64,000 nucleotides of DNA. Origin: Deltaproteobacteria bacterium. Lineage in GTDB: Bacteria; Myxococcota; Kuafuiibacteriia; Kuafuiibacteriales; Kuafuiibacteriaceae. Made by a program: the position numbers and the translations under genes. How positions within the stretch are numbered: the first letter of the stretch is position 1; each line of letters begins with the position of its first letter. The notes beneath the pieces were generated by a model. That model was not told the DNA's origin and made no database searches. It saw nothing but the letters and a program-made list of their open reading frames with translations. Shown here piece after piece: positions 1 to 64,000 of this stretch. Location: the NCBI GenBank assembly GCA_040218735.1, contig JAVJQW010000006.1, forward strand, positions 128,001 through 192,000. The letters are read 5' to 3'.

Positions 1-340
1 GCAGGCGGCGGCGCAGGCCAAGGGCGCCAAGATGGGCGCGACGACCAAGGCCAAGAACAGCGTGGCGAACGCGCTGGACGCCTTCGACCGGATGGAGGAG
101 CGGATCATCCGCGCCGAGGTCGAGGCGGAGGTCATCAGCGAGGGCGATCCGGCCCTCCTGGAGGCCGGCCCGCCGATCAACGTCGAGGCCGAGCGCGCCC
201 TGCAGGCGCTCAAGGCCAAGATGAAGGCGCTCCCGTCGGGCGCCGAGGCCGAGCCCGAGCCCCCCGAGGCCCCCGATCCGGCCGCCGCGTCGGCGGTCGA
301 CGACCACCTGGCCGAGCTGAAGCAGAAGCTGGGGCAGTAG
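1..340 (+). CDS. pspA: PspA/IM30 family protein, C-terminal part (starts before window)
   Basis: Frame is open from window start; 'ALDAFDRMEERI..AE.EAE' and terminal 'VDDHLAELKQKLG' are typical PspA C-terminal motifs. Confidence 0.8.
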   Translation, partial: QAAAQAKGAKMGATTKAKNSVANALDAFDRMEERIIRAEVEAEVISEGDPALLEAGPPINVEAERALQALKAKMKALPSGAEAEPEPPEAPDPAAASAVDDHLAELKQKLGQ

Positions 341-372
341 CCGTAGCGAAAATTGGGTAACATCCCCGCACG

Positions 373-2169
373 TTGACGACCGACGCCCTGCATGGAGGAG
401 CCCCCGGCGACGCGGGCCTGGACGAAGAGGAACAGGCGGCGCGCCAGGCGGCCGACGTGTTCTTCCTGCTCCTCAAGGGCATCAAGAACATCAACATCTA
501 CCGGCACGCGGAGACGCGGTTCGCCGAGTACCTCGAGCCGGCGCACCAGGCGCTCGAGACGTTCCTCGCCGCCCACGACATCCTGCCGCTCAAGCTCACG
601 CCGTACACGCTCGAGTTCAAGAAACACGTCATCTACCAGGACGAGGATCGCGAGAACCTCACCTACCGCTTCTACAAGGACGGGATGCGGTACCTCATGT
701 TCCGCAAGGGCATGCCGCCCGAGGAGCTGCTCAGGTTCGTGATGCTCGCCACGGAGCGGCGCAGCGACGCCGCGCTCTTCCAAGAGGACATGATCACGCG
801 CCTCTGGAAGGAGCAGTTCGAGTTCATCGAGTACGTCGTCGTCGAGGGCTTCGGGTTCGGCGACCTTTCCGAGGAAGAGGTCGAGATCGAGGTCGAGAAG
901 ATCGTCGCGTACCTGAGAAAGCAGCTCTCCGCGAACTCCGACGACATCACGCGCTTCGCTCGCCTGTCCGCGGAGGACCTCGAGCTGGAGCTGACCGACG
1001 TCGACCAGATGCGCGGCGGCATCATCTCGGGGCGCACCGCGACCGACGGCGACCGCGCGCAGGTGCAGGAGGAGCTCTTCCAGGAGGCCAAGAAGCGCCT
1101 CTTCGCGAAGATGGTGCTGATCCTGTTCCAGATCCTGGAGCTCGAGTGCGACGTCGACGACTACGAGATGATGCTCGAGGCCTTTACGCAGGTCCTCGAC
1201 ACGCTCCTCGTCTCCGAGGACGTGAAGGGCGCCGTCGCGTTGCTCCAGCGCTTCGACAAGATCGCGGAGCGGCCGCTCCCGAAGGGCCGGATCCAGCTCG
1301 TCACCAAGATGGCGGGGGTGTTCCGGCGGCGCATGGCGGAGCCGCACCGCCTCGACTCCGTCGGCCAGTACCTGATGCTCAACCGCGACCTCGACGAGGG
1401 CGCGGTGCACGCCTACCTGTCGGTGTGCGGCGAAGAGGAGCTGTTGCACCTCGTCGAGATGCTCGCGGGGATGGAGCGCCAGGACGCGCGCGCCATCATG
1501 ATCAACGTGCTCGCGGAGCTTGGCCGTAGTCACGTCGACGTGTTCGCACGACGGCTCGACCACAACTCGTCGAACGTCGTGAAGGACATGCTGGCGATCA
1601 TCCACAAGATCAACCCGGACAACAAAATCCAGCTGATCAGCCGCTGCCTCGATCACCCGAACATCATGATCCGCCTGGAGGGGCTCAAGACCCTCGCGAA
1701 GTCCAAGGAGGACATCTCGCTGAGGTACATCGAGAAGGCGATGCGGGACGAGGACATCCAGATGCGCGTCGGTGCCTACCGTGCGCTCGCGACGCGCGCG
1801 CCGAAGCGCGCGGCGCCGCTGTTCGTGAAGGCGATGCAGGCGGACGACTTCCTCCAGCGCGACAACCGCGAGCGCATCGCGATCGCGACGGCGCTCGGCG
1901 AGACCCGGTCGGAGGTGGCGCTCGACTACCTCAAGTCGCTCTTCACGCAGAAGGGTGGGCTGTTCTCCCGCGGCAAGGCGAACGACATGAAGACCATGGC
2001 CGTCATCGGCCTCGCGGCGATGAAGAACGTCTCGGCGTTCAAGGTGCTCGCCGCGCAAGTGCAGAACCGCGACAACCCCAAGGAGGTCATGGAGTCGGCG
2101 CACAAGGCGGCGTTGCGTCTGAAGCAGGAGATCAAGGCGAAGCGCGCGGAGGCGAAGAAACATGGCTGA
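373..2169 (+). CDS. HEAT-repeat protein with conserved N-terminal alpha/beta domain
   Basis: 598 aa; C-terminal HEAT-like repeats (LDHPNIMIRLEGLKTLA, DEDIQMRVGAYRALA); stop overlaps next gene. Confidence 0.8.
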   Translation: MTTDALHGGAPGDAGLDEEEQAARQAADVFFLLLKGIKNINIYRHAETRFAEYLEPAHQALETFLAAHDILPLKLTPYTLEFKKHVIYQDEDRENLTYRFYKDGMRYLMFRKGMPPEELLRFVMLATERRSDAALFQEDMITRLWKEQFEFIEYVVVEGFGFGDLSEEEVEIEVEKIVAYLRKQLSANSDDITRFARLSAEDLELELTDVDQMRGGIISGRTATDGDRAQVQEELFQEAKKRLFAKMVLILFQILELECDVDDYEMMLEAFTQVLDTLLVSEDVKGAVALLQRFDKIAERPLPKGRIQLVTKMAGVFRRRMAEPHRLDSVGQYLMLNRDLDEGAVHAYLSVCGEEELLHLVEMLAGMERQDARAIMINVLAELGRSHVDVFARRLDHNSSNVVKDMLAIIHKINPDNKIQLISRCLDHPNIMIRLEGLKTLAKSKEDISLRYIEKAMRDEDIQMRVGAYRALATRAPKRAAPLFVKAMQADDFLQRDNRERIAIATALGETRSEVALDYLKSLFTQKGGLFSRGKANDMKTMAVIGLAAMKNVSAFKVLAAQVQNRDNPKEVMESAHKAALRLKQEIKAKRAEAKKHG

Positions 2170-3538
2170 CAAGGAGTCGATGCGGCTTCGCGACGACTGG
2201 GATCCCAGTCAGAGCGCGTTCCAGCAGGACGACGGCAAGTACGACGGGCTGTCGAAGCCGTCGGGCATCGACGACGGCACCTCCGCGAAGCGCGATCAGA
2301 AGCTGCAGCAGCTCGGCAAGCAGATCGCGTCGACGCTCTACATGCTCGTGCGCAACGTGAAGATCCACGCGCCCGACAACAAGATCTTCCTCAAGCCGAT
2401 CGACACCCTGCGTGAAGCGATGAACCGCGTCATCGCGACGGAGCGTCAACTCAACTTGCACGCCTCCGAGACGATCATCTACCTCAACAACACGCAGCTG
2501 AAGTTCGACTTCGGCGCGCTCGAGAGCGTGAAGTTCCTGACCGCGGAGTTCGAGCGTCGCGACATCGGCGGCTTCTCGACGAACCGCCCGGTGACGTCGC
2601 AGGAGATCCGCGACTTCCTCTACATCTTCAGCGCGGAGTACGCCGGCTCCGCGAAGGAGGACGGCGCGGAGGGGCGTGAGCTCCCATCGATGCGCCTCGC
2701 GCGTTACGCGCAGGTGAAGGAGCTGCTCGACAAGCTCCAAGCGGAGCCAGACCTCGACCAGCAGATCGACCGCAAGAAGTACCTGATGACGGTGTACTCG
2801 CGCGCGATCTTCTTCATGCGCGTCTACTTCGACAAGGTCGAGCGCGGGGACTACTCGCTGCCGATCGCGAAGGCCGGCCGCCTCGTGCAGGACCTCGTGG
2901 ACCTGTCGCACGATCAGCGGACGCACTTCCTGGGCGTCACCACCACGCGCAGCGACACCGACTACCTGCCGTACCACTCGGTGAACACGATGCTCTTGTG
3001 CGTGGTGTTCGGGGCGGAGCTCGGGCTCGACAAACGTCAGCTGCACGAGCTGGGGATGGCGGCGATGTTTTCGCAGGTCGGGCTCGTCGGCATCTCGGAG
3101 GACATCCTCGCGCGCAAGGGCGGGCTCACGGACGAGGAGCGCAAGGAGATCGACCTGTTCCCGCTGCGGTCCGCGAAGAAGATCCTGTTCTCCCGCGGCC
3201 TGGACAAGTCGACGATGGCGCGCATCGTGGCGGCCTACGAGAGCAAGGTCGACTACGCGATCCCGCGCCGGACGGCGGACGGGGAGATCGAGCTGGTGAT
3301 GCCGAAGATGGGCCTGGGCATCTACGGCAAGATCATCGCGATCTGCGAGACCTACGACGCGCTGACCTCCAAGCGGCCGTTCCGGGAGGCCTATGGCCCG
3401 GAGATCGCGCTGGCGCTGATGTCGAGCGAGATCAAGTACAAGTTCGATCCGGTGCTGCTCCGGGTGTTCATGAAGGTCATGGCGATTCAGCCGATCAAGA
3501 TCATGAGCGACGGCGAGCGAAACCTGCGCATCGGATGA
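2162..3538 (+). CDS. HD-GYP family protein, catalytically degenerate
   Basis: YHSVNT, 'ILARKGGLTDEE', 'IAICETYDALTSKRPFR' and 'KFDP' retained; HD replaced by SQ, HHE and GYP motifs absent. Confidence 0.8.
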   Translation: MADKESMRLRDDWDPSQSAFQQDDGKYDGLSKPSGIDDGTSAKRDQKLQQLGKQIASTLYMLVRNVKIHAPDNKIFLKPIDTLREAMNRVIATERQLNLHASETIIYLNNTQLKFDFGALESVKFLTAEFERRDIGGFSTNRPVTSQEIRDFLYIFSAEYAGSAKEDGAEGRELPSMRLARYAQVKELLDKLQAEPDLDQQIDRKKYLMTVYSRAIFFMRVYFDKVERGDYSLPIAKAGRLVQDLVDLSHDQRTHFLGVTTTRSDTDYLPYHSVNTMLLCVVFGAELGLDKRQLHELGMAAMFSQVGLVGISEDILARKGGLTDEERKEIDLFPLRSAKKILFSRGLDKSTMARIVAAYESKVDYAIPRRTADGEIELVMPKMGLGIYGKIIAICETYDALTSKRPFREAYGPEIALALMSSEIKYKFDPVLLRVFMKVMAIQPIKIMSDGERNLRIG

Positions 3539-3596
3539 GGCCGCACCCAATGTCATTGCCTCGGTGCGTCATGAGGCGCTAGACCCACCCCGTCGC

Positions 3597-5273
3597 ATGA
3601 GCGCGCAGCACCAACGACTCTTCGATGCCCGTCAGCGCAACGCCGTCCTCGACGAGGTCGACGGCGGCGACTTCGATCTCGTCGTCGTCGGCGGCGGAAT
3701 CAACGGCGCGGGGGTCGCGCACGACGCGGCCCTCCGCGGGTTGCGGGTGCTCCTCGTCGAGCAGCGCGACTTCGCGTTCGGGACGTCGAGCCGATCCAGC
3801 AAACTGATCCACGGCGGCTTGAGGTACCTCGAGCACTACCAGTTCAAGCTGGTGTTCGAGGGGACCAACGAACGCGCGGCGCTGCGCAGGATCGCGCCGC
3901 ACCTCGTGCGCCCGCTGATGTTCGCGCTTCCGGTGTACGAAGGCGACCGGCACCCGCTGTGGCTGATGGACGTCGGCCTGTGGATGTACGACAGCCTGTC
4001 GCTGTTCAAGGTCGAGAAGCGCCACATCACGCTGCGCTCGTCGAAGCGGATGCTCGAGCGCGAGCCGCTGCTCAACCCCGACGGGCTCACCGGCGGCATC
4101 ATCTACTACGACTGCATGACCGACGACGCGCGGATGACGCTCGAGAACGCGATCGCCGCGACGGAGCTCGGGTCGCCGGTGCTCACGCGCGCGAAGGTCG
4201 TGGGGGTGAGCGGCCTGGAAGGGGACGCCACACCGCGCGTCGCGATCCGCGACGGCATCACGGACCGCCTGATCGAGGTGTCCGCGCGGGGCGTCGTGAA
4301 CTGCACGGGGGCGTGGACCGACAAGACGCGCAGCCTCGCGCAGGTCGAGGATCAGATCGTTCGGCCGACGAAGGGCGTGCACATCGTCGTCGAGCACGAC
4401 CGTCTGCCGTGCTCGCAGGCGAGCGCGCTCCTCGCGCCGCAGGACGGACGGGTCTTCTTCGCGATCCCCTGGCACGGGCGCACGGTGCTCGGGACGACCG
4501 ACACGGACTTCGAGGGCGACCCCGGCGAGATCGGCGTGACGCTCGACGACGTGCAGTATCTGCTCGCCGCCGCCAACCACCACTTCCCCGGCCAGAACCT
4601 CACGCCGGACGACGTGTTCGCGACATGGGCCGGCCTGAGGCCGCTGATCAAACCGGACGACGCCGCTTCGGAGTCGGACGTGCCGCGTGAGCACAAGCTC
4701 TACCGCGACGGGCGCATGGTCACGATCGCCGGCGGCAAGCTCACGACCTACCGGCGCATGGCCGCGGAGACGGTCGACGTCGCGGCGCAGGTCGCCGACC
4801 TCAAGGTGCCGGGCTCGAAGTCCGCGAAGGCGAAGCTCCCCGGGGCGCGCGGGCTCACGAAGGACTTCGACGCGCTGGCCGAGGAGCTTCAGAAGCAGGC
4901 CGACCTCCCCGAGGACGTCGCGCAGCGGCTCGCCAACGTCTACGGGTCACGCGCGAAGGACGTCGCGGCCTACGTCTCGACCGACAAGGCGATGCGGGAT
5001 CGCATCACCCCGGACCGCGACGCGATCTTCGCGGAGGTCGCCTTCGCGGTGGAGCGCGAGCTCGCGTTGTCGGTGGACGACGTCATGGTGCGTCGGACCT
5101 CGCTGACGCTCACCGCGAAGGACCAGGGGATGAGCGCGGTGGAGCGCGTCGCCGACGTGATGGGTGAGCGCCTCGGTTGGACCGACGCCGAGCGACAGGC
5201 GAGCCTCGACGAGTACGCGCACTCGGTTGCGTTGTCGCGCGGCTTCCGAACGGAGCTGGAAAAGAGCGCGTGA
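3597..5273 (+). CDS. glpD: FAD-dependent glycerol-3-phosphate dehydrogenase
   Basis: GGGINGAG FAD motif, GTSSRSSKLIHGGLRYLE, GTTD, AGLRPL, GGKLTTYR; ATG 3597 preferred over GTG 3564. Confidence 0.93.
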   Translation: MSAQHQRLFDARQRNAVLDEVDGGDFDLVVVGGGINGAGVAHDAALRGLRVLLVEQRDFAFGTSSRSSKLIHGGLRYLEHYQFKLVFEGTNERAALRRIAPHLVRPLMFALPVYEGDRHPLWLMDVGLWMYDSLSLFKVEKRHITLRSSKRMLEREPLLNPDGLTGGIIYYDCMTDDARMTLENAIAATELGSPVLTRAKVVGVSGLEGDATPRVAIRDGITDRLIEVSARGVVNCTGAWTDKTRSLAQVEDQIVRPTKGVHIVVEHDRLPCSQASALLAPQDGRVFFAIPWHGRTVLGTTDTDFEGDPGEIGVTLDDVQYLLAAANHHFPGQNLTPDDVFATWAGLRPLIKPDDAASESDVPREHKLYRDGRMVTIAGGKLTTYRRMAAETVDVAAQVADLKVPGSKSAKAKLPGARGLTKDFDALAEELQKQADLPEDVAQRLANVYGSRAKDVAAYVSTDKAMRDRITPDRDAIFAEVAFAVERELALSVDDVMVRRTSLTLTAKDQGMSAVERVADVMGERLGWTDAERQASLDEYAHSVALSRGFRTELEKSA

Positions 5274-5274
5274 C

Positions 5275-5733
5275 GTGGAGGCGTTGCACCCGGTCGCGAT
5301 TCACCTCCCCATCGCACTGATCCTGCTCGCGCCGATCGTCGACGCGCTCGGACTCTTCACGAACAGCACGCACCTGTCGCGGTTGGCGGTGGGGTTCTAC
5401 GTTGCGATCGTCGTCACAGCGCTGTTCGCCACGGCGACCGGCCAGGCGGCGTTCGACGTCGCGGTCGAGGGGGGCGTCACCGGTGAGCTCCTCAACACCC
5501 ACGCGGACGACGCGAACCTCGTCCCGTGGCTGTCGATCGTGGTGGTGGTGGTGCGTTTCGTCGCACCGCAGAAGCTCGGCCGAGCGGGGCGCTTCGTCGC
5601 CCTCGCGCTGGGCGTGGCGCTGTGGCCGTTCATCTACCTGGTCGGCGACAGTGGGGGAGACCTGGTGTACCAGCACGGCATCGGCGTCCGCCCGGCGGCG
5701 GAACGCACGACGGAAGGTGCGCCCGAACGTTGA
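5275..5733 (+). CDS. DUF2231-like membrane protein
   Basis: LHPVAIHLPIAL N-terminus, 4 TM segments, C-terminal GGDLVYQHGIG; GTG 1 nt after glpD stop. Confidence 0.75.
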   Translation: MEALHPVAIHLPIALILLAPIVDALGLFTNSTHLSRLAVGFYVAIVVTALFATATGQAAFDVAVEGGVTGELLNTHADDANLVPWLSIVVVVVRFVAPQKLGRAGRFVALALGVALWPFIYLVGDSGGDLVYQHGIGVRPAAERTTEGAPER

Positions 5734-5766
5734 AGTACCGGGCGTTTATCGGCTAAGCGTACCGTC

Positions 5767-6981
5767 GTGCCCGGGCGGCCCTTCATCCTCGTCGTCGGCC
5801 TGGTGCTGACCGCCGCGCTCTGGGCGCGGACCGCGACGGCGAACGTGGTCGTCTTCCCGCTCGACCCGCGCGGCGTCGCCTACGACACCGCCGACCGCGG
5901 CACGAAGAACATCCTCTCCACGATGCGCGACCTGAAGGGGCTCCGCGTCATCGATCCGAAGACGGTCGCGCGGAAGATCGGCGTCGACCTCACCGAGCAG
6001 GCGAAGAAGTGTGAGTACGACGTCTTCTGCCTGGTCGAGATCGGCGAGATCCTGGAGGGCGACTTCGTCCTCATCGGCCACCTTCGCCAGCAGGGGGAGG
6101 GGGCCGAGCGAAAGCTCGAGCTGAAGCTCATCGTCCTCGACGTCGCGCGCGCGAGCATCACCGAGGTGTTGATCTGGAACGTCTCCGCCAACGAGGAGCG
6201 CGCGCTGGACGACGCGACGAGGACCGCGCCCCGACGTCTGTTCGGGGCGTCCGACGTCAAAGTGGTCTGGAACGTCGAACCCGACGACGCGGAGATCTTC
6301 GTCTACGGCGATCCACTCAAACGACCCAAGCCTGGTGCGCCGGTGCCGTACTGGTCGGGGGTCTATCACGTGCGCCTGGAGCGGGCCGGCTACCACCCGC
6401 TCGATCAGCGCATCCGCATCCCGCAGAAGAAGGCGGGCGTGGTCTCGATCGACATCGAGATGGAGCAGGACCCCCTCTACGTCGCGAAGCGCGAGGCGGG
6501 TGGCGATGTGACGCCGTTCGACAAGTCGTCGCGCCGAGAGGGGAGCGGTGTCTCGGCGCAGGTCGTCGGCGCGCTCCCGGACGACGACCAGGCATCCTCG
6601 GCGCTGGCCAACCCCTTTGCGTGGGCGGCCGTCGGCGTGGGCGTCGCGACCATCGTGGTCGGCTCCGTCGTCATGTCGGGCGCGCAGTCGAAGTACAACG
6701 CGCTCGCGCAGGAGGGGCGGTTCATGATGGGCACCGCCGCGACCGCTTCGATCGCGTCGCGGATGCGCGACGACCACCGCTCGACCTACACGACGGGGAG
6801 TGTGGTGGTCGGCGTCGGTGCCGCGGCGATCGTTGGAGGCATCGTGTGGATGCTCGTCGACGCCGCGCTCGCGGAGGACCCCGAGGAGCAGAGCAGTCGC
6901 ATGACCTCGCTCGACCCGGCGTCGGTGGACCGCGTCGCCGCGGCGTGGGCGCAGTCGCTCTACGGGCGAGGTGGTCCGTGA
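5767..6981 (+). CDS. Secreted PEGA-domain protein with C-terminal membrane segments
   Basis: Signal peptide; 'VEPDDAEIFVYG...GVYHVRLERAGY' PEGA signature; two C-terminal Gly-rich hydrophobic helices. Confidence 0.7.
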   Translation: MPGRPFILVVGLVLTAALWARTATANVVVFPLDPRGVAYDTADRGTKNILSTMRDLKGLRVIDPKTVARKIGVDLTEQAKKCEYDVFCLVEIGEILEGDFVLIGHLRQQGEGAERKLELKLIVLDVARASITEVLIWNVSANEERALDDATRTAPRRLFGASDVKVVWNVEPDDAEIFVYGDPLKRPKPGAPVPYWSGVYHVRLERAGYHPLDQRIRIPQKKAGVVSIDIEMEQDPLYVAKREAGGDVTPFDKSSRREGSGVSAQVVGALPDDDQASSALANPFAWAAVGVGVATIVVGSVVMSGAQSKYNALAQEGRFMMGTAATASIASRMRDDHRSTYTTGSVVVGVGAAAIVGGIVWMLVDAALAEDPEEQSSRMTSLDPASVDRVAAAWAQSLYGRGGP

Positions 6982-7361
6982 GAAGGCTGTTCCCGATCCT
7001 GTTCCTGCTGCTCGCATCGTGCGGGCTCGGCGAGCGCGACGACTTCATGATCGGTCGTGCGTGCGTCGAGAGCGCGCCGGACCCGTGCGACGAGGGGCAG
7101 GTCTGCCTCCCGCACAGCTTCGACAACAACAACTACGGCGACTTCAGGTGCCGCGACTTCGCGAGCTTCACGAGCATCGCCGGACTCGCCGAGCCACCGC
7201 TCGCCTACTGCGATGGCTCGCGGCACGTGTGCCCGGACGGGCTGGTGTGCCGGCCGGATCGCATCCGCGTCGACGGGGGGCCGCGCCCCAGCGTTTGTAA
7301 GTCGCCGGACGACGTCTTCACGCCCCCGAACTTCGACGCGGGTGTGAGCGGGGGCGACTGA
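6978..7361 (+). CDS. Small Cys-rich lipoprotein
   Basis: GTGA overlap with upstream stop; lipobox LLASC; several mature Cys; ends in FDAG motif. Confidence 0.7.
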   Translation: MRRLFPILFLLLASCGLGERDDFMIGRACVESAPDPCDEGQVCLPHSFDNNNYGDFRCRDFASFTSIAGLAEPPLAYCDGSRHVCPDGLVCRPDRIRVDGGPRPSVCKSPDDVFTPPNFDAGVSGGD

Positions 7362-7362
7362 C

Positions 7363-8532
7363 TTGTCCGCCTCCGCGCTCCTCCTGGGAGCGGTCCTGAC
7401 CTTCGGCGCGAGCGACGGGACGAAGCTTTCGCTCACGGTCACGCTCACCGAATCGTCGACGCTCGCCTTGGACTGGGGCGGCCTGACCGTGACCTCTACG
7501 GCGCCCGCGCGACGGCACTACTTCCGCGACCTGCCGACGCCGCGCCTGTCGCCGCTCGTCTATCACCTCGACGCACGCGGCGGTCGCATGCTCGAGGAGA
7601 CGGTCAAACCCATTCCCCCCGACGGTCCGCTGCTGGTGGCGCTCTACGGTGACAGCCGCGACGGGGACGGTCCGCACCGTCGCATCGCGCGGACGATCGC
7701 CGACGTGGGGCCGGACGTCGTCGTGCACACCGGCGACGTCATTCACAAGGCGGGGGACGCGGCCGGGTGGGTCAACCACCTCTCCGCGACGCTCCCGATG
7801 ACCTCGGCGTCGCCGCTCGTCTATGCGCTCGGCAACCACGAGCTGTGGCAGTACTGGCGCATCCCCAAGGAGGAGCGGATCGACGCGTACGCGGCGGTGA
7901 TGGCGGAGCTCCCGGCGCCCGAGGATCCGCTCGCGGAGAAACACGGTGCGCCGCCCGGCGTGTACCACGTGCGCGTCGGACCGGCGTTGTTCATCGCGCT
8001 CGACAGCAACCAACCGATCGCGGCGGGGGCGCCGCAGGGCAAGTTCCTCGAAGAGGTCCTCGAGAACGAGCCGGCGCAGTATCGGTTCATCGCGTTGCAC
8101 CACGGTCCGCTCTCGTCAGGACGTCACGGCGGGAGCGAAGCCGGGCCCTACCTCATGGACGTCGCCGATCGGCACGACGTCACCGCGATCCTCGCGGGGC
8201 ACGATCACCTCTACGAGCGCATCGTGCAGCGCGACGTCACGGTGCTCGTGTCGGGCGGCGGTGGGGCGCCGCTGTACCGCCGCTGGCGAACCGTCGACGG
8301 ATCCAAGGCGTTCGTCTCGACCTACCACTGGGTGCGCATGATGCTCGGCGCGGAAGACGCGACGGTCGAAGCCTACGGACTGGAGGGGACGCTGCTCGAT
8401 CGCGCCGCGCTCCCCGCGGCGAAGGAAGGACACGACGGGCGCGCGCCGCTCGGCGTCCTGATCGCCGGGCTCGCGGTTCTGTTCGCGGGGCTCTTGTTCG
8501 CGCTCTACCGGATCGTGTTCAGCGCTCGCTGA
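7363..8532 (+). CDS. Metallophosphoesterase (purple acid phosphatase-like), exported, C-terminal TM anchor
   Basis: Motifs YGDSR, HTGDV, GNHE, HH.P, GHDHLY. Confidence 0.85.
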   Translation: MSASALLLGAVLTFGASDGTKLSLTVTLTESSTLALDWGGLTVTSTAPARRHYFRDLPTPRLSPLVYHLDARGGRMLEETVKPIPPDGPLLVALYGDSRDGDGPHRRIARTIADVGPDVVVHTGDVIHKAGDAAGWVNHLSATLPMTSASPLVYALGNHELWQYWRIPKEERIDAYAAVMAELPAPEDPLAEKHGAPPGVYHVRVGPALFIALDSNQPIAAGAPQGKFLEEVLENEPAQYRFIALHHGPLSSGRHGGSEAGPYLMDVADRHDVTAILAGHDHLYERIVQRDVTVLVSGGGGAPLYRRWRTVDGSKAFVSTYHWVRMMLGAEDATVEAYGLEGTLLDRAALPAAKEGHDGRAPLGVLIAGLAVLFAGLLFALYRIVFSAR

Positions 8533-9661
8533 TCACGAACGGCATGTCGACGATGCGGGACTTCTCGTCGGTGCGCACGCGGATCCGCCGCGACGCGTGG
8601 CCATCCAGCTGAAGCTCGAGCTCGACGAACGGGAGATCGGCGGACACCACGAGGTCGTAGGGGGCGGTGGCGATGACACCACTGACGCCGACGCGACGAA
8701 TCGCCGCGCCCGCCGGGCGGGAGATGATCTTGATGACCGACCACTGCCCCGACGGCTCGTGGTGCACCCCCGAGAAGCTCGCTTCGCCGAACTCGTCTTC
8801 CTCCTCGAAGCTCGTGCAGTCCTGTTCGGGCACGAGCGGGGACAGCGCGAGGCGGACGTCGTCGAGGGTGGGGCGCTGCTCGGGGTCGGTCGAGACACAC
8901 CGGTTGATGAGGTCCGTGAGCGTCTGCGCGTAGGGCACCGCCGGGAGCCCGACGGCCACCGCCCGCCCGCGGTCCGAGGTCTCCGCGTAGAGCTGCCGGC
9001 CGGTGAGTATCTCGTAGAGGATCTCACCCACGGCGTAGACGTCGGCGGCGGTGGACGCGTTCGGCCGCCCGAACTGCTCCGGGGCCAGGTACGCGAGGTC
9101 GCCGTGGGGGCGCGTCGAGTCCGGGGCGATGCGCCCCGCGATGTGGGAGAAGCCGAACCCGGTGATCAGCGTGCGCGGCGCGGTCGAAGCGTCCGGGTCG
9201 ATCGGTTCCGCGGCGAAGACGTTCGATGGCGTGAGGTTTCCGTGGACCACGCCGGATTGGTGGCAGGCGCGCAGGCCGTGCACGAGCTGACAGACGAGGG
9301 CCAGCGCGGTCTCGGGGGTCACGCCTTCGCGTGCGATCTGATGGAACGACGGCCCCTCCACGAAGGGGGTCACGAGCGCGACCTGGCGGGGCTCGCCCTC
9401 GTCGACGACCTCGACGAGGTCCACCACGTTCGGGTGCCGAAGGTCGTTGGCGAAGCGCGCCTCGTGGATCGACCGCTCCAGCAGCGCCGGGGTATCGACG
9501 ACGTGCCGGGCGAGGACCCGAACACAGCAGGAGTTCCCTCCTTCCGCGTGCGTACCGAGGTAGACCTGACCGAGGCGGTCGACGTCCAGGATGGCCTGCA
9601 GGCGGTAGGCCCCTACGGCTTCGAGCCGAAGCGCGGGGTCCAGGGAGTCAGAGTGCGCCAC
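8519..9661 (-). CDS. Ser/Thr protein kinase-fold protein (probable pseudokinase) with C-terminal PEGA-like domain
   Basis: LRHPNVV, YLAPEQ, DVYAVG.ILYEILTG retained; VAIK->CVRV, HRD->HGN, DFG->GFG; start GTG 9661 chosen (ORF-track extension overlaps opposite genes). Confidence 0.8.
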   Translation of the reverse strand: MAHSDSLDPALRLEAVGAYRLQAILDVDRLGQVYLGTHAEGGNSCCVRVLARHVVDTPALLERSIHEARFANDLRHPNVVDLVEVVDEGEPRQVALVTPFVEGPSFHQIAREGVTPETALALVCQLVHGLRACHQSGVVHGNLTPSNVFAAEPIDPDASTAPRTLITGFGFSHIAGRIAPDSTRPHGDLAYLAPEQFGRPNASTAADVYAVGEILYEILTGRQLYAETSDRGRAVAVGLPAVPYAQTLTDLINRCVSTDPEQRPTLDDVRLALSPLVPEQDCTSFEEEDEFGEASFSGVHHEPSGQWSVIKIISRPAGAAIRRVGVSGVIATAPYDLVVSADLPFVELELQLDGHASRRIRVRTDEKSRIVDMPFVISER

Positions 9662-9817
9662 CAGGTGACTGTAGCCCAAACGGATGGGGGGCGCCGCAGC
9701 CGCGCGGCGCGTGTCTCGACTCGATCCGTCCACGCCGAGTACGCGTTCGAGGACGAGACACGGCGGGGGTCGGAAGGTGGGTTGCAGGCCGACCTCGTTC
9801 GGCGTTACGTCAGCCCC

Positions 9818-10372
9818 GTGCTTCGCGTTGGGGTGATAGGGCTGATGCTCACGCTCTGCTCGTGTGTGTCGGGCGCCGGCACCGCGGCGAAGCCGACGGC
9901 GCTCGAACGACAACTCCTCGGCGCGTACGAAGAGCTCGACGACTCCCTCGCATCGGTCGCGTCCGTACGTGCAGAGAATGCACCTGCAGGTCGCTCCTTC
10001 ACGCAGATGGAAGCGCTCGCGATCGACGCTCGGGCCACCCAGCGTTTCAACGCGGACGACCTCGCCGAGCTGAAGGACGCGGGCTGTATCGCGGAGACGC
10101 GCGCCGCGAAGGTGATCGTTCGCGACTGCTCCATCGCGAGCGAGGGGGCCGTGCAGCGGAGGTTGGGGCGCGTCGTCGAGGAGGAGAACCGAGCCCGCCG
10201 CGACATCGTGACGTGGGCGGCGTACGCGTTCGCGCGGCGCGACGGACGCCCGAGCCCGTCCGCCGAAGAGGTCGAAGCGCTGCGTCAGGCCTACCGACGC
10301 CTCCAGTACGAATCCGCGCGCGCGGGGCACGTCATCGAGGACGAGGCCGGTGCGTTCGTCCGAGTGAAATAA
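9818..10372 (+). CDS. DUF1318/YdbL-like lipoprotein
   Basis: Lipobox LCSC; 'ELKDAGCIAE...VVEEENRARR...ARAGHVIEDEAG.FVRVK' resembles the DUF1318 pattern; stop directly abuts next start. Confidence 0.65.
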   Translation: MLRVGVIGLMLTLCSCVSGAGTAAKPTALERQLLGAYEELDDSLASVASVRAENAPAGRSFTQMEALAIDARATQRFNADDLAELKDAGCIAETRAAKVIVRDCSIASEGAVQRRLGRVVEEENRARRDIVTWAAYAFARRDGRPSPSAEEVEALRQAYRRLQYESARAGHVIEDEAGAFVRVK

Positions 10373-13300
10373 GTGCGAGTCGCGGCCGGAACGCTCGCGC
10401 TGGTGCTGCTGTCGTGCGGCGGCGTCGACATCCCGCGCCCGACCATCCCGGAGGCGGAGCTCGAAGGGCTGCGTACCGGCACCCTCGTCGCGTTCACGCC
10501 GGAAGACGATCTGCTGCCGAGTGTCTCGTCCGACGGGCGCTACGTCCTGTTCGCGAGTGAGCAGAACGGAAACCTCGACGTCTGGGTGCGCGACTTCGGA
10601 CGCCACTCGACGTACCCCATCACCAAGGAGAGCTCCGCGGACGACTTCGATCCGAAGATCTCCCCCGACGGTCGCCGCATGGCGTTCGTGACGCGACGCC
10701 TCGACGCGAAGGGCGACATCTTCATCTCCGACTCCAACGACGAGAGCGACCTCGAGCGCATCACCGACGAACGCACGCACGACCGTCAGCCCGCGTGGGC
10801 GCCGAACGGCGAGACGATTTACTTCACGGCCGCGCTCGGTATCGCGCGGGAACACATCGCGAAGGTCGACATCGATTCGAAGAAGGTCGACCGTGTGTCA
10901 CCGGGGCCCGGCTTCGATCCCGCCGTGTCGCCGGACGGGCGCTACCTCGTCTACACCCAGCCCGAGCGTCATCCGCGGTTGGTCGCGCTCGAGCTGGCGT
11001 CGGGGTCGACCGTCGCGCTCACGATCGGGGAGGCGCCGGAGGGGTTCGCGGCGTTCGTTCCGCCGTCGGCGCTCGAGGAGGGGGTGAAGGCCGGGTTGCT
11101 CTACGTTCGGTTCCCGGACGACGACAACGGTGACGGCATCCTCGACGCCGCGGACCACGGGAGCATCTGGCGCATCGACGTGGACCTGCCCGCGTTGTTC
11201 GCGGGTGGGTCGGACGCGGTGTCGCGCCCGCGTCCTCTGACGGACGGGAGCGACGACGAGCTGTTCCCCAACGCGGGTGACGGGTGGCTCTACGTTACGC
11301 GCGGCTCGGTGCAGCAGGACATCGTGCGCTTCCCGATCGACGGGATGTTCCCGCCGTACGAGGACCCGGCCCAGTACCTCGCGCTCGCGAAGACGGTCGA
11401 GGACCCGCGCACACGTTGGTTCGTGTACCGGCTCGCGGAGGCGCGCACGGACGACACCCTCCTCGGCGCGCAGATCGCGCTGAACATCGCGAACCTCCAC
11501 CTCGCGGCTTCGCGCGACGACCTCGCGCGGCCCGCGTTCGAACGGGTCTTCGTGTACACGCGCCGCGCGACGGCCGACACCCCGCGCGCACAGCTCGCGG
11601 GGCTCGCGCGGACGGAGCTCGCGGCGATCGAACACCGGCGCCGGGTCGCGGCGGGAGACGATCTCACGAACGTCATCGAGCGCACCGAGAAGACGCTGCT
11701 GAAGATCCGCGCGGACTGCGCGTGGTCCGAGCGCGTCGTCGCGCGTGTGAACCTCGAGCTCGCGGAGCTCCTCGTGGCGCGCGGTCATCGGGTGCTCGCG
11801 ATCGAGGCGTTCGATCGTGTGATCGCGGAGCACCCCGAGCAGACCTACTCGGCGGCGCGGGCGGCGCTGCGGCGCATCGAGCTGCTGCAGATCGCCCACG
11901 ACCCACCGGCGATCGGCGAGGCCTACCGGCGGGTGTTGGAGCAGTGGCCGGACCAGGTGGAGATCGTGAACGAGGCGTCGAGGCGCATCGTCGCTGCGCA
12001 CCTGGAGGACCTCGTGGTCGGCGACGACTGGAAGGATCAAGTCGACGCGCTGAGGCGAATCATCCCGAGGTTCGGCGCTTCGCCGGTACGTCGCGAAGCG
12101 CGCTGGCAGTTGGCCCGTCTCCTCGAGGAGCACGGCGCGCTCGACTCGGCCGCGCTCGAGTATCGCCAGATCGTCGCCGCCGCGAAGAAGGACCGACTCT
12201 CGGGCGCGCGGGGGATGGTGCGGCTCCACACGATCAACGAGCGCCGCGGCGCGCGAGACGAGGCGTCGCGCGGGTGGCGCGAGCTGCGGAGTCGGTTCAG
12301 CGATCTCCCCGGGTACGGCGCGCTCGCGCGCGAGGCGATCACCCGCGTGGATCTGGAGCGCGCGCAGGCGGAGGAAGAAGACGACAACCTCACGGCCGCG
12401 CTCGCCGCTTACAAGAACGTGATCGACAACGACCTCACGCAGGTGAAGGCGCACCGGCGTTACCTCGCGCTGTCGGCGCAGGTCGGTCGGATCGACGAGG
12501 CGCTCGCGGAGGCCAAGGCGCGCGCGGAGGCGTCCGCCGGGACCCCGATCGCGAGGTACGCCTACGGGCTCGCGCTGACGTGGGCGGACCCGCCGAAGCT
12601 CGACGACGCGTGGGACGAGATCGCGGAGGCGATTCGCCTGAACCCGCAGCTCCCGAACGCGTACGTCACGCGCGGGTGGATCCGCGAGCGGCGGGAGCGG
12701 TCGCCCTCGACGATCAAGGTGATCATCCGCGAGGTCACGCAGCGGATCGGACAGATGGTCGGCGGGTTCCTCGACGTGGAGATCGGTCAGCAGGGGGAGC
12801 TCGAGCTCGCGCTGGAGGACTACAAGACGGCGCTCCGCCTCAACCCGGAGTCGACGGCGCCGGAGGCGGAGGCGGAGATCCTCCTCAACCTCGGCAACGC
12901 ACACTACCTGCTCGCGGAGACGACACAGGACGTCGCGAACATGCGGCTCGCGTTCGACCGGTACGTCGAGATGTGGCGCCTCGGGTACGCGTTCTACGAG
13001 CCGATCGTCGAGGCGATCTTCTGGGAGCGCTTCGGGCGCAGCGCGATCTGGGCGGACGAGCCGGCGCTCTCCGCGATGGCCACGCGGCGGGCGATCCAGT
13101 TCGCGAAGAAACACGATCTCGATTCGCGGCTCGCGCAGCTGTACGGCAACCTCGCGCTGGCCTACGCGAACGCCGGCGAAGACGCCTACGCCGAGGCGGC
13201 GCTCGCCGAGTTCGACAGCGCGCTGACCAAGCGCAAGATCGAGGAGCGCGTCATCATCGCCGTGCGCAACCGGGCGCGGTCGCGGCTCGCTACGATCGAG

Positions 13301-16300
13301 GCGCGCTCGACCGAGTCCCTCGACGAGGTGCTGCGCGCGCTGCGGAAGTCGCGGCACCTCCTCGCGAAGGAGAAGAGCACTGGGCGACAGACGCCGGATC
13401 TGTGGCGCGGCGCGATCGCGAACTACACGAGCGCGCAGTACGGGTTCCGAGCGGAGGGGGAGCTCGACCTCAACCTCGCCCTCGCCGAGATCACCCACCA
13501 GGCGCACGGGGAGACCTCGCGCGTGCGTGCGCTGCGTGAGGCGCGCCTCGACGTCACGTCGCACATCCTCGAGACGATCCCCACGAAGCTGATGATCGAT
13601 ACGGAGCCCGTCGCGCTCACGCAGGCGCGGGAGCGCATCGGTCTGGTGGCGAGTCGAGCGCGCGCCCTCTTGGAGCGCGGGGACCCGGAGGCGATCACGG
13701 CCTACGACGCGGCGCTCGCGGAGGTGGATCGGTGGTACGAGGACGGTCGCCTCGCGCTGGACCGCCCGGCGCTCGCAGTGGATCGCGGGCGGGTGCTCGC
13801 GGCGCGGGTCGAGGCGAAGCTTCGGTTGGGGTTGCCGATCGCGGACGAGGCCGCGGGGCTCGAGGCGGCGCGGACGAAGATCCTGGAGGACCTCTCGGGC
13901 ACGGCGAGCGCGACGACCGGCGCGTTGCTCCTGACGAGCGAGCTGCTCGAAACACTCCCGAGCGCGCTGACCTCGACGGGCGCGTTGGCGCAGACCTCTT
14001 CGATCGCGATGCACGCGCCGCTCCTCGGCCGCGCGTTCCTCGACGCGCGCGCCGTGCGCGCGCGGTTGTCGCACGCGCTCGGGCTGGTGCAGGTCGACGC
14101 CGTTCACCGCGGGCTCCGCGGCGCGGCGGATCTCGACGGCGCGCTCGCGAGCCTCGACGCGGCGTCGCGCGAGGGGATGCGGGCGGCGCACGAACGCTTC
14201 GACCTCGCGGCGCGGGAAGCCGCCGGAGCGGGGCCCGGGCTCGGCGGGACGGTCGTCGTCGCGGCCCTCACGGCGCTCGCCCGGACCGCGCGAGCTCAAC
14301 CCGACCAGCGGGTGATGTCGGCGGCGTTCGCCGCCGAGGCTCAGGCGATCGCAAAACGGATCGGGCGGCCGGATCTCGAGGCGGGGGTGTTGCTCACGGA
14401 CGCGTGGACGCGGACCGCGACGCACGCGCGCACGATCGATACGCAGCTTCGCGCGCGCGGACCGCACGTCTACCTGAACGCGCGCGACGCCTACGAGCGT
14501 CTGCTGGAGCGGGTCGTCGGGCTCGCGGTCGCGCAGTCCAAGACCAACGCGGCCTTCGCGGCGGTGGATCGGATGCTCCTCGTGCACACGGCCTCCGGCG
14601 TGGGCGTGCAGCTGTCGAACGCGACGTCGTCGAGCGATCGCGCCGCGTCGACGCGATACCGTCGGTTCCTAGACCGCCTCACCCAGCTCCGGGGGGAGCT
14701 CGCCTCGACGGATCTGACGACGTCGGTCGACGACCACGCAGCGCTCCTCTCGCGCATCAACGACACGATGGAGGCGCTCGCCGAATTCGAGGAGCTCGCG
14801 GTCGCGGACTACTCCGAGGCCGGTTACCTGCGCACGTTCCGGTTGCCGCAGGACCCGGACTTCGTCGCGGCGGACCTCACGCCGCGCCAGATCGTCATCG
14901 CGCCGTTTTCACTCGAAGGCCGCGTGCACCTCGCGCTCGTCGACGGGTCAACGACGGCGCCGCAGCTGGCGATCACGCCGACGGACGTCGCGTTCGAGGA
15001 CGCGAAGGCCGCGCTTGCTGCGCTGCGGGTGGGGCTGCAGAGCGGGTACGCCGACTCGGCTTCGGTCGAGGTGCTCCAGGCCGCGCTGGTCACGCCGATC
15101 GCGGCGCGCCTGAAGAACAAACGGCACGTCGTGTTTGCGTCGGCGCTCCTCGGCGGCCCGATCCCGGGCGTGGTGTTGCCGAAGGCGGCGCTGACGCACG
15201 TGAGCGCGCCCTCCGCGCTGGCGCAGGCGGCGTTGGCGCAGGTGGTCGGCGTCGAGGGGCAGATCGTCGTGGCGACGGACCCTGGGGCTCCGCTCGTCGA
15301 CGGGCGTGTCCTCGACCCGAGACAGACCGCCGCGTTCCGCGCGACGAAGAACAAGGAAGATCTTCAGCTCGGGGCGCAGCGCTCGCTCGACGAGCGCTCC
15401 GCCGTCGAGCGGCTCGCGGCGCGGGCGGTCGACGCGGTCGTCGTCGATGCACCGGTGATCCTCGAACCGAACGCGCCGGAGCGAGCGGCGCTCTCCGTCG
15501 GAACCGCGACCTCCGCCGATGGCGACTACGGGACCCCGATCGCGGACCGCTTCTCCGAGGAGGTCCCGCTCACGGAGCTGGATCTCCCGTCGCGGGTGCT
15601 GGTGCTCGGACGGGTGACGGAACGCGACCTCGGGGGCGCGGCGTACCCCGCGGATGCGTTGCTGAGCCTGGACCTGACGCTGGCCATGAACGGCCACGCG
15701 ACCACGCTGATCGTGCCGGAGCGTGTGCCCCGGCCGGTGGCGCGGCGGGTGGTGCAGCGGTTCCTCGATCGCGCGAAGACCCAGTCGTACGCGTACGCGC
15801 TCGCGGCGACGTTGCGTGAGGAGCGTGCGTCGGCGCCGCAGGTCGATCTGATCGCGCTGGTCGGTGCGCCGGGCCTCGATGCCCAGGGCCAGCGCGCCTA
15901 CGCGAAGAGGAACGTCACGAAGGCGCGCCGGTACGCGATCGATCGCCTGAAGAACAAACGCTACGAGGAGGTCGTCCCGGCGCTCGAACGCTGGATCCGG
16001 CTGCAGTTCTCCGCGCGCGCGCCCAAGTACGTGAAGTCGGCGTACCTCGCGTTGGTCGGTGTGTTGAGCGAGACCCTCGAAGAACACGCGCGCGCCGCGG
16101 ACGCGATGGAGCAGCTCGTCGAGTTCATGGCGAGCAAGAAGGGCGGCAAGAAGGAGCGCCGGCAGGTCGCGGACGCGCGCGTCGACCTCGCGTACCTCTA
16201 CTCGCGCGCGCACGACTACGTGAAGGCCGAGCAGACCTTCGCCGGTGCGATCGAAGAGCTGGAGGCGCTGGGGCAGCGGGACGGCGTCGCGCGTGCGTGG

Positions 16301-18745
16301 TTCAAGCTGGCGCGTCACTACAAGGAGAAGCTCGACTTCGAGGCCGCCGCGAAGTGGATGGAGAAGTCGGTCGACCTGTACGAGGACCTCGGGCAGTACG
16401 CGCCCGGTGCGAAGCGGACGGCGGAGGCGAACCTCGCGTTGGAGCAGGCCGGTCACATCTACCTCACGAGCCTGAGTGATCCCGTCCGCGCGGAGCGGGC
16501 GTACGAGCGTGCGATTCGTTTTGCGAAGGACGAGGAGGCGCGCATCGACGGTCTGATCGACCTCGCGCGCGTGGCGCGACGACGCGGTGACTTCACGCGT
16601 GCGACGGAGCTCGCGGAGGCGGCGAGGAAGGCCGCGGCCGACAAGAAACTCCCCACGCGCGAGCTGTCGGGCGTGATCGAGAGCGCCAACGTGGCGTGGT
16701 ACCGCGGGGACTACGCGCGGGGCCGTACGAAGTGCGAGGAGAGCCTCGCGCTCGCGTCGAAGTTGTACGGGATCGTTCGCGACGCGTCGGCCAAGAAGAA
16801 GGTCGAAGGCAAGGTGCCGTCGAAGCGCGAAGTGCAGCGGCTGGAGATCTTCGCGCGGAGCGTGTGCGGTCTGGTGGCGATGAGTCAGCGCGACTACGCC
16901 GGGGCGATCGATTACCTGTCGACCGCGCGGCGCATCGCGGACTCGACGAACAACCGGCGCGAGGTCGCGACGCAGTTCAACAACCTCGGCAACGTCTACC
17001 TGGAGCAGGGGCTCCCGGACGATGCCGCCGACGCGTTCCGCAAGGCGCTGTCGATCGACACCAAGCTCTCCGACAAATACGCGCTCGCCTACGATCTGAG
17101 GAACCTCGGTCGCGCGTTGACGCAGCAGCGCGACTTCGACGAAGCCGCGATCGCGCTGCGCCGCGGGCTCGAGTACGCCAAGGAGGCGCGCGACACGAAC
17201 AACGAGCTTCGCGCGCGGTTTGCCTTGGCGCTCCTCGCCGAGGCGCGCGGCGACGAGGGGGCGGCGCAGGCGGCCTACGCGGCGGCGCTCCCGCTCGCCG
17301 AGCGGCTCGACGTCCGGGACATCACTTGGCAGATCCACCGCGCGCAGGGGCAGGCTGCGGAGAAGGCGGGGGATCTGGAGCGGGCCGAGGCCTCCTATCG
17401 ATCGGCGGTCGCGGTCGCCGGGACGCTGACCGGGCGGGCGTCGGTGGGGGAGGTCGGGCCCAACCGCTTCGAGACGTTCGACGACCTGATGCGCCTGTAC
17501 CTCGATCAGGACCGAGACCGGGAGGCGTTCGACGTGGCGGTCCGTCGCCGGCAGCTCGAACAGCTCGCGTTGCTCGCGGACGCGCGTGTGCCGCTCGGCG
17601 GTGCGGAGGTGCTCGCGCTGCTGTCGACGATGCAGACCACAACGAGCGCGACGGTCGCGTCGGAGGCGCTCACCGCGTTGCGGAAGTCGGCGCCGCGGGT
17701 CGCGGACGTCTTCGAGCCGATCGACGTCGACGCGGTGGCTGCCCAGCTGCCGGGCGACGCGGCGATCCTGATGTACACGGTCACGCGTCAGGGCCTCGCG
17801 ACCTTCGCGCTCACGAAGGCTGGGCTGGTGGCGTCGCAGGTCAAGGAGTCGGGGCTCGTCGAGCGCGTGCAGCGGTACGCGCAGCTGCTCGCCGACCGCG
17901 CGGACCTCTCGACGGAGCACGCGTTCCTGGCCACGGCGATGTTCTCGGGCGTTCGCGAGGCGCTGAAGGACAAACGTCGCGCCGCGTTCGTGCTGGACGG
18001 TCCGCTCGCGTACGTCGCGGTGGCGGCGCTGCCGTACGAGCAGGACGTCGCGGTGGTGGATCGTTTTGTCCCGTCGCGCGCGCTACACGTGCGCGGCGCG
18101 CTGCGCGGGCTGACGAACCCGATGCCGGCGTTCGGTTCGCTGCCGATCCGTGCGCTCGGTGCGTCGTCGTTGCCGCCGGGCTCGGCGCGCCGTCCGCTCC
18201 CGTTTGCGCGGCGTGAGCTCGACGTGATCCAAGAGGAGTTCCCGAGCGCCGCGGTGACGAAGGGCGACGGCGTGACGCGGAGCATGCTCGCGTCGACGTT
18301 GGCGTCGTCCGAGGGGGTCTTCCACTTCGCCGGCCACAGCGTCCTCGCCGACAACCGGCGCGGGGTGCTCGACCCGCTCGGCGGTCAGCTCCTGACGAGC
18401 GACGGTCCGGTGTCGGTGCTCGAGGTGCTGCGGCAGCGGACGGCGTCGAAGCTCGTGGTGCTCTCCGCGTGTTTTTCGATGCTCGCGCCGTTCACCGACA
18501 GCGAACACCTCGGCGGCGAGGAGCTCGTCTCCTTCGTACGCGCGCTGCACCTCGCCGGCGCGGAGCACGTGCTCGCGACGTCGAGCTTCGTCGACGACCT
18601 CTCGGCGTCGGTGCTGATGAAGCGCTTCTACCGTGCGGCGAAGGGCGCCGACGCGCCGACCGCGCTCGCCGAAGCCCAACGCGCGGTGCGCGTGCATCAC
18701 CCGCACCCGGCTTGGTGGGCGACTTTTGCGGTGGTGGATCGGTAG
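10373..18745 (+). CDS. Giant lipoprotein: TolB/PD40-like beta-propeller + TPRs + degenerate CHAT + C-terminal CHAT (caspase-family) protease
   Basis: 2790 aa; lipobox LLSC; PSVSSDG/PKISPDG/PAWAPNG/PAVSPDG repeats; TPRs (NNLGNVY, RNLGRAL); FHFAGH and VVLSAC catalytic dyad; HPAWWATF end motif. Confidence 0.88.
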   Translation: MRVAAGTLALVLLSCGGVDIPRPTIPEAELEGLRTGTLVAFTPEDDLLPSVSSDGRYVLFASEQNGNLDVWVRDFGRHSTYPITKESSADDFDPKISPDGRRMAFVTRRLDAKGDIFISDSNDESDLERITDERTHDRQPAWAPNGETIYFTAALGIAREHIAKVDIDSKKVDRVSPGPGFDPAVSPDGRYLVYTQPERHPRLVALELASGSTVALTIGEAPEGFAAFVPPSALEEGVKAGLLYVRFPDDDNGDGILDAADHGSIWRIDVDLPALFAGGSDAVSRPRPLTDGSDDELFPNAGDGWLYVTRGSVQQDIVRFPIDGMFPPYEDPAQYLALAKTVEDPRTRWFVYRLAEARTDDTLLGAQIALNIANLHLAASRDDLARPAFERVFVYTRRATADTPRAQLAGLARTELAAIEHRRRVAAGDDLTNVIERTEKTLLKIRADCAWSERVVARVNLELAELLVARGHRVLAIEAFDRVIAEHPEQTYSAARAALRRIELLQIAHDPPAIGEAYRRVLEQWPDQVEIVNEASRRIVAAHLEDLVVGDDWKDQVDALRRIIPRFGASPVRREARWQLARLLEEHGALDSAALEYRQIVAAAKKDRLSGARGMVRLHTINERRGARDEASRGWRELRSRFSDLPGYGALAREAITRVDLERAQAEEEDDNLTAALAAYKNVIDNDLTQVKAHRRYLALSAQVGRIDEALAEAKARAEASAGTPIARYAYGLALTWADPPKLDDAWDEIAEAIRLNPQLPNAYVTRGWIRERRERSPSTIKVIIREVTQRIGQMVGGFLDVEIGQQGELELALEDYKTALRLNPESTAPEAEAEILLNLGNAHYLLAETTQDVANMRLAFDRYVEMWRLGYAFYEPIVEAIFWERFGRSAIWADEPALSAMATRRAIQFAKKHDLDSRLAQLYGNLALAYANAGEDAYAEAALAEFDSALTKRKIEERVIIAVRNRARSRLATIEARSTESLDEVLRALRKSRHLLAKEKSTGRQTPDLWRGAIANYTSAQYGFRAEGELDLNLALAEITHQAHGETSRVRALREARLDVTSHILETIPTKLMIDTEPVALTQARERIGLVASRARALLERGDPEAITAYDAALAEVDRWYEDGRLALDRPALAVDRGRVLAARVEAKLRLGLPIADEAAGLEAARTKILEDLSGTASATTGALLLTSELLETLPSALTSTGALAQTSSIAMHAPLLGRAFLDARAVRARLSHALGLVQVDAVHRGLRGAADLDGALASLDAASREGMRAAHERFDLAAREAAGAGPGLGGTVVVAALTALARTARAQPDQRVMSAAFAAEAQAIAKRIGRPDLEAGVLLTDAWTRTATHARTIDTQLRARGPHVYLNARDAYERLLERVVGLAVAQSKTNAAFAAVDRMLLVHTASGVGVQLSNATSSSDRAASTRYRRFLDRLTQLRGELASTDLTTSVDDHAALLSRINDTMEALAEFEELAVADYSEAGYLRTFRLPQDPDFVAADLTPRQIVIAPFSLEGRVHLALVDGSTTAPQLAITPTDVAFEDAKAALAALRVGLQSGYADSASVEVLQAALVTPIAARLKNKRHVVFASALLGGPIPGVVLPKAALTHVSAPSALAQAALAQVVGVEGQIVVATDPGAPLVDGRVLDPRQTAAFRATKNKEDLQLGAQRSLDERSAVERLAARAVDAVVVDAPVILEPNAPERAALSVGTATSADGDYGTPIADRFSEEVPLTELDLPSRVLVLGRVTERDLGGAAYPADALLSLDLTLAMNGHATTLIVPERVPRPVARRVVQRFLDRAKTQSYAYALAATLREERASAPQVDLIALVGAPGLDAQGQRAYAKRNVTKARRYAIDRLKNKRYEEVVPALERWIRLQFSARAPKYVKSAYLALVGVLSETLEEHARAADAMEQLVEFMASKKGGKKERRQVADARVDLAYLYSRAHDYVKAEQTFAGAIEELEALGQRDGVARAWFKLARHYKEKLDFEAAAKWMEKSVDLYEDLGQYAPGAKRTAEANLALEQAGHIYLTSLSDPVRAERAYERAIRFAKDEEARIDGLIDLARVARRRGDFTRATELAEAARKAAADKKLPTRELSGVIESANVAWYRGDYARGRTKCEESLALASKLYGIVRDASAKKKVEGKVPSKREVQRLEIFARSVCGLVAMSQRDYAGAIDYLSTARRIADSTNNRREVATQFNNLGNVYLEQGLPDDAADAFRKALSIDTKLSDKYALAYDLRNLGRALTQQRDFDEAAIALRRGLEYAKEARDTNNELRARFALALLAEARGDEGAAQAAYAAALPLAERLDVRDITWQIHRAQGQAAEKAGDLERAEASYRSAVAVAGTLTGRASVGEVGPNRFETFDDLMRLYLDQDRDREAFDVAVRRRQLEQLALLADARVPLGGAEVLALLSTMQTTTSATVASEALTALRKSAPRVADVFEPIDVDAVAAQLPGDAAILMYTVTRQGLATFALTKAGLVASQVKESGLVERVQRYAQLLADRADLSTEHAFLATAMFSGVREALKDKRRAAFVLDGPLAYVAVAALPYEQDVAVVDRFVPSRALHVRGALRGLTNPMPAFGSLPIRALGASSLPPGSARRPLPFARRELDVIQEEFPSAAVTKGDGVTRSMLASTLASSEGVFHFAGHSVLADNRRGVLDPLGGQLLTSDGPVSVLEVLRQRTASKLVVLSACFSMLAPFTDSEHLGGEELVSFVRALHLAGAEHVLATSSFVDDLSASVLMKRFYRAAKGADAPTALAEAQRAVRVHHPHPAWWATFAVVDR

Positions 18746-18764
18746 CCCGTCTCCTGTGCCTTTT

Positions 18765-19718
18765 TCAGGGACGTGAGAGCGCCTGGGCGACGCTCGCGGT
18801 GACGACGGCGGCGCCGGCCTCGTTCGTGTGAACGGAGTCGGCGAGGAGCGTGGTCTTCAGCGGCGGCGGGCGCTCGAAGAGGAGGCGGACGCGCTCGGGA
18901 AGGACGGCGCGCACCGCCTCCGGGTCGAAGTCCACGCGGGTGCCCTCCGGGGTCGGGCCGAGGAGCCACCAACACGTCGTCGACGCGGGGAGGCGCGCGA
19001 GCATCCGGTCGAGCGCGCGCCGGTGCGGTGGGGTGAGGACGAATCGGTCGGCGATCACACTCGCGCGGAACGCGCCCGCGGCCGGGAAGTAGCCGAGGCG
19101 CGCGCGGTCCGCGACGAAGGTCGCGTTGGCGTCCAGGTTGGCTCGGCCCGCGGACAGGTCGAACAGCAGCCACGGGCGCGCCGCGCCGAACACGTACGCG
19201 CGGTGCCGGTAGGTCGGGGACGCGGAGCGGAGTACGGCGTCGACGCCCTGCACCCAGGTGAGCTCACCGACTCCGACGTGGCGCCACGCGGAGGCGGGGG
19301 ACGGGAAGAAGTCGAGGTAGAGCGCCGTCGGGAAGTCTTCGATCCCGCCGTCCGGGACGTGCCCGAGCACGACCGTGCTCGGGGGCGGGTGCGCCGAGAG
19401 GTACGCGTCGAGGAAGGCTTCGTCGGCGATGAGCCCGGCGTCGGAGACGAAGCCGAGGTTCGTCGCGCGTTGGTTCGTGAGCGCTTCGAAGCGCTGCGGG
19501 TCGATCGACGCGCGCACGCTGGAGTCGCCGAGGAAGAGCACGTCGGTTTCGTGGGTGACGCGCGCCTCGAGGTGCCGGTGCAAAAGGAACGTCTCGTTCG
19601 TGCTCGCGCGCCCCGCGAAGCGGTCCAGGCCGATCTCCGCCGCCGCCGCCACGACGACGAACCCCGCGAGCCCGAGCAGGAGCGCGCGTCGGTCAGAACT
19701 GGAAGTAGATGAACTCAC
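18765..19718 (-). CDS. SGNH/DltD-like exported protein, partner of MBOAT acyltransferase
   Basis: N-terminal TM; FLGDSS, NLG and D-SVH motifs; start overlaps the MBOAT 3' end. Confidence 0.7.
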
Positions 19719-21063
19719 GGGAACCGAACTCGCCGAGGGTGAGGAAGAGGTACAGACCGAGCGCGTACGCCGCGCCGCGCACGGGGGCGGGGAGGTCGCG
19801 GCCCTTCGCGATGCGTCGTGCGATCGCGACGACGAGGAGCGGTGCGACGCAGACCAGCGTCCAGCGCAGGTAGAGCAGCTGCGGGTCGTAGGTGACGAAG
19901 AAGTCCGAGGTGAAGCGCTCGATTTTGTGCACGAGGTCGCCGAGGTCGTTCGCGCGGAAGATCAGCCACCCCATACAGGTGAGCTGGAAGAAGAGGGCGA
20001 CGCGGAGCTCGCGCGAGATCTTCGCCCACGCGTGGGCGAACGCTTCCACGCGGAACAGCGCGAGGAGCACGCCGTGGAACGCGCCCCACAGAACGAACTT
20101 CCAGGACGCGCCGTGCCACAGGCCGCCGAGGAGCATCGTCAGCATGAGGTTCCTCGCGGTGTGGCCGGTGCGGTTGCCGCCGAGCTCGATGTACAGGTAG
20201 TCGCGCAGCCAGGTGGAGAGGCTGATGTGCCAGCGTCACCAGAAGTCGCTGGGGTCGGTCGCGAGGTAGGGGCCGTCGAAGTTCTTGCGGAGGTCGAAGC
20301 CGAGGATCCGCGCGCAGCCGATCGCGATGTTCGAGTACCCCGCGAAGTCGCCGAGGATCTGGAACGCAAACGCGTAGACGCCGACGGCGATCACCCAGCC
20401 GCCGACGTCGGCGGCGGGATCGAAGATCGGGTCGACGACGTGCACCGCGAGGTTGTCCGCCACGACGCACTTCTGGATGAGACCCCACAGCACCAAACGA
20501 AGCCCGGACTCCAGCGCGCGTGGATCGAAGCGGCGAAGGGAGGTGATCTGCGGGAGCAGGTGCGTCGCGCGCTCGATGGGGCCGGCGACGAGCTGCGGGA
20601 AGAAGGCGACGTACAGCGCGAAGTCGAGGAGGCTTCGCGTGGGCGGGAGTCGACCGCGGTAGACGTCGATCGAGTAGCTCATCGTCTGGAACGTGTAGAA
20701 CGAGATCCCCACCGGCACGGCGATCTCGAGGAACGGTCCGCGGATCCCGAGAGGCGCGAGGCTGCCGAGGAAGAAGTCGTAGTACTTGAAGACGCCGAGG
20801 AGCCCGAGGTTGGTCGCGACGCTCACGGTGACGGCGAGGCGCGCGCGCGTCGTGCCGCGGTGGCGCTCGATCGTGAGCGCCGCGAAGTAGTCCACGAGCG
20901 TGGACCCGACGATCAGGGTGAGGAAGCGGACGTCCCACGCGCCGTAGAAGACGTAGCTCGCGGCGAGGAGCAGAGCGTTGCGCACCGGAACGCGGCGGAG
21001 CGCCCACGTCGCCGGGGCGACGAGGACGAAGAAGACGAAGAACTCGAGCGTATTGAACAGCAA
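19693..21063 (-). pseudogene. MBOAT O-acyltransferase (AlgI/DltB family) interrupted by in-frame TGA at 20236-20238
   Basis: LLFNTLEF start, [57 protein letters not shown] end; both halves in the same frame. Confidence 0.8.
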
Positions 21064-21082
21064 GCGTTCAGCCGCCGAGCCT

Positions 21083-21370
21083 TCAGTCGTCGTAGGTGGT
21101 GCGTCGGCGTTTGTTCCGCTGAATGTGCGCCCAGGCGGCGGCCGTGTGCATCGCCGCGAACAGGCCGCAGATCCCGAGGAAGAGCCACTGCGGGAACGGG
21201 GTGCCGGGGAGCCCGACCGAGTGCCCCTGGTCGTAGCCATACGAGCCGACGATGGCGACGATGGTCCAGAAGACCACGGAGAGGACCGCGCCCGCCACGC
21301 GGTTGAACTGCGAGACACCGATGACGACGATGATGCCGACCATCATGGCGACGGGCAGGCTGACGAACAT
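21083..21370 (-). CDS. Small membrane protein (about 3 TM)
   Basis: About 95 aa, hydrophobic segments, basic C-tail; GAGGGA upstream; alternative start GTG 21379. Confidence 0.6.
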   Translation of the reverse strand: MFVSLPVAMMVGIIVVIGVSQFNRVAGAVLSVVFWTIVAIVGSYGYDQGHSVGLPGTPFPQWLFLGICGLFAAMHTAAAWAHIQRNKRRRTTYDD

Positions 21371-21437
21371 CTCGTCCACGTTCCCTCGACTATCACGGTC
21401 GACCCGGACCCCCAAGCTCCCGTAGACTCCCACCGCT

Positions 21438-22193
21438 TTGACGGAGCGACTGATCGGACACGCCCCACCGAAGGAGCCGCGCGAGCGGCTGATCTTCGCG
21501 CTGGATGTCGACCACATCGACGAAGCGGAGCGGCTGGTGAAGGCCCTCGCGCCCCACGTGGGGATGTTCAAGGTCGGGCCGCGGCTGTTCACCTCGGCGG
21601 GATCGCTGGTGATGGATCTCGTCCACGGGATGGGCTCCAGCGTGTTCTTGGACCTGAAGTTTCACGACATCCCGGCGTCGGTCGCGGGTGCGGCGCGCGA
21701 GGTTGCGCGGCTGCGGACGAAGATGTTCACGGTCCACGGGTTGGGCGGGACGAAGATGATCGAGGCGGTGCTGCGCGAGCTGTCGCAGATGACGCTGATC
21801 CCCGGGCTGCCGCCGCCGATCGTGCTCGGCGTGACGATCCTGACCAGCCACGACCAGGCGAGCGTCGAGGCGCTCGGCTTCGAGCGGCCGATCTCGGAGC
21901 TCGCGATGCGGCTCGCGAAGGTCAGCGTCGAGGGCGGCGCGGGCGGGATCGTGGCGAGCGGCCACGAGGTCGCGGCGCTGAAGGCGGCGCTGCCGGAGGG
22001 CACGGTGTTCGTCGTCCCGGGCATCCGCTCGGCGAGTGACGAGGTGCAGGATCAGTCGCGGGTGATGACCGCTCGGCAGGCGGTCGAGGCGGGCGCGACG
22101 TACGTCGTTGTGGGGCGGCCGATCCGCCTCGCGAAGGACCCGGCGGCGGCGGCCGACCGGATCGTCGAAGACATCGCGCAGGCGAACGTATGA
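21438..22193 (+). CDS. pyrF: Orotidine-5'-phosphate decarboxylase
   Basis: LIFALD, FKVG, FLDLKFHDIP, VTILTS, PGIR, VVGRPI. Confidence 0.97.
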   Translation: MTERLIGHAPPKEPRERLIFALDVDHIDEAERLVKALAPHVGMFKVGPRLFTSAGSLVMDLVHGMGSSVFLDLKFHDIPASVAGAAREVARLRTKMFTVHGLGGTKMIEAVLRELSQMTLIPGLPPPIVLGVTILTSHDQASVEALGFERPISELAMRLAKVSVEGGAGGIVASGHEVAALKAALPEGTVFVVPGIRSASDEVQDQSRVMTARQAVEAGATYVVVGRPIRLAKDPAAAADRIVEDIAQANV

Positions 22194-22927
22194 GCTCCCC
22201 GCGCGTCATCTTCGGCGTGAACCCGGTGCTCGAGGCGATCAAGTCCGGGCGGCGGGTCGACCGCGTGTGGCTCGCGCGTTCCGCGGGCGGGGCGACGAAC
22301 CGGATCAAGAGCGCCGCGAAGAAGGCGAACGTCCCGGTGTCGGTGGTGCCCAAGGAGGAGATCGATCGACGGGCGTCGGGTGGTGTGCACCAGGGCGTCG
22401 TGGCGTCGGTGGATCCGAGCGACATGGAGCCGGTGGACGTGGACGGGATCTGCGACCACGCGGAGTCGCTCGGGGAGGCGCCGCTGGTCGTGCTCCTGGA
22501 CGGGATCGAGGATCCGCAGAACCTCGGCGCGATCATCCGGAGCGCCTATGCGCTTGGCGCGCACGGCGTCGTGCTGCCGAAGAACCGCGCCGCCGGGATC
22601 ACCCCCGCGGTGGTGCGGGCGTCGGCGGGCGCGACGATGCACGTGCCGATCGCTCGGGTCACGAACCTCAAACACGCGCTCGAGGATCTGTCGCGTCGCA
22701 ACGTCTGGTCGGCGGCGGCGGTCCTCGGGGGGACGCCGGCGCACGAGGCCCGCCTGGACGGCGGGTTGGCGCTGGTGATCGGGAGTGAGTCGAAGGGGGT
22801 GAAGCCGAGCCTGGCGAAGGCTTGCGACATGCAGATCACCATCCCGCTCGGCGCCGATTTCGACAGTCTGAACGCGTCCGTGGCGGCCGGGATCCTTTTG
22901 TACGAGGCGCGGCGTCAGCGCGCTTGA
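22190..22927 (+). CDS. rlmB: 23S rRNA (G2251-2'-O)-methyltransferase, TrmH family
   Basis: HQGVVA, LDGIEDPQNLGAIIRSA, GSESKG, SLNASVAAGILLYE. Confidence 0.92.
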   Translation: MSSPRVIFGVNPVLEAIKSGRRVDRVWLARSAGGATNRIKSAAKKANVPVSVVPKEEIDRRASGGVHQGVVASVDPSDMEPVDVDGICDHAESLGEAPLVVLLDGIEDPQNLGAIIRSAYALGAHGVVLPKNRAAGITPAVVRASAGATMHVPIARVTNLKHALEDLSRRNVWSAAAVLGGTPAHEARLDGGLALVIGSESKGVKPSLAKACDMQITIPLGADFDSLNASVAAGILLYEARRQRA

Positions 22928-22952
22928 CAGTGCGCCTCAATCCCTCTAATGA
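22924..22952 (+). promoter_or_regulatory. Putative sigma70 promoter for tRNA operon
   Basis: TTGACA at 22924-22929; TAATGA 17 nt later (or TCTAAT at 15 nt), an imperfect -10. Confidence 0.45.
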
Positions 22953-23008
22953 CCACAGTCCCTCATCCCGGGGGTCGTTTTCGGGCGTCGGGAGACTGGG
23001 GGGCTCGC

Positions 23009-23081
23009 GCTGGCGTAGCTCAATCGGTAGAGCAGCTGCTTTGTAAGCAGCGGGTTGTTGGTTCGAGTCCGATCGCCAGCT
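23009..23081 (+). tRNA. tRNA-Thr(TGT)
   Basis: Acceptor GCTGGCG/CGCCAGC, anticodon stem GCTGC-TTTGTAA-GCAGC, GTTCGAGTCC T-arm. Confidence 0.95.
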
Positions 23082-23118
23082 TTCCAAGAGATTGCTAGCG
23101 GTTACGAAAACTTAGCTC

Positions 23119-23200
23119 GGAGGGATGCCCGAGTGGCCAAAGGGACCAGGCTGTAAACCTGGCGGCTTCGCCTTCGAAGGTTCGAATCCTTCTCCCTCCA
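23119..23200 (+). tRNA. tRNA-Tyr(GTA)
   Basis: GGAGGGA/TCCCTCC acceptor, CCAGG-CTGTAAA-CCTGG, long variable arm, GTTCGAATCC. Confidence 0.95.
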
Positions 23201-23265
23201 TCGAACGTCGCCGTACCGACGGCGGCGCTCGGTTCTTTGAACACGATGGTTGTTACGTGCGGTAC

Positions 23266-23338
23266 GCGGGAGTAACTCAGTTGGTAGAGTGCCAGCCTTC
23301 CAAGCTGGATGTCGCGAGTTCGAACCTCGTCTCCCGCT
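23266..23338 (+). tRNA. tRNA-Gly(TCC)
   Basis: GCGGGAG/CTCCCGC, CCAGC-CTTCCAA-GCTGG, GTTCGAACC. Confidence 0.95.
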
Positions 23339-23343
23339 CGTCC

Positions 23344-23416
<73 letters not shown>

Positions 23417-23517
23417 TGTTTTTCCTTGGCAGTCGCACCCTGGATCGACTAGACAACGCCGGTTTTGGGGATCGCCCGCTGGCGGCGACCCAGGGGGCGG
23501 CACGAGGGGTGAACAGT

Positions 23518-23591
23518 AGGGCAGTAGCTCCAATTGGTAGAGCGGCGGTTTCCAAAACCGCATGTTGGGGGTTCGAATCCCTCCTGCCCTG
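23518..23591 (+). tRNA. tRNA-Trp(CCA)
   Basis: AGGGCAG/CTGCCCT, GCGGT-TTCCAAA-ACCGC, GTTCGAATCC; directly upstream of secE as usual. Confidence 0.95.
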
Positions 23592-23638
23592 TACGGTGTC
23601 GCCCTCCAACCATCCTGCGAAGACGCTCGGAGACCACG

Positions 23639-24022
23639 GTGCAAGGTAACCAACGCTACGTCATCTTCTCGTTCCTCGCGGCCGGCGGCCTGCTGTGGGC
23701 GACGTTCGCCAAGATCTTCGGCGCGATCGCTTACGCGGCGGACCTCCCGGATGCGGCGATCCTCGGCAACCAGTTCACGGTCAGCACGCTGCTCGGCATG
23801 GTCGTCGGCGTGGGCGCCGTGATCTTCGGCCTCAAACATTCTCAAACGTTCTCGTTCTCGGAGCAGGTGGTCGCGGAGCTGCGCAAAGTGACGTGGCCCG
23901 ACCGTAAGGAGACGCAGACGGCGACGGTGGTCGTCATCGTCACCACCCTGATCATCGCGGCCATCCTCGGCGTGTTCGATCTCGTGTGGGCCAAGATCAC
24001 CGGCCTCATCTACTCCGCGTGA
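23639..24022 (+). CDS. secE: Preprotein translocase subunit SecE
   Basis: [13 protein letters not shown] motif + TM; GGAGA RBS; position between tRNA-Trp and nusG. Confidence 0.93.
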
Positions 24023-24036
24023 AGGACGGCAAGCTC

Positions 24037-24744
24037 GTGATCGAAGAAGAGACCCAGGAAGAAACGGAAAGCCCCGCGGTCGAGGAGACCCCCGAGGAGG
24101 CGCCTGCAGAGGCGGCCGAAGCGGCGGCGTCCGAGCCCGAGGCGGCCGAAGCGCCCGCGGACGCGTCCGAAGCGCCGGCCGAGCCGGAGAAGCCGAAGAA
24201 CACCAACCCGAAGATGAAGTGGTACGTGGTGAACACGTACTCGGGTTTCGAGATGCGGGCCCAAAAGAGCCTGCAGGAGCGGGTGAAGCTCGAGGGGCTC
24301 GACGAGTTCTTCGGGGAGATCCTGGTCCCGGCGCAGAACGTCGTCGAGCTGATGGGCGGGACCAAGCGCACCAGCAAGCGGAAGTTCTTCCCGGGTTACA
24401 TGCTCGTGGAGATGGAGCTGACGGACCACACCTGGCACCTGGTGAAGTCCACGCCGAAGATCACCGGCTTCGTCGGCAACCAGCAAAAGCCCATGCCCTT
24501 GCGCAAGAAAGAGGTCGAGCGCCTCACGCAGCAGGTCAGCCAGGGTGAAGTCGCCGTGAAACCGAAGATCGTCTACGAGGAGGGCGAGACCGTCCGCGTG
24601 ATCGACGGGCCCTTCGCGAGCTTCAACGGCACGATCGAAGAGGTGAAGGAGGAGAAGCAGAAGCTTCGCGTCCTCGTCTCCATCTTCGGCCGCTCCACTC
24701 CGGTGGAGCTGGACTTCACGCAGGTCGAGAAGACGGCGGGCTGA
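24037..24744 (+). CDS. nusG: Transcription termination/antitermination factor NusG with acidic N-terminal extension
   Basis: [37 protein letters not shown]; start GTG 24037 (alternative 24019). Confidence 0.96.
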
Positions 24745-24760
24745 GGCGTGCGGGGGCGTC

Positions 24761-25066
24761 GTGGTGGCTGGGGACAAGGTGGCGCCGCTGGCGCCCGGCT
24801 CCGATGTCGCGGCGCTGGCCGCTGACCTCCGGCAGACCCTCGACGCGCTGAAGGGGATCGACCAACGCCTGGGCCGCGTCGAGCGGAGCCTGGGCGAACA
24901 CACCGAGATGCTCTCGAAGCTGCGGACGGTCGTCGACCGCCTCGAAGGGGCGATGGCGACCAAGAAGCAGATGAAAAAACTGAAGAAAGTGCTCGATCAA
25001 CTCGACGTGATCGAGATACCCGACGACGCTCCGCTGCTCGAGGGGGCTTCGGAGAACAGAGACTAA
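24761..25066 (+). CDS. Hypothetical coiled-coil protein inserted between nusG and rplK
   Basis: 101-aa ORF fills the gap; heptad pattern; stop 3 nt before rplK. Confidence 0.55.
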
Positions 25067-25069
25067 GCC

Positions 25070-25522
25070 ATGGCGAAGAAGATTCTTGCCCAGATCAAGC
25101 TGCAGGTGCCGGCCGGCAAGGCCAACCCGGCCCCGCCCGTAGGCCCCGCGCTCGGCCAGCACGGCGTCAACATCATGGACTTCTGCAAGAAGTTCAACGC
25201 GGTGACGCAGGAGCAGATGAAGGACAACCTGATCATCCCCGTGGTGATCACGGTCTACGCCGACCGCTCCTTCTCGTTCATCACCAAGTCGCCGCCGGCG
25301 TCGGTGCTGATCAAGAAGGCGATCGGGCTGCACCTGAACAAGAAGCCCGCGTCCGGCTCGCGTGAGCCCGGCAAGGTGAAGGTCGGCAAGATCACCGTGT
25401 CGCAGTGCGAAGCGATCGCCGAGATGAAGATGAACGACCTGAACGCCAACGACAAAGTGGCGGGCGGGCGCATCATCGCCGGCACCGCGCGCTCGATGGG
25501 CATCGACGTCATCCCCGGGTGA
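25070..25522 (+). CDS. rplK: 50S ribosomal protein L11
   Basis: [39 protein letters not shown]. Confidence 0.98.
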
Positions 25523-25605
25523 CGTTGTCGCGTCGCGTCTCGTCAGGGGCGCGCGTGTTCCATTGGGTGTAATCCACTCACGATAACGCTCTTCGGAGCA
25601 CACCG

Positions 25606-25646
25606 GCAGGAGGTGCGGGTCATCGGGGCTCGGCCGTTTGCACTGC
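25606..25646 (+). promoter_or_regulatory. Putative L1-binding leader upstream of rplA
   Basis: GCAG-GAGG...ACTGC hairpin immediately before the rplA RBS, resembling L1 autoregulatory sites. Confidence 0.45.
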
Positions 25647-25659
25647 GGGAGGATTGAAG

Positions 25660-26355
25660 ATGAAGAAGTTCGGAAAGAAGTACCGAAAAGTCGCCGAGCT
25701 CGTGGAGCAGGGGAAGAAGTACTCCGTCGCGGAGGCGTGTGATCTGGTGAAGCAGACCGCAACCGCGAAGTTCGACGAGACCATCGAGGTCGCCGTGAAG
25801 CTCGGCGTCGACCCGCGTCACGCGGACCAGATGATCCGCGGCGCCGTGGTCCTCCCCGGAGGCACCGGCAAGACGCAGCGCGTGGCGGTGTTCTGCCGCG
25901 GCGAGAACCAGCAGGCGGCGAAGGACGCGGGCGCGGACTTCGTCGGTGCGGAGGATCTGGTCGAGCAGGTCCAGGGCGGCTTCATGGACTTCGACGTCGT
26001 CGTCGCCTCGCCGGACATGATGGCGCTCGTCGGCCGCCTCGGCCGAGTGCTTGGCCCGCGCGGCCTGATGCCGAACCCGAAGACGGGCACGGTGACGCCG
26101 GACGTCGCGAAGGCCGTCTCGGACGCGAAGGGTGGCAAGATCGAGTACCGCACGGAGCGCACCGGCATCGTGCACGCGCCGATCGGCAAGGCGTCGTTCG
26201 AGCCGACCGCGCTCGCGCAGAACCTGACGACGGTGATCGACGCGCTGAACCGCGCGAAGCCGTCCTCGGCGAAGGGTACGTACATGCAGTCGGTGACCAT
26301 CGCTTGCACGATGGGCCCCGGGATCCGCGTGGATCCGGGATCGACCGAGGCGTGA
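25660..26355 (+). CDS. rplA: 50S ribosomal protein L1
   Basis: [29 protein letters not shown]; GGGAGG RBS. Confidence 0.98.
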
Positions 26356-26364
26356 GGCGACCCG

Positions 26365-26490
26365 GCAGCTCGCAGTGAGCAGCTGGCAGCAGGAGGAGCG
26401 AGGCGAACGATCGAGATTCAGTGAGCGGCGATGGCAGTGAGGCCCCGATGGGGATCCGACTGCGAGCTGCAGACTGAGAGCTAAGAGCTC
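26365..26490. repeat. Inverted heptamer-repeat element between rplA and L10 leader
   Basis: gcagctc gcagtga gcagctg gcagcag ... actgcga gctgcag actgaga gctaaga; 26365-26376 is the exact reverse complement of 26459-26470. Confidence 0.7.
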
Positions 26491-26570
26491 ATCCGAGACA
26501 GCGGGTGGTGCTTCGGCGCCTTAATGATGCCCGCCGAGATGGGGCGCGATGCTTCCGAGCCCGTCGGAGC
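26487..26570 (+). ncRNA. L10 leader (rplJ autoregulatory RNA)
   Basis: CCGAGACAGCGGG...TTAA...CCCGCCGAG pattern with closing GCTCATC/GATGGGGC, upstream of rplJ. Confidence 0.75.
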
Positions 26571-26626
26571 GTTGGCGCCACTTGGATGGCGGAAACGACA
26601 ACCGACGGGAAGGAGGTGAATGACTC

Positions 26627-27160
26627 ATGCCCATGACTCGCCAGGCCAAAGAGGCCATGGTGGCGGACCTCGCGGACAAGTTCTCGCGAGCGAAGTCTGC
26701 GTTGGTCGCGAACTACACGGGGCTCGACGTCGCTTCGGTGACGGAGATCCGCGCCGCGTATCGCGAGGTCGACGTCGAATACAAGGTCGTGAAGAACACG
26801 CTGGTGAAGCGTGCGCTCGCGGGCACCGCGCTGGAGAAGCTCGGTGAAGCCTTCGTGGGACCGACCGCGGTCGCGTTCAAGTTCGACGACGAGGCAGGCA
26901 AGCTCGGCAAGGCGACCGAGGAGCTTCAGAAGAAGTTCAAGAAGCTCGAGGTCAAGGCCGGCTACATCGAGGAGGATCTCCTCGAAGGGGACATCGTTGG
27001 AACGATGGCCAAGGTGCCGACCCTCGACGAGGCCCGCGCTCAGCTGCTCGGCTTGCTGAACACCCCGGCGTCCAAGCTGCTCGCGCAGATCAATGCGCCG
27101 GCGCAGCAGGTCGCTGGTGTCATCCAGGCCAAGAAGCAGAAGGACGAGGAGAGCGCTTAG
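26627..27160 (+). CDS. rplJ: 50S ribosomal protein L10
   Basis: YTGLDV, VVKNTL, GPTAVAF; AAGGAGG RBS. Confidence 0.96.
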   Translation: MPMTRQAKEAMVADLADKFSRAKSALVANYTGLDVASVTEIRAAYREVDVEYKVVKNTLVKRALAGTALEKLGEAFVGPTAVAFKFDDEAGKLGKATEELQKKFKKLEVKAGYIEEDLLEGDIVGTMAKVPTLDEARAQLLGLLNTPASKLLAQINAPAQQVAGVIQAKKQKDEESA

Positions 27161-27226
27161 GCGCCTCTCCACATCAAACTTTCGAAACGATTTGCGGCGC
27201 GATGACGCCGCGCAAGGAGATTGAAA

Positions 27227-27616
27227 ATGGCTGATCTGGAGAAGATTGCTGAAGACCTCGGGTCGCTGACCGTCGTGCAGGCGGCCGACCTCGTGAAGAT
27301 GCTCGAAGAGAAGTGGGGCGTGAAGGCGGCGTCCGGTGGCGGCGCCATCGATCCCGCGATGCTCGCCGCGATGGCGGGTGGCGGCGCGGCCGCGGCCGAG
27401 GAGCAGACGGAGTTCAACGTCATCCTCGCCGAGGTCGGCTCCGAGAAGATCAAGGTCATCAAGGAGGTCCGTGCGATCACCGGCCTGGGTCTCAAGGAGG
27501 CCAAGGAGCTCGTCGACAACGCGCCCAAGCCCGTCAAGGAGGGCGTCGAGAAGGCCGAGGCCGACGAGCTCAAGAAGAAGCTCGAAGAGGCCGGCGCCAA
27601 GGTCGAGATCAAGTAA
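27227..27616 (+). CDS. rplL: 50S ribosomal protein L7/L12
   Basis: [32 protein letters not shown]; AAGGAG RBS. Confidence 0.98.
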
Positions 27617-27739
27617 GCTGGCAGCCCACAGCTCGCAGCTGGCGGCCGGACGCGCGTTCGAGACTCAGGGGATCCTCCGATCTCCTAGGAATGGATCGAC
27701 GAATCCGGCTGTTGGCTGCCCGCTGAAAGCTGTTCGTTG
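27615..27739. repeat. Inverted heptamer-repeat element after rplL
   Basis: aagctgg cagccca cagctcg cagctgg cggccgg ... ccggctg ttggctg cccgctg aaagctg ttcgttg; arms pair using G-U wobbles. Confidence 0.7.
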
Positions 27740-27743
27740 TCGC

Positions 27744-27783
27744 AAGGCGTCGAGGGGATTCCTCGACGCCTTTCGGCGTTTTA
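27744..27783 (+). terminator. Intrinsic terminator/attenuator between rplL and rpoB
   Basis: 12-bp perfect stem AAGGCGTCGAGG/CCTCGACGCCTT followed by T-rich tail. Confidence 0.75.
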
Positions 27784-27997
27784 TATAGGGGTTTCGTCGC
27801 TAGGGTTATTTTGTAACCGATTTTTCCGCTTGACTTCAGAGGTGGGCCCGAACATGTCGGGCACACTTCCCTTCATCCCGGAGCTTGGTGTGTGCCGACC
27901 GAATGGACTTGGCATTGCATTGGCGCCGAGGTGACGGCGGAGCGACACAACGAATGCGCGCGTCGACGGGCGTGCGCGGTCGGGAGTAGAGAGTCCG

Positions 27998-32254
<4,257 letters not shown>

Positions 32255-32307
32255 TCGGATGACCCGACCGTCCTGACTTTTCGTTTCAAAGGTTCAAAGA
32301 GGTAGCT

Positions 32308-36552
<4,245 letters not shown>

Positions 36553-36567
36553 TCGCTGCGCACACCC

Positions 36568-36600
36568 TCGGGGGCCGGTCGACGGCCCCCGACTTTTCCT
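36568..36600 (+). terminator. Intrinsic terminator after rpoC
   Basis: Stem TCGGGGGCCG/CGGCCCCCGA followed by CTTTTCCT. Confidence 0.75.
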
Positions 36601-36608
36601 ACCTCCCC

Positions 36609-36635
36609 CGTCACATTCTTCGTACCCGTCTCGTC
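36609..36635 (+). promoter_or_regulatory. ECF41-type promoter
   Basis: cGTCACA-N16-CGTC matches ECF41 consensus TGTCACA-N16-CGTC (6/7 + 4/4), directly upstream of the azoreductase/ECF41 pair. Confidence 0.8.
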
Positions 36636-36644
36636 TCAGGGGCG

Positions 36645-37247
36645 ATGACGACGCTCCTCAGACTCGACGCCAGCGCCCAAACCCACGGGTCGCGATCGCG
36701 GCAGCTCGCCGACCACTACGAAGCGCGCTGGCGGCAGCGCCACGCCGACGGCACGGTGATCACCCGCAATCTCGTCGCCGATCCGGTTCCGCACCTCGAG
36801 GCGGAGACGGTCGCGGTGTTCTATGCCGGCGGATCGACCGACAGGAACCCGCCGCCGCCGGGGATCGCGGTGTCGGACATGCTCATCGAAGAGCTCGAGC
36901 GCGCCGATCACGTCGTTGTGAGCAGCGCGATCTACAACTTCTCGCTGCCCTCGGCGCTCAAGGCGTGGATCGACCACGTCGTTCGCTTCGGCCGGACCAT
37001 CGCGTACCGACCCGAGGGGCCGGTGGGGCTCCTCACCGGTCGACGCGCCTGCTTCCTCACCGCGCGCGGCGGCACGCCGCAGACCAGCCCGAGTTATGCT
37101 GAGCCGGTGGTGCGGGCCGTCTTCGACTACATCGGCTTCGAGCGCTTCGACTGGGTTTCGCTCGAGGGCACCCGCGTCCCGGACGGCGGGCTCGACGATC
37201 GCATCGCGAGCGCCCACGCGGCGATCGATGCGCTCATCGCCGGCTGA
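36645..37247 (+). CDS. azoR: FMN-dependent NADH-azoreductase (flavodoxin-2 fold)
   Basis: LLRLDAS...SRSRQLAD, IYNFSLPSALKAWIDHV, GLL.G, ARGG. Confidence 0.88.
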   Translation: MTTLLRLDASAQTHGSRSRQLADHYEARWRQRHADGTVITRNLVADPVPHLEAETVAVFYAGGSTDRNPPPPGIAVSDMLIEELERADHVVVSSAIYNFSLPSALKAWIDHVVRFGRTIAYRPEGPVGLLTGRRACFLTARGGTPQTSPSYAEPVVRAVFDYIGFERFDWVSLEGTRVPDGGLDDRIASAHAAIDALIAG

Positions 37248-37249
37248 TC

Positions 37250-38116
37250 ATGGACGTCTTCGAGGAACACCGCCCCTTGCTCGAAGGGATCGCGTACCGC
37301 ATGTGCGGCGTGCACGCGGACGCGCGGGACCTGGTGCAGGAGACCCACATCCAGTGGTGCGCTGCCGACCGCGCGGCGATCCGCGATCCCCGGGCTTGGC
37401 TCGTCACGACGTGCAGTCGCCTGGCGATCGACATGCTGCGGTCGGCGCACCGGCGACGCATGAGCTACGTCGGCACGTGGCTACCGGAGCCGCTCGTGGA
37501 TGAGGCGGCGCCGACCCCCGCGGAGGCGTTGGAGATCGACGAGTCCGTGTCGCTCGCGCTGATGGTCGCGCTCGAACGGTTGAGCCCCGCCGAGCGCGCG
37601 GTCTTCATCCTGCACGACCTGTTCGGGTACCGCTTCGAGGAGATCGGACCGATGGTGTCGCGGAGCGAACCGGCCTGCCGCAAGCTCGCGTCACGAGCGC
37701 GGAGGGCGGTGCAGTCCGAACGGCCTCGCTTCGAGGCGACCGCCGAGATGCACCGCGATCTCCACGCGGCGTTCCTCGAGGCAGCGCGCCACGGTGATCT
37801 CGACGGTCTCGCGTCGCTGCTGACGGAGTCGGTGGCGCTTCACACCGACGGGGGCGGTCACGTCGAAGCGCTCACGTCGGTGCTCCGCGGACGCCGCGCG
37901 GTGTCGAAGTTCTTCATCGGCATCTGGCGAACGCACTTCACGCCCGCCGACGATGTCGAGGTCGTGCACCGTTGGTTCAACGGCAGCCCCGGCACCCTCG
38001 TCTTCAAGGACGGTGCGCTCGTGGTGTCGCTCGACTTCGCGATCGAGGACGGCAGCATCCAGAGCATCTACGCGCTGAGGAACCCCGAAAAGCTCACCGC
38101 CTTCGGCTACAGCTGA
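37250..38116 (+). CDS. sigJ: ECF41 (SigJ-like) sigma factor with C-terminal SnoaL-like domain
   Basis: YVGTWLPEP, DGGG and NPEKL motifs diagnostic of ECF41. Confidence 0.9.
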   Translation: MDVFEEHRPLLEGIAYRMCGVHADARDLVQETHIQWCAADRAAIRDPRAWLVTTCSRLAIDMLRSAHRRRMSYVGTWLPEPLVDEAAPTPAEALEIDESVSLALMVALERLSPAERAVFILHDLFGYRFEEIGPMVSRSEPACRKLASRARRAVQSERPRFEATAEMHRDLHAAFLEAARHGDLDGLASLLTESVALHTDGGGHVEALTSVLRGRRAVSKFFIGIWRTHFTPADDVEVVHRWFNGSPGTLVFKDGALVVSLDFAIEDGSIQSIYALRNPEKLTAFGYS

Positions 38117-38167
38117 GGCCGCTCCGGCCCCTTGACCGAAGCCTCTGTCGGCCGGACGGTCGCGGGC

Positions 38168-38611
38168 GTGACCCACCGCGCTCTGTCGATCCTCTCGCCG
38201 TTCTTCGTCGCGTGCGCGACGACGCCCGCGCCCGCTCCGCGGCCCGACTTCGATGCGGCCCTCGCCGAGCACGTTCGGACGATCCGCGAGCGCGACCTCG
38301 CCGGCTACGAACGCACGCTCACCGAGCGTGAGTCCTTCTCGATCATCTTCCCGAACGGACACCGGACCACGAAGCGCGCGGAGGCGATTGCGTTTCACCG
38401 CGAGTGGTTCGCGGACACCGCCTGGCAGATGAGCTTCGAAGAGGCGGAACGCATCGACGGCGGAGACAGCATGGTCGTCGTCTTCCGCACGGCCTACCGC
38501 GACGCGCCCGACGGGGAGGACCGCGAGGGGTGGCTGACGCTCGTGTTCGCGGTGGAGGGGGGCGCGTGGCGCCTCGTTCACGATCAGAACACACGCATTG
38601 CGCCGAAGTGA
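38168..38611 (+). CDS. NTF2/SnoaL-like (DUF4440/DUF3225-type) lipoprotein
   Basis: Lipobox FVAC; C-terminal TLVF....G.WRLVHDQNT. Confidence 0.7.
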   Translation: MTHRALSILSPFFVACATTPAPAPRPDFDAALAEHVRTIRERDLAGYERTLTERESFSIIFPNGHRTTKRAEAIAFHREWFADTAWQMSFEEAERIDGGDSMVVVFRTAYRDAPDGEDREGWLTLVFAVEGGAWRLVHDQNTRIAPK

Positions 38612-38642
38612 GCCCCGGCGACCCTCGCGGACCGCCGGGGCT
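38611..38642. terminator. Hairpin between convergent genes
   Basis: AGCCCCGGCG/CGCCGGGGCT 10-bp inverted repeat. Confidence 0.55.
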
Positions 38643-38656
38643 TCGACGAATCGACC

Positions 38657-41600
38657 TCAGAGCGGGAGCTTGAAGTCGTCCTTGCCGCTGACCTCCTGGA
38701 TCGTCGGCTCGAGCAGGCTCTTCAGGAACTTCTTCGTCGACGCATCCTCGTACAGCGACTTGATCCCGAACGCCTGCGGCGCGTCCGCCATCGACAGCTC
38801 GTCGATCTTCCCGGAGACGGCGTGCACGTACCCGTACAGGCTCTTGGCATCGTAGGGCCCCACGGCCACGGCGATCGCGTCGGCGAACGTCTTGTCCTCG
38901 GGGTTGATGATGCGTTTGAGCTGACCGAGCGCGGTCTCGCCGAGCTTGTCGATGCCGCCCGAGTTGAGCGCGCCGAGGAGGCCCATCGTCTTCGAGAACG
39001 CGAAGCCGAAGTCGAAGTCGACGTCGGGGTCGCCTTGCCCGAAGGTGAGGGTCACCGCCCAGATCTTCAGCGTGAAGCCCTGCTCGGGGTTCATCGCCGT
39101 CTTGACCGCGGAGGTCGCGACGCCGCCGAAGATCTCGTTGGCGAGTTTGATCCCCGCGTCCGGGCTCGTGCTCACCGTGGCGACGAACCCGGCGATGAAC
39201 CCACCGAGGAACGACAACACGAGTTTGCCCGCGTCGCGCTCACCCTCCGCGTAACTCATCGCCAAACTCATTGCGCCTCCGTACACCGCGGTCTGCGCGA
39301 TCGCGGTGGTACTCACGCCGAACACCGTCGGTCCGAGCACCGCCGCGGCCAGCACCCCGGCGGCGTAGGCCGCGACCGCCACCGCGACACCGATCATCGC
39401 GCCGGCGACGGCCGCCGCTGCGTTGAAGTCGTCGAACGCGTTGGCGGGGTCCGTGAAGATCTTCCCCTCCGTGCCCGCGACGAGGAAACCGACGACCCCC
39501 GCGACGAGCACGGTGATTGCGATGATCGCTCCGACGAAGCGCCCCGACGGATCCTGGAAGGTCACCGGGTTGTTGCTGCCGAACGCGTACCGGTTGTGCG
39601 GGACGGCCTGCATCGGGTCGGAGCCGATCGAACGGTCCGCGCTGATGAAGCGCCCGAGGTCCGCGTCGTAGTAGCGCGCCTGCATGAACATCAGGTCCGT
39701 GGTGCGGTCCAGCTCGTGCCCGCCGAACTTCGGCCGGAACTCATCCGTGCCGGAGCTCGACGCGTGAATCTCGCCGTACGGCGTGTAGTTCACGTGCGCG
39801 CTCTTGTTCCCGCTCTCGTCGGTGACCACCGTGGTGGAGCCGACCTGGTCCTGGTGCAGATAGCGCACGCCCACCGCGGGCTCACCCACGCCGTGGGCGC
39901 CCGGCGACATCGCCGCCGAAGCCGAGCCCGAGCCGTGCGTCACGAAGAACACCGCTGCGACCGCCGCCGCGAGCGCGGGGCTGAAGCGCGGACGACCGTA
40001 CAGCTTCATGTCACGGCGACGACGGCGTAGGCCGACGAGCAGCAACAGGCACAGCACCGCGGGGAGCGCCACGGTGGTCACGCGCCACGCGGTACGACCC
40101 GCCGGCGACGTCACGTACGCGAGCGCCGTGTGCCACGCGACGCGCGGACCGCCCGAGAGCGTCGCCGGATCGAACATCGCGGCGAGCATCTCGTGCTGAC
40201 GCGACTCGAACTGCTCGACGAGCATCACCTCGGTGCGGGTGATCTGCGCGACGCGACCGGACGGCCCCTGCAGGTACTTCGTGTGCCGCGTCGGCCCCGA
40301 CGCGGGGACCGTGACCTCGTAGTCACTGCCGACGTAGTAGGTCGTGCTGCCTGTGGCCTCGACCTTCTTGAGCCGGTGCCCGTCCTGGTCGTAGACGAAG
40401 CTCGTCGCCTGACCGTTCTTGACGACCTGCACGAGGAGGTCCTCTTCGTTCCAGGTGTACGTCCACTGGTCGGTGCCTCGCGTCTTCTGCGTGAGGTTGC
40501 CGTTCGCGTCGTAGCTCATCGCGGTGCCGTCGCTGCGGCTCGTCGGTCGGTGACCGCCGAGCGCGTACTGGTACGTCTCCGTGATGAGGTTGTTCTCCGT
40601 CCGCTCGAGGAAGCTCCCGCCCGAGGAGTACACGTAGCTCCGAAGCCCGTAGGGACCCTCGGCGAACGCGAGCTCGCCGCGCGGCGTGTACTCGAAGTTC
40701 TGCGAGTCGGAGCCGAGCTGGTCGGTGATCTTCGTGATCTGATCGACGTCGTCCCACGCGTAGGTGAGGTCGAGCAGCGCGTTCTCACCTTCCTCCTCCT
40801 CCGCGCACGGGTCGGAGGGGACACCGCTGGGGTGCGCCGTCAGACGGTGCCTCGACATCCGCGCGGTGACGACGTCGAAGTCGTAACAAGCCACGACGTC
40901 GTTGCCGAACGTCACCTGACCCACGCGACCGGATGCGTCGTAGTCCTCGTAGACCGCGTAGGGCGTGAACACGCCGTCCGCGTCGCCCGGCTCCCACAGC
41001 GCGATCTCCTCGAGGAACCGCGCCGAGTCGAACCCGTAGCGCGCGATCGAGCCGTCCGGGAAGCTCCGCTCCACGACGTTCCCCATCGCGTCGTGCCGCG
41101 TGCTCCACGTGTACGCGACACCGTCGATCGTGAGCTGCGCGGCCGACTGCCGACCGTAGGCGTCGTAGCTCGTGGCGTAGGTGTGGTCCGGTCCGACGAC
41201 CGACGTCAGCCGGCCCAACCCATTGGTCAGTGAAGAATCGTCGTAGCCGTAGCTGATCGTCCGCGCCGTCGCCGCGTTGGGCGCGAGGAACGACTTGGTC
41301 AGCGTCCGCCCCAGCGCGTCGTACGTACGCGACGCCTGGTTGCCGTTGGCGTCCGTCTCCAGCGACAGCTGTCCGAAGACGTCGTAGTCGAAGTGCGTCG
41401 TCCCGGTGTCGGTGTCCGCGACGGACCGCTTCCGGCCGATGGTGTCGTACGTCGTGGTGGTGGTCGCGTCCGGGCTCGTCACCGACGTCAGTCGGCCGAG
41501 CGGGTCGTACGCGTAGGTCGTCGTCGCGAACGTCGCGTCGACCTTCTTCACGAGGTTGTCGCGGAAGTCGACGTGGACGGTCGTCACCGACTGGTTCGGC

Positions 41601-44600
41601 TCCGTACGCGTCATGACCATCGCGTGCGTCGAGGTGTCGTAGTCCGTGTACGCCGTCTCGATGCGACGCCCGTCGTGCAGGACGAACGCGGTCGGACGTG
41701 ACTTCACGTCGTACTCACTCTCCACCCAGCGCGGAACGGAACCCTCGAAGTAGGGCTCGGTGGTCCTCAGGACGAGCGTGTCGCGGAAGTACTCGCGGTC
41801 GCGAACGATCGCGCTGCTGCCGATGCCGCGGCGACGCTCGCGGACGACTCGTCCCTGCACGTCGGTCCACGTCTCCGTCCAGTCCCACTCCTCCGGGCCG
41901 ACGTGGTCGCGGAGGTTCCAGGTCTGCGTGACGAGGCCGAGGAACTCATCCTCGACGGGGTGTGTGTAGACGAACCTTCGGAACGGGGCCGCGTTGCCGT
42001 TTTCGTCGGGACCGAGGATCTCCAGCGGACGACCGAACGCGTCGAGCTCGATGGTCACGGTGTTGCCGCTGACGTCCGACCGCTCGACCTCGAGCGCGAA
42101 GCGCGGATCGACCCGCTTCACGATCTTCTGGCCGATCGCGTTGATGATGAGCGCGAGGTGACCGAAGCCGTCGTACTCGTACTCGGTGGTGCCGAGGGGG
42201 GACGTGGCGGAGGTGACCAGGCCGCGAGCGTCGTAGGTCTTCTCCTGGCCGAGCCACTGCTGGTGGGTGTCGTCCCACGAACCCTCGAAGAGCACGTTCA
42301 TGCGCGAGGGGAGGTCGTAGGTGACCTTGCGGTGGCTCAACGGGACGTTCGGGTTGCCCTGGTGAATCTTCACCTCGTACGGGTAGCCGATTCGCCAGGC
42401 GCTGAGATCGTTGTGATAGAGCGTGTCGGTGATCAGCAGCGCCGATGGGTTCGCGGAGTCCGGCGTGTCGGACATCTGCACGGGGTTGCCGAACGTGTCG
42501 TAGCTGAACGAACGCACCGCGCTGATGCACGCGTTCTGGCTGCCGAGGATGTACTCACACCGGTTCTGCGACGCGAGCCCCACCCGGTGAAGGTTCGGGT
42601 CCGCGAAGGACGGGTGCTGAACGTCGACGTACGTGAAGTCGATCTGCGCGAGGTCGACGCCGTTGCGGTCGAGGTGCTGGGAGGACGCAAAGCCCGCGAA
42701 CGGGTGGTCCTGGCGGTAGGTCGTCGTCAGCGTGGTGCCGTCGGCACGATCCACGGTGACTTCACCGAAGCCGAGGAACCCGTGCCCGGCGAGGTGTGAG
42801 CGCGCCTGCGCGTACGCGTAACGATCCGAGGTGAGTTTGTCCTTGGCGTCGTTCTTCTCTGCCTTACGGACCACGAACAACGGCATGGTGACTTCGCGCT
42901 CGGGGTAGATGGCGCCGCTGCCCGGCGTGTAGACGTCCGAGCGGGTGAGCGGCGCGTACTCGACTTCGAAGCGACCGTAGAGGCCGTCGAGGAACTGTGT
43001 CGCGAGGCCGGTCTTGTACGACTTCGTCCAGTAGAAGTACGACGGGTCGCCGCTCAGCTGGTCGGTGCGCATGAAGATGCCGGTCATGCCCTCCAGGCCG
43101 TTGTCGATCGCGAGGTAGTCGTCCTGCGGATCCTTCGGGATCGTCTCCTGCCAGACGTAACCGAGCCCATCGCTCAGGTGGATCTGGATGTCCGACGTCT
43201 CGTGCGAAGGATCCCACCGGCGGTTGAAACCGGTGACGAGGTCGGTGCGACCGTCGTCCGTGATGTTCGCGGGGCTCAGGCGGTGACGCCAGTCGATGCC
43301 GCCGACGGTGTAACCCCAGTCGCGGAAGTACCAGTTGTTCGGCGCGAGGTCGATCTGCACCTGGTAGGTCTGCGTGAGGCGCGGCGTGAGCGTGCGCCCG
43401 TTGCCGAAGAAGATGAGCAAGTTCTCTTGCAGGTCGGACTGCGCCTGGCTGGGCGGCGCCGTGTTGCCCTTGCGCGCCGAGCCGACGACGAGCGCGTCGG
43501 AGCGCCCGTCGCCGTTCACGTCGGAGGCGAGGATCTCGTAGAACGGATGCGGCCAGACGTCCGCCCAGTCCTTGGTCAACGTGCCCGACTGGGACGCGAC
43601 GAGGAGCGTGATGCGCGAGTGTCCGCCGTACTGCGGGTCCGAGCCGCCCGAGGCGTGGAACGGGAAGCGGACCAGGAAGTCGACGCGCCCGTCGCCCGTG
43701 AAGTCACCCGGGGTGAAGACGGGACCGTAATACTTCTCGTAGTCGAGGAGCATCGGAATAGCCGGCGCGGGCGGGACGTCGTCGAGCGTCCCCGTCTGGT
43801 GGAGGGTGAAGCCCGTCGGGGTGGTCAAAAACACGCGGAAGTCGAACATCAGCGCGAAGTCACCCGTCTCGGTGAGCTCGCGGTTCTTGATGGCGAGGAC
43901 GTCTGCGCGTGCGTCGCCGTCGATGTCACCGATGTGAATGGTGTCCGCGAGGGAGATCTCGCCGCCGGTCTGTGCCGGCGTGTTCGAGAGGCCGTTCTCC
44001 GCAGAGCCGAGGAAGATCTCGTAGCCACCCGCGTTGTCGATCAGCGGGTGCTTGAGCCAGATGAGATCCGTACAGCCGTCGGCGTTGAAGTCACCCGCGT
44101 GGAAGCGCGGGCCCCAGTCCTGCGGGTTGCCGAAGGTGTCTTCGTAGTTTCCTGCGTTGACCGAGAACGGCTTGACCACGCGCAGGTTCGCGCTCTGGGG
44201 GGAGGTGACGATCTGGTAGTCCGCGACCGGGTAGACGAAGTCCTGGCGGCCGTCGCAGTTGAAGTCACCCGAAGCGCCTTCGCCGTAGAGTGATGGCGAG
44301 CGAATCCCGAACTGCGGGTCGAGCGCGGAGTGATACTCCGAGAACGAAAACATCGACGTCGCGTTGGCGTCGAGGTCCGACCAACTCACCAGCGTCGGCG
44401 GGTAACAAACCGCGCCGGAGCACTCCTTTACACGATCGACGAAGAGTTGATCGCGGAGGTTCAGCGGACCGGTTTGGAACTCATAGTGTTTGACCTCGTC
44501 GAAGTTGGGCCCGTCCTTGACGTAGGTGCGGATGTGCTCGAGGGCCTTGTCTCGCACGATGCGGGCGCCACCCACGTAGCGGTTGTGGCGCTCGGTGTGG

Positions 44601-45544
44601 GTCGTGTACTCGAACTCGACGACGCGATCGAACGGGACCTGCTGGTCGTCGTTCGAGCCGTACTCGATACGGACCGGGGCACAGTATGTCGTCCCGATGT
44701 CCTGGTAGAAGACGCGCATCACGTTGCCGTGGACGTCGGTGAGCTTGGTGAGCGGCCAGTCGAGGCGCGGAGCCTTCTGCCCCTCGACGGAGTCGACCAG
44801 CGCGTTGCAGCTCGACATCTCTTCGAGGCCGCCGAACTCCGCGGTCGAGCCGTTCTTGAGCTCCGCCTGGAAGGTGCACGGGCCCGAGAAGGTCGCCTCG
44901 GCGCCGGTGTTCTGGTCCCACGGCTGCCCCTCCTCGGCGGAGGACGCGGGGAGCTTCACCGTCGCGCGACAGCTGCCTGTGCTCTCGAAGCGGCTCCAGG
45001 TCTGCATCTCGGTCAGGTAATTCGTGCCCGGCTCGCCGTAGTCGCCCGAGATGGCGAGGAGGCGGAGGCCGCCGGTGCAGAATCGGTCGTCGTCGTCGAG
45101 GCGGACCGCGCCCACCGCGCCGTCGTGCACCTTCGTGCGGGCGCAGCGCTCGACCCTCGGGAGGCCGGCGAGCGTGAAGCCGACGCCGAGGGCGCTGTCA
45201 CCGGCCTGGCTGTTGTAGGTCGCGGCGAGCTTCGGCTCGATTCCGCCGATGCCCGGGGGCACCTCGATCGGGATTGCGTAGGTTGCAGCGCCGGTCGCGT
45301 TCACGTCGAACGCGGCTTCGATGCGGCCGACCGCGTACGGTGACTCGGGGACGGGTTCACCGCCCTCCGGTCCCGAGGGGGGTTCGGGTGGGTCTCTCGG
45401 AGGGGGCGGTGGCGGTCTGCCGGGCTCGCTCCCCGGCGGTGGGGTGCGCGCTTCGTCACGCGCGACGCCGTTGAGCTCGTCGCTCGAGCAGCCCGCGATG
45501 ACGAGCGCGATGGTGAGAAGGTGAGTTGGGAATCGAATGTTCAT
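38657..45544 (-). CDS. Lipoprotein SpvB/FG-GAP/YD-repeat RHS protein (TcB-TcC-like fusion) with hydrophobic C-terminal domain
   Basis: Lipobox IAGC; SpvB-like 'TGAATYAIPIEVPPG'; six GD(F/I/V)xxDGxxD-type repeats; GFLGFG; YD repeats; RHS core ARYYD..LGRFISAD...NNPVTFQDPSG. Confidence 0.9.
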   Translation of the reverse strand: MNIRFPTHLLTIALVIAGCSSDELNGVARDEARTPPPGSEPGRPPPPPPRDPPEPPSGPEGGEPVPESPYAVGRIEAAFDVNATGAATYAIPIEVPPGIGGIEPKLAATYNSQAGDSALGVGFTLAGLPRVERCARTKVHDGAVGAVRLDDDDRFCTGGLRLLAISGDYGEPGTNYLTEMQTWSRFESTGSCRATVKLPASSAEEGQPWDQNTGAEATFSGPCTFQAELKNGSTAEFGGLEEMSSCNALVDSVEGQKAPRLDWPLTKLTDVHGNVMRVFYQDIGTTYCAPVRIEYGSNDDQQVPFDRVVEFEYTTHTERHNRYVGGARIVRDKALEHIRTYVKDGPNFDEVKHYEFQTGPLNLRDQLFVDRVKECSGAVCYPPTLVSWSDLDANATSMFSFSEYHSALDPQFGIRSPSLYGEGASGDFNCDGRQDFVYPVADYQIVTSPQSANLRVVKPFSVNAGNYEDTFGNPQDWGPRFHAGDFNADGCTDLIWLKHPLIDNAGGYEIFLGSAENGLSNTPAQTGGEISLADTIHIGDIDGDARADVLAIKNRELTETGDFALMFDFRVFLTTPTGFTLHQTGTLDDVPPAPAIPMLLDYEKYYGPVFTPGDFTGDGRVDFLVRFPFHASGGSDPQYGGHSRITLLVASQSGTLTKDWADVWPHPFYEILASDVNGDGRSDALVVGSARKGNTAPPSQAQSDLQENLLIFFGNGRTLTPRLTQTYQVQIDLAPNNWYFRDWGYTVGGIDWRHRLSPANITDDGRTDLVTGFNRRWDPSHETSDIQIHLSDGLGYVWQETIPKDPQDDYLAIDNGLEGMTGIFMRTDQLSGDPSYFYWTKSYKTGLATQFLDGLYGRFEVEYAPLTRSDVYTPGSGAIYPEREVTMPLFVVRKAEKNDAKDKLTSDRYAYAQARSHLAGHGFLGFGEVTVDRADGTTLTTTYRQDHPFAGFASSQHLDRNGVDLAQIDFTYVDVQHPSFADPNLHRVGLASQNRCEYILGSQNACISAVRSFSYDTFGNPVQMSDTPDSANPSALLITDTLYHNDLSAWRIGYPYEVKIHQGNPNVPLSHRKVTYDLPSRMNVLFEGSWDDTHQQWLGQEKTYDARGLVTSATSPLGTTEYEYDGFGHLALIINAIGQKIVKRVDPRFALEVERSDVSGNTVTIELDAFGRPLEILGPDENGNAAPFRRFVYTHPVEDEFLGLVTQTWNLRDHVGPEEWDWTETWTDVQGRVVRERRRGIGSSAIVRDREYFRDTLVLRTTEPYFEGSVPRWVESEYDVKSRPTAFVLHDGRRIETAYTDYDTSTHAMVMTRTEPNQSVTTVHVDFRDNLVKKVDATFATTTYAYDPLGRLTSVTSPDATTTTTYDTIGRKRSVADTDTGTTHFDYDVFGQLSLETDANGNQASRTYDALGRTLTKSFLAPNAATARTISYGYDDSSLTNGLGRLTSVVGPDHTYATSYDAYGRQSAAQLTIDGVAYTWSTRHDAMGNVVERSFPDGSIARYGFDSARFLEEIALWEPGDADGVFTPYAVYEDYDASGRVGQVTFGNDVVACYDFDVVTARMSRHRLTAHPSGVPSDPCAEEEEGENALLDLTYAWDDVDQITKITDQLGSDSQNFEYTPRGELAFAEGPYGLRSYVYSSGGSFLERTENNLITETYQYALGGHRPTSRSDGTAMSYDANGNLTQKTRGTDQWTYTWNEEDLLVQVVKNGQATSFVYDQDGHRLKKVEATGSTTYYVGSDYEVTVPASGPTRHTKYLQGPSGRVAQITRTEVMLVEQFESRQHEMLAAMFDPATLSGGPRVAWHTALAYVTSPAGRTAWRVTTVALPAVLCLLLLVGLRRRRRDMKLYGRPRFSPALAAAVAAVFFVTHGSGSASAAMSPGAHGVGEPAVGVRYLHQDQVGSTTVVTDESGNKSAHVNYTPYGEIHASSSGTDEFRPKFGGHELDRTTDLMFMQARYYDADLGRFISADRSIGSDPMQAVPHNRYAFGSNNPVTFQDPSGRFVGAIIAITVLVAGVVGFLVAGTEGKIFTDPANAFDDFNAAAAVAGAMIGVAVAVAAYAAGVLAAAVLGPTVFGVSTTAIAQTAVYGGAMSLAMSYAEGERDAGKLVLSFLGGFIAGFVATVSTSPDAGIKLANEIFGGVATSAVKTAMNPEQGFTLKIWAVTLTFGQGDPDVDFDFGFAFSKTMGLLGALNSGGIDKLGETALGQLKRIINPEDKTFADAIAVAVGPYDAKSLYGYVHAVSGKIDELSMADAPQAFGIKSLYEDASTKKFLKSLLEPTIQEVSGKDDFKLPL

Positions 45545-45553
45545 GCCTGCGAA

Positions 45554-45579
45554 TAGCCAAAAGCTCCGCAGGATTTTTT
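45554..45579 (-). promoter_or_regulatory. Candidate ECF promoter AAAAAA-N14-TGGCTA upstream of RHS gene
   Basis: Same motif and spacing as at 51985-52012; ends 9 nt before the RHS ATG; no SD visible. Confidence 0.5.
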
Positions 45580-45587
45580 GATGAGTT

Positions 45588-46223
45588 TCAGTCGCCGAGG
45601 AACGCGCGCGTCAACTCACGGATTTTGTGCTGCCAGTTGTAGACGACCTGAACCTTTACACCCATGAGACGAGCGACTTCGTTCGGTGAGCGGCCGTCGG
45701 TATAGGCGTGCCGAAACACGAGCTGACCTCGCGTCGGGAGAGCCTCTTGAAGATGCGCGCTGAGGCGCGCCGCGAGGTCGCGAGCGAGGAGCCCCTCCTC
45801 CGGCGATGGGTTCGGTGTCGTCATCGAGTCCAACGCGTCGGAGCCGAGCGCTCTAAGGTGACCGCCGCGTTTCTGCGCGGCGGCCCGCGTCCTCAGGCGC
45901 GTGATCTCGCGCTCCGCGACGAGGCCGACGTAGCGCTCCAGCGACAGTCCGCGATCGGGATCCCACGCGCGCAGTCGTTCGCCGCCGCGACCGACGAGCA
46001 CGAGCCAGACCTCCTGGATCATGTCGTCCACGGTGTCCGGGATCTTCTGACGAGGGTCCCGCGCGCGCGCGCGCCGCGCACGCGCGCGCACGACGGGGAG
46101 CAGCCGGGCGACGAGCTCGTCGCCCGCGGCTGCGTCCCCCGCCAACGCCTGGCGGACGAGGAGCTGATCGTGCTCGACGACCTCGGCCTCGAGCCCGGCC
46201 GGTCTGGCGGTTTCGGTGCTCAT
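45588..46223 (-). CDS. ECF-family sigma-70 factor
   Basis: Region 2 'ALAGD..A.DELV..LLPVV...DDMIQEVWLVL'; region 4 HTH 'SPNEVARLMGVKVQVVYNWQHK'. Confidence 0.88.
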   Translation of the reverse strand: MSTETARPAGLEAEVVEHDQLLVRQALAGDAAAGDELVARLLPVVRARARRARARDPRQKIPDTVDDMIQEVWLVLVGRGGERLRAWDPDRGLSLERYVGLVAEREITRLRTRAAAQKRGGHLRALGSDALDSMTTPNPSPEEGLLARDLAARLSAHLQEALPTRGQLVFRHAYTDGRSPNEVARLMGVKVQVVYNWQHKIRELTRAFLGD

Positions 46224-46233
46224 GGCTGTTCGC

Positions 46234-48534
46234 TCAGTGGTGCAGGTCGATGGCCGAGAAGTCCGTTACGGTCTTGGCGTCGGGCTCGGTGATGTTCACG
46301 ACGAGTCCTGCCTTCACGTCATCGAGGTTGCTGAAGTCGATGCTCGAGCCGTTGAGGTCCACCTCGATGTCGAGGTGGTTGCCGAGCACCCAGTCGACGT
46401 CGGGGGAGGCCGGCAGCGCGATGTACTCCTCCGTCAGCTTGCCGTTCACGAGGGGCGGCCCGTTGAGGACGAGGTAGGGGTTGTCGATCGCCGTCTTCGG
46501 ATCGCCGTCGGCGGTGAGCTCCAGCGACATGACGATCTTCCCCGGCTCGAACTGCGCGGGGCAGTCGGGGCACAGTGGAACGATCGGCTGCGGACCCAGC
46601 GAGCCGATCGCGGTGCGCTCCGGGTGGCTCTCGAAGGGGCACTGCGCACCGCAGGCGGCCACGTCCTGCCAGGGGGCGGTGGCCGCCGCGTCGCCGCAGA
46701 CGATGCGCCCCGAAGTGTAGCTCGGGTTCCACGTGATGGGGCCGGGGCGCGACGGCGTGGTGCAGTCCGGCGCAAAGCCACACGCCTGCACCTCGGCGGC
46801 ACACGCGGCGAGCGTGCCGGCGGGGATGGGCTCGGTACCGACGATGTTCTGCGCGCAGGTGACCAGCGCCGGACAGCTCCGCAGCGCGTGGTCGAGGCGG
46901 TCGACGGCGAGCATGCGAACCGGGACGCCGGCGGCGGTCGGACGGCAGAGGTCACGCCCCGTCAGGTAGAGCACGCGGGCCAGCGCGAGGCGCGTCAGCG
47001 GCGCGTCGCCTTGCATGAGCCGCTGGTGTTGGGCGCGGGCGGCGGCGCCAGCAACGAGCGCGGCGCTCACGGAGCTCCCGGTGAATGCGCGGGGGAGGGC
47101 GTCGAGGTAGTCGTTCGTCCCGCCCGCGCCGCAGAGCGGATCCTTGGGCATCCCGTGGGCGGCCGAGTTGGCGGCGTAGACGTGTTGGCCCGGCGCGACG
47201 AGCGGCGGCTCTGCGCCGGGGATCGCGACACCCGTGGCGCGCAAGCGTTCGTCGACGGCGCCGACCGCGATCGCCGCGTGGGTGATCGTCGGATCGTTCA
47301 CGCGGCAGGTCGCTTCCTGGCTCCACTGCCCGGGGTAGTACAGCGCCGGGGTGTTCGGCGTCGCGCCACACGTCACGTGGAGGACGTTCGCCGGCGGCGT
47401 CGGGAACGTGCCGGCCGGGACGCGGACGGCGCGGTTGCCGGACGCGGCGCTGACGAAGACCGGACGCTGTCCGTCGCGATCCATCCGCGCGGCGACGTCG
47501 AGCATGTAACGAATGACTTCGCCGGCTGCGTTCTCGTGGCTGGTGCACGAACCTCCGACGCCGCTGATGCCCGCCGGCTGCGCGAGCTCGGGCGGGAAGC
47601 CGAGGCTCATCTGCAGGACGAGCGGGCGCGGCGGGCTGGTGTTCGTCCCGCCAAAGAGCGCGGCGTCGATGCCGATCGCGACGTCGGCCATCGTGCCCTG
47701 ACCGCCGGCGTCCAGCACCGCGATGTCCGTCATGCGGAGGCTGGGGCCGACCTGCCGCGCGAACGTCGCCATCCCGCGCCCGTGGACGTGGTGGTTCGTT
47801 CGGTTCGGGTGAAGGTCCGTCACCGAGGTGACGCCGAGGGAAGCGTGCAACGCCGCGCCGACGCCGGCGTCGATCAGCGCGAGGTCGACGAGCTCTTCGC
47901 TCGACGCCGGCGGCGATACGCCTTCGCTGGCGGGGAGGCCGATGTCCGTGAGGTGCCACGTCAGCATGTCGTGGGTGGGGACCGCCTGGGCGCTCGCGAC
48001 CGAGGCGTCACACTCGCGGCCGACGTAGAACTCGTCGTCGGCGAGGAGGCCGTTGCGGTCCGCGATCGTGCTTCGGATCTCTTCGACGGCGTCACACTGC
48101 CAGTCCGGCTGCACGGAGAGCGTCCCGGAGTTGTCCGAGAACCGAACGCGAAGGAAGCGGAGGTGGCCGTCGGCGCGCGCCGCCGGCCAGGCGCGCGCGG
48201 GCAGCACCGACTCGATCGCGACCGCGACCGGGCCGTTGAGACACGAGGGCTGATTCGGCGGGCAGAACCACTGGCTCGCGTGGCTGGCCAGGTAGCCCTC
48301 GAGGTCCGCGTTGCTCTGCGCGAGGAACGCGAGGTCTGGCCACACGTTGGCGAGGCCGACGGGGATCTCGACGAAGAAGCTGTCGGCCCGACAGGGGCGC
48401 GCCGCGGTGCGAACGCGCGAGGGTCGGGTGCGGGCGGAGTCGATCGTCTGGTCTCGTTGTTCTGGCGCCGGGGATGAGCAGGCGAGGGCGGCCAACGTGG
48501 CGGCCATCAGGGTGCGCTCGCGCGAAGTCTTCAT
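46234..48534 (-). CDS. S8 (subtilase) family serine protease, lipoprotein
   Basis: Lipobox ALAC; triad motifs LALIDAG, HGRGMA, TGSSVSAALVAG; oxyanion AASGN; many Cys; ATGA overlap with upstream gene. Confidence 0.8.
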   Translation of the reverse strand: MKTSRERTLMAATLAALACSSPAPEQRDQTIDSARTRPSRVRTAARPCRADSFFVEIPVGLANVWPDLAFLAQSNADLEGYLASHASQWFCPPNQPSCLNGPVAVAIESVLPARAWPAARADGHLRFLRVRFSDNSGTLSVQPDWQCDAVEEIRSTIADRNGLLADDEFYVGRECDASVASAQAVPTHDMLTWHLTDIGLPASEGVSPPASSEELVDLALIDAGVGAALHASLGVTSVTDLHPNRTNHHVHGRGMATFARQVGPSLRMTDIAVLDAGGQGTMADVAIGIDAALFGGTNTSPPRPLVLQMSLGFPPELAQPAGISGVGGSCTSHENAAGEVIRYMLDVAARMDRDGQRPVFVSAASGNRAVRVPAGTFPTPPANVLHVTCGATPNTPALYYPGQWSQEATCRVNDPTITHAAIAVGAVDERLRATGVAIPGAEPPLVAPGQHVYAANSAAHGMPKDPLCGAGGTNDYLDALPRAFTGSSVSAALVAGAAARAQHQRLMQGDAPLTRLALARVLYLTGRDLCRPTAAGVPVRMLAVDRLDHALRSCPALVTCAQNIVGTEPIPAGTLAACAAEVQACGFAPDCTTPSRPGPITWNPSYTSGRIVCGDAAATAPWQDVAACGAQCPFESHPERTAIGSLGPQPIVPLCPDCPAQFEPGKIVMSLELTADGDPKTAIDNPYLVLNGPPLVNGKLTEEYIALPASPDVDWVLGNHLDIEVDLNGSSIDFSNLDDVKAGLVVNITEPDAKTVTDFSAIDLHH

Positions 48535-49295
48535 GGGGTCTCCTCCTTGGGGGCTCGAGCTCGATAATCGAGTCGTGAGGTCAGCCACTGGTGTGGGCCG
48601 ATGGTGAGTGCATCGCGGGCACCGGAGTACGCCGCGGCGGCTTCGCCCTCGGGCGTGAGGGCGAAGTGGATGGTGCGTGTGCCGAAGTCGCGTCCGAGGA
48701 GCGCCTCGGCGTCGGCTTCGTAGCGGACGATGCCGGTCGCGCCGACGTCGTACGCGGGGTTCGCGATCTCGACGAGCTGTTCGGGCGCGCCGACGGGCGA
48801 GACGAACACCCGCAGCTGGACGGGAGCGTTCGGGGCCGTCGACGGTCGGAGCAACCAGCGGACGCGGCTCGTCGGCACGAAGACGTCACCGGGCGCCTCG
48901 TCGCCCCGCATCTGGACGACACCACCCAGCGGCGCGTTGAGCGCGTAGCTCGGGAGCGCGGACGTCGTGTCGGGCCGCGGCAAGAAGACGAAGAGCAGGG
49001 CGGCCGCCGCCACGGCGATCGTCGCGACCGCCGGCCAGCGTCGTGACCGTCTCTGCTTCAACGCCCCCTTGGCGAAGTCCGACAGCTCCGACGACACCGG
49101 CTCGCCGTAGTCCGAAGCCAGCGCGCGACACTCCGCGCACGTCGCGAGGTGCGCCTCGATCGGCTCGCGGCGGTCGTCGTCGACGCGGCCGCGCGCGTAG
49201 GCGACGAGGTCGCGGTCGTCGAGGTGCTCACCGTCGGTTTCGACGTCCGGAATCTCGCGCAGCATTCGATCGATCTCCTCGTCCTCGCGGCTCAC
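48531..49295 (-). CDS. zf-HC2 anti-sigma factor with TM and extracytoplasmic domain
   Basis: EAHLATCAECR (HxxxCxxC), single TM, beta-rich C-terminal domain; GTGA overlap with CHAT stop. Confidence 0.85.
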   Translation of the reverse strand: MSREDEEIDRMLREIPDVETDGEHLDDRDLVAYARGRVDDDRREPIEAHLATCAECRALASDYGEPVSSELSDFAKGALKQRRSRRWPAVATIAVAAAALLFVFLPRPDTTSALPSYALNAPLGGVVQMRGDEAPGDVFVPTSRVRWLLRPSTAPNAPVQLRVFVSPVGAPEQLVEIANPAYDVGATGIVRYEADAEALLGRDFGTRTIHFALTPEGEAAAAYSGARDALTIGPHQWLTSRLDYRARAPKEETP

Positions 49296-51943
49296 CGCCG
49301 GCCCCCCAACACGTAGAACGCGGACCAGGTGTCGTCGTTGGACGCCAGCGCCGCGCGTCGGAACGCATCGATGGGGGTCCTCGCACCCCCCGCGCCGTAG
49401 AAGCGCTCGACGAACGCGGCTGCGTCGTCGTCCGAGACGCGGCGGGTCGTCGCGACGACGGTTCGTGAGCCGCTCGCGATGAAGGCATCGGGGAGGCCGA
49501 TACGAATCGTCCGACCGAGCCGTCCGCTGCGCCCGGTCTCACATCCGCTGAGGACGACGCGCCGCGCGCGGGGGCGTCGCGCGAAGAGGTCCTCCACCGT
49601 GAGGCGCTCGTCGTTCGCCAACACGAGGTGTGCGTCCCAAGGGGTGGCGGCGTCGAGGACGCCGTGTCCGGCGAAGTGGAAGTGCGACGTGTTGGCGACT
49701 GCGTCCAGGACGCGCGCGCGCGTGGCGTCGCGTCCGAGGAGGAGCGCAGACGCTTCGAGGCGCTCTCCTACGCGCTCCGCCTCGCGGCGCGCGACGGGGA
49801 GGTTCGAAGCCGTGTCGCCGACGACGACGGCTGGGCCCGTGCCTTCCTCGGATTCGAGGACCAGCAGGCTGGGGAACGGGACGAACGCGATCGCGGTGGC
49901 GTCGAGCCAGCGCTTCGCTTCTGCACGGGTGCCGAGGACGCTCCACGGATCGTCGGCACCCATCGTCGCGACGAACAGGGTTCCGTTCTTTGCGTCCCAC
50001 CAGGGCGCGGTCGGTCGCGCGGTGAAGCGGCGGATCGTTCCGCGCGTGACGCCGAACCACACGGGGGTGTCGCCGTCTTCAAAGGGTACGAGCAGCGCGT
50101 CGTTCGAGCTCAGCGAAGCCTGGATGGGTTCGACGCTGTCGAGCGCCGTCGAGCCGAACGTGTTCTCGACGAACGCAAACGCGGCGTCGAAGACCTCCTC
50201 CAGCGCCTGGCGCTTCTTCGCGGTCTCAGCCCGAAACGCGGGGAGGTCCTTCGGGGCGACGAGCTCCTCCTCGCGGTTTCGTTTCTCGAGCGCCGCGCGT
50301 TGCTCGTCGTAGCGGTCGAGGCCGGCGCGCCACTTCAGGCGGTCCTCTTCGTCGAGGCTGTCGAGCATCGCGCGTCCGTAGAGCACGCGGTAGGTCTGCG
50401 CGCGCGAACGGTCGGCCGCGAGCACGGCGAGGTCGTTGCGGTCGTTCGCGGCGAAGGCCTCGACGGCGTCGGCGAAGAGCTGCCGTCGGTCGTCGATGAA
50501 CGTCGCGCGGTCCTTGGCGATCTCGGTTCGGCGCGTCACGGCTTCGAGGTGGTTCATCGCCTCGATGAAGTGCGCCGCCGACCGTTGGGGCTGCGCCCGC
50601 GCGAGGCCGTAGTGGGCGCGCCAGGTGAGGTCCGATGCGCGGCCTGCCGATTCGCGCGTCGCCCGCTCGAGCGCGCTCTCGTACGCACGGGCCGCGTCGT
50701 CGCTGCGCCCGTCGGCCAACGCGAGGTGACCGCGCATCAGGCGCGTGAGGACGACGACATCCTCGGGGAGGGAGGCGTCGGCCTCCATCGAAGCCAGGAG
50801 CGTTCGTGCGCCCGCGAGGTCGCCGCCTTGATAGCGCGCGTAGAGGAGGTTCGTCGCGGGGATGTAGGCGAGGTCTCGGCGCCCGGCGCTAACAAGAATG
50901 TCGCGAGCTCGCGCGAGCTCGCCTTGCACGCGGTTCCAGTCACGCTCGAACGCGCCCGCCGCCATGCCGCGGGAGAGCACCCAGCCGCGGTCGGCCGCGT
51001 ACGAGCCCTGTTCCGTTACCGAAGCGCCTTCGACCCAACGCTCCGCGCGCTGTAGCAGCGACCACGCTTCTTCGAAGCGCCCGACCTCCGCCAAAGCGAG
51101 GTAACGTGCAGCGACGACGTACCGAAGCGGTTCGACCAAGGCCGCCGCATCCGCGATCTCGATCGCCGCCTGCGTGACCTGGAGCGCCTGTCGGTACTGC
51201 CCCAGCTCCGCGAGCACCTGCCCGCGGTAATACGCAGCGAGCACGATCCCCACCTCGTCGCCGATCGCCTCCGAGCCCGCCGTCGCTCGGTCGAGCAACG
51301 CCAACGCCTCCGGGAACCGCCGCTCACGCAGTCGGTAGTACGCGAGCGTGCGCAGCGCGCGGTAACGCTCGCTCTGCCCTTCCCGTGCGGCGGCTTCCGC
51401 CCAGACCTCGATCGCCGCGTCGGTGTCCTCGGGTCGAACGCGTTGAACGAGCTTCACGCGGAGCTCGTTTGCTTCGACGCGGAGCATCCCCTCGAGCGCG
51501 CCGACGGTGTCGAGTCGAGCTTCGAGCTTCGCGAGCGCGGCAGGCGCGTCGGTCTCCATCAACGCCCACTCCTCGGCGAGCTCGGGCCACTGGCGGGACT
51601 CGGGGACCTTCTGCACCGACCACCGCTTCGCGCCGACGCTCAGCGTTCCGCTCTCGGTGATCGGCGCGAAGTACACCAGCACCCGCCCCGCGCGCGCCGC
51701 GGTGGCGGTCACGGAGAGGGGTTGCTCGCCGAGCCTCGCCGCGACGGGCACGTACGGGGCGGCCATCGAGACGTACGGCGCGTGGGCGTCGTCGAAGACG
51801 TGGGTGACCGCGCCCGCCCGCGCGCTCAGGATGCGCGCGCCGTGAAGCCGCAGATCGGCGGCCACCGGCTTCGCCGATTCCTCCGTACGCGGACACGCAA
51901 CTGCACACACCAACACGAGAATCCAGGCTCCTGAGCGGACCAC
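49292..51943 (-). CDS. TPR-CHAT caspase-family protease, predicted lipoprotein
   Basis: Lipobox CAVAC; TPR-like helices; HFHFAGHG and VVLSGCETG dyad; WSAFYVLG end; start GTG 51943 (alternative TTG 51949). Confidence 0.88.
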   Translation of the reverse strand: MVRSGAWILVLVCAVACPRTEESAKPVAADLRLHGARILSARAGAVTHVFDDAHAPYVSMAAPYVPVAARLGEQPLSVTATAARAGRVLVYFAPITESGTLSVGAKRWSVQKVPESRQWPELAEEWALMETDAPAALAKLEARLDTVGALEGMLRVEANELRVKLVQRVRPEDTDAAIEVWAEAAAREGQSERYRALRTLAYYRLRERRFPEALALLDRATAGSEAIGDEVGIVLAAYYRGQVLAELGQYRQALQVTQAAIEIADAAALVEPLRYVVAARYLALAEVGRFEEAWSLLQRAERWVEGASVTEQGSYAADRGWVLSRGMAAGAFERDWNRVQGELARARDILVSAGRRDLAYIPATNLLYARYQGGDLAGARTLLASMEADASLPEDVVVLTRLMRGHLALADGRSDDAARAYESALERATRESAGRASDLTWRAHYGLARAQPQRSAAHFIEAMNHLEAVTRRTEIAKDRATFIDDRRQLFADAVEAFAANDRNDLAVLAADRSRAQTYRVLYGRAMLDSLDEEDRLKWRAGLDRYDEQRAALEKRNREEELVAPKDLPAFRAETAKKRQALEEVFDAAFAFVENTFGSTALDSVEPIQASLSSNDALLVPFEDGDTPVWFGVTRGTIRRFTARPTAPWWDAKNGTLFVATMGADDPWSVLGTRAEAKRWLDATAIAFVPFPSLLVLESEEGTGPAVVVGDTASNLPVARREAERVGERLEASALLLGRDATRARVLDAVANTSHFHFAGHGVLDAATPWDAHLVLANDERLTVEDLFARRPRARRVVLSGCETGRSGRLGRTIRIGLPDAFIASGSRTVVATTRRVSDDDAAAFVERFYGAGGARTPIDAFRRAALASNDDTWSAFYVLGGRR

Positions 51944-51984
51944 CTCCAACCCGTGAGGGTGCAGGTTGCCTGCCAACCCCTTCC

Positions 51985-52012
51985 TAACCATTTCGGCGAA
52001 TCGCTTTTTTTT
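51985..52012 (-). promoter_or_regulatory. Candidate ECF promoter AAAAAA-N14-TGGTTA upstream of CHAT operon
   Basis: Same motif and spacing as at 45554-45579. Confidence 0.5.
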
Positions 52013-52102
52013 CCCGCCCCACATTTTCTCGCTAAGAGCGAGATACCCCGGTTGAGTGGCAGAATCTGCAAGAGTTCTGCGCTCGAGCGAGCGCAGGGGC
52101 GC

Positions 52103-53983
52103 CTACGACCCAAGGAGCGCCGTCTGGAGCTCGTGCGCGAGCCGCTCCTTGGAGAACGGCTTGGGGATGACGTGCACGGATGGGTCGAGCTTGCTCGCGT
52201 GCGTAAGTGTCTCGCTGGCGTATCCTGACATCAGCGCGACGGGGAGGTCGGGCCAGCGCTCGGCGATGCGTTGTTTGAGCTTGAGGCCGTCGACGCCGCG
52301 GGGGAGCACGACGTCGGTCAGGACCACGTCGAACCGCGCGGACTGGGGCGGCGTGCGTTCGAGGAGCTCGAGCGCTTCGATCCCGTCGCTGACCTCTTCG
52401 ACGCGGTAGCCGAGGCGCTCGATCAGCCGTCGAATCATGCGACGGACGGTCGGGTCGTCCTCGACGAGGAGGACACGCTCACCCTTGGGCATCGCCTCGA
52501 CCTCGACCCGCGGGAGCGCGACGTCGGAGTCCTCCACGCAGCGCGGGAAGTGAATGCGCACAGTCGTCCCGCGTCCGGCCTGGCTGTCGATCGCGACGAA
52601 CCCGCCGGACTGCTTCACGAACCCGTACACGGTACTCAGCCCGAGCCCGGTGCCGCCGTCTCCCTTCGTCGTGAAGAACGGCTCGATCGCTCGCTCGAGC
52701 ACCTCGGCCGTCATCCCCGCGCCATCGTCCGCGACCTCCAGGAGGATCCACTGGCCGAGCGGGAGCGACGGGTGCAGCGCGTCGAGGACGGGGACGTTTT
52801 GCGTGCGGATGTGCAGCGTGCCGGTCTCTTGAGTCATCGCGTCGCGTGCGTTGATCGCGACGTTGAGGAGCGCGCTCTGGAGCTGCCCCGTGTCGATGCG
52901 GCACTTCCACAGCGACGGGTCGAGATCGATCTCGACCTTCACCTGTTCGCCGAGCGTCCGCGTGAGGATCGTGCGCTCCTCCTCCACGAGTCGATTGATG
53001 TCGCACTTCGTCGGCGTGAGCGATTGGCGACGCGCGAACGCGAGGAGGTGGCGCGTAAGATCGGCCGCGCGCTGACTGGCGTCGCGGATCTGTTGCGCGG
53101 CGTCGGCCACGTCCTCGGGGTCGTTCGCGGCCGGATCGAGCATCTCGACCGCGGAGAGGATGATCATGAGGAGGTTGTTGAAGTCGTGCGCGATCCCGCC
53201 GGTGAGTTTGCCGAGCGCGTCCATCTTCTGAAGCTGGTGAAGTTGCTCCACGAGCTGAGTGCGTTCGCGTTCGATGCGTCGCGCCTGGGTGATGTCGGTC
53301 GATACGAGGGTGACCCGATCCACGGAGCTGCCGTGCATGATCGGACCGAGGCGCGTGGAGTAGAGGCGCTCGTCGGCGCCGAACCCGATGAACATCTCGT
53401 AGGCGGCGGGGGTGCCGGTCGCGAAGACGCCATCGATCGCGTCGCGCACCATCCGGACCTGATCCGGTCGAGCGTAGTCCAGGACGGACACGCCGATGAG
53501 GCTCTGCGGAGAGACGCCGGAGTGCGTGCGGCTGATGAAGCGGATGCGGTAGTCGCGGTCGACGACCGTGAAGATGTCCGGCGCGTTCGACAGCATCGCG
53601 CCGAGGAGGCGTTGGGTCGCATCGCGTTCGGCTTCGACGCGCTCGGTCTTCGTGACGTCGATACTGATGAAGCAGAACAGACGCCGAGCGCCACGCTCGT
53701 TAGGCACGGCGAACACCCAGTTGTGGTACGTCGCCCGCGGAGTCTCGCGCCCGACCGCTTCCGACTCGAAGAACTGCGGCGCCCCCATGGTCTGGGCGTT
53801 GTCGACGGTCGCTCGAAGGCGTTCGTGGTAGTCGGGGTCGATGTACTCCAACAAGGAGCGCCCCTCGACACCGACGCCGTCCCGATTCAAGAACACGATG
53901 TCGAAGTTCTCGTCGACGTACGCGATGAACTCCGGAGCGCGCATGACCTGCGCACGCCAGTCCTCATCGTTCAACCAGTCCAC
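52103..53983 (-). CDS. PAS-PAS hybrid sensor histidine kinase/receiver
   Basis: Two PAS domains; GGIAHDFNNLL H-box; N, G1 (DDGAGM), F (EPFFTTK), G2 (GTGLGL) boxes; receiver LLVEDD...LTDVVLP...KPF. Confidence 0.93.
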   Translation of the reverse strand: MDWLNDEDWRAQVMRAPEFIAYVDENFDIVFLNRDGVGVEGRSLLEYIDPDYHERLRATVDNAQTMGAPQFFESEAVGRETPRATYHNWVFAVPNERGARRLFCFISIDVTKTERVEAERDATQRLLGAMLSNAPDIFTVVDRDYRIRFISRTHSGVSPQSLIGVSVLDYARPDQVRMVRDAIDGVFATGTPAAYEMFIGFGADERLYSTRLGPIMHGSSVDRVTLVSTDITQARRIERERTQLVEQLHQLQKMDALGKLTGGIAHDFNNLLMIILSAVEMLDPAANDPEDVADAAQQIRDASQRAADLTRHLLAFARRQSLTPTKCDINRLVEEERTILTRTLGEQVKVEIDLDPSLWKCRIDTGQLQSALLNVAINARDAMTQETGTLHIRTQNVPVLDALHPSLPLGQWILLEVADDGAGMTAEVLERAIEPFFTTKGDGGTGLGLSTVYGFVKQSGGFVAIDSQAGRGTTVRIHFPRCVEDSDVALPRVEVEAMPKGERVLLVEDDPTVRRMIRRLIERLGYRVEEVSDGIEALELLERTPPQSARFDVVLTDVVLPRGVDGLKLKQRIAERWPDLPVALMSGYASETLTHASKLDPSVHVIPKPFSKERLAHELQTALLGS

Positions 53984-54091
53984 GTCGCGTAAACCCCGAA
54001 ACAGCGAGGTTACTCGAAGTCGAGCCGGCGTCGATAGATCCGTCGCGCGGATTCTGCGTTCATCGGCGCGTCTTGAATCGGGTCTACGGTC

Positions 54092-54691
54092 TCAGAGGCA
54101 GCGACCGGTCACGAAGTCACAAGCGGTGCCGGCGGGGCACGGGACCCCGGCGAGCTCGTTGAACAGGCAGCCGTACTGACACATGTTCTGTTCGCAGATC
54201 AGGATGGGGATCGGGAAGCCGATGTTGCAGTCCGTATCCGAGATGCACGGGTCGCCGACGTTGTCGGCGCCGCCGTCGATCGTGGGCTGACCTGCGTCGC
54301 GCGGGGGCGGGAAGCCAGCGTCGCGCGGCGGAGGGAAGCCGGCGTCGCGCGGGGGCGGGAAGCCGGCGTCGCGGGGCGGCGGGAAGCCGGCGTCACGAGG
54401 GAAGCCGGCGTCGCGACCGGGTGGGAATCCAGCGTCGCGTCCGGGCGTCACGCCGGAGTCGACGACGCCCGAGTCGGCCTCGGGCCCGGCGTCGCGGACC
54501 TCGCCCGTACACGCACACGCGCCGTAGACGCCGCCGGAGCAGGTCTGGGAGCCGCGGCGCCCGTCGTTGCAGGAGCACGCGGCGGTCTGACCGTCCACGC
54601 AGCCCGTGACGATGATGCCGCCTTCGCGACGCGTTTCTCCGCACGCCGTCGCGGTGACGGCGAGCAGCAGTGCGAAGAGAAGACGGCGCAT
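54092..54691 (-). CDS. Cys-rich lipoprotein with RDAGFPPP repeats
   Basis: Lipobox ATAC; Cys-rich ends; central low-complexity repeat. Confidence 0.8.
   Translation of the reverse strand: MRRLLFALLLAVTATACGETRREGGIIVTGCVDGQTAACSCNDGRRGSQTCSGGVYGACACTGEVRDAGPEADSGVVDSGVTPGRDAGFPPGRDAGFPRDAGFPPPRDAGFPPPRDAGFPPPRDAGFPPPRDAGQPTIDGGADNVGDPCISDTDCNIGFPIPILICEQNMCQYGCLFNELAGVPCPAGTACDFVTGRCL
54291..54441 (-). repeat. In-frame tandem repeat of about 24 bp (RDAGFPPP, about 6 units)
   Basis: Repeated gcgtcgcg...gggaagcc units; one shorter 18-bp unit. Confidence 0.85.
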
Positions 54692-54792
54692 CCTGACTCG
54701 TTCTTACGCTCTGCGCGCCCAAGGCTTCCTCGGCCGATCGTCGGAGGCGCCTCGCTTGACGCTCGGGCATCCGCGCTGAAACGAAGGGGGCG

Positions 54793-55626
54793 ATGAAGGG
54801 GAAGGTCTGCCTCGTGACGGGGGCGAATACGGGGATCGGCCGGGTGACGGCGCTCGAATTGGCGCGCCAGGGGGCCGAGGTCGTCCTGATGTGCCGATCC
54901 GAGGAGCGGACGGCCCCGGTCGTCGAGGCGATCCGAAACGAGACGGGCAACCAGGCCGTCTCGTTTCACGCGCTGGATTTGTCCTCGCTCGCGAAGGTGA
55001 AGGCGTCGGCGGAGGCGTACCTCGCGACCGACAAGCCGATCGACGTCCTGGTGAACAACGCGGGCGTCGCGGGGTGGCAGGGGACGACCGAGGACGGCTT
55101 CGAGGTGCACTTCGGCGTGAACCACCTCGGGCACTTCCTGCTGACGAACCTGCTGCTGGACCGCGTGAAGTCGTCCGCGCCGGCGCGCATCGTCCACGTC
55201 GCGAGCCAGGCGCACCAGCGTGCGACGCCGATCGACTACGACGCGATTCAGACCAAGACCAAGACGGTCACCGGGTTCCCGGAGTACCAGGTGTCGAAGC
55301 TCGCGAACGTGCTGTTCTCGGCGGAGCTTTCGCGGCGCCTCGAAGGGACGAACGTGAACAGCTACGCGCTCCACCCGGGCGTGGTCGCGTCGGACGTCTG
55401 GCGCAAGGTGCCGGCGCCGTTTCGGTGGATCATGAAGAAGTTCATGATCAGCAACGAGGACGGCGCGAAGACGACGCTGCACTGCGCGACGTCCGACGCC
55501 GCCGCGAACGAGACCGGCCTGTATTACGACGAGTGCAAGCCGAAGAAGGTGAACGCGATCGCGACGGACGCCGCGGCGAAGGAGCTGTGGGAGCGGAGCG
55601 AGGCCTTCGTCGCGGGGTTCCGTTAG
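54793..55626 (+). CDS. Short-chain dehydrogenase/reductase (retinol dehydrogenase-like)
   Basis: TGANTGIG, NNAG, FGVNHLGHF, YQVSK, LHPG. Confidence 0.92.
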   Translation: MKGKVCLVTGANTGIGRVTALELARQGAEVVLMCRSEERTAPVVEAIRNETGNQAVSFHALDLSSLAKVKASAEAYLATDKPIDVLVNNAGVAGWQGTTEDGFEVHFGVNHLGHFLLTNLLLDRVKSSAPARIVHVASQAHQRATPIDYDAIQTKTKTVTGFPEYQVSKLANVLFSAELSRRLEGTNVNSYALHPGVVASDVWRKVPAPFRWIMKKFMISNEDGAKTTLHCATSDAAANETGLYYDECKPKKVNAIATDAAAKELWERSEAFVAGFR

Positions 55627-57350
55627 ATCGAAATCGAGCCCTTGCGGAAGTCCGACTTGCCGATGATCGCGTTGACGAGCACCGGGTGACCGGCGCGCGA
55701 GAGCTCGAGCGCCTTCTCGAGCGCGGCGTCGATCTCGTCGGGTGACTCGACGCGGATGCCCTTCGCGCCGCAGCCCTCCGCGACGGTCTGGTAGTCCATG
55801 TGCGTGAGCATGCACGCGACGTCGTCGCCGAGGGTCGGCGTCTGGTCGCGCTCGATCTGCGTCCAGCACGCGTCGTTGCCGATCACCGCGATCACCGGGA
55901 TGCCGTGGCGCGCGAAGGTGTCGAACTCCATGATCGAGAAGCCGGCGGCGCCGTCGCCCCAGAGGAGCCACACGTCCGAGTCGGGGCGCTGGGCCTTCGC
56001 GGCGAGCGCGAACCCGGCGCCGACGCCGAGCGTGCCGAACACGCCTGGGTCGAGCCAGCACAGCGGCTTCCTCGGGCTGAGCGTGTACGACGCGGTGGCG
56101 ATGAAGTCGCCGCCGTCGCCGATCAGCACGGCGTCGTCCGTGAGGTGACGATCGATCGCGCGGCACAGGGCGATCGGGTTGATGTTGCCGGTGTCGACCT
56201 TCTCGAACTCGTCGATCTCCGTCTCTCGCGCGGCCTCTCGCTGACGGAGTGTCTCGAACCAGGGCGCCCGCGTCGACGCGTCCTTCATGAGTCGCGCGAC
56301 GGACGTGAGCACGGTGACCGGCTCGGCGAGGATGCCGAGGTCCGGCTTTCGGTTCTTCTTGAGGTCCTCTTCGCTGAGGTTGATCGAGATGACCTTCGCG
56401 CGTGAGACGTGGCTGCCGTAGTCGAGGCGGAAGTCACACGGCACGCCGCAGAGCACGACGACGTCCGCTTCTTTGAGTGCGTTGCGCCGCTTGTGGCGCA
56501 TGAGCAGGTTGTGTTTCGCGCCGAGGAGCCCGCGCGCCATACCGGAGAGGTAGACCGGCGCGCCGATGCGCTCGATCGCCGTGATGAGCTCGTCGACGCG
56601 GTTGGGGTCGAGCATCGCCTGGCTGCCGATCACCATCAGCGGCTTCTTCGCGCCTTCGAGGAGCTTCATCGCCGCGCGCACGTCGTTGTTCGCGGGCGCG
56701 GTCGGCGCCGCGGGGGCGGGGGAGTGGATGACGGGGCCGTTGATCTCCGTGAAGAGGTTCGTGAGGTGGCCCTTGATGTAGAGGCTCGTCGCGTGGTCGA
56801 CGAGGTTCTTGTTCGACTTGTCGGTCTTGGCTTTGTACCAGCCCCGCACGGTGTCCTCGGCGTAGAGCAGATCGACGGCGAGCTCGACGAACACCGGGCC
56901 GGGGACGCCGGCGATCGCCTCTTCGAACGCCTTCTCCAACGCGGGGACGACTTCGCGCAGCGTGTTGGGTCGCGCCGCGTACTTCACGTGCGGCCCGATG
57001 AGCGCCATCTGATCGATGTCCTGAAGCGAGCCGCGACCGCGGAGCATCGTCGCGGTTGCACCGCCGATCAGCACCAGCGGCACCTGCGCGAGCTGCGCGT
57101 TCTTGATCGCGGTGATCGCGTTCGTCACGCCGGGGCCGGCCGTCACCGCGGCGACGCCGGGGACTCCGGTGAGGCGCGAGTAGGCGTCGGCGGCGAACAC
57201 GGCGTTCACCTCGTGGCGGGTGTCGATGACGCGGATGCCTCGCTTCTTGCTCTCCACGAGGATGGGGGAGATGTGCCCACCCACGAGGGTGAACAGGGCC
57301 TCGACCCCGTGTGATTTGAGGACCTCTGCGACGCGCTGACCACCGTCCAT
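55623..57350 (-). CDS. ThDP-dependent enzyme, acetolactate synthase-like/2-hydroxyacyl-CoA lyase (ILVBL/HACL2-like)
   Basis: [36 protein letters not shown]...GND ThDP motif; start ATG 57350. Confidence 0.88.
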
Positions 57351-57428
57351 ATGGGTCGTTTCGGTAGCACATCCGGGCGAGATTGGGGTCGTCTTGACGG
57401 CCTGGAAAAGGCACGTTACCCCGCCAAC

Positions 57429-58154
57429 ATGCTGGAGCTCGAAGAACACCTGTCGATCCGTGCGTTCCGTCTGGAGGCCAACTACACCTCCGCCCGCCTG
57501 AAGGCGTTGGAGGAGACGCGCGGGCTCGCCGGGGACTTCGAGGAGGCGGCGGACAAGTTTGCGCTGCTCGAGGACGAGCAGGCCCGGCTCGACATCCGCC
57601 GGATGCAGACCCAGGCCAGCGTCGAGACCGCGGACGACGCGTGGGACGACACGATGCTCGCGTTCCAGGGGCGCCTCCTCGAGAAGTCCGGCAACAGCGT
57701 CGACGCCGAGCTCTACCGCCGCTATTTCGCCGACATCCCGTCGCAGGTGACGCGCATGTCCTACGCCGCGGAGATCATGATCTCGGAGGACCTGGAGAAG
57801 GTCCTCGAGCACGAAGAGATCGAGGAGCTCGCCGCGTTCGCCGAAAAGCTCGGCGAGAAACGTCGGTCGCTCGAAGCGATCCTGCGGGAGCGCACCCGCC
57901 TCGAAGTCGACGAGGCACGCTTCGCGAACCGGGTGTCACTCGCGAAGGCCATCCTGAACAAACTCCGCCGCATCCTGTTCGCGAGCCTGGAAGAGGTCGC
58001 GCTGGCGAACGGCCGCGGGCGTGAGTGGTGCCTACGCTTCTATCACCGCGAAAACGTCGTGCTCGACGCGATCGATTCAGATGGCGTGGACAACCTGCCG
58101 TCGCTCCCCGCCGGGGACGACTACGAAGCGGACGCCCACGCAAACGGCGCTTGA
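57429..58154 (+). CDS. Hypothetical all-alpha/coiled-coil protein
   Basis: 241 aa, host-like codon usage, divergent from the ThDP enzyme. Confidence 0.7.
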   Translation: MLELEEHLSIRAFRLEANYTSARLKALEETRGLAGDFEEAADKFALLEDEQARLDIRRMQTQASVETADDAWDDTMLAFQGRLLEKSGNSVDAELYRRYFADIPSQVTRMSYAAEIMISEDLEKVLEHEEIEELAAFAEKLGEKRRSLEAILRERTRLEVDEARFANRVSLAKAILNKLRRILFASLEEVALANGRGREWCLRFYHRENVVLDAIDSDGVDNLPSLPAGDDYEADAHANGA

Positions 58155-58175
58155 ACGGCGCGTAGTCGGCGGCGC

Positions 58176-58988
58176 TCATCGCGAGCGCACGATTCGGCCG
58201 ATCACCGAACCGATCAAGACACGCCAGGACTCCTCGATCGCCGGCGAGAAGCGCGGGTCCAAACGACGCACCGATTCGACCAGCGCCTCGAGGTAGCGGT
58301 CGTGGAGCTGTTGCGTCACGGCCGCGGGGACGCGCTCGTAGCGCTCCGCCTGGCGCGTCAACGCGGCGAGGGCGTCGGGCTTGCCGTCGATCGCGTCGGC
58401 GGCGACCGAGAGCCAAAGTCCGAGCCGGTCGCGCTGTTGCTCCGGCGCGACGTTCGCGAAGTGCGCTCGGGCGGACGCCGAGCTCTCCATCAGGCGCCGA
58501 TGAAACTCCGGAACGAGGTCATCGCCGCAACGTAGGAGGCTCGCGCGGAAGGCCTCGCGCGGACGATCGACCTTGAGGATCTTCGATAGCTCGTGTTCGC
58601 CGACGCGGCCCTTGGCGTCGTTCACGAGGCCGACCCGCGCCACGAGGCGCGCGATGTCGGTGAGCGTGACGATACCGACGACCTTGCCGTCCTCTTCGAC
58701 GAACAGGCGGTGCAGCTTGCTGTCGGTCATCAGGCGCGCGGCGACGCGGACGGACACCGCGATGTCGACGGAGAAGACGAGCGGCGTCATCACCGCGGCG
58801 ACGGTCATCGCCTCGGACCGCATCATCAGGTCGCGGACCGAGACGACGCCGGTCAGCTCCCCGCTACGGTCCACTACGCCGAGCCCGCTCACGAGGTTCT
58901 CCTGCAACGCCTTCGAGGCCTCTTCGAGGCTCGCGGACTCGAGCACCGTGACCAGGTTGCGCTGGACGATGTTCGCCAGCGTATGCAC
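58176..58988 (-). CDS. CBS-pair + globin-like domain fusion protein
   Basis: Two CBS repeats (GVVSVRDL, GIVTLTDI); C-terminal 'SLLRC...EFHRRLMESS...HF...QQ...LVESVRRLDPRFS..IEESW' globin pattern. Confidence 0.75.
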   Translation of the reverse strand: MHTLANIVQRNLVTVLESASLEEASKALQENLVSGLGVVDRSGELTGVVSVRDLMMRSEAMTVAAVMTPLVFSVDIAVSVRVAARLMTDSKLHRLFVEEDGKVVGIVTLTDIARLVARVGLVNDAKGRVGEHELSKILKVDRPREAFRASLLRCGDDLVPEFHRRLMESSASARAHFANVAPEQQRDRLGLWLSVAADAIDGKPDALAALTRQAERYERVPAAVTQQLHDRYLEALVESVRRLDPRFSPAIEESWRVLIGSVIGRIVRSR

Positions 58989-59020
58989 GCACCCTTGAAT
59001 CGGCCGAATCGGCCCCGGGT

Positions 59021-59731
59021 TTAGTCGGGTTTTCGCTCGAAGCCCCGGGCGATCCAGTACGACTTCTTGGGTTTCTTCTCGAGGTTCAGGGTCACGTGGT
59101 CCCCCTCCTGCGAGTACCACGCGCCGATGTTGAGCTGCGAAGGTCGGTCGTTCGGATCCACCACGCCGTTCTTCGACTTCACGCGCGGGATGACCGTGAT
59201 GCGATCACCCTTCTTGATGCCCTTCACACCCGCGGGCACCTTCGACACCACGACGCTCACCATCACCAGCGGGAAGCGCGAGCGCGTCACGCCGGTGACC
59301 TTCCCCTCCAGACGACCGCTCGGCTTGCCGAGCACGTCGGAGAAGTCGGCGAGCTTGGTCGCGCGGATCGAGGAGCCCGAGCCCTCCTCGTCGTCGCCGC
59401 CGCCTTGAAGATCGGTGAGGAGCTGGTCGACGTCGTCCATCGTCCGGTCGACCTCGACGCCCTCGAGCGCCGCGAGCAGCTTCGCCTCCGCGACGCCCGA
59501 CACCAGCACCTTGCCGCCCTTCGCCTTGGCCTTGGCGCCTTTGACGTTCTTGGCGATCGCCGCGGCGACCTCGTTGGCGTCGTAGCCGTCCGCGACGACC
59601 AGCACCACCGACGAGCCGGCGGCGGACCAGGACTTCGCGACGCCCGGCTTGCCGCCGGCGTTCACGACCGGGTCGGCCAGAGCGACCGTCGAGACCAAGG
59701 ACAACGAGACGGAGAGGAGGAGGGCGCGCAT
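59021..59731 (-). CDS. Secreted Lys-rich protein, paralog of adjacent gene
   Basis: Signal peptide (ALA-D); aligns along its length with 59785-60498. Confidence 0.75.
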   Translation of the reverse strand: MRALLLSVSLSLVSTVALADPVVNAGGKPGVAKSWSAAGSSVVLVVADGYDANEVAAAIAKNVKGAKAKAKGGKVLVSGVAEAKLLAALEGVEVDRTMDDVDQLLTDLQGGGDDEEGSGSSIRATKLADFSDVLGKPSGRLEGKVTGVTRSRFPLVMVSVVVSKVPAGVKGIKKGDRITVIPRVKSKNGVVDPNDRPSQLNIGAWYSQEGDHVTLNLEKKPKKSYWIARGFERKPD

Positions 59732-59784
59732 CGGTACTTCCAAACTAACACCCGCGGCCGCGCGCCGCAGGGACGTGACGGCGA

Positions 59785-60498
59785 TCAGCGGCTGATGAGC
59801 TCGGCCTCGAAGCCGTTGCCCGTGGCCTTGCCGATCTTCACCTGAACCCGGTCCCCCTTCTCGAGGTACCAGGCGCCGAGGTTCGTGAGGGTGTCCTCGT
59901 CGGACAGGTCCGGCGCGCCGCCCTTCATCTTCAGCTTGGGCGTGAACGTCACCGTCTTGCCCTTGCGGACGTTCTTGCCGAGCGCCCCGATCGGTCCGCG
60001 CAGCACACGGACCATCACCTGCACGTTCGGGAACTTGCCGTTCTTCACCGCCTCGACCTTGCCCATCGCCACGGTCTTGCGGTCGCGGAAGGCCTTGTCC
60101 TGCTTCGCGGTCTTCTTCGCGCGCAGCGACGAGCCGGAGTCGGAGTCGTCGTCGCTCATCGCCGCCGCGGCGAGCTCGCCGAGGTCGTCGCCGCCGCCGC
60201 CGAGCTCCACCTCGGACAGCGCCTTGAGCAGCTCGTCCTGCGTCTTACCGATCACCAGGACCTTGCCGCCCGAGACCTTCGCCTTTACGCGGTCCACGTT
60301 CGACTGAATCGCCGACGCGACCTCGGAGGCGTCCGCGCCGTCCTTCACCGTCAGCGTGATCTTCTTCCCGGAGCCGCTCCACGCGGTGACCACGCCCGGG
60401 CTGGCCTTGCCGCCCGACATCGTGATCAACGGCTCGGCCAACGCCATCGACGTGCCGAGCGTGAGAGCCAACGTGAGCGCGAGTGTCGCCTTCTTCAT
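59785..60498 (-). CDS. Secreted Lys-rich protein, paralog of adjacent gene
   Basis: Signal peptide (ALA-E); shared GGKVLV, SGSS(I/L)RA, N(I/L)GAWY..GD motifs. Confidence 0.75.
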   Translation of the reverse strand: MKKATLALTLALTLGTSMALAEPLITMSGGKASPGVVTAWSGSGKKITLTVKDGADASEVASAIQSNVDRVKAKVSGGKVLVIGKTQDELLKALSEVELGGGGDDLGELAAAAMSDDDSDSGSSLRAKKTAKQDKAFRDRKTVAMGKVEAVKNGKFPNVQVMVRVLRGPIGALGKNVRKGKTVTFTPKLKMKGGAPDLSDEDTLTNLGAWYLEKGDRVQVKIGKATGNGFEAELISR

Positions 60499-60513
60499 CC
60501 CTGATCCCGTTTC

Positions 60514-61047
60514 CTATTTTCTGGCACCGCGCAAGATCGAGAAGCGCAGTGGTTTGAACGAAGCCCCTTCGCCGGAGCCCACCATCCAGATGCGAGCTCC
60601 GACGTGCCGATTCATCTTCTTGCCCCAACCCTCGGGCAACAGGTCCGCGCGGCCGTCGTCGTCGACGAACAGCAGGCGCTTCGTCCCGCCCATGTCCACC
60701 GACGCGATGACCCCCGTCCGCGGCACGACGCCCTTGCCGACGTCCACGATCTGGTACCGCTGCACCAACACGTGACGTCCGCGCGGGAGCCGCGGGTCGT
60801 TCAGCAGACCGAACGCGTCGATCTTCACCCCCGCCAACCGCGTGAGCTCCTCGCCGGTCTCGGAGTCGATGCCGTGCATCGTGTACTCCTCGCCGTCGTC
60901 CGCGACGAGGACCGCGCGGGACTTGCCGAGCTTGCCGCCGCTGACCTCGCGCACCTCGCCGCGCATCTGCACGGTCTTGGGGCGGGGCACCGCGGAGGCC
61001 GGGTGTCCGCTGAGCGCGGAGAGGAGGACGAGGGTCGTGAGCGCCAT
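60514..61047 (-). CDS. Exported hypothetical protein, possibly two OB-fold-like repeats
   Basis: Signal-like N-terminus; two similar halves (VLVADDGE / LFVDDDGR); AAAGG upstream. Confidence 0.65.
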   Translation of the reverse strand: MALTTLVLLSALSGHPASAVPRPKTVQMRGEVREVSGGKLGKSRAVLVADDGEEYTMHGIDSETGEELTRLAGVKIDAFGLLNDPRLPRGRHVLVQRYQIVDVGKGVVPRTGVIASVDMGGTKRLLFVDDDGRADLLPEGWGKKMNRHVGARIWMVGSGEGASFKPLRFSILRGARK

Positions 61048-61074
61048 GGGTTGCCTTTCGTTTCCTGTCGGACG

Positions 61075-62823
61075 TCAGCGGGTGGCCGGGATGGCGAGGA
61101 TGCCCATCTCGTAGTCTTCCGCCGGACCGCCCATCGCGGCCGTCACGACGCCCGAGGCGACGTTGATCGTCCGGATCTCCCCGCCGTTCGAGGGAATCGG
61201 AGTCTCCTCCGTCTCAAACGTGGAGGTGATGGGTCCATTGAATGGAATCGTTCCGCTGGACGCGGAGATCGAAGTGCGGAGATCGAGCCCACGCTGGAAG
61301 CCGGTGTACGCGTCCGTCTCGGGAGCCGCGAACGACGCCATCGTGTTGCAGCTGACGTCCTGGTAGCCGGCGCCGTCGATCGCCACCGCGACGTAGAAGT
61401 CACGCAGCCACGCGTCGAGGCTCCGCCCCGTCTTGGCGGCGGTGATCGTCTCCACGCTGGTGTCCGGCGACTGCACGATGCCGTTGATGAGCGCGATGCC
61501 GCCGTTGTCCGTGACGTCCGCCGGTCCGCTTCCGTAGGTCGCGCCGCCGCGCTGCTCGTAGAGGAAACGCAGGAAGAGGTGCGCCATGCCGCGCCGCTCG
61601 ATCGAGTCCGCCTCGAACTCCGACGTGTACACCAGCCCGAAGCCGGTGAGTGAGGTCGTGCCGATCTCGTTCATGTACGTCGACACGTTGCGGAACGAGT
61701 CCGCGCCGTAGCCTGCGACGTCCTCGGCGAACGTCGCGAGACCCTCGTCGAGCCACGCGGCCTCCGGCGAGGACTGCCGGTTGATGACCTTCGCGTAGTA
61801 GCTGATGAGGTGCTCGTACTCGTGCGCGATGGTGCCGCTGATCGAGTCGAGGTCGATCGCGCCGCCCGGAGGCTGCAGGTAGAGCAGGTCCGCGCCGTTG
61901 CTGGCGTCGTTCACCGCCGGGTCCTCGAGGTCGGTCGCCTGGAAGAACCCGACGATGTCCGCGTTGAAGTCCGCGATGCGCGAGGTGATGAAGAGGATCA
62001 CGACGCCGTTGTCGTCGAAGTCCTTGCCGGTCGCGTCGCGCGGCTCGCCGAAGAACTGGTGGTCGATCGGTGCGATGCGCTCCTCGAACCGCTTCGAGAG
62101 GGTCTCGATGTCCGCGTCGCTGACCGTGATCGCGTCGTCGGTGACGATCGCGCCGAACGCGCCGACCTTGCGCACCGTCGCGTCGACCAGCTCGAACTGC
62201 GTCGGGTTGTTCTGGTCGCGCCACTTGATCTGGAGCATCGACTGACAGAGCCGCTGCTGACCGTCGTCCACACACACGGAGTCACCCGCGCAGTACGGCG
62301 CCGTCGCCGCGCACTCCGTGTCCTGCCGGATCGCGTTCGGCGGGAGGATGTCCCGCCCGCGGATGCCGGTGGCGACCTCGCCGCGCGCCGGCACCGCGCC
62401 CTTCGCGTTCTCGCGGACGGTCTTCTCGGCGTTCAGCGCGCTCAGCCGCGCCGGGTCGACCGGCGCCTTGGGGCGGTCGTAGACGCGCGCCTTTTGGCCG
62501 CCGAGGCCCCCCGCCGTGCCCTTGGTGAAGGCGATGTTGGGGTTGTCGTTCTCGAACAGCACCGAGGAGACGTAGGACACCACGATCCAGTCGTTCGCCG
62601 TGTCGGCGGACAGCTCGACCGTGCCCACGGCCTTGGTCCCGGTGGTGGTGTTACACGCGGCGTCGGTGCAGGTCGCCTGCACGATCGGGAGCTGCGCGGG
62701 GCAGTTCGGGTTCGTCCCGCCGTCGGTGTCCCCGTCGTCGTCGCCGAGGGTGCCGCCCTCACAGGCGGTCAGGGCGACGAAGGGGAGGGTGAGGAGGAGG
62801 CGGCGCGGTCGAAAAAGGGACAT
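61075..62823 (-). CDS. Zinc metallopeptidase lipoprotein (gluzincin, M30-like)
   Basis: Lipobox LTAC; TIAHEYEHLI followed by WLDEGLA; start ATG 62823 with GAGAGG RBS. Confidence 0.78.
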   Translation of the reverse strand: MSLFRPRRLLLTLPFVALTACEGGTLGDDDGDTDGGTNPNCPAQLPIVQATCTDAACNTTTGTKAVGTVELSADTANDWIVVSYVSSVLFENDNPNIAFTKGTAGGLGGQKARVYDRPKAPVDPARLSALNAEKTVRENAKGAVPARGEVATGIRGRDILPPNAIRQDTECAATAPYCAGDSVCVDDGQQRLCQSMLQIKWRDQNNPTQFELVDATVRKVGAFGAIVTDDAITVSDADIETLSKRFEERIAPIDHQFFGEPRDATGKDFDDNGVVILFITSRIADFNADIVGFFQATDLEDPAVNDASNGADLLYLQPPGGAIDLDSISGTIAHEYEHLISYYAKVINRQSSPEAAWLDEGLATFAEDVAGYGADSFRNVSTYMNEIGTTSLTGFGLVYTSEFEADSIERRGMAHLFLRFLYEQRGGATYGSGPADVTDNGGIALINGIVQSPDTSVETITAAKTGRSLDAWLRDFYVAVAIDGAGYQDVSCNTMASFAAPETDAYTGFQRGLDLRTSISASSGTIPFNGPITSTFETEETPIPSNGGEIRTINVASGVVTAAMGGPAEDYEMGILAIPATR

Positions 62824-62961
62824 GAACAAACCTCTCGTTCTCGGCCTTGGACGGACCAGGCCGGCTGACATTCACACGCGACCGATGAGCCGTCAACGCG
62901 ACCCATCGCGCGATTCGCGGCCAAATCCGACGACCTCTGATAGGCTCGATGGCCTCCACGA

Positions 62962-64000
62962 ATGCCGATGGACGGAGCCATCGCGCCGGTCCCGGATCCG
63001 TCGCCGAAGAAGAAGAAGAAGCGCTCCGTGAAGAAGCGCGTCGCGCTGTGGACGCTCGTCCTTCCTTGGATCGTCCTCGCGCTGCTGATCGCTCTCATCT
63101 TCGCGTTGCCGTTCATCGTCTCGCCGGAGCGCCTCCGGAAACAGGTCGTGACTGCGCTCACCGACACGCTCGGCGTGCCGGTCCGCATCGGCCACCTCGA
63201 CTACCACCCGACCACCGGCTTCGAAGCCTTCGACGTCGTCGTCGGCCCTCCGCCCGGCTTCGACCGCGACGTCTTCACGGCGCACCGTATCGCGGCGCGC
63301 TACAGCCTCACGGACATCGCGTCGCAGCACCTCGTCGTGAAGGAGCTCGCCGTCGAAGATCCGCACTTCGTCATCGAGACCAAGGACGGCCAGCGCAACG
63401 TCGATGCGATCCTCGCGCACCTGAACGCCGGCGCGACGCCCGAGGCGCCGAAGGACGACGAACCTTCGGCGCCGCTGTCCGGGCGCCTCTCGCCGATCGA
63501 CGTCGACGTGAAGAAGCTCGTCGTCGGCCCGCTCGAAGTGGAGCTCGTCGGCGAAGGCCCGACGGCTCACCTGAAGGGCGTCGCGCTCACGGGGTCGGCG
63601 CGCATCGACGACAACATCGTCGCGGACCTCCAGCTCGCGGCCGACGCGAAGGGCGCGCCCAACGTCGAAGCGCACGTGCCCGGCCCGCCCGCGGTCGACG
63701 TCGCGACCCAGCTCGACGCGACCGTCGGCCTTCGCGTCGAAGCGGGCGCCGCCGACGGGTTGTCACTCCGCCTCGTGAAGGTCGACGGCAAGCTCGACAC
63801 GAACAACGACGTGACCTTCGGCGACAAGGGCCGCCTCGAGCCCGCCGCGATCCGCGCCGCGCTGGGGCTCGACGTCGATGCGAAGTCTGACCGCATTCGA
63901 CTCACCTCCACGCTCGGTTACGAAGCGCACTCCCTCCTCGACGCCGAGGTTCGGGTCGACGGTCTCACGCAGACGTTGGTGCAGCTCCTCGGTGACGTCC
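62962..64000 (+). CDS. AsmA/TamB-like protein, N-terminal part (runs off window)
   Basis: Open frame to window end; Lys-rich N-terminus + TM, then 'LGVPVRIGHLDY...VKELAVEDPHFVIE..DGQRNV' AsmA-type N-domain; absent from the ORF track because no stop. Confidence 0.7.
   Translation, partial: MPMDGAIAPVPDPSPKKKKKRSVKKRVALWTLVLPWIVLALLIALIFALPFIVSPERLRKQVVTALTDTLGVPVRIGHLDYHPTTGFEAFDVVVGPPPGFDRDVFTAHRIAARYSLTDIASQHLVVKELAVEDPHFVIETKDGQRNVDAILAHLNAGATPEAPKDDEPSAPLSGRLSPIDVDVKKLVVGPLEVELVGEGPTAHLKGVALTGSARIDDNIVADLQLAADAKGAPNVEAHVPGPPAVDVATQLDATVGLRVEAGAADGLSLRLVKVDGKLDTNNDVTFGDKGRLEPAAIRAALGLDVDAKSDRIRLTSTLGYEAHSLLDAEVRVDGLTQTLVQLLGDV

Follow-up and report, generated by a model that had tools for sequence, protein, structure and literature searches.

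Do the protease, anti-sigma and ECF sigma genes that stand beside a large RHS gene in a Myxococcota genome form a switch acting across the envelope, and is the RHS protein its output? A sequence-only reading of this 64,000-nucleotide stretch (hereafter the window) had proposed a five-gene cassette independent of CRISPR, in which two exported proteases would cleave the anti-sigma factor and thereby turn on the RHS gene. Our results indicate that the conserved unit is composed of four genes rather than five, namely those for a TPR-CHAT lipoprotein, a single-pass zinc anti-sigma factor, a pro-subtilase and an ECF sigma factor.

Gene anatomy of the locus

All five genes lie on the minus strand, and profile searches agree with the domains claimed for them, the CHAT, zf-HC2, Peptidase_S8 and ECF sigma families all being matched. 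In order of transcription, the features are:

51982-52013, minus strand: promoter-like site upstream of CHAT, with an A-tract/G at -35 and GTTAGG at -10
49292-52024, minus strand: TPR-CHAT gene (Pfam CHAT 1.1e-26, TPR_12; 910 aa from the first ATG)
48531-49295, minus strand: anti-sigma gene (zf-HC2 5.8e-7; HLATCAEC motif; single-pass)
46234-48534, minus strand: S8 subtilase gene (Peptidase_S8 3.5e-7; 766 aa)
45588-46223, minus strand: ECF sigma gene (211 aa; TIGR02937 5.6e-15)
45545-45587, minus strand: sigma-RHS gap (43 nt, read directly)
38657-45544, minus strand: RHS gene (2295 aa; RHS / Tc-BC-like lipoprotein, candidate cargo)

The overlaps claimed earlier, GTGA between CHAT and anti-sigma and ATGA between anti-sigma and S8, can be read directly in the sequence, as can the spacings of 10 nt from the S8 stop to the sigma start and of 43 nt from sigma to RHS, and a Shine-Dalgarno sequence (AAGGAGGA) upstream of the ATGA overlap at the S8 gene start. 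The end assigned to the CHAT gene, 52012, has to be corrected: there is no start codon there, and the frame has its first ATG at 52024. Because the promoter-like site falls within the N-terminus that begins at this ATG, the true start is probably TTG at 51949 or GTG at 51943.

By regular expression and eye, both proteases carry lipobox-like cysteine signals, as had been suggested (AVAC in CHAT, ALAC in S8), and such a cysteine occurs in 9 of 11 CHAT homologues. The catalytic motifs, also described as intact, are invariant across homologues, with His787 and Cys828 of CHAT kept in 11/11 and Asp222, His251, Asn367 and Ser488 of S8 in 12/12. The subtilase has 13 invariant cysteines and is laid out as a lipoprotein signal, a prodomain (~48-178), a catalytic domain (~216-560), a Cys-rich linker and a C-terminal beta-sandwich; the closest folds to its structure model (pLDDT 70) are unprocessed pro-subtilases (3afg 1.9e-13, 3whi, PCSK9). 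The anti-sigma factor combines an N-terminal zinc-type domain, a TM helix (one hydrophobic segment, residues 86-108), a conserved juxtamembrane loop (residues 117-131) and a predicted Ig-like ectodomain, modelled as a beta-sandwich at 115-245 (pLDDT 80), which accords with the TM and outer domain first noticed. The homologue alignment shows no or almost no variation at loop positions G124, G125, R130 and G131. A PDB sequence search with this protein matched ChrR (1.6e-5). Its homologues have the TM in 10/10 cases and HxxxCxxC in 8/10; the absence of the zinc ligands from the other 2/10 counts against the explanation that we favor below. The ECF sigma factor exceeds the TIGR02937 cut-off (55.3 against 42.9 bits), while Sigma70_r2 and r4_2 match it weakly. 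A scan of 37 ORFs of the window gave no Cas family, the window contained no CRISPR-like array, and the N-termini resemble signal peptides or lipoboxes, in keeping with an extracytoplasmic cassette without a CRISPR link.

A recurrent four-gene module and its promoter motif

The expectation that the four regulatory genes recur together was borne out by a neighbourhood survey. The source genome holds four paralogous CHAT/anti-sigma/S8/ECF cassettes, in 12 of the 17 genome loci picked by S8 match all four genes are linked, their order taking at least four forms, and one metagenome locus likewise holds all four. CHAT, anti-sigma, S8 and ECF are the only families that recur in at least 8 of the 17 loci. 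The S8 subfamily was found in 12 of the 401 Myxococcota genomes sampled. Moreover, the source genome contains at least six further ECF/CHAT/S8 modules of other subfamilies, so that the module has multiplied there to at least ten copies. Five of these further modules consist of ECF, a single-TM protein, CHAT and S8, and one has the anti-sigma fused to TPR-CHAT (L070:3965-7135), the two proteins being joined in the manner of DdvA. In one paralogous module (L072) a trypsin-like serine protease takes the place of S8, and at two ECF-CHAT loci (L065 and L069) S8 was not seen within the stretch examined.

Module operons and divergent S8 genes share an upstream AAAAG-N17/18-GTA motif (16 sites), which also occurs in front of some secreted-protein genes nearby. 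Beyond the training set, the matrix gives 27.5 bits at L034, 20.7 at L038 and 16.2 at L033, as well as 19.1 for an astacin/FG-GAP gene beside the C17 cassette and 16.9 for an M4-peptidase gene beside the C61 cassette. Just 105 sites of at least 12 bits occur on both strands of the 11.6-Mb genome. The family matrix found no good promoter site at L035 and L040, which weighs against the explanation that we favor. In the window, the site upstream of CHAT reaches 10.9 bits and is the second-best minus-strand site of the 64 kb; however, it is off consensus, GTTAGG replacing the GTA -10 core, which again counts against the favored explanation. At the corresponding position upstream of CHAT, the orthologue from the same genus reads AAAAAAAG-N18-CTA.

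A putative trans-envelope switch

The suggested partnership of CHAT and anti-sigma was examined by structure prediction, which places the two in direct contact at the His/Cys dyad. For CHAT 51-910 with anti-sigma 106-245, three runs gave an ipSAE of 0.64 (0.62, 0.65 and 0.64) against 0.00 for the best of three controls, a value that is the model's own confidence and is based on small self-made alignments; of 80 solved complexes 58 attain the ipSAE mark, as do 2 of 110 mismatched pairs. The runs share at least 98% of contacts, with a partner pLDDT of at least 82, and the predicted interface joins CHAT 785-789 and 826-829 (the dyad) to anti-sigma 124-132.

We lean slightly towards the view that the four genes make up one trans-envelope switch in which CHAT makes the site-1 cut of the anti-sigma factor. 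At rest, the zinc-type N-terminal domain would keep the ECF sigma factor in the cytoplasm, while the Ig-like ectodomain and the juxtamembrane loop (GG-x4-RG, residues 124-131) would be shown to the periplasm and the TPR-CHAT lipoprotein docked on the ectodomain, with the loop at the His787/Cys828 dyad. CHAT could then be activated by a signal in the periplasm, probably a protein that the TPR part senses, and would cleave the anti-sigma in the portion that lies outside the membrane. The TM helix may subsequently be cut, and sigma freed, by an M50 protease of the RseP type whose gene lies at another place in the genome; M50 genes, as site-2 protease candidates, are present in the source genome. 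Free sigma would transcribe its own module from an AAAAG-N17/18-GTA type promoter, creating positive feedback, and might also transcribe nearby genes for exported enzymes or toxins. The subtilase, presumably made as a zymogen and co-regulated with the module, could be an amplifier, a second cutter or a partner of CHAT.

This two-step logic resembles regulated intramembrane proteolysis of the RseA/DegS/RseP type, where a periplasmic site-1 cut is followed by an M50 site-2 cut, whereas the site-1 candidates here are an operon-encoded caspase-like cysteine protease and/or a subtilase. In animals, the SREBP site-1 protease is itself a subtilase. In type III-E craspase, too, cleavage by a TPR-CHAT protease is proposed to free an ECF-type sigma from its inhibitor (Cas7-11/Csx29, Csx30/Csx31/RpoE; PMC10028731). 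That system works in the cytoplasm under RNA guidance and is encoded with cas genes, whereas the one here is exported, lacks cas genes and relies on an anti-sigma in the membrane.

The idea is less new than the sequence-only reading implied, because it missed two precedents, DdvA/DdvS and the ECF54 context. The cassette is a split form of DdvA/DdvS, already described in Myxococcus. Among PDB sequences, the CHAT profile finds its best match (1.9e-9) in 8rot_B, a chain of 991 aa that was deposited under the name 'CHAT domain-containing protein' and that we take to be DdvA, and a fused paralogue exists in the source genome, as noted above. DdvA of Myxococcus xanthus is a transmembrane anti-sigma with a fused periplasmic TPR-CHAT (PMC11506125; on DdvA/DdvS also PMC6061681; PDB 8rot/8rw5), and the DdvA/DdvS system shares with our cassette the ECF sigma, the single-pass zinc-type anti-sigma, the periplasmic TPR-CHAT His/Cys dyad and the phylum. 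The same logic, a TPR-CHAT site-1 cut ahead of RseP, is proposed there for the fused protein, and the activating signal is reported as not known (PMC11506125). Unlike in DdvA, TPR-CHAT is here a separate lipoprotein, the anti-sigma bears an Ig-like ectodomain of its own, a pro-subtilase gene obligatorily accompanies the module, CBASS and CRISPR genes are absent from the neighbourhood, and one genome carries at least ten module copies. In Actinobacteria, ECF54 sigma genes are conserved beside a subtilase and a TPR-CHAT protein (Huang et al. 2015 quoted in the PMC7826278 supplement; PMC8999054), a likeness in gene content, and regulation by proteolysis is put forward in these sources as a proposal only. 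ECF54 is reported as 100% actinobacterial and as lacking an anti-sigma, with a CarboxypepD_reg-domain protein at +1 in its stead, whereas a zinc-type TM anti-sigma is present here; its predicted promoter is GTATCAG / CTCC, in contrast to AAAAG / GTA.

The subtilase might instead be the site-1 protease that cuts the anti-sigma, TPR-CHAT serving as its sensor or gate. In that case CHAT would either shield the loop until displaced by the signal, much as RseB shields RseA, or cut the S8 prodomain to activate it. S8 is indeed linked to the module as tightly as CHAT, its predicted structure is that of a zymogen carrying a prodomain, the L072 swap suggests that serine protease activity is the needed part, the predicted docking of CHAT over the loop fits shielding equally well as cutting, and DdvA dyad mutants are reported to have behaved like wild type (PMC11506125), a result that also counts against our favored explanation. 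However, we consider this reading unlikely, since the 11/11 invariance of the CHAT dyad argues for catalysis and not binding alone, the predicted contact places the loop at that dyad, the L065 and L069 loci showed no S8 within the stretch examined, and 'subtilase' occurs 0 times in the DdvA paper (PMC11506125). It is more doubtful still that both proteases are outputs, that is, exported degradative enzymes under sigma, with the anti-sigma handled by general envelope proteases. The family-type promoter of the divergent S8 genes does make S8 at least a regulon member, and the motif-bearing neighbours (astacin, M4 peptidase) are also exported proteases. Yet in the fused anti-sigma::TPR-CHAT paralogue and in DdvA the two are one physical unit, the specific contact that was predicted involves conserved residues on both partners, and the translational coupling of CHAT, anti-sigma and S8 recurs in paralogues.

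The RHS gene as candidate cargo

The RHS protein matches RHS_repeat (3.1e-29), FG-GAP (3.6e-13), SpvB (2e-6), Rhs_assc_core (4.8e-19) and TcdB_midN, and thus resembles the RHS / Tc-toxin BC type, with its SpvB N-terminal region, FG-GAP propeller, TcdB mid region, RHS/YD shell, Rhs core and variable C-terminal domain. It differs in its lipoprotein signal (an IAGC lipobox, by regular expression and eye), its position directly after an ECF sigma gene and an orphan hydrophobic C-terminal domain, whose 306 aa matched nothing but themselves; hydrophobic segments lie at 1999-2127. Neither a TcA-like gene nor a co-oriented immunity gene was seen with it.

The coupling of RHS to the module held as far as adjacency is concerned, and is otherwise weaker than claimed. 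Only the window and L043, of the same genus, have RHS behind the module, so that it is not a recurrent neighbour, the neighbours differ at the other three paralogous cassettes, and the window gap scores -1.4 bits by the family promoter matrix. We give about even odds that RHS is the neighbour controlled by the module's sigma here, whether by transcription running on from the module, by a degenerate promoter within the 43 nt, or by both. The chance that RHS is an unrelated gene that landed beside a module copy within a single genus and has a transcript of its own, a possibility touching only the question of cargo, seems to us a little short of even. The restricted module-RHS order, the low gap score and the unrelated housekeeping or assorted genes that flank other loci speak for it. 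Against it stand the shared strand and the mere 43 nt, in which no terminator-like site was found ahead of RHS. The gap contains an A6 tract, CTA 16 nt beyond and, immediately ahead of the RHS ATG, a weak hairpin that is not significant (z -0.74); the orthologous gap at L043 scores 11.3 bits, with ACGAAAAGGAC-N-GCCTACTG and a hairpin of z -2.86, and this score also argues against an unrelated RHS. By eye, moreover, the gap and CHAT-upstream sites share spacing and -10 type within each genome, N16 then TTA or CTA in the window and N18 then CTA in both sites of G001. Finally, FG-GAP proteins adjoin three other modules, and two of the seven genome genes with strong PF01839 matches lie next to modules.

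The four-gene module and its recurrence

The conserved unit at this locus comprises four genes, not five. The host genome, from the phylum Myxococcota, spans 11.6 Mb in 70 contigs with ~68% G+C, and the window forms part of contig C54. The window lies next to the rpoB/rpoC and ribosomal-protein cluster. Within it, five long minus-strand frames, arranged head to tail, have a coding-like third-position G+C.

Genes of the module and the RHS gene that follows it
49292-52024, minus strand: TPR-CHAT protein (Pfam CHAT, 1.1e-26)
48531-49295, minus strand: anti-sigma factor (zf-HC2, 5.8e-7)
46234-48534, minus strand: S8 peptidase (Peptidase_S8, 3.5e-7)
45588-46223, minus strand: ECF sigma factor (TIGR02937, 55.3 bits, cut-off 42.9)
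38657-45544, minus strand: RHS protein (SpvB, FG-GAP, TcdB_midN, RHS repeats, Rhs core)

Family searches and a reading of the junctions bear out the arrangement described in the sequence-only reading of this DNA, namely five co-oriented genes with these domains, a GTGA overlap between separate CHAT and anti-sigma genes, an ATGA overlap, and gaps of 10 nt and 43 nt. The end it gave for the cassette, 52012, needs correction, as no start codon lies there and the frame has its first ATG at 52024. Because a promoter-like site lies within the N-terminus of the frame that opens at 52024, we infer that the CHAT protein probably starts at TTG 51949 or GTG 51943, giving a short lipoprotein signal.

A neighbourhood survey, proposed along with that reading, found the four genes to recur both within the genome and beyond it. 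tblastn of the five proteins against the genome revealed one further CHAT/anti-sigma/S8/ECF set on each of contigs C61, C59 and C17, with the order unchanged and no adjoining RHS gene. A profile of the four S8 paralogues, with two candidates scored per genome, matched 12 of 401 sampled Myxococcota genomes at E <= 1e-20, including 7 of 19 genomes from the window's family and, from a second family, 4 of 172. Since pattern scans gave so few loci (three from genomes and two from metagenomes, one of the latter useful), the survey rests on this genome profile search and the stretches fetched from it. Twelve of the 17 genome loci examined, all selected by S8 match, hold all four genes, as does one metagenome contig (L073). 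Among the exceptions, three loci are truncated by contig ends (L036, L043 and L044), one holds S8 and CHAT only (L040) and one S8 only (L018). Most loci of the window's family show the order CHAT, anti-sigma, S8, ECF, and those of the second family have an anti-sigma, ECF, CHAT operon with S8 reading divergently from it; this persistence of linkage despite rearranged order is our main argument that the four genes work together. When all locus ORFs were clustered, only these four families recurred in at least eight loci, followed by a Ser/Thr kinase and a short-chain dehydrogenase in four loci each, the flanking genes being otherwise unrelated. We found no paper on a split periplasmic CHAT/anti-sigma/S8/ECF module in the literature searched, which lacks most subscription journals.

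The module also has more distant kin in the same genome, which carries 21 CHAT-domain genes. Among nine further ECF-CHAT neighbourhoods examined there, complete modules of an ECF sigma factor, a single-TM protein, CHAT and S8 occur on contigs C50, C67, C58 and C64 and in the 5' part of C54; in these five the single-TM protein has 227-255 aa and the S8 protein, of ~640-660 aa, belongs to a different subfamily. On C23, an ECF gene is followed by a gene for a 1056-aa fused protein (L070:3965-7135) and then by a 406-aa S8 gene. In the fused protein, a zinc-type anti-sigma N-terminus resembling that of the window and a single TM segment are joined to a TPR-CHAT region that shares 41% identity with the CHAT domain of the window; the protein is a fusion of the DdvA type, present alongside the split forms in one genome. 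A second locus on C17 (L072, G000:C17:215000-226000) holds ECF, single-TM protein and CHAT genes with a trypsin-like (Trypsin_2) protease in the place of S8, and no S8 was seen in the stretches examined at the ECF-CHAT loci of C42 and C56. Altogether, at least ten such modules occupy one 11.6-Mb genome.

The gene 78 nt upstream of the CHAT frame, also on the minus strand (52103-53983), encodes a hybrid histidine kinase containing PAS and receiver domains, a neighbour that the orthologous CHAT gene in another stretch (L063) likewise has on its upstream side. Elsewhere in the window, a plus-strand gene (10373-18745) encodes a protein of 2790 aa that carries PD40 repeats and numerous TPRs and has CHAT as its C-terminal domain; its 5' end is overlapped on the opposite strand by a gene for a 778-aa Ser/Thr kinase (8519-10855, minus strand), and relatives also carry long proteins (2587-2912 aa) with a CHAT match. 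A 24-nt G+C-rich unit is repeated in tandem in 4.5-6.6 copies at 54294-54465, a region without a confident gene call.

A candidate promoter shared by the modules

Upstream of the module operons and of the divergent S8 genes, 16 sites share a motif consisting of an A-tract ending in G, a spacer of 17 or 18 nt and GTA, written AAAAG-N17/18-GTA. With a weight matrix built from 15 of them, module sites outside the training set scored 27.5 bits (L034), 20.7 bits (L038) and 16.2 bits (L033), and 105 sites reached at least 12 bits on both strands of the 11.6-Mb genome. Given the position of the motif upstream of modules, the high scores of the held-out sites and their small number genome-wide, the module is very probably autoregulated.

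Two of the high-scoring sites point to neighbouring genes. An astacin/FG-GAP gene adjoining the C17 cassette has the site tied for fifth (19.1 bits) 79 nt upstream, and an M4-peptidase gene that diverges from the C61 cassette is preceded by the 12th-best (16.9 bits). As a rough calculation, six sites of at least 19.1 bits in 23.2 Mb would place ~0.02 by chance in the 80 kb around the four cassettes. Judged by these motif matches, an exported-protease neighbour carries the module's signal in at least two paralogous loci. Away from the modules the matrix gives noisy results, so that only module-adjacent sites are trusted: of 18 top-scoring genome sites looked at, eight fall inside a coding-like frame that is open upstream and five have no gene within 450 nt, and a genome-wide regulon call was rejected for this reason. 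Two distant sites, L049 (G000:C54:109696, minus strand) and L060 (G000:C9:40241, plus strand), share the near-identical string GAGAAAGAATC...GTAGGGCTCC, which may be the promoter of another sigma factor or a small repeated element.

Predicted contact, proposed proteolytic order and known systems

The catalytic motifs of both proteases, earlier described as intact, are indeed invariant: His787 and Cys828 of CHAT in 11 of 11 homologues, and Asp222, His251, Asn367 and Ser488 of S8 (the Asp/His/Ser triad and the oxyanion Asn, in order) in 12 of 12, together with 13 invariant cysteines and a Pfam match above the cut-off. As to the lipoboxes assigned to both proteases, the hydrophobic N-terminus of CHAT ends in a lipobox-like cysteine in 9 of 11 homologues (the start codons of the other two being uncertain) and the S8 N-termini look, by eye, like lipoprotein or Sec signals. 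In the S8 model (pLDDT 70), a beta-alpha-beta-beta-alpha-beta prodomain (~48-178) precedes the catalytic domain, which a Cys-rich linker of low model quality joins to a C-terminal beta-sandwich. The folds closest to this model are those of unprocessed pro-subtilases and PCSK9, and S8 is therefore probably made as a zymogen. The S8 subfamily is small, with 168 representatives among 1.84 billion at E <= 1e-30. The anti-sigma factor, as claimed, has one TM segment (10 of 10 homologues) and an outer domain, modelled (pLDDT 80) as an Ig-like sandwich at 115-245 beyond a helical N-terminal domain, with V-set fold matches that are generic only. Its HxxxCxxC motif is present in 8 of 10 homologues and absent from both aligned members of the second family, and its juxtamembrane stretch is conserved as Y117...G124 G125...R130 G131. 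The sigma protein itself found no sigma match in the PDB at E <= 0.001.

Modelling of CHAT with the anti-sigma factor, another of the checks envisaged earlier, yielded a predicted contact. With CHAT 51-910 and anti-sigma 106-245, each with its own small alignment, the complex scored 0.64 (runs 0.62, 0.65 and 0.64), with 0.00 as the highest value among three controls; this score expresses model confidence on small alignments. Of 80 solved complexes 58 reached the mark applied, as did 2 of 110 mismatched pairs. Different runs share at least 98% of contacts, and the partner pLDDT is at least 82. The confident interface joins CHAT 785-789 and 826-829, the stretches holding the dyad, to anti-sigma 124-132, the conserved GG-x4-RG loop, and many contact residues are conserved in both partners. 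Such a contact would supply a candidate cut site near R130-G131.

The reading towards which we lean is that CHAT would dock on the ectodomain of the anti-sigma factor and, once a signal arrives, make the site-1 cut outside the membrane; an M50 (RseP-type) protease, genes for which are present in the genome, would then make the site-2 cut in the TM helix, and the freed sigma factor would transcribe the module and local cargo. The modelled docking would look like a shielding complex as well as an enzyme-substrate one, and it is conceivable, if unlikely, that S8 makes the anti-sigma cut while CHAT senses, shields or activates S8. That both proteases are merely outputs of the switch seems quite improbable to us. 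Returning to cleavage by CHAT, a broader and more tentative speculation is that some soil bacteria possess a family of exported switches in which a caspase-like lipoprotein cuts an Ig-domain anti-sigma factor at GG-x4-RG and the pro-subtilase is the second step of a real cascade, with at least ten copies in one genome, each arming a different exported weapon (RHS toxin, astacin, M4 peptidase or FG-GAP hydrolase). If true, this would constitute a large, unstudied family of extracytoplasmic protease switches.

Among known systems, the closest is DdvA/DdvS of Myxococcus xanthus, which has the same parts, and the novelty of the locus is that it is a split form of this known DdvA-type switch. Among PDB sequences, the CHAT profile matches 8rot_B best (991 aa, deposited as 'CHAT domain-containing protein'), a chain that we take to be DdvA. 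As in DdvA/DdvS, the window's ECF sigma gene lies beside a single-pass anti-sigma factor with an N-terminal zinc-binding domain, and its CHAT protein, predicted to be extracytoplasmic, keeps the His/Cys dyad and a lipobox-like signal. However, TPR-CHAT is fused to the anti-sigma factor in DdvA and is its own gene in the window, a fusion being found only in the C23 paralogue. The DdvA/DdvS pair controls a CBASS/CRISPR-Cas defence island, whereas the 37 window ORFs scanned contain no Cas or CBASS family and the window no CRISPR-like array, in agreement with the earlier remark that cas genes are absent; a CRISPR link of the module was rejected on these grounds. Type III-E craspase is a cytoplasmic, CRISPR-bound analogue, and unlike it the window's CHAT gene is accompanied by neither a Cas7-11/gRAMP effector nor a CRISPR array. 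In the DdvA report, the CHAT site lacks a three-helix motif and is completed in the dimer, and the site-1 role of CHAT is proposed, with dyad mutants described as having no phenotype (PMC11506125).

The ECF54 context is also similar, in that the window's subtilase and TPR-CHAT genes lie at most three positions from the sigma gene. According to the supplement of PMC7826278, this group is 100% actinobacterial, its context comprises ECF, subtilase and TPR-CHAT with no anti-sigma factor and a CarboxypepD_reg-domain protein at +1, and its predicted promoter is GTATCAG (-35) / CTCC (-10). The idea about its context is a guess dating from 2015. In contrast, the window has a zf-HC2 anti-sigma factor and no CarboxypepD_reg match at E <= 0.01, and the candidate module promoters do not share the GTATCAG/CTCC pattern.

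The split form separates the protease, its presumed substrate and the second protease into individual proteins, so that the site-1 role, which could not be shown for DdvA, becomes directly testable in trans; candidates for the cut site and for an autoregulated promoter come with it, along with the predicted contact. The number of modules, some beside exported-protease or RHS toxin genes, hints at a large regulatory class with a role in the deployment of surface weapons by predatory or social bacteria.

The RHS gene and its possible link to the module

An RHS gene comes after the module in the window and in the orthologous locus of a same-genus relative (L043) but nowhere else, the two proteins being 74% identical over residues 1-1285. 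The protein has the features of RHS polymorphic toxins, namely RHS repeats (3.1e-29), an Rhs-associated core (TIGR03696, 4.8e-19) and a variable C-terminal domain, along with a lipobox and a Tc-BC-like shell. The C-terminal domain is an orphan and strongly hydrophobic: a homology search among long proteins returned only itself, Pfam gave nothing and the Atlas gave weak, unnamed matches. No co-oriented immunity gene was seen 3' of RHS. A minus-strand ORF at 37691-38581 was considered as an immunity gene and rejected, since it belongs to no family and failed a codon-composition filter that overlapping plus-strand frames passed.

The coupling of this gene to the cassette, a central element of the sequence-only reading, is weaker than that reading had it. 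RHS lies on the strand of the sigma gene after a 43-nt gap, and the orthologous gap in the relative contains ACGAAAAGGAC...GCCTACTG at the family spacing, scoring 11.3 bits; against this, the window gap scores -1.4 bits with the promoter matrix, and the RHS gene is lineage-specific. By eye, the site in the window gap and that upstream of CHAT are alike (A-tract, N16, TTA or CTA), as are the corresponding two sites in the relative (A-tract-G, N18, CTA). A scan for terminator-like sites in 38000-53000 was uninformative because it found seven against 5.9 expected, none of them between sigma and RHS. We give control of RHS by the sigma factor about an even chance. Beside three other modules lie FG-GAP proteins, and of seven genes in the genome with strong PF01839 matches, among 150 of 422 candidates scored, two are beside modules.

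An 11-bp hairpin covers the RHS start codon in the relative (L043:3845-3925, minus strand; -31.6 kcal/mol for the 81 nt folded, z -2.86) and may control RHS translation there; in the window, a weak hairpin precedes the RHS ATG and falls short of significance (z -0.74). Within the shell, just before the core, residues ~1818-1880 (window 39905-40093) comprise a TM-like segment, RRRRR and a second signal-peptide-like stretch starting from Met, which may point to a past gene fusion or to membrane insertion of an unusual kind. On the plus strand, a second sigma gene (37250-38116) with a C-terminal SnoaL-like extension, an ECF56-like architecture, is followed by a gene for a DUF4440/SnoaL protein (38132-38611), both converging on the 3' end of RHS.
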